Positions 1-14,477 of a stretch of DNA of 14,477 nucleotides are shown here, one piece after another. The DNA is from a virus. Its lineage: Duplodnaviria > Heunggongvirae > Uroviricota > Caudoviricetes. The position numbers were made by a program, and so were the translations under genes. The stretch lies in the IMG/VR virus record IMGVR_UViG_3300031555_004162, positions 1 to 14,477 of that record. The stretch is one strand, 5' to 3'. The notes beneath the pieces are model-generated. The model did not search any database, had not been told where the DNA came from, and saw only the letters and a list, made by a program, of their open reading frames with translations. Position 1 is the first letter of the stretch. Every line of letters begins with the position of its first letter.

Positions 1-1
1 C

Positions 2-1717
2 TATATTGAAATTATCTCTAGTTAATTTATATCGAACATCCGTATAAGTTAATTTTTCATTATAATCTTCTGTTTTATCTTTAGCCCAAGTATTTTGAAT
101 ATGATCATCTTTCATAAAAGACCATTCTCGTTGTAATATATTTGTGCTGTCTAAAGTAGATAATTGAATAGCGTCATTATGCACTTCTGAAAATCCTATC
201 ATATTTGAATCTGAAACTTTATATCTATCTTTTTTTGTTAAAATAACATTTCCAGCATTATCTACAATATCTCCAAAAATATTTACATAGTATGGAGATG
301 GAGTTATTATATCACTATTTTCATTATCCTTTATCATTATATATTGTTTTTTTCCTATATGAGTACTATCGATAAATGGTCTTTTGGTTTTACTCATAGG
401 AACATCAAAACCTATATCGTCCATTACAAACATACGAGTGCTTTTATCTACATGCCAATTGTATTTAATATCTGTATAACAATCATACACTTTCCAAACA
501 TTTTTTACAATTCCATTTATGGTTATATCTTCATCAACTAATTTATATTTTTTACTATAGTCGTGTGAATCATAAATTGTCATATCATCATTGTTTAAAT
601 AAAATCCATTAAAAACATCATTATCTAATAATTTATAAGCTGTGTTTAAAATTTTAGCAGGTTGTGAAACATCAAAATATATACCTGTGTAATAGTGTTT
701 ATTAGTAACAATATCATGTGTATATATTCTTGCATTTTTAACATATTCTCCATTCCATTCACCGTTATCATGCAATATTTTTCCACTTATTGGTTCAATA
801 TATCTATTTAAATCATTACCATATTTATCATAAAATCTACCATCTGTAAGATAAATATTACTACTTTTCCATAAAACAGCACTTTCAGTCCCTTTATTTG
901 TTTCATATGACGTTACACTCGGCATAGCTACATATTGCTGTATACCTGAATCTTCAAAAAATCCCCAAGTTTTATCAGATACAATAGGTTTATTATCTAT
1001 AAATTTAGATTCTCCCCATATCCAATCTTCTAAATGTTTCCACTTATGTTTTTTTATTGCATATTCATCTATTAATACAGGCCAACTATTTTGAATAGTA
1101 ATAGGAATATTGTTAATTGATAATAATTTACCAGTAATATAATCATATTTAGCTAATTTAAATTCATCATTTAATACTATTGTTTCAGTAGAAGTTACAT
1201 CATATGATGGAATGTATTCGACTTTCATACCTGCAGGTCTAACTGCTTCAATCATGTCTTTCAAAATAGGTAAATATTCTTGTGTATATAAATATATTCT
1301 TAATTTAGTAATTTTTCTACCCCATGAATCATAATCACTATCATATTCCATGCTAAAATGATTTTCCAAATTTAATTCTTCCGGATTACCCATCAAACAA
1401 ATAGACATTGCAATCGCTAATGTAATTCCTAACTCATTTCCTCTATTTCTAACTAATAAAGGATATAATTTAACAATCCATCTATTCGTAAGTACTCTTT
1501 CTCTTGGATTATAATTATATCCTACATAATTCGCTAATAAAGGTAATAATCTTGATTTACATTTTAAAGGATCTAATAAATTAGGAATAAAATTATCTGT
1601 ATCAGATTTAATAACGGACAATGCGACATTTATCGCCCTTAAAAACACTTGAAATTCTCTATTATCGCCAAAATATTTAGGAACATACTCTCTAACATCT
1701 AACATTGATCTTGCCAA
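2..1717 (-). CDS. Baseplate wedge / phage tail protein I-like protein (P2 gpI family N-terminal domain, long C-terminal extension); 3' end lies beyond the window
   Basis: Hand-translated: open frame from TTG at 1717 (RBS AGGTGA 7 nt upstream; alternative ATG at 1705) to the window edge with no stop, at least 572 codons. N-terminus MARSMLDVREYVPKYF...NLLDPLKCKSRLLPLLANYVGYNY...RNRGNELGI...IEAVRPAGMKV fits the P2 gpI-type LDP-x-C...LP-x-LA...G and later RPAG pattern. Absent from the ORF track, presumably because it has no stop in the window. Confidence 0.8.
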   Translation of the reverse strand, partial: MARSMLDVREYVPKYFGDNREFQVFLRAINVALSVIKSDTDNFIPNLLDPLKCKSRLLPLLANYVGYNYNPRERVLTNRWIVKLYPLLVRNRGNELGITLAIAMSICLMGNPEELNLENHFSMEYDSDYDSWGRKITKLRIYLYTQEYLPILKDMIEAVRPAGMKVEYIPSYDVTSTETIVLNDEFKLAKYDYITGKLLSINNIPITIQNSWPVLIDEYAIKKHKWKHLEDWIWGESKFIDNKPIVSDKTWGFFEDSGIQQYVAMPSVTSYETNKGTESAVLWKSSNIYLTDGRFYDKYGNDLNRYIEPISGKILHDNGEWNGEYVKNARIYTHDIVTNKHYYTGIYFDVSQPAKILNTAYKLLDNDVFNGFYLNNDDMTIYDSHDYSKKYKLVDEDITINGIVKNVWKVYDCYTDIKYNWHVDKSTRMFVMDDIGFDVPMSKTKRPFIDSTHIGKKQYIMIKDNENSDIITPSPYYVNIFGDIVDNAGNVILTKKDRYKVSDSNMIGFSEVHNDAIQLSTLDSTNILQREWSFMKDDHIQNTWAKDKTEDYNEKLTYTDVRYKLTRDNFNI

Positions 1718-1743
1718 GAGAATTTCACCTACTTTCTATTTAA

Positions 1744-1767
1744 TATTTATATATTTTTATTTTAATT
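1744..1767 (-). promoter_or_regulatory. Candidate late promoter: AATTAAAATAAAAATATA (1767-1750) overlapping TATAAATA (1751-1744)
   Basis: The 18-mer is identical to 7135-7152 and lies 33 nt from the baseplate start (32 nt in the other copy). TATAAATA is the T4 late-promoter consensus. All A/T, so chance is possible. Confidence 0.45.
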
Positions 1768-1786
1768 GAAAGAATATATGCAAAAT

Positions 1787-1824
1787 TAAAGCTTCTAATA
1801 TAATTAAATATACTAGAAGCTTTA
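1787..1824 (-). terminator. Hairpin, probable intrinsic terminator
   Basis: 11-bp inverted repeat taaagcttcta (1787-1797) / tagaagcttta (1814-1824) just downstream of the 1837 stop codon. Confidence 0.65.
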
Positions 1825-1836
1825 TAATCAATATAA

Positions 1837-2130
1837 TTATTTAATTAAATTTAACCATTCTACATAATCATTTTCATTATTAGAATTAATACATTTCAAA
1901 TATGATTGTTTAATATCATTAAATTCATTGCCTAATAAATCAGATTTGTTTAATCCATATTTAGGTAAATATTTTATAATATCTTCAGGGGCTCCTTCAA
2001 ATGTTGCATGTGTTATATAATCATCATGGATTTCTACATTTAGATTATATTCTTCTTTCATAAATTGAATATATTCTTCTTCACTTTCAAAACTATCAAG
2101 TACTACATCTAAATTAATTTTCATTTTCAT
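1837..2130 (-). CDS. Hypothetical protein (97 aa)
   Basis: Start moved from the track's 2163 to ATG 2130 (MKMKINLDV): RBS AAGGAG at 2139-2144, and this removes the overlap with the upstream gene. Confidence 0.75.
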   Translation of the reverse strand: MKMKINLDVVLDSFESEEEYIQFMKEEYNLNVEIHDDYITHATFEGAPEDIIKYLPKYGLNKSDLLGNEFNDIKQSYLKCINSNNENDYVEWLNLIK

Positions 2131-2144
2131 AAGTTTAATCTCCT

Positions 2145-2606
2145 TTATTTTTTTAACACCCAAATATTACCAATACATCCATGACTGCTATCCCAATGAT
2201 CATATATAACCGCATTCATTATAGCTACTATATGATGTCCACCTATATGAGCAATAACATTATCTGTTTCATCTATACTTACACCGTTATCATAATTAAA
2301 AGTAGTTCCTTCTTGTAATTCTTTACAAAATTCCACGCCTGTATATTTAGTATTATCTATTTTTCTTGGTTGCTTACATTTTGTATATCCATATCTTGTT
2401 AATAATTTGTCAATTGCTTGTTTAGATGCACTATCATATCCGGTTTCACATTGCAACTTAGCCAAATCCATGACAACATCATTATACTTTTTACCTGTAA
2501 CCGTGCTTATTGCTCTTATTACACAATCACTGGTGATTCTGTTTTTAGGATTTGCATTATGCATTTTAAATACATTTGTGTTTGGATATTTATCCTGTCT
2601 TTTCAT
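2145..2606 (-). CDS. Putative papain-fold (C39-like) cysteine hydrolase
   Basis: NANPKNRITSDC28VIRAIS, GH124H125IVAI and YD136HWD139S give the Cys-His-Asp order of papain-like enzymes. RBS AAGGAG and a promoter lie directly upstream. Confidence 0.55.
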   Translation of the reverse strand: MKRQDKYPNTNVFKMHNANPKNRITSDCVIRAISTVTGKKYNDVVMDLAKLQCETGYDSASKQAIDKLLTRYGYTKCKQPRKIDNTKYTGVEFCKELQEGTTFNYDNGVSIDETDNVIAHIGGHHIVAIMNAVIYDHWDSSHGCIGNIWVLKK

Positions 2607-2634
2607 AAGTAAAACTCCTTTATAAATATATTTT

Positions 2635-2671
2635 CTAATATAATTATAACATATTTTTTTACATTTGTAAA
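2635..2671 (-). promoter_or_regulatory. Sigma70/sigmaA-type (early-type) promoter P1
   Basis: TTTACA (2671-2666), 17-nt spacer ending TGT, TATAAT (2648-2643). 23 bp are identical to 10871-10893. Confidence 0.85.
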
Positions 2672-2702
2672 CCCTTTTCTTATAATTGTAATAAAACTGT
2701 AA

Positions 2703-2742
2703 AATAAAAAATCCTATTCAAATTTAAATAGGATTTTTTATT
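2703..2742. terminator. Intrinsic terminator (A/T tracts on both sides) closing the leader-protein cluster
   Basis: 16-bp inverted repeat aataaaaaatcctatt (2703-2718) / aataggattttttatt (2727-2742) with an 8-nt loop. Confidence 0.85.
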
Positions 2743-2760
2743 GTATTAAATATTAAAAAA

Positions 2761-3264
2761 TTAATCTTCTATTTTATCTGCAAATTTTAATTCTTTATAA
2801 TAATCTACTGCACTTGTAAATGCAAGAAATTCTAAATCTCTATCATCGTTTACATATCGTTTAGGTTCTTGTAAAAAAACAACATCATTAGTGTAAACAT
2901 TAAAAAATTCCTCTTCTTCAGTAAGAATTACTTCAACTTGTTTGCCATTAAAAGAGTAACTAGCATCAAATACAACTACTTCTTTCAAAGTATCATCCCA
3001 ATCAGGATCAGTTGTTACATCTTCTTTAACAACTTCTTTAGTAGCATCAATTACCGGTTTTCCAGGTCTTTCATCATCTCTTGTAGCAATTTTAACATCT
3101 AATATTTCTGCATCAGGTTTATATGATTTAAAATACTCAGATACTTGTTCTTCAGAATATCCTTTAATCAAATTAGCTTGATGTACATTATTGTGTTTAA
3201 ATGAGATATTAAATGTTTTTGTTTCATTTTCTTTTATCATTTGTAAGCTTTCAAAAAGATTCAT
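2761..3264 (-). CDS. Leader-bearing acidic protein (167 aa), candidate virion internal protein
   Basis: Starts MNLFESLQMIKE|N; RBS GGAGG; possible internal site VVKE81|D. Confidence 0.8.
   Translation of the reverse strand: MNLFESLQMIKENETKTFNISFKHNNVHQANLIKGYSEEQVSEYFKSYKPDAEILDVKIATRDDERPGKPVIDATKEVVKEDVTTDPDWDDTLKEVVVFDASYSFNGKQVEVILTEEEEFFNVYTNDVVFLQEPKRYVNDDRDLEFLAFTSAVDYYKELKFADKIED
3229..3264 (-). repeat. N-terminal leader copy MNLFESLQMIKE
   Basis: ATG AAT CTT TTT GAA AGC TTA CAA ATG ATA AAA GAA. Confidence 0.9.
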
Positions 3265-3287
3265 TTTAAATTCCTCCCATATTTTAA

Positions 3288-3626
3288 TTAAAATCTATTT
3301 AAGAAATAATACATACATTGTTTTATTACTTCTTCATAGCTTTCATATGATTCTATATCATCAATGATAAGTTCACCTTTTGAATTAGGTTTATCACCAT
3401 GACATCTAACAATATATCCTTCAAACGCTTCATCATAATTAAATGTGAAATGAGCATATATATCATTATCAGGTTTAGGAAATCTAATAGTAAGAGAATT
3501 TTCTTTAATCTCTACCTGATAATTAAGCTCTATTAATCGTTTATAAGGCTTACTATCCATAATTACTTCTAATGCTTCATCATAATTGTTTTCTTTAATT
3601 ATTTGGAGATTTTCAAACAAATTCAT
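3288..3626 (-). CDS. Leader-bearing protein (112 aa), candidate virion internal protein
   Basis: Starts MNLFENLQIIKE|N; RBS GAGGTGA overlaps the upstream TGA stop. Confidence 0.8.
   Translation of the reverse strand: MNLFENLQIIKENNYDEALEVIMDSKPYKRLIELNYQVEIKENSLTIRFPKPDNDIYAHFTFNYDEAFEGYIVRCHGDKPNSKGELIIDDIESYESYEEVIKQCMYYFLNRF
3591..3626 (-). repeat. N-terminal leader copy MNLFENLQIIKE
   Basis: ATG AAT TTG TTT GAA AAT CTC CAA ATA ATT AAA GAA. Confidence 0.9.
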
Positions 3627-3639
3627 TATGTTTCACCTC

Positions 3640-6165
3640 TCAATCTTCAAATATTAATCGCCAATTATCAGTCTTGAATTTATTAAATATGTTTTCAATA
3701 CCATTTTTAATTTGAATATCTAATTCACAAGTTTCAGCATCAATAACAAGTACTCTAAAATAATCTTCAGCCCATTCATTAATGTATGGGTAAATAAGAA
3801 TATATGCACCTGATACTAAATAGATTTCACCATCAGCATTTAAATTTTTAGCATTGAATTCTGAAGGTTGCCAATTATAATCTTCTCCATCCATATCTAT
3901 TTGGTCTAAACTATCTAAATAATCTTTTAAAGCATTAAATAATTTTTCTCCAGTTGCATAATCTCTATCTTCAATTACATTATGATTTGATTCAGTTAAT
4001 GATTCATTTTTTATACCAAATAAATATGCAACTATTCTACCAGGACATTCTGGTTCAAAATAAGCATCTTTATCATGTTTAACAATAACTTTATTTAATT
4101 CATCACATAATTTAGAAATTGATTCATATCCTAATTCTGCACCGACAGCTACCATCACATAATCATCATTGATATCCGTACTTACCGATAAATAATCATC
4201 AGCTTCATCTTCTGGGAATCCAACAGATAACATGAATTTATGAGCAGCTTCTTTAACTTCTTTTTCTAGTGTATCTAAAAATGTAGCCGCATTATCATCA
4301 TAATCTTCATCATTAGATTCTGTTAATTCTTGATATAAATTAGTTACATCTATCAATATTTCATAATCATCGGGTACACAATAAATATCGCATTTAGGAA
4401 ATACTTTCTGTAAATCTTTTTTATAACTATTATAATCTGACTGGTCGGAATTAGAAGAAATAGGTATAGTCATAAATCGTTGTTGATTCTGTGTATAAAA
4501 TGAGCTAGAATATGCAGCATCTACAAGTGGACCATATTTAAATTCATCACAAATCTTTTTAATTAATTTTTTGTTCACAGATGAATCGTTATCATCATTA
4601 TTAGATTCTCTTAATTTTTTACCATTGCTATCAATTATATCTACATTATCGTAATTATCATTTGATATAATAAAATTACGAGGATTAATTTCTGGATGAT
4701 TATCTTTAATATATTTTTCAGCAATATTTAAAGCTGCTTCATCGTTATCAGTGCTAACTTTAATGTGTCCTTTATAATCTGAAATATCATCTCCATCATA
4801 TGTGTATTCTACCGAAATTATATTATTTGACTCTCTTTTAGGTAATAGCATATCACCTAAATCTTTTTGTAATTTCTTAATACCATCAAGTTTAATAGGT
4901 TCAAAACCTTGAACTTGGTCATAATTAATAGGAACAACTTCTTTTGTTTGTTGATGTTCAGCTGCCCATACGCCTTTACCATCTACTATTTTGCGATACA
5001 GACTCCAACCTTTATTATAACCAGTACCTGTTGAAATATATTCATACTCATCTAAATTTATATCAACGGTTTCCATAAGTGAATTATGCACATATTCAAT
5101 TACTGAAGACCATTCTTCAAATGATATTTTATCTTCAACTCTACCATAACTCATATCAGCAATTTCTTCATCATCATTGATACCAGGATATGCCGATTTT
5201 GTATCTTTTATTATTTCTTTTATTTTAGAAACACCACCAACTTTGTTAATTAAAGAATCTATGTCACTAATCGATTCTTTAATTATTTCCTCATGTTCTA
5301 TGTCAGCGTTAAAATAACGTAAAAACTCATTAACAAATTTATGAGAATAAGCTTTAATTAAATCCTTTGGAACTTTAATTTTTCTCATATCAATTTTTTC
5401 TTTATGAGTATGTTCATCTTCACTATATGAAACTGTTAATTCAAGTTCATTAATATCATCATCAAGGTAACAATCAACTACATTTGCAACTATATCACCA
5501 TGTGTAGCGTCTGATAATTTTTCTATAACATCATTAGAAAATTCATCTAAATCATCTCTGGTAAAATAAGCAGTATCAATTATATCAAATGCTCCTCCAT
5601 AATGTTTACCTTCATATAGTCCATCATTTAAATCTTGTTCTGCATTATCTATATCATGCCAGCTATTACCATCTTCTAAATCTTTTATTTTAACATTCAT
5701 AAAAGATTGTTGAGCTTTTCTTGCAGAAGCAATAGCATCTTTAAGATTAGAATGTTCAGAATAAACTTCTTCATTACTTATTGCTAATTGACATGTAACT
5801 TGATATCTTATGCTTTCAGTAGTAAACTTAAGAGATTTTACATCAGCTGTATATTCTTTAGGTTCAGCATTAAATATTACATCATATCTAGCACTAAATG
5901 TATCTTGATCTGATTCTCCAATTTCTTCACTATTAATAGAAATATCAATTCCTTTACTTGTAAAGAATTCATCTATTAAATGTTTCATATATAAATGTTC
6001 GTGTTTCCAATCTCCATCATATATTACTATTTGCATACCATCTTTTGTTTCACCTAATTCATTATAGATGTATTGCGCGTTTTTTGACGCTAAAAATTCT
6101 TTAAATTCATTAATTAATGGATTTTTTGATTCTTTCATCAATTGTAAATTTTCAAATAAATTCAT
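3640..6165 (-). CDS. Large acidic leader-bearing protein (841 aa), candidate modular polyprotein packaged in the head
   Basis: Start moved to ATG 6165: TAATG overlap with the upstream stop, RBS AAGGTGA, and it begins exactly with MNLFENLQLMKE|S. Recurrent internal x-x-E|S/T/G sites. Confidence 0.85.
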   Translation of the reverse strand: MNLFENLQLMKESKNPLINEFKEFLASKNAQYIYNELGETKDGMQIVIYDGDWKHEHLYMKHLIDEFFTSKGIDISINSEEIGESDQDTFSARYDVIFNAEPKEYTADVKSLKFTTESIRYQVTCQLAISNEEVYSEHSNLKDAIASARKAQQSFMNVKIKDLEDGNSWHDIDNAEQDLNDGLYEGKHYGGAFDIIDTAYFTRDDLDEFSNDVIEKLSDATHGDIVANVVDCYLDDDINELELTVSYSEDEHTHKEKIDMRKIKVPKDLIKAYSHKFVNEFLRYFNADIEHEEIIKESISDIDSLINKVGGVSKIKEIIKDTKSAYPGINDDEEIADMSYGRVEDKISFEEWSSVIEYVHNSLMETVDINLDEYEYISTGTGYNKGWSLYRKIVDGKGVWAAEHQQTKEVVPINYDQVQGFEPIKLDGIKKLQKDLGDMLLPKRESNNIISVEYTYDGDDISDYKGHIKVSTDNDEAALNIAEKYIKDNHPEINPRNFIISNDNYDNVDIIDSNGKKLRESNNDDNDSSVNKKLIKKICDEFKYGPLVDAAYSSSFYTQNQQRFMTIPISSNSDQSDYNSYKKDLQKVFPKCDIYCVPDDYEILIDVTNLYQELTESNDEDYDDNAATFLDTLEKEVKEAAHKFMLSVGFPEDEADDYLSVSTDINDDYVMVAVGAELGYESISKLCDELNKVIVKHDKDAYFEPECPGRIVAYLFGIKNESLTESNHNVIEDRDYATGEKLFNALKDYLDSLDQIDMDGEDYNWQPSEFNAKNLNADGEIYLVSGAYILIYPYINEWAEDYFRVLVIDAETCELDIQIKNGIENIFNKFKTDNWRLIFED
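6130..6165 (-). repeat. N-terminal leader copy MNLFENLQLMKE
   Basis: ATG AAT TTA TTT GAA AAT TTA CAA TTG ATG AAA GAA. Confidence 0.9.
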
Positions 6166-7103
6166 TACCAATCACCTTCTTCACTAAATTGATCTACATA
6201 CTCTTCTAGCCAATCATCTATTTTTTCATATACAATATCGTATTCATCTCTAGTTAAATCTTTAATAACTAATTGACCCCATTCTTGTTCAACGTTTCTA
6301 CAATAATCCCATGTTGAAATTTCATCTTCTAAATCATCTAATGAAATAATTTCATTATCTATAAGTCGTTGAATAGAATAATTAAGTTCTATGGTATAAT
6401 CATATAATTTTTCAAATTCTTTCCAAATTTCAGATGAGCAATCCAACATATCTTCTGTATTTTCTTCAATAAGAAGATTAGGATTATCTCTTATTGTATC
6501 TATAACTTCATCAGCAAGTTCATTTAAAAAATTAGTATAATCTTTTTCAAACTGTTCATCATCAAAGAAAATATCAGGATCTCTATGTTCATCTGCAAAA
6601 GCTATAAGTGAATCAAATCCATTATCTGCCAAATAAGTCGCAGCTGGACCACACGATTCAATACCATAACCTGAAAAATAAATGTCTCCATCGTTATAAT
6701 CTCTATATAAAAGCCTCATTATTGCTCTTATAAGTTCACCTGCTTTTGTATCAGCTTTACCATTCGCAGGCACTAGATTATTAAAGAATGCATTAACATC
6801 TCCGCCTTCTGCATCAATTTTAGATTGAATATTTTTTGTAAGCTTATTATTTTTATTTTGTTCAAACCAATTTTTAATTTTACCTATTATATCTGTAACG
6901 CCTTCTGTTTTTACAAGCTTATCATCATCAAATCCATTGTATTGATCATCAAATACGTCTTCATCCCATTCATTGTTTTCTTCGGGCTCATCTGGATCAT
7001 AGTATGTTCCAAAAGGTTTGCCAGTGCGAGTATCTATACCAAGTTCATTATACTCTGATTCATTGTTTTCTTTAAACAGTTGTAAATTTTCAAAAAGATT
7101 CAT
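6165..7103 (-). CDS. Leader-bearing acidic protein (312 aa), candidate virion internal protein
   Basis: Starts MNLFENLQLFKE|N; very D/E-rich N-terminal part; globular-looking core GKADTKAGELIRAIMRLLYRDYNDGD...GYGIESCGPAATYL that I cannot assign. Confidence 0.85.
   Translation of the reverse strand: MNLFENLQLFKENNESEYNELGIDTRTGKPFGTYYDPDEPEENNEWDEDVFDDQYNGFDDDKLVKTEGVTDIIGKIKNWFEQNKNNKLTKNIQSKIDAEGGDVNAFFNNLVPANGKADTKAGELIRAIMRLLYRDYNDGDIYFSGYGIESCGPAATYLADNGFDSLIAFADEHRDPDIFFDDEQFEKDYTNFLNELADEVIDTIRDNPNLLIEENTEDMLDCSSEIWKEFEKLYDYTIELNYSIQRLIDNEIISLDDLEDEISTWDYCRNVEQEWGQLVIKDLTRDEYDIVYEKIDDWLEEYVDQFSEEGDW
7068..7103 (-). repeat. N-terminal leader copy MNLFENLQLFKE
   Basis: ATG AAT CTT TTT GAA AAT TTA CAA CTG TTT AAA GAA. 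Confidence 0.9.
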
Positions 7104-7134
7104 TCATTATCACAACTTTCTTAACATGTTATTT

Positions 7135-7152
7135 TATATTTTTATTTTAATT
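7135..7152 (-). promoter_or_regulatory. Candidate late promoter, second copy of AATTAAAATAAAAATATA
   Basis: Identical to 1750-1767; 32 nt upstream of the first gene of the leader cluster. Confidence 0.45.
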
Positions 7153-7160
7153 AAGCTGTA

Positions 7161-7388
7161 TTATTTCATTAATTTTTCTTTATATCTATCTAAAGCTCTA
7201 TTCTTTTTTCTATGATTCTTCCATTTTCTGTTTTTAAATTTCCATACTAAGATTAATATAAACCATTTAAACCTAATAAATATATTAGCTTTTTTCTTTT
7301 TAATTCTGTAAGGTTCTGATAAACAAGATATAGTATAATCCCAATACTCTCCATCAAGTGTAATATCCCAAAATATTTGTAAGGCCAT
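7161..7388 (-). CDS. Hypothetical basic protein (75 aa), short hydrophobic stretch
   Basis: RBS GGAGG at the end of the upstream gene; fills the gap between neighbours; Lys/Arg-rich with WFILILVW. Confidence 0.6.
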   Translation of the reverse strand: MALQIFWDITLDGEYWDYTISCLSEPYRIKKKKANIFIRFKWFILILVWKFKNRKWKNHRKKNRALDRYKEKLMK

Positions 7389-7391
7389 ATC

Positions 7392-7805
7392 TTATTCCTC
7401 CTTTAAATTTGCAGGTAAATTATGAATACTTGTAAGTTCAATATCTTTATATTTCATTTCCATAAAAATATCATTAAGGACTCTAACCATAAGCCCATGT
7501 TCAGTATTTGTATTTTCGTTACGATATAAATTTATATACCATCTAAGAATATCGACATTCGCAACTCCACCATTATTTATAATTTGTTGAACACCTTTAA
7601 CAAAACATTCTTCTGAACTAAAATTATCTTTATCGTTTATATGTCGGATTTCATCTTCATGTACATTAATACTATTAATTAAGTTTTCATTAAATCGAAG
7701 TAATCTAAAGAATGCTTCTTTTATTTCATATTTATCATTAAAGTTAGCGTCGCTTACTTCATCATATAATGAATTTAATTCTTTTCTAAGTTCTACTTTA
7801 TCCAT
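7392..7805 (-). CDS. Hypothetical protein (137 aa)
   Basis: RBS AAGGAG; tightly packed with neighbours. Confidence 0.8.
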   Translation of the reverse strand: MDKVELRKELNSLYDEVSDANFNDKYEIKEAFFRLLRFNENLINSINVHEDEIRHINDKDNFSSEECFVKGVQQIINNGGVANVDILRWYINLYRNENTNTEHGLMVRVLNDIFMEMKYKDIELTSIHNLPANLKEE

Positions 7806-7853
7806 TTTATTTCTCCTTTTATTATTCTTTTTATAAGTCTTATTTTATCAATT

Positions 7854-8396
7854 TTATTTTACACAATCATAGAATCCTTGAATACGTTTAACCCTGTCAG
7901 GTTGCCTAAGTTTTCTCAATGCTTTTGTTTCAATTTGTCTAACACGATCTTTACTAACATTAAGTAGAGTAGCTATTTCTTTAAAAGACATCGGATTATT
8001 ATCTTCTAGACCAAAACGAAGTTTTAAAACTCTTTCTTCACGAGAAGTAAGTGTTTTTAATACATTGAGTATAATTTCCTTTGATAATCTATTAATAGTG
8101 CGATCTTCAAAATTTATATCTACTAAAATCCGGTCATAATTAGTGTATATATTTTCTTTGTTTCTATTCTTAAGAAGAGATTTTATGACCTTAGTTGTTT
8201 TTATATGTATATAAGTTGCTTTCATATAATTAATAACATTATTATACGCCTCATTATTTTTAATATAATCAATTAATTCAACATAAACATCTTGAATAAA
8301 ATCATAATCATTAAGATATTCTGGGCACATCTTGGATATCCTATCAGTGACAATGTATTTATATTTATTAAAGTGTTCAATGTAATTACTATTCAT
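7854..8396 (-). CDS. Sigma-70-family protein with RpoD/SigA-like region 4 and a divergent N-terminal half
   Basis: LKTLTSREERVLKLRFGLEDNNPMSFKEIATLLNVSKDRVRQIETKALRKLRQPDRVKRIQGF closely parallels SigA region 4 (LT.RE..VL.LRFGL.DG...[27 protein letters not shown].R). DFIQDVYVELI is only weakly like an ECF region 2. Confidence 0.85.
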   Translation of the reverse strand: MNSNYIEHFNKYKYIVTDRISKMCPEYLNDYDFIQDVYVELIDYIKNNEAYNNVINYMKATYIHIKTTKVIKSLLKNRNKENIYTNYDRILVDINFEDRTINRLSKEIILNVLKTLTSREERVLKLRFGLEDNNPMSFKEIATLLNVSKDRVRQIETKALRKLRQPDRVKRIQGFYDCVK

Positions 8397-8412
8397 AGTT
8401 CTCTTTCCTTAA

Positions 8413-8628
8413 TCAAATATTAAAACTTTTCCCATTTACAATTATAAAATTATATTCCATGTCTAAAGCTTTATAAATTACAATTGCATCTTGATACTTA
8501 ATAGTTACTTTCTTTACTACAGGATAATCTTTATCATATTCTACATCTTCAACTTGACCAATTTTTAAGTAATGAGAATCATTTTGATTTACACAAATTA
8601 ATACATCATATTTTTTAATTGTATTCAT
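8413..8628 (-). CDS. Hypothetical protein (71 aa), beta-rich
   Basis: RBS GAGGTG; in-operon spacing. Confidence 0.7.
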   Translation of the reverse strand: MNTIKKYDVLICVNQNDSHYLKIGQVEDVEYDKDYPVVKKVTIKYQDAIVIYKALDMEYNFIIVNGKSFNI

Positions 8629-8639
8629 GATTTACACCT

Positions 8640-8903
8640 CTACTTTATATATGATTTAATTTCATCATATATGTATTTATTCTTTATTATTCTTTTATAT
8701 CCCCAATCCCAAAGTCTTAATAATGTTTTACTATATGGTTCCATACAATCATAATCTATATGATAATTATAATGAATACGATTAGCTATTCTATATTTAC
8801 ATATTGCTTTACTAATTTTACATCTCATATTAAATGTATGAATATTTTTAAGTATCAAATATAAAATTACAAAATAAATACTAAAGAATATATAGTTACC
8901 CAT
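8640..8903 (-). CDS. Hypothetical membrane-anchored protein (87 aa)
   Basis: Start moved to ATG 8903 (MGNYIFFSIYFVILYLIL, hydrophobic N-terminus) with RBS AGGAGA; removes the overlap with 8905-9102. Confidence 0.75.
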   Translation of the reverse strand: MGNYIFFSIYFVILYLILKNIHTFNMRCKISKAICKYRIANRIHYNYHIDYDCMEPYSKTLLRLWDWGYKRIIKNKYIYDEIKSYIK

Positions 8904-8904
8904 T

Positions 8905-9102
8905 TTAATTCTCCTTTTTATATTTATCATAAAATCTTTTAGCTTCAGCAAATGCTTCTTCAGGACTGTTAGCCCAACCAGCTCCACTGTTACACCATTG
9001 AGAATTTGGATTAGTAGTGTTTATTGAAGCTATCATCCAAAAATAATTACCTTTTTCATCAGGTTTCATATGTACTTCAATTTTATATTCATATTTATTC
9101 AT
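8905..9102 (-). CDS. Hypothetical protein (65 aa), possibly HicB-N-like fold
   Basis: RBS GGAGG; YKIEVHMKPDEKGNYFW...GWANSPEEAFAEAKR loosely resembles the HicB N-terminal pattern. Confidence 0.7.
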   Translation of the reverse strand: MNKYEYKIEVHMKPDEKGNYFWMIASINTTNPNSQWCNSGAGWANSPEEAFAEAKRFYDKYKKEN

Positions 9103-9120
9103 AATTATTAACCTCCATGA

Positions 9121-9291
9121 TTAATCTAAACCTCTAACCTTTTTAATAAATCTTCTAGCTTCTGCAAAATTACCTTCGTTTTGTAACTTCCAATATTCAC
9201 GATACTCTTCATCACTTAATTCATCAGTATCAATATATGTTATAACTTCTCTATTATATTTATCTTTTTTCCGTTTAATTTCTATCATCAT
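9121..9291 (-). CDS. Hypothetical protein (~56 aa)
   Basis: Start likely ATG 9291 or 9288 (MMIEIKRKK) after GGAG at 9305-9302, avoiding overlap with the KH gene. Confidence 0.65.
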   Translation of the reverse strand: MMIEIKRKKDKYNREVITYIDTDELSDEEYREYWKLQNEGNFAEARRFIKKVRGLD

Positions 9292-9296
9292 GACAA

Positions 9297-9572
9297 TTAT
9301 ACTCCACAATTACTAGCTACATATATCATTTCTTTTATACTTAGCTTTGTTACTCCATATTTTTTAAGTTCAACATTAAGCTTTACAAAATTTATTCCTT
9401 GTCTGCCAATAAGTACTCCAGGTTTATTGCAATGTAAAACAACATTTCCATCATCTTTTATTTCAATATAAACAATTATTTTACTATCACTGTTCATATC
9501 ATTTAAGATTTTTTCAATTGCAAGTTTAATATCAAATCCATTAATTTTTATTTTCTTTCTTTTAAATAACAT
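9297..9572 (-). CDS. Stand-alone type II KH-domain protein resembling the ribosomal protein S3 KH domain
   Basis: IEIKDDGNVVLHCNKPGVLIGRQGINFVKLNVELKK parallels S3 I-E-I...I-H-T-A-K-P-G-x-V-I-G-K-x-G...L...L; GxxG loop G56-R-Q-G59 intact; S3 N-terminal motif and C-terminal domain absent. Confidence 0.7.
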   Translation of the reverse strand: MLFKRKKIKINGFDIKLAIEKILNDMNSDSKIIVYIEIKDDGNVVLHCNKPGVLIGRQGINFVKLNVELKKYGVTKLSIKEMIYVASNCGV

Positions 9573-9917
9573 TTAAATCTCTCCAATCTCTTCAATGTAA
9601 TTATCAATATCTACTAATACAGATGAAATAAAATTATTTAATATGATTTTCATTTCTTGATTTGCATAATTGTATGCTTCTTTATATGTTCTAAAACCGT
9701 ATTTAGAATAACATGAACATAAATCATCTGATGTACTAAATAATTTATTTCCATTTTTAGAATAAAAAGTTACTGAATAATTTTCATCCGGTACTAATTC
9801 AACAATTGTTACATCTACATTAAAAATATTATGAATATTAATTTCTGCTAGATAATTATCACATAAAGTAATATTTTCTTTCTTTTTAAACACCAAATCT
9901 TTAATGATATATTCCAT
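9573..9917 (-). CDS. Hypothetical protein (114 aa)
   Basis: RBS AGGAGG; stop abuts the next start (TAAATG). Confidence 0.8.
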   Translation of the reverse strand: MEYIIKDLVFKKKENITLCDNYLAEINIHNIFNVDVTIVELVPDENYSVTFYSKNGNKLFSTSDDLCSCYSKYGFRTYKEAYNYANQEMKIILNNFISSVLVDIDNYIEEIGEI

Positions 9918-9943
9918 AAATAAATTCCTCCTATATTATATAA

Positions 9944-10243
9944 TCACATTTGAATAATTAAGTTATCCCCAGGATAAATTACTTCACCGTGTCTACAATA
10001 ACCATTTATTCTAACTAACAATTGTCTTGAAATAATAAGAAAATCTTTATTACTTAATGTTTTTATATTTTCTTCTTCAGAAATAAAAGGGTCTTGCCAT
10101 CTATCTTTCAAAATATAATCTACATTGTCTTTTCTAATAACTAAACATGAGCATAAATGAATAATGTTTAATGTTAAATTAAGTTCTTTTATAACTGCTA
10201 CTCTTTCTTTATCAGATATATAAACAGCATTATTTAATTTCAT
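9944..10243 (-). CDS. Hypothetical protein (99 aa)
   Basis: RBS AGGAGGT; operon spacing. Confidence 0.8.
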   Translation of the reverse strand: MKLNNAVYISDKERVAVIKELNLTLNIIHLCSCLVIRKDNVDYILKDRWQDPFISEEENIKTLSNKDFLIISRQLLVRINGYCRHGEVIYPGDNLIIQM

Positions 10244-10262
10244 TTAGATTACCTCCTATAAA

Positions 10263-10532
10263 TTATCCTCTACCAGTTGTAGTATCAAGCATTCTCATAT
10301 GAGGTTCATTTTCTTTAAATACTCCACCGGCATCTTTATAATTAAATTCAGCTCTAAGTCTTTCGGTTGTAGGTTCTCCAACAAATGTTACCTCTTTATG
10401 ATATGGATAGCCCGCAACTCTTTCAACTAATACTACAAAATATAATTCTCTATCTTCCATTAAAGTGATTGATGAGAAGATATAACAATCATTACCTTCT
10501 CTATTTAAGTCTGTTGTTGAAATAATTCTCAT
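10263..10532 (-). CDS. Hypothetical protein (89 aa)
   Basis: ATGA overlap with the upstream gene. Confidence 0.8.
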   Translation of the reverse strand: MRIISTTDLNREGNDCYIFSSITLMEDRELYFVVLVERVAGYPYHKEVTFVGEPTTERLRAEFNYKDAGGVFKENEPHMRMLDTTTGRG

Positions 10533-10846
10533 TTGTTATACCTCTCTTCTATAGGATATTTCCAGCAGTTGGTTGCATGATCTATACTAATATCTCCTTC
10601 ATAACCATAAGCTTTAGCTTTAAAGAATATAGGAGAATGATCGAATGTTTCTTCAATATTCTTTTCATCTAACTCCAATTCAATCACTGCAATATCTTCT
10701 GTCATATATCTTAATGCTACAAATCTAAAAGCTTCTTCTTGAGTTTTAGCAAGATATACAATTCCTTCCATAGACTTTTTAATTTTACCATCTTCAATAA
10801 TCTTAAGTAAATTAGTATAAGATGTTCCATGATAATATTTAGCCAT
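10529..10846 (-). CDS. Small ADP-ribosyltransferase-fold protein (H-Y class, PARP/Tpt1-like)
   Basis: YYH6GTS...LKIIEDGKI...GIVY31LA...EEAFRF...VIELE...YGYEGDI matches the HGT, I..G(L/I), aromatic-L and final Y-x-x-x-x-I strand pattern of this fold. First gene after promoter P2. Confidence 0.65.
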   Translation of the reverse strand: MAKYYHGTSYTNLLKIIEDGKIKKSMEGIVYLAKTQEEAFRFVALRYMTEDIAVIELELDEKNIEETFDHSPIFFKAKAYGYEGDISIDHATNCWKYPIEERYNK

Positions 10847-10870
10847 CGATTAGAATCTCCTTTGTTTAAT

Positions 10871-10907
10871 CTAATATAATTATAACATATTTTATTACAA
10901 ATGTAAA
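10871..10907 (-). promoter_or_regulatory. Sigma70/sigmaA-type promoter P2
   Basis: TTTACA (10907-10902), 17-nt spacer ending AAAATATGT, TATAAT (10884-10879), then TATATTAG as in P1. Confidence 0.85.
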
Positions 10908-10969
10908 TAATATTTTTATAATTATATGAAAAATACAAAATGTTTGTACATACTATATAACTAATCCTG

Positions 10970-12928
10970 TTATTTTTGTTCAAGTTGTATTTTTAATTCA
11001 TCTAATAAGTTTCTATATTTAATAGCTTCTTCAAAATCTAAATTTTCTGCAGCATATTTCATATTCTTTTTATAAGTTTTTATTAATGCTTTTATTTCAC
11101 TTAAAGATAAATTTTTATTTAAAGTACTATCATTTAATTGGCTACCTATAATATTTTTAATCAACTTCATTTCAGTATTTTTAGGCACAATATTATGTTC
11201 TTTATTATATTGCATTTGAATTTCTCTATGTCGATTAGTAGTATCAATTGCTTCTTGCATGCTTTTAGTTATATTATCTGCATATAGAATTGCTCTACCA
11301 TTTATATTTCTCGCGGCTCTTCCTATAGTTTGCAATAAAGATGTTTTATTTCTTAAAAATCCTTCTTTATCTGCATCTAAAATTATAACTAATTCGCAAT
11401 CAGATATAGACAAACCTTCTCTTAATAAATTGCATCCTATAAGAACATCAAACTCTCCTTGTTGTAATCTATTTATAGTATCTACTCTATTTATAGTGGG
11501 AATATTTGAATGTAAATAACAAGTTTTAATTTTTAATTCTTTTAAATAATCACTTAATGTTTCAGCCATTCTTTTTGTTAAAACAGTTATTAATGTTTTT
11601 CCGCCCCTTTTAACAACTTTATTTATTTCAGTGTATATATCATCTATTTGTCCTTTAATAGGTCTAACTTCTATTTTTGGATCAAGAATACCTGTAGGTC
11701 TTATTAATTGTTCTGATACAATTGTTGATTTATTTAATTCATATTCTGCAGGAGTAGCACTTACATATAATGTATAATTTTGTGCATTTTCAAATTCTTT
11801 AAATGTTAACGGCCTATTATCCATACAACTTGGAAGTCTAAATCCATAATTAATTAAGTTATGTTTTATACTTGAATTTTGATTTCCAATAGATTTTATT
11901 TGAGGTATAGTTGCATGACTTTCATCTATAATCATTAAATAATCTTTTGGAAAAAAATCTAACAGAGAATAAGGAGCAGAACCAGCAGGTCTATTTGTAA
12001 GATATCGTTGATAAACTTCCATATTTTTACAATAACCTATTTCTCTAATCATTTCTATATCATATTTTGTTCTATCTTTTATTCTTTGTGCATATATTAA
12101 TTCACCAGAGTTAATAAAATGGTTATAAGAGACTTCTAATTCTTTTTCTATAGAATTACATATATTATCTATAAATTTATCTTCTGCAATATAAGAGGAT
12201 ATATTAAACACAATCAATTCATTTACTTCTTCTATAATTTCATGATTATTAATGTTAAGCTTATTTATTTTCTCTATTTCATCACCAAACATTTGGATTC
12301 TATAAAATACATTATCATCTATTCCCAGCATTACATCTATAGTATCACCACTCACTTTAAATTTTCCTGATTTTAAAATATCAAATGTTCGTTCATATCT
12401 TCTAGTTATCAATGCTTTAAGTATTTCATCTCTATCTATTATTTGATTTTTCTTAATAATAAATCTAGTTTCATAAAATAAATTTGGATCACCTAATCCA
12501 AACAATGCACTTACACTTGCAACCACTATTACATCTTTTCTTGTCAATAATGATTGAGCACAATGTTGTCTCATTCTTTCTATATCTTCATTTATGACAG
12601 TTTCTTTAGCAATGTATTTATCTTCAGAAGGTACATAACATTCAGGTTGAAAGTGTTTATAATGACTAACAAAATACTCTACTGCATTATTAGGAAATAA
12701 ATCTTTAAATTCAGAATACAATTGAGCCGCTAATGTTTTATTATGTGAAATAATAACCGTCGGTTTATTTACATTTTTTATAATATTTGCCATGCAAAAT
12801 GTTTTTCCAGAACCAGTCACACCTAACAATGTATTTTGTTTGTTACCTTTTTGCATTGATCTAGTTAATTCATTAATTACTTTTGGTTGATCACCTGTAA
12901 GTTTATAATTTGTATTTAACTCAAACAA
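10970..12928 (-). CDS. uvrB: Excinuclease ABC subunit B homologue (652 aa)
   Basis: GDQP, Walker A GVTGSGKT, HNKTLAAQLY, DESH, GFRLPS..DNRPL, VSATP, RPTG.LDP, NLLREGL, ILDADKEGFLR, QTIGRAARN and C-terminal UVR coil (AAENLDFEEAIKYRN). TTG start with RBS GGAGGT. Confidence 0.97.
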   Translation of the reverse strand: MFELNTNYKLTGDQPKVINELTRSMQKGNKQNTLLGVTGSGKTFCMANIIKNVNKPTVIISHNKTLAAQLYSEFKDLFPNNAVEYFVSHYKHFQPECYVPSEDKYIAKETVINEDIERMRQHCAQSLLTRKDVIVVASVSALFGLGDPNLFYETRFIIKKNQIIDRDEILKALITRRYERTFDILKSGKFKVSGDTIDVMLGIDDNVFYRIQMFGDEIEKINKLNINNHEIIEEVNELIVFNISSYIAEDKFIDNICNSIEKELEVSYNHFINSGELIYAQRIKDRTKYDIEMIREIGYCKNMEVYQRYLTNRPAGSAPYSLLDFFPKDYLMIIDESHATIPQIKSIGNQNSSIKHNLINYGFRLPSCMDNRPLTFKEFENAQNYTLYVSATPAEYELNKSTIVSEQLIRPTGILDPKIEVRPIKGQIDDIYTEINKVVKRGGKTLITVLTKRMAETLSDYLKELKIKTCYLHSNIPTINRVDTINRLQQGEFDVLIGCNLLREGLSISDCELVIILDADKEGFLRNKTSLLQTIGRAARNINGRAILYADNITKSMQEAIDTTNRHREIQMQYNKEHNIVPKNTEMKLIKNIIGSQLNDSTLNKNLSLSEIKALIKTYKKNMKYAAENLDFEEAIKYRNLLDELKIQLEQK

Positions 12929-12956
12929 AATAATTAACCTCCACTTTATAACTTTT

Positions 12957-12989
12957 TATAATTATAACATATTTTCATATAAATGTAAA
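12957..12989 (-). promoter_or_regulatory. Sigma70/sigmaA-type promoter P3 (uvrB)
   Basis: TTTACA (12989-12984), 17-nt spacer ending AAAATATGT, TATAAT (12966-12961), TATA. Confidence 0.85.
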
Positions 12990-13024
12990 TAGTTTTACAA
13001 TAAAAACTTTACATTTGTTAATTA

Positions 13025-13054
13025 TTTACAAAAATTTTAAAATATAAATATAAT
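13025..13054 (+). promoter_or_regulatory. Candidate promoter for the plus-strand gene
   Basis: TTTACA (13025-13030), 18-nt spacer, TATAAT (13049-13054); also contains TATAAATA (13043-13050). Early versus late type is ambiguous. Confidence 0.5.
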
Positions 13055-13076
13055 AATTTAAAGAGGTGAAAATGAA

Positions 13077-13436
13077 ATGATTAGAATATTAGAAGATTTA
13101 CAAATAATAAAAGAAACTAATGCAACTGTTGATAAAGCTATTGAAAAAACATACGATTCTATAGATAAAGAATTAAACAGTTTAAAAGGTGATAAAGCAA
13201 TAATTCATGGCGAAGATAATCAAAATAATATCGCAAATACATATTTATTAAGAATTGAAAAAATAACTAAAAATAAAAAATATGTACATGAATATTTATT
13301 AGATACAACAATTTCCGAAGGATTAGAACAATGGTTGAATAAAATTAATAATGCAGGTTATATAAGTGCATTATTTAAAATTATAGATAAAATGAATGAA
13401 TTAGGTATTATTAAAAACATTCATAATGAAAAATAA
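13077..13436 (+). CDS. Variant-leader protein (119 aa); only plus-strand gene
   Basis: RBS GAGGTGA; starts MIRILEDLQIIKE|T; own promoter-like region and terminator. Confidence 0.8.
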   Translation: MIRILEDLQIIKETNATVDKAIEKTYDSIDKELNSLKGDKAIIHGEDNQNNIANTYLLRIEKITKNKKYVHEYLLDTTISEGLEQWLNKINNAGYISALFKIIDKMNELGIIKNIHNEK

Positions 13437-13442
13437 ACATAT

Positions 13443-13478
13443 AAAAAGCTCCTACTAATTAATTAGTAGGAGCTTTTT
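13443..13478. terminator. Bidirectional terminator, 36-bp perfect palindrome
   Basis: aaaaagctcctactaatt|aattagtaggagcttttt between convergent stops at 13436 and 13490. Confidence 0.9.
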
Positions 13479-13489
13479 TAATCATTAAT

Positions 13490-13792
13490 TTAAATATTAT
13501 ACAAATCGATGCTTACATTATTTACGATTCTAATGTCATTATAAAACTCACCATTTTCAGTATTTTCTATATCTCTATAATCAATTTCTTCAATAAAATC
13601 AGAATAATCGAAATATTCTAATGTTTCTCCATCTTTTGTTTCATCTAATTGTTTAGCACATGCAATTGCTTCATCTACATTGTCAAATATAATTATTCCA
13701 TGAATCGCTGTATGCATATTTCTAAAGTTAATACCATATTTTTGATTATTTTCTGATTCTTTAAGTGTTTGTAAATTTTCAAATAAATTCAT
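13490..13792 (-). CDS. Leader-bearing acidic protein (100 aa), candidate virion internal protein
   Basis: Starts MNLFENLQTLKE|S; RBS GAGGTGA. Confidence 0.8.
   Translation of the reverse strand: MNLFENLQTLKESENNQKYGINFRNMHTAIHGIIIFDNVDEAIACAKQLDETKDGETLEYFDYSDFIEEIDYRDIENTENGEFYNDIRIVNNVSIDLYNI
13757..13792 (-). repeat. N-terminal leader copy MNLFENLQTLKE
   Basis: ATG AAT TTA TTT GAA AAT TTA CAA ACA CTT AAA GAA. Confidence 0.9.
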
Positions 13793-13843
13793 TTTATTTC
13801 ACCTCTTTACTCGACTATATATCACGTAATATACACCATAATC

Positions 13844-14176
13844 TTAAACGGTCTTTCTCATTGTAGTCCCCCAACCTCTTCCATTATAGAATCTATGAGG
13901 GCTGTTGTTATGTATATTTGCATGAATGAATTTAGATACAATTTCCATCTTATCTTCTGCAACTTTTGATTTCTTAACTTTGTTAACAATAGCTTCATAT
14001 GGATTATTAACATAACCACAAGAGCTACAATCTCTCATCAAGTCTTGAAGTATTGAAGAATCTTCATCAATTAGTTCGGCAAATTCTTTAACTGTATAGT
14101 TTGTAAGGTCTAACTTTTTGTCTTCTATTTCATTAGCTTCTCTCATCATTTGTAAATTTTCAAATAAATTCATCAT
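13844..14176 (-). CDS. Leader-bearing protein (109-110 aa), candidate virion internal protein
   Basis: (M)MNLFENLQMMRE|A; tandem ATGs at 14176 and 14173; RBS GAGGT. Confidence 0.8.
   Translation of the reverse strand: MMNLFENLQMMREANEIEDKKLDLTNYTVKEFAELIDEDSSILQDLMRDCSSCGYVNNPYEAIVNKVKKSKVAEDKMEIVSKFIHANIHNNSPHRFYNGRGWGTTMRKTV
14138..14173 (-). repeat. N-terminal leader copy MNLFENLQMMRE
   Basis: ATG AAT TTA TTT GAA AAT TTA CAA ATG ATG AGA GAA. Confidence 0.9.
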
Positions 14177-14199
14177 AATTTTTTACCTCATTTCTTTAT

Positions 14200-14469
14200 T
14201 TATGCTTTCTTATCAAAATTTCCTCTAAATAATTCCCAATAAGAACCAGTTGCAACTAAATCCGAATTAACCTCTTCAATACCAGCTCTCATGTGTGAAG
14301 CTAAATCCCTTTGAAATTCTCTACATTTATTTTGAGCTTCTTCAAAAGAATCATAAACTTTATCTAAAAAAGAAGTACGTTGAGAAAAATCTTTACTAAA
14401 CATATGACGAGATGTAAGAACATATTTTACATCATTACTTTCATCTATAGATTCAATTATTCTAATCAC
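14200..14469 (-). CDS. Variant-leader protein (89 aa if GTG 14469 is the start)
   Basis: MIRIIESIDE|SN; the frame is open to the window edge, so the start cannot be confirmed. Confidence 0.65.
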   Translation of the reverse strand: MIRIIESIDESNDVKYVLTSRHMFSKDFSQRTSFLDKVYDSFEEAQNKCREFQRDLASHMRAGIEEVNSDLVATGSYWELFRGNFDKKA

Positions 14470-14477
14470 GATATTTC

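Follow-up and report, generated by a model that had tools for sequence, protein, structure and literature searches.

The window, a 14,477-nucleotide stretch of DNA, is part of a 78 kb contig from a large, uncultured phage (roughly 210–226 kb, 25% GC) of Firmicutes of the gut or rumen. All six tagged ORFs of the window, which are encoded on the minus strand, open with a 12-residue leader of the consensus MNLFE[NS]LQxx[KR]E (Table 1). A first reading made from the letters alone (the sequence-only reading) had given the same six N-termini and had stated that the genes in 7161–12928 lack the leader, and both statements held on re-reading. The scan of the genome and its relatives which that reading had proposed yielded more copies in the contig and, in all, 35 tagged ORFs of 25 unrelated cargo families across 11 related sequences. 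The contig holds 10 exact copies, four of them just beyond the window (contig positions 15578, 15921, 16285 and 18189), and 2–4 diverged copies of the MIRILEDLQIIKE type: the plus-strand copy of Table 1, that at contig position 15052(-) with MIKILEDFQTLKE, and, as weak candidates, those at 14469(-) and contig position 18555(-). Blind clustering of all Shine-Dalgarno-preceded N-termini in the contig recovered the leader family and no second family, and ten identical 8-residue N-termini on unrelated proteins cannot be due to chance. No paper containing the leader was found in the searchable library of published literature.

Table 1. Tagged genes, leader variants and expression signals in the window.
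Feature	Position	Strand	Description
Tagged gene c3264	2761..3264	-	167 aa, MNLFESLQMIKE then N; acidic orphan, pI 4.4
Tagged gene c3626	3288..3626	-	112 aa, MNLFENLQIIKE then N; acidic orphan
Tagged gene c6165	3640..6165	-	841 aa, MNLFENLQLMKE then S; modular protein
Tagged gene c7103	6165..7103	-	312 aa, MNLFENLQLFKE then N
AAATAAAAATATAA motif	7134..7147	-	31 nt upstream of c7103; candidate phage-specific (late-type) promoter
Diverged leader copy v13077	13077..13436	+	119 aa, MIRILEDLQIIKE then T; opposite strand
Intrinsic terminator	13443..13478	-	closes upstream tagged-gene run (contig 18189 to 13490)
Tagged gene c13792	13490..13792	-	100 aa, MNLFENLQTLKE then S
Tagged gene c14173	13844..14173	-	109 aa (110 if start is the extra Met at 14176), MNLFENLQMMRE then A
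Weak candidate variant	14200..14469	-	89 aa, GTG start, VIRIIESIDESND; membership uncertain

Codons 1–12 are the sole conserved part of these genes: only a Shine-Dalgarno sequence lies 5' of the start, and the sequences diverge immediately 3'. The varying Leu codons had been taken as a sign of selection on the peptide, and pairwise comparison of leader positions 2–8 and 12 agreed, with 67 synonymous versus 9 non-synonymous differences. Moreover, synonymous codon choice tracks genome usage (for example, TTA for Leu3 in 7 of 10 copies versus 67% genome-wide), and the peptide persists across contigs of 25–29% GC despite different codons. Thus, the conservation acts on the peptide. Residues 1–8 are better conserved than the last three, which read [IMFL]-[KRN]-E in 10 of 10 exact copies and likewise in most copies of the relatives; the few exceptions without a clean Phi-x-E at residues 10–12 include G003 63315, where the first such site is at residue 18, and L044 360, which ends LED.

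Beyond the leader, the tagged proteins had been described as dissimilar. In accordance with this, all-against-all BLASTP of 14 leader-trimmed cargos gave a best E value of 0.017 (14-sequence database), and the profile–profile alignment of two cargo families was confined to residues 1–16. Cargo families turn over between syntenic relatives, and most cargos are acidic (pI 4.0–4.8). The tagged genes form a fast-changing set of mostly small acidic orphans, probably host-takeover or anti-defence effectors. The model of c7103, whose stop overlaps the next start by one base, comprises a leader helix, a disordered acidic linker of ~50 residues, and a confident folded domain (residues 70–305) that matched no known fold; that of c13792 shows a compact alpha/beta domain. 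In each of the two models, the leader forms a helix of its own, predicted with low confidence, that stands apart from the folded domain. The leader of c13792 is kept in nine orthologs (56–100% identity), and in the c7103 family the tag is found on close homologs and the MIKILES variant on one ortholog, and distant homologs have other short N-termini ending in Phi-x-E. The largest cargo, c6165, has internal sites (↓, putative cut) of the form L-[RT]-E↓S-N at residues 520, 616 and 725 and I-K-E↓S at 297; three occurrences of L-x-E↓S-N in an 841-residue protein were reached in 3 of 2000 shuffles, and ESN is ~10 times enriched in cargos. A 226 kb relative has a 529–537-aa version of this protein without its middle part. 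Presumably, c6165 would be cut into pieces at the internal L-x-E↓S-N sites.

Motifs of the AAATAAAAATATAA type also precede the protease, baseplate and fibre genes of the relative G003, and one of the same kind lies at 13040–13053 ahead of v13077; the strong promoter of the UvrB operon (12989–12961) is located beyond the terminator of Table 1. Because such motifs are also found ahead of some non-structural genes, and no terminator was found between the 7103–2761 run and the sigma/UvrB operon, late expression of the tagged genes does not follow.

No protease, portal or capsid gene was found in the window's own contig. These head genes are missing because the contig is only 37% complete, and the link to a head module is therefore drawn from relatives. 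Three other viral contigs (G001, G002 and G003) contain exact matches to the leader DNA pattern, and in 3/3 a Peptidase_S77 gene above the Pfam cut-off lies at most about 1 kb downstream of a tagged gene; G003 additionally encodes Portal_T4 and Gp23. Among relatives with the identical leader, a head module of T4 type, with gp20 portal, gp21/S77 protease and gp23 capsid, is present in these three contigs and in L046, each of which has a tagged gene directly upstream of the protease. Further tagged genes of relatives lie just after the head-tail adaptor gene, and in a Bacillales MAG contig two tagged genes flank the gene just upstream of the protease. Across all relatives that include the relevant region, the S77 prohead protease is the sole constant neighbour of tagged genes. 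Some tagged genes are located in baseplate modules (L038 and L045), and a partly homologous G003 protein is without the tag. Synteny with the window is seen at one end of the 226 kb contig (57% identity for the fibre-like gene and about 40–89% for the backbone block), which also carries G003-type baseplate genes (49–75% identity), and both types of fragment thus belong to one phage group. The cargo family beside the protease in G003 and the MAG sits inside a window-like cluster in this contig.

The sequence-only reading had suggested finding the prohead protease and comparing its cleavage sites. A conserved [IV]-K-E↓[NS]-S lies close to the N-terminus in the S77 proteases of the relatives, and in the capsid protein [YF]-M-E↓A immediately precedes the gp23 domain. 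The leader itself ends in Phi-[KRNHQ]-E, fitting the gp21 cleavage motif L/I-X-E (PMC9026906). The distant, cultured Streptococcus phage GXN1 encodes a T4-type portal, an S77 protease and a capsid protein about 29% identical, and has a tag of its own, MRL[VI][RK]L[TN]E, with four members, three copies of which directly follow the capsid gene. LLTE↓ occurs close to the N-terminus of both the GXN1 protease and the GXN1 portal, and the tag end co-varies with these sites of the same phage.

A capsid targeting sequence (CTS) of T4 was reportedly the subject of Mullaney and Black in 1996. The T4 facts on which the sequence-only reading drew, namely the CTS, L/I-X-E cleavage and the action of IPI against GmrSD-type enzymes, are borne out by the literature (PMC8442874, PMC9026906, PMC3012670): the CTS, MKTYQEFIAE (PMC8442874), is carried by the internal proteins IPI, IPII, IPIII and Alt and is removed by the prohead protease gp21 (PMC9026906, PMC3012670). 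Like the CTS, the leader is a short N-terminal peptide on unrelated, fast-evolving proteins, ends in hydrophobic-x-Glu, and is carried by relatives that have a T4-type portal, gp21/S77 protease and gp23 capsid. The layout is also similar, with an aromatic residue at 4, a hydrophobic one at 7, acidic ones at 5–6, and a hydrophobic one three before the final Glu; in T4, targeting depends on N-terminal residues 4 and 7 and processing on residues 8 and 10 (PMC9026906). The T-even internal proteins are diverse, having only a CTS in common, and the tagged cargos likewise are many, unrelated and quick to turn over (PMC3012670). No identifiable sequence relation between the leader and MKTYQEFIAE was found, only the hydrophobic/acidic pattern being alike, and we therefore class the leader as a functional analogue of the CTS and not as its homolog. 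It differs further in having 12 residues versus 10 and in accepting Met and Phe at P3. At least 12 tagged genes lie within 18 kb here versus 3–4 per genome in T4, and the cargos are acidic, in contrast to the basic, DNA-associated IPI–III of T4 (PMC9026906). Protease and a long coiled coil form one fused protein, whereas T4 has a separate gp22, and the capsid protein of this uncultured Firmicutes phage shares only about 30% identity with those of the nearest cultured relatives.

In the giant phages phiKZ, 201phi2-1 and SPN3US, propeptides of head and ejection proteins are cut after Glu by gp21-like proteases (PMC5694885, PMC9026906), and many internal head proteins are processed, some at multiple sites; the SPN3US paralogs gp53 and gp54 have an identical 15-residue N-terminus that holds a cut motif. 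Those propeptides, however, are mostly of 80–160 residues with S/A-x-E or A-x-E motifs and share an N-terminus between paralogs, whereas here a 12-residue tag heads unrelated proteins. Encapsulin cargo-loading peptides are likewise short and terminal, and they bring varied cargo inside an HK97-fold shell; they are usually C-terminal, uncleaved and not phage-encoded, and have no part in injection.

Comparison with relatives agreed with capsid targeting at each point that could be tested at the sequence level. Counting against it are the lack of head genes in the window's own contig, the acidity of the cargos, the tagged genes located in baseplate modules and the copies that end without a clean Phi-x-E. 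The SP-15 genome paper, consulted for virion proteomics, contains none. We consider it probable, on this comparative evidence, that the leader is a T4-type capsid-targeting propeptide removed by the prohead protease. Residues M-N-L-F-E-N-L-Q, which make a short amphipathic helix, would attach to the scaffolding core while the prohead assembles, and any leader-bearing protein would in this way be enclosed. The last three residues (hydrophobic, K/R/N/H/Q and Glu) would form the cut site for the gp21-type (S77) prohead serine protease, and the freed cargo would remain in the head and enter the host with the DNA.

The leader could instead be a docking motif for a different common partner (for example a host protein, a chaperone or a factor in tail or baseplate assembly) and mark a functional class without capsid loading. 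Two tagged genes in baseplate modules, between the wedge protein and a fibre gene, would fit this explanation, as would the position of the G000 clusters, which have fibre-like genes next to them and an early-type operon upstream, and the contrast between acidic cargos and the T4 internal proteins. We regard docking as unlikely, since, in the relatives that include the relevant region, the one constant neighbour of tagged genes is a prohead protease and since docking gives no role to the invariant Glu, the hydrophobic P3 or the GXN1 co-variation. Quite unlikely, too, is a leader that serves only as a removable propeptide, keeping effectors inactive until a phage or host protease cuts after Glu12, with no sorting. 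It would account for the protease-type site at the leader end and the like sites inside the 841-aa protein, but the part conserved most is residues 1–8 and not the cut site. In addition, gp21-type proteases are described as acting inside proheads. The division of the T4 peptide into targeting and processing residues (PMC9026906) is also mirrored here.

Conservation might also serve the nucleic acid, by enhancing translation initiation or by providing homology through which gene cassettes are swapped, given that the leader copies are AT-rich, follow a strong Shine-Dalgarno sequence and head cargo genes that do swap among relatives. This is very improbable in view of synonymous sites that vary freely along genome codon usage while the peptide is invariant, its retention in contigs of differing GC content and codons, and the lack of conservation upstream of the ATG; a recombination role could be a by-product. 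That many unrelated proteins share one N-terminal tag would, finally, suit recognition by a modifying enzyme, as in RiPP (radical-SAM) systems. We give this explanation hardly any credence: no Radical_SAM match was found in G000, G001 or G002, the lone match in G003 is a small activase-sized ORF by an anaerobic-type ribonucleotide reductase gene, >30 kb from tagged genes, and besides the S77 protease no enzyme recurs next to tagged genes.

Capsid targeting by the leader may be extended to a broader reading, which we offer tentatively and consider, with all its parts taken together, possible but rather doubtful. For a clade of large phages of gut and rumen Firmicutes, the tag might reveal the complete set of proteins that are injected: 25 or more effector families, unrelated and rapidly exchanged, whose members are mostly small and acidic and could be DNA mimics or defence inhibitors. 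The set would include an 841-aa polyprotein diced by the head protease inside the capsid into separate effectors, and in distant phage groups the same cargo domains would be able to swap this tag for others specific to their lineage.

The principle of the T4 CTS is known already; what appears to differ here is the consensus, MNLFENLQ, and the phage group. If capsid targeting is correct, the principle would extend to a distant phage group on Gram-positive hosts, and a simple N-terminal pattern would flag the proteins that uncultured jumbo phages of gut Firmicutes deliver before gene expression, the stage at which T4 IPI* and other first-line counter-defence proteins act. The tagged genes would then constitute a catalogue of candidate anti-defence or host-takeover proteins, all now orphans without a known fold, and the leader a natural means of packing foreign proteins into these phages. 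The way in which tag end and protease site co-vary between lineages may moreover offer a route to predicting the specificity of prohead proteases from sequence alone.

The window forms the first 14.5 kb of a 78.5-kb IMG/VR viral contig (G000; 25% GC), which is estimated to be 37% complete, corresponding to a whole phage of ~210 kb. All six minus-strand open reading frames (ORFs) named in the sequence-only reading were found to begin exactly as written there, and no tagged gene occurs in 7161–12928 (sigma factor, UvrB, and small ORFs), the stretch it had described as free of the leader. Moreover, searching the entire contig with the leader pattern raised the number of exact copies of the 12-residue leader (MNLFE[NS]LQxx[KR]E) from six to ten, in addition to two diverged copies (table) and two further weak candidates. 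In a DNA alignment around all leader starts, conservation was confined to codons 1–12, divergence between tagged genes set in at codon 13, and nothing except a Shine–Dalgarno sequence was conserved on the 5′ side. Pairwise differences at the invariant leader positions comprised 67 synonymous versus 9 non-synonymous changes, and the choice among synonymous codons tracked the usage of the genome itself. The leader is therefore under selection as a peptide, as had been proposed, rather than as a DNA repeat, and it is unlikely that its conservation serves a role in RNA or DNA, because these codon data point the other way. The cargos (the remainders of the tagged proteins) had been described as unrelated; indeed, 14 leader-stripped proteins showed no significant mutual similarity, and, in a profile–profile comparison between two homolog-rich cargo families, residues 1–16 aligned and nothing beyond.

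Two other readings of the leader were rejected by inspection, as it has no hydrophobic core of a signal peptide and lacks the GG of double-glycine bacteriocin leaders. Because MI[KR]I-type N-termini alone are common in the AT-rich G000, these were not counted as variants; a variant was counted only if it showed extended similarity to LEDLQxxKE or if its cargo was the ortholog of a tagged one. The protein at contig position 49945, starting with MLKILTE and having no other tie to the tagged family, was thus rejected.

The exact leader DNA pattern was found in three further IMG/VR contigs (G001, G002, and G003), every one of which carries a Peptidase_S77 gene (the family of T4 gp21) above the Pfam cut-off, with no HK97-type protease in any of the three. 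The gene directly upstream of the protease gene is itself tagged, encoding 185 aa in G001 and 279 aa in G002 and G003. G003 (113 kb) also encodes a portal of the T4 type (PF07230) and a capsid protein of the gp23 family (PF07068), and two more tagged genes lie just 3′ of its head–tail adaptor gene. In a Bacillales MAG contig (L046) retrieved via the protease, a conserved gene upstream of the protease has a tagged gene on either side, and a 705-aa head-module protein contains MKLELKE/[SN]N (slash, putative cut position) at its N-terminus and again internally. A single-protein search with the protease as the query gave no contigs beyond those already found. The protease is fused to a ~400-residue coiled coil with a conserved C-terminal domain in L023:16217–18130 (G003), L020 (G001), and L046; this apparent protease–scaffold fusion would replace the separate gp21 and gp22 of T4.

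G000 and G003 have no proteins in common, but the leader and a promoter cassette occur in both. A 226-kb metagenomic contig (JAEIGA010000013.1; assembly GCA_016852305.1) is syntenic with the window at one end, where a fibre-like gene (57% identical) is followed by three tagged genes and the small-gene block of the window is also present (about 40–89% identical); elsewhere, it carries baseplate genes of the G003 type (49–75% identity). Judged by these sequence matches, this contig is what joins G000 and G003. Moreover, the cargo family adjoining the protease in G003 and the MAG contig lies within its window-like cluster. From the synteny and this placement, therefore, the window's tagged genes and the tagged genes of the head modules form a single class. 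The sequence-only reading had proposed to find the prohead protease and compare its sites; an S77 protease with comparable sites was found in the relatives, from which we infer that of the window's own lineage. No cultured phage matched the window in megablast. At the left edge of the window, a truncated 572-aa ORF (2–1717, minus strand) corresponds to the N-terminal portion of a protein of 718 aa. In another assembly, the proteins that come after the latter have 1720 aa (with a faint Big_2-like match) and >1212 aa; given these neighbors, the tagged cluster therefore abuts a tail-fibre-like module.

T4 gp21 cleaves after the Glu of L/I-X-E (PMC9026906). The leader ends in [IMFL]-[KRN]-E in all ten exact copies, three related proteases have a conserved [IV]-K-E/[NSD] ~35–40 residues from the N-terminus, and related capsid proteins have [YF]-M-E/A shortly ahead of the gp23 domain. 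The closest cultured relatives of the capsid (~30% identity) are Listeria LIS04, Bacillus SP-15, Bacillus HSE3, and Streptococcus vB_SagM-GXN1. The last (L033; PQ819873.1), most genes of which are unannotated in the record, encodes a protease of the S77 family and a portal of the T4 type, and blind clustering of its N-termini gave one family, MRL[VI][RK]L[TN]E, which heads four small proteins with no similarity to one another (table). Its protease begins with MSENVMLLTE/, and its portal has GLLTE/S. With L-T-E in GXN1 versus Phi-K-E here (Phi, hydrophobic residue), the end of the tag thus co-varies with the head-protein sites between lineages, and GXN1 is a cultured phage in which an analogous tag system can be tested.

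Among homologs of c7103, a 312-aa tagged protein of the window, close ones begin with MNLFENLQ or MDLFE[SN]LQ, and one ortholog has MIKILES in place of the main leader, so that either form of the leader can substitute for the other. Distant homologs carry other short N-termini ending in hydrophobic-x-Glu, e.g., MKFLLE, MRFLTE, MKTIRE, and MKLHMKE. On two contigs encoding such homologs (L048, 142 kb; L049, 129 kb), several neighboring genes, which adjoin tail-fibre-like genes (Mtd_N, DUF285, LRR_5), start with M-[KR]-[LF]-[LI]-x-E (MKLLKE, MKLIKE, MRLLKE, MKLILE, MKFLLE, and MRFLTE); these N-termini may represent a further short tag, again specific to a lineage.

The 841-aa tagged protein of the window contains internal sites of the same type (table), and the count of its L-[RT]-E/S-N sites was matched in 3 of 2000 shuffles. 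The ESN tripeptide is ~10 times as frequent in the cargos as in the rest of the proteome. The 226-kb relative encodes a ~530-aa version comprising only the first and last parts, with the middle absent. From these comparisons, the 841-aa protein looks modular and may be a polyprotein cut at the Glu sites by the head protease.

Positions of tagged genes, leader copies, putative cut sites (slash), and transcription signals
Feature	Position	Strand	Detail
Tagged gene c7103	6165–7103	−	312 aa
Tagged gene c13792	13490–13792	−	100 aa
Gene of 841-aa tagged protein	3640–6165	−	841 aa
Exact leader copies past the window	contig 15578, 15921, 16285, 18189		pattern search of G000
Diverged leader copy	13077	+	MIRILEDLQIIKE
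Diverged leader copy	contig 15052	−	MIKILEDFQTLKE
L-[RT]-E/S-N in 841-aa protein	residues 520, 616, 725
I-K-E/S in 841-aa protein	residue 297
K-R-E/S-N in 841-aa protein			one additional occurrence
Tagged ORFs of GXN1, unannotated	14888–17009 and record position 98803		three right after capsid gene
TTTACA-17-TGnTATAAT promoters	12989–12961, 10907–10879, 2671–2643
Terminator	13478–13443		closes upstream run of tagged genes
Promoter-like motif	7134–7147	−	AAATAAAAATATAA; 31 nt upstream of c7103
Promoter-like motif, second window copy	13040–13053	+

None of the window cargos matched Pfam or PHROGs, the ESM Atlas added no usable information on their function, and most are strongly acidic (pI 4.0–4.8). 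For c7103, which has 36 homologs on phage-like contigs, the AlphaFold model (pLDDT 78) showed the leader as a short helix, followed by a disordered acidic linker of ~50 residues and a confident domain (residues 70–305); for c13792 (pLDDT 81), a compact alpha/beta domain was predicted with the leader helix outside. Neither model had a significant structural match in PDB, BFVD, or AFDB clusters, and the hit of c7103 to the "DNA mimic" DMP19 was discarded as too weak to use (E 0.73, probability 0.16). Residues 100–230 of c7103 constitute a widespread domain with the motif SGKADTKAGELIRAMMRLLYRDYNDGD, confidently modelled and of no recognised fold; it once forms the C-terminal part of a 504-aa HIRAN-domain protein (P0046) and also occurs in L048, which is recoded with TGA as Trp. 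In a c7103 ortholog on a 31-kb ENA contig (P0019), the last 14 residues hold a second leader-like sequence, VDLFENLSLLDENE, as if the next tagged gene were fused in frame or read through. Only one tagged cargo gave any indication of an enzymatic domain: in a 353-aa protein of a human gut contig (L042:690–1751, plus strand), one region resembles methyltransferases at a level below the cut-off (Methyltransf_23; E 0.001).

A census over 11 sequences gave 35 tagged ORFs, which fall into 25 cargo families, leaving out the metagenome hit L040, where a 25-codon ORF on a 35% GC contig was judged a chance match. The backbone genes are stable among syntenic relatives; the tagged genes turn over, being retained in some cases and exchanged or missing in others. 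T-even internal-protein loci, with diverse proteins among which the capsid targeting sequence (CTS) alone is conserved (PMC3012670), are described in equal terms.

Strong host-type promoters lie ahead of the UvrB operon and of the gene at 2606 (table), and none was found ahead of c7103, which is preceded by a promoter-like motif. This motif, AAATAnAAwTATAw (also AAATA[ACT]AA[AT]1-2TATA[AT]), occurs 22 times in G003 against about 4.5 expected, mostly 25–37 nt upstream of start codons, and may represent a phage-specific class of promoter that differs from the host-type one. The genes behind it in G003 include one tagged gene and those for the protease, the baseplate, and the fibre, and its position ahead of c7103 is compatible with co-expression of tagged and structural genes. 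Because some non-structural genes are also preceded by the motif, it is not proof of late expression.

The leader was found in no paper of the searchable literature library. A function as a radical-SAM recognition tag is not supported, as no radical-SAM enzyme was found in G000–G002 and the single G003 match adjoins a ribonucleotide reductase gene. It is possible that the leader is a docking motif for another partner, in line with two tagged genes in baseplate modules and with a G003 protein that is partly homologous to baseplate-module tagged proteins and has no tag. In the T4 CTS (MKTYQEFIAE; PMC8442874), targeting requires residues 4 and 7, and processing residues 8 and 10 (PMC9026906); likewise, the leader has conserved hydrophobic positions 3–4 and 7, followed by a putative cut site at 10–12. 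An Asp in place of the Glu prevents processing in T4 and leaves targeting intact. It is not identifiably homologous to the CTS, however, and the cargos are acidic, whereas T4 internal proteins are basic; moreover, the tagged repertoire is several times larger than in T4, in another phage group and host phylum. Giant phiKZ-like phages differ in their far longer propeptides and in the motif S/A-x-E (PMC5694885). Collectively, the comparative evidence supports the capsid-targeting function originally proposed for the leader, which probably works like the T4 CTS. The main use of the finding is that, for a phage group that has not been studied, the proteins that are probably injected can be listed from sequence by their leader.

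Follow-up and report, generated by a model that had tools for sequence, protein, structure and literature searches.

The 14,477-nt window analysed here (the whole stretch of DNA, part of a 78-kb record of a large uncultured gut phage whose host is probably a Clostridia-class bacterium) contains a gene that raises the question of whether its 841-residue product acts as one protein or as a string of separable ones. The first-pass annotation had proposed a polyprotein of about nine small modules, joined at protease-type glutamate sites and imported by one leader. We consider it probable, at roughly 70%, that the gene product is a polyprotein of capsid-targeted cargo and that the prohead protease cuts it. 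No paper describing such a polyprotein system was found in the literature. The features of the locus are collected in Table 1, in which, as in the text, an arrow marks a putative cleavage site.

The stop-to-stop frame of the gene comprises 843 residues, from a TTG at 6171. Since MNLFENLQ was found to be the N-terminus of every homologue, translation starts at the ATG at 6165-6163, giving 841 residues. This ATG overlaps the TAA of the upstream 312-residue leader gene as TAATG, and the two genes are translationally coupled. All nine glutamate sites named in the first-pass annotation were located (codons at 6130, 5815, 5611, 5275, 5071, 4831, 4606, 4318, and 3991), and cutting at them divides the protein into a 12-residue leader and nine mutually unrelated, acidic modules. 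The segment sizes were as described (68-116 aa, with masses of 7.6-13.7 kDa), and the claimed unlikeness of the segments was borne out, the best pairwise blastp E-value being 0.15. ESN does occur four times and LTESN twice; the composition predicts ~0.4 ESN by chance, compared with the four seen (Poisson P ~1e-3). The P3 position at the joints is occupied by Leu, Ile, Met, or Val, or by Lys or Thr, the non-hydrophobic residues being found in three junction types, FTTE (Thr), PKRE, and VKDE (both Lys). The codons of the joint serines differ (TCA, AGC, TCG, and TCT), indicating that conservation is at the protein level rather than the DNA level. Three other ES dipeptides had been set aside as fitting less well. 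Those at 86 and 683 indeed lie within confidently folded parts, whereas the one at 723 is a second site, four residues ahead of 727 in the same linker.

Table 1. Coordinates of the polyprotein gene, its leader and modules, and the other leader genes in the window.
Feature	Length (aa)	Coordinates	Strand	pI	Leader sequence or C-terminal end	Remarks
Polyprotein gene	841	3640..6165	(-)			ATG 6165-6163, stop 3642-3640
Leader	12	6130..6165	(-)		MNLFENLQLMKE; ends hydrophobic-x-Glu↓Ser (M-K-E↓S)	Candidate capsid-targeting sequence; same leader on 11 ORFs of the 78-kb record
Module A	105	5815..6129	(-)	4.6	FTTE↓S	First module in nearly all relatives
Module B	68	5611..5814	(-)	4.5	GLYE↓G	Poorly modelled
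Module C	112	5275..5610	(-)	4.6	IIKE↓S	Most widespread module
Module D	68	5071..5274	(-)	4.4	SLME↓T	Rare in relatives (4 matches)
Module E	80	4831..5070	(-)	5.3	LLPKRE↓SN	
Module F	75	4606..4830	(-)	4.5	KLRE↓SN	
Module G	96	4318..4605	(-)	4.5	ELTE↓SN	
Module H	109	3991..4317	(-)	4.1	NE↓SLTE↓SN	Double site
Module I	116	3643..3990	(-)	4.1		Last module in nearly all relatives; alone behind leader in P0066, P0130
Upstream leader protein	312	6165..7103	(-)		MNLFENLQLFKE↓N	Same leader
Downstream stand-alone leader protein	112	3288..3626	(-)			Syntenic in relatives L009, L050
Stand-alone leader protein	167	2761..3264	(-)		MNLFESLQMIKE↓N	
Stand-alone leader protein	100	13490..13792	(-)			
Stand-alone leader protein	110	13844..14176	(-)			
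ORF on opposite strand	119	13077..13436	(+)		MIRILEDLQIIKE↓T	Variant leader

The nine modules were found to be unrelated, acidic, and independently folding, and to be connected by short linkers that carry the leader-end motif, (mostly hydrophobic)-x-Glu↓Ser/Thr/Gly. A continuous fold across the sites, which would have spoken against a polyprotein, was not predicted; AlphaFold2 found no overall fold (pTM 0.25), the model resembling folded beads on a string. Six of the eight internal junction glutamates fall in segments with pLDDT<50, and one more lies three residues from such a segment, while the C/D joint was modelled within a helix of modest confidence. Module C modelled alone gave a confident alpha-beta3-alpha fold (pLDDT 86), with a YGGA(F/Y)D motif that is invariant at its N-terminus. 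Pfam and PHROG searches returned no family for the whole polyprotein or for 68 module-C sequences (E<=0.1 or 0.01), and neither Pfam nor fold searches matched a peptidase family within the polyprotein. The full model and module C, compared with the PDB and AlphaFold DB clusters, and module H, compared with the ESM Atlas, had no significant or function-telling match. A dsRBD-like identity, suggested by the alpha-beta3-alpha topology, was considered for module C, but the best fold match reached only E ~0.1 and was not taken as membership.

Segment-wise searches were expected to return shuffled orders or stand-alone ORFs, and the modules were indeed seen to recur as whole units, variously combined and ordered, and also singly, in ORFs that consist of a leader and a module. 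In total, 660 representative proteins of 73-1530 aa match at E<=1e-3, and an alignment was built from 32 whole homologues. Each module aligns end to end in relatives, in which the numbers of modules also vary, and strings such as A-B-D-E-F-H-I, A-B-C-G-I, E-C, and H..B..A are found; colinear homologues without the glutamate sites were not. The joint in relatives is x-x-Glu↓Ser/Thr/Ala/Gly, independent of the module that follows, with conserved forms including LPKRE↓S, MIKE↓S, LTE↓SN, K(V/L/I)EE↓(S/T)NH, and FTTE↓(S/D/A). When the ends of ungapped HSPs against 79 relatives were plotted as an unbiased histogram, peaks appeared at residues 117, 185, 301, 368, 450, 515/528, 619, and 723, compared with claimed sites at 119, 187, 299, 367, 447, 522, 618, and 727 (843-residue numbering), and 9 of the 13 non-leader Glu-Ser/Thr/Gly dipeptides lie within 5 residues of the eight breakpoints (binomial P = 7e-7). 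A search of IMG/VR with module C yielded 17 loci, whereas module I, as a single sequence or as an alignment, had no match there. Neither the polyprotein nor the baseplate-like ORF of the window was matched by tblastn among 50,697 deposited phages.

The leader is not confined to the polyprotein. Eleven otherwise unrelated ORFs of the 78-kb record begin with MNLFENLQxx(K/R/N)E or a close variant and continue into unrelated bodies, and I/M/F/L-x-E↓(S/N/A/T/V/E) is seen at the leader end in the other leaders and in the homologues. The same module may stand behind a leader in one phage and behind a joint in another. The module at 13844-14176, for example, is fused after module A in another phage (P0070; joint RVKE↓SN, 67% identity), and further cases are provided by P0066, P0130, P0165, and P0168. 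The N-terminus of P0052 reads MKIKIE↓AASYGG, with the leader end directly before the module. A leader end can thus replace a joint.

The main new evidence is a covariation among leaders, joints, and capsid propeptides, which appears to tie the joints to the head protease. Where the leaders of a lineage end in hydrophobic-x-Glu, its joints and major capsid propeptides are also of the Glu type, whereas basic MK(I/R)-type leaders are accompanied by joints and propeptides of the hydrophobic-x-Ser/Ala/Gly type. When joints before the YGGA(F/Y)D anchor were counted, Glu-type leaders went with Glu-type joints in 42 cases versus 2, and MK(I/R)-type leaders with hydrophobic-x-Ser/Ala/Gly joints in 29 versus 2. 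The association is confounded by shared ancestry, with a Fisher P of 4e-16 for the full table and 0.008 when it is collapsed to clusters (7/0/0/3). In eight genomes the major head protein beside an S77 protease has the matching motif type in its N-terminal propeptide (for example, MNLLE↓S..KFMNE↓A versus MITKTRKG..PVTAS↓A..RIFAS↓L). Proteases of the Ser/Ala type are encoded, for example, by G006 and G016, and a block that reads either RNGR(K/R)Y or N(K/L)NGLDI is a candidate determinant of P1 preference. Anchors in modules H and E gave covariation in the same direction that was weaker and noisy, because the HMM starts there are not sharp.

The 78-kb record, which covers ~37% of the genome and misses all head genes, contains no S77 or S78 protease (PF03420, PF04586) and no capsid gene, so the link to the protease comes from relatives. 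The orthologue P0039, which has the same leader and shares modules A, C, G, and I at 56-82% identity, stands among five more leader genes, one of them with a variant MIKIIE↓S leader. On two independent contigs it lies 3.4 kb upstream, on the same strand, of the Peptidase_S77 protease P0276 (PF03420), which is followed on both by a Gp23-family capsid gene (PF07068) and a gp13-like gene. S77 matches were also found in 8 of the 17 IMG/VR records carrying module C, and P0206 is another S77 protease of a relative. In IMG/VR records G018 and G020 the exact leader DNA closely precedes an S77 protease gene; in G018 neither the polyprotein nor the baseplate-like ORF has a homologue, and its putative kinship to the source phage is therefore argued from the leader.

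In the proposed mechanism, the leader would act like a T4 capsid-targeting sequence, and the whole chain would enter the prohead core, so that many cargoes are loaded by one address tag. A head-maturation protease of the T4 gp21 type (Peptidase S77) would then cut after each junction glutamate, removing the leader and freeing equal amounts of nine proteins (7.6-13.7 kDa) within the head. Because the cutting motif of the head protease is present at every joint, one gene probably yields nine packaged proteins. Recombination at the joints would add, drop, or swap cargoes. By analogy with T4 IPI, the pieces might be kept in the head and travel into the host together with the DNA, there to act early, for instance as defence inhibitors, a suggestion that we make tentatively and at somewhat less than even odds. 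More speculative still is a general plug-and-play cargo system in phages of gut Firmicutes with T4-like heads, in which any small protein behind a leader or joint would be loaded, freed by the S77 protease, and delivered with the DNA, and in which the leader, joint, and propeptide motifs would evolve in step with the specificity of the protease, at least two classes being distinguished (cutting after Glu and after Ser/Ala/Gly).

Several other explanations were weighed against cleavage by the head protease. The protein might instead be a multidomain internal or structural protein that is left uncleaved or trimmed of its leader, its conserved x-x-Glu↓Ser joints serving as flexible linkers or as places where recombination is preferred. 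Within a clade, conservation of the linkers that separate shuffled domains is common, the closest relatives always string their modules behind A and before I, and the helical model of the C/D joint would also suit an intact chain of ~95 kDa. Such a chain, however, leaves unexplained the switch of joints from Glu to Ser/Ala/Gly exactly where leaders and capsid propeptides switch, the identity of joint and leader end, and the degeneracy of the motif at the DNA level with P3, P1, and P1' kept, which makes it quite improbable. Least credible of all, and refuted by the comparisons above, is that the Glu-Ser dipeptides arose by chance in a protein rich in both residues. The 79 glutamates and the ~25 hydrophobic-x-Glu tripeptides of the polyprotein offer ample raw material, but the sites match homology breakpoints that were derived independently, and they are kept across dozens of relatives.

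It is also conceivable that the chain is cut and that the pieces are not effectors delivered to the host but scaffold, core filler, or capsid-internal structural material that is expelled, degraded, or retained. The T4 core proteins gp22, gp67, and gp68 are likewise cut at many hydrophobic-x-Glu sites, and the modules contain no recognisable enzymatic or inhibitor fold. Moreover, SPN3US has long propeptides that undergo cuts at several positions and for the most part exit the head (PMC10052503). The predicted products here, by contrast, are folded domains of 8-14 kDa rather than short peptides, and their escape from a closed shell is therefore unlikely. In addition, arms-race cargo, exemplified by the T-even internal proteins (PMC3012670), typically shows such extreme shuffling and presence/absence variation, which essential scaffolds typically do not. 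We thus regard this fate of the pieces as unlikely.

If the joints are cut, as we favour, a tailed phage applies the polyprotein strategy to accessory cargo, with a fixed ratio, one tag, and one gene. Recombination at the joints could rearrange the cassette, which would explain fast diversification of capsid cargo; the leader and joint motif would provide a sequence rule for predicting packaged proteins in metagenomic phages; and hundreds of small module families would become candidate injected defence inhibitors. Should the broader plug-and-play reading hold, the hundreds of shuffled acidic modules would constitute a large uncharted reservoir of pre-made anti-defence and host-takeover proteins. 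The specificity of gp21/assemblin-fold proteases could be studied through the covariation of motif class with lineage, which amounts to a natural experiment, and engineered T4-type capsids might be loaded with several foreign proteins on the same design principle as in the present arrangement.

A close parallel is provided by phage T4, whose gp21 protease cleaves at a hydrophobic-x-Glu motif. Like T4 IPI, IPII, IPIII, and Alt, the proteins described here have a short N-terminal leader that is common to otherwise unrelated, hypervariable proteins and ends in hydrophobic-x-Glu. As in T4, the gene complement includes an S77 protease and a gp23-type capsid protein, in this case in relatives, and the leader genes lie in or beside late structural gene clusters. 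The T4 internal proteins, which share a short common targeting leader (PMC3012670), carry one cargo per leader, whereas up to nine or more unrelated cargoes follow one leader here, with a cleavage motif at each joint. T4 proteins show no sequence similarity to those described here, the 12-residue leader has a different sequence, and the modules are acidic, whereas the T4 internal proteins are largely basic.

In the phiKZ-like giant phages, a gp21-related prohead protease cleaves proteins of the head interior after Glu, some of them at several sites, which resembles the processing proposed here; these proteins are inner-body or ejection proteins (phiKZ gp175 and SPN3US gp245 substrates; PMC10052503, PMC5694885). 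The phiKZ-like motif has a small P3, Ala/Ser/Gly-x-Glu (PMC10052503), in contrast to Leu/Ile/Met/Val or Lys/Thr here, and the multiple cuts break up long N-terminal propeptides, so that a single mature C-terminal product remains, whereas the present leader has 12 residues. Strings of interchangeable modules have not been described in these phages. The polyvalent proteins, for which delivery with DNA and proteolytic release of domains were proposed (Iyer et al. 2017, PMC5512222), also combine many unrelated, extensively shuffled domains in one polypeptide of phages or conjugative elements. They contain, however, recognisable enzymatic and DNA-binding domains (MuF, MPTase, ParB, ART, methylase, helicase, and others) and an embedded metallopeptidase of their own, which is proposed to process them, whereas the present chain has no known domain and no embedded peptidase, and has instead a targeting leader and regular inter-module sites of the head-protease type. 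By analogy only, the picornavirus and retrovirus Gag-Pol polyproteins likewise yield several proteins in fixed stoichiometry through cuts at short conserved motifs, by a protease of their own; the viruses, proteases, and purposes are unrelated, and it is the accessory cargo of a dsDNA tailed phage that would be arranged in this manner here.

The window covers positions 1-14,477 of a linear record of 78,477 nt with about 25% G+C, estimated by CheckV to be 37% complete, and nearly every gene of the window is carried on the minus strand. The polyprotein frame has 843 open codons when counted from a TTG. All homologues begin with MNLFENLQ, and an ATG overlaps the stop of the preceding 312-aa leader gene as TAATG, thus defining a polyprotein of 841 aa. 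This overlap lies behind a purine-rich stretch, GAAGAAGGTGA, which suggests coupled translation of consecutive leader genes, and the polyprotein is probably coupled in this way to the 312-aa gene. The 12-aa leader, a candidate capsid-targeting sequence, or a near variant opens 11 ORFs of the 78-kb record, six of them within the window. The first-pass annotation had divided the polyprotein at nine Glu sites; each was found at its assigned codon, and the cuts give the leader followed by nine modules (A to I) of 68-116 aa. The modules were found to be mutually unlike, as had also been claimed (best blastp E-value between any two, 0.15), and all are acidic (pI 4.1-5.3).

Coordinates of the features discussed (window positions unless a locus is named)
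Feature	Position	Strand	Remark
572-aa ORF	2-1717	-	runs off the contig start
153-aa ORF without leader	2145-2606	-	matches PHROG 3754 (unknown function), E = 5e-14; between leader genes and structural ORF
Polyprotein gene	3640-6165	-	841 aa
Open frame from TTG	3640-6171	-	843 codons
YGGA(F/Y)D, N-terminus of module C	5590-5610	-	directly after a joint
Polyprotein ATG	6165-6163	-	
TAATG overlap	6163-6170		
Leader-type ORF	13077-13436	+	sole plus-strand leader-type ORF
Stand-alone leader protein	13844-14176		fused module in P0070
1014-aa protein of G001	L011:6343-9387	+	between adaptor gene and module-C protein
174-aa protein, 11,151-nt contig	L055:3184-3708	+	precomputed Pfam match RNA_pol_A_CTD

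Relatives of the polyprotein were collected by a word-indexed search, which gave 36 near-length and 44 shorter proteins, and by an exhaustive phmmer search over 1.84 billion representatives, which gave 660 proteins of 73 to 1530 aa at E<=1e-3. Modules searched singly aligned from first residue to last (e.g., 1-112 of 112), and revealed sets and orders that vary among relatives: A-B-D-E-F-H-I in P0004, A-B-C-E-H-I in P0005, A-B-C-G-H-I in P0006, A-B-C-G-I in P0012, E then C in P0030, and H, B, A in P0033. The first module is nearly always A, and the last nearly always I, in the closest clade; gaps in relatives are filled by further module families, which also end in Glu↓Ser (the arrow marks a predicted cut). 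Module I stands alone behind a leader in P0066 and P0130, as does module C in P0165, and P0052 and P0059 open with MKIKIE↓AASYGG, a six-residue leader followed directly by module C. One stand-alone leader protein of the window recurs after module A in P0070, fused via the joint RVKE↓SN. The prediction that single segments would be found as stand-alone ORFs or in shuffled orders in related phages was therefore borne out in both forms.

Two 237-aa proteins from other contigs (P0054 and P0055) carry the leader, a remnant of module C limited to its final residues (..STEHEEMIKE↓S), and modules G and I, in that order. This arrangement looks like a scar left by loss of the DNA between the leader and the end of module C, which would be direct evidence of cassette remodelling. 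The window's plus-strand leader ORF starts with a variant leader, MIRILEDLQIIKE↓T, and in other phages (P0066, P0068, P0069) module I, too, follows a short leader of this MI(K/R/E)(I/L)LE type.

Module boundaries were also called blind to the Glu sites, using the positions at which ungapped HSPs of the polyprotein with 79 relatives end. The main peaks fell at residues 117, 185, 301, 368, 450, 515/528, 619, and 723, every one of them 1-7 residues from a site of the first-pass annotation, and the minor peaks were indels within modules. With the leader excluded, 9 of 13 Glu-Ser/Thr/Gly dipeptides lie <=5 residues from the eight breakpoints (P = 7e-7), indicating that the Glu sites exceed chance.

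Irrespective of the flanking modules, the joint in relatives has x-x-Glu before Ser, Thr, Ala, Gly, or Asp, as in LPKRE↓S, MIKE↓S, LTE↓SN, K(V/L/I)EE↓(S/T)NH, and FTTE↓(S/D/A). At P3, Leu, Ile, Met, or Val predominates, matching the leader ends (M/I/F/L-x-E); the exceptions are FTTE, with Thr, and PKRE and VKDE, with Lys. Because Ser codons vary from joint to joint, the motif does not represent a recombination signal conserved in the DNA. The YGGA(F/Y)D sequence of module C does not vary among 68 diverse module-C sequences and is predicted to be disordered (pLDDT 44), within the N-terminal tail of the module model. Its role may be that of a linear binding motif, or it may belong to the primed side of the protease site.

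AlphaFold2 modeling of the polyprotein with 32 whole homologues (mean pLDDT 69, pTM 0.25) gave confident small alpha/beta domains whose mutual arrangement was not fixed; modules B and D were modelled poorly over their full length. The sites had been expected to fall in low-confidence linkers between independent domains. The domains are predicted to be independent, and the junction Glu residues 117, 185, 365, 445, 520, and 725 (841-aa numbering) lie within segments of pLDDT<50, but Glu 297, at the C/D joint, is in a helix (block means 56-58), and Glu 616 is at a helix end, three residues ahead of a segment of pLDDT<50. Module C alone, modelled with 68 diverse sequences, gave an alpha-beta-beta-beta-alpha fold (pLDDT 86, pTM 0.78); fold searches in the PDB, AlphaFold DB clusters, and ESM Atlas returned no significant match.

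Using YGGA(F/Y)D as an anchor, the preceding residues were tabulated for 99 occurrences, and two classes emerged. In the Glu class, N-termini end in hydrophobic-x-Glu (MNLFENLQxxKE, MKINKLLE, MTKVNIRE, MKFKLINE, MILKE) and joints resemble NLNE↓AS, SLKE↓AS, and KLTE↓AH; in the basic-leader class (MKRVIRGS, MKISKKxITAS, MKIIKSSK), joints resemble VES↓AS, IKS↓AS, VEA↓RS, and VNA↓AD. Leader and joint class agree closely (42/2/2/29, Fisher P = 4e-16, a figure inflated by shared ancestry), also when collapsed to 16 sequence clusters (7/0/0/3, P = 0.008). A match to Peptidase_S77, the T4 gp21-type head protease family, was found in 8 of 17 IMG/VR records encoding module C, and in 5 of the 7 complete ones; in each of the eight records, the major head protein (PHROG 138) comes after the protease (PHROG 207, head maturation protease). 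The capsid N-terminal propeptide is an established substrate class of gp21-type proteases. In these eight genomes its motif class agrees with that of the cargo leader and joints: Glu-type in G001 (MAKNLLE↓S..FMNE↓A), G002 (MNLLE↓S..KFMNE↓A), and G011 (MAQNLME↓A..FLGE↓A), and Ser/Ala/Gly-type in G006 (MITKTRKG..PVTAS↓A..RIFAS↓L), G013 (..PIMAS↓R..SIMAS↓L), G014 (..PVMAS↓S..ITAG↓V), G016 (..PIQAS↓S..PVMSS↓M), and G017 (..KITAS↓R..PITAG↓T). It is difficult to account for this agreement among all three other than by one lineage-specific factor, the head protease, reading leader ends, joints, and capsid propeptide. Herpesvirus assemblin, which has its fold in common with S77-type head proteases, prefers V/L-x-Ala↓Ser, and the Ser/Ala class of these phages resembles this preference.

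Nine aligned S77 protease domains (L011, L036-L042, L049; from G001, G002, G006, G011, G013, G014, G016, G017, and G018) split in one block, T-R-N-G-R-(K/R)-Y in 4/4 Glu-type versus T-N-(K/L)-N-G-L-D-I in 5/5 Ser/Ala-type sequences, a split confounded by phylogeny; the two arginines are candidates for binding the P1 Glu. G001, a complete 115.8-kb genome, also encodes a 1014-aa protein that starts MSYLTE↓A and contains doubled joints (IKE↓SLNE↓AT, VKE↓SFNE↓AT, FDE↓SLKE↓S), and therefore looks like another cargo polyprotein.

S77, S78, and head genes were not found in the 78-kb fragment. The exact 23-nt leader DNA is present in two IMG/VR records, G018 and G020, where a 279-aa leader protein directly precedes an S77 protease that carries a long coiled coil as a fusion, and the capsid gene comes next; beyond the leader DNA, nothing in common was detectable between G018 and the window. 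A search for relatives of this protease gave a firmer link: P0276 (PF03420) and P0039 share a 24,126-nt ENA contig and, again, an independent contig of 11,151 nt. P0039 is a 447-aa polyprotein orthologue; it has the same leader and shares modules A, C, G, and I, which are 56-82% identical. The genes of the 11,151-nt contig encode, in order, a 98-aa protein without leader, a 119-aa leader protein, P0039, a 257-aa leader protein, a 174-aa protein whose leader is the variant MIKIIE↓S, a 190-aa leader protein, a 227-aa protein, a 91-aa leader protein, the S77 protease, and a Gp23-family capsid protein whose N-terminal region contains KLAEITE↓S and LLKYTE↓A; two small ORFs separate this last gene from that of a T4 gp13-like neck protein. 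The 174-aa protein may mimic the RNA polymerase alpha C-terminal domain and be loaded into the capsid.

Synteny with the window is also seen in another relative, where UvrB and small genes precede the polyprotein and large structural genes come after it. The 572-aa ORF at the window's start has no match in Pfam, PHROG, or deposited phages. Its 717-aa counterpart in this relative precedes Big_2 (1296 aa), YDG (1215 aa), and 3509-aa genes, and the ORF therefore probably opens a tail or baseplate module; its N-terminal region presumably resembles P2 gpI-type baseplate proteins.

Comparison of the sequences indicates that the modules fold and move independently, that the leader is common and the joints equal leader ends, and that the motif class co-varies with the capsid propeptide, with S77 and gp23-type genes adjoining an orthologue. 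The first-pass reading, a string of unrelated modules released by the head protease, is supported in part: strongly in its modularity and protease-type joints, indirectly in cleavage at the joints, and not in the proposed injection and effector roles. By analogy with T4 (PMC3012670), the leader would bring the chain to the prohead core, and the protease would remove the leader and cut each joint, yielding nine proteins in equal numbers. More speculatively, the pieces would enter the host together with the DNA and have early functions there. The acidity of the modules argues against DNA-binding roles like those of the basic T4 internal proteins and might, speculatively, fit mobile cargo or mimic-type inhibitors.

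Strings of interchangeable modules with prohead-protease punctuation were not described in the literature searched, the coverage of which was not exhaustive. Several cuts per protein are documented in giant phiKZ-like phages, where they remove long propeptides and the motif P3 is small (PMC10052503). Closest in architecture are the polyvalent proteins, which are built of recognisable enzymes and for which self-processing via an embedded metallopeptidase was proposed (PMC5512222). The T4 internal proteins and Alt are closest in mechanism, but carry one cargo per leader.
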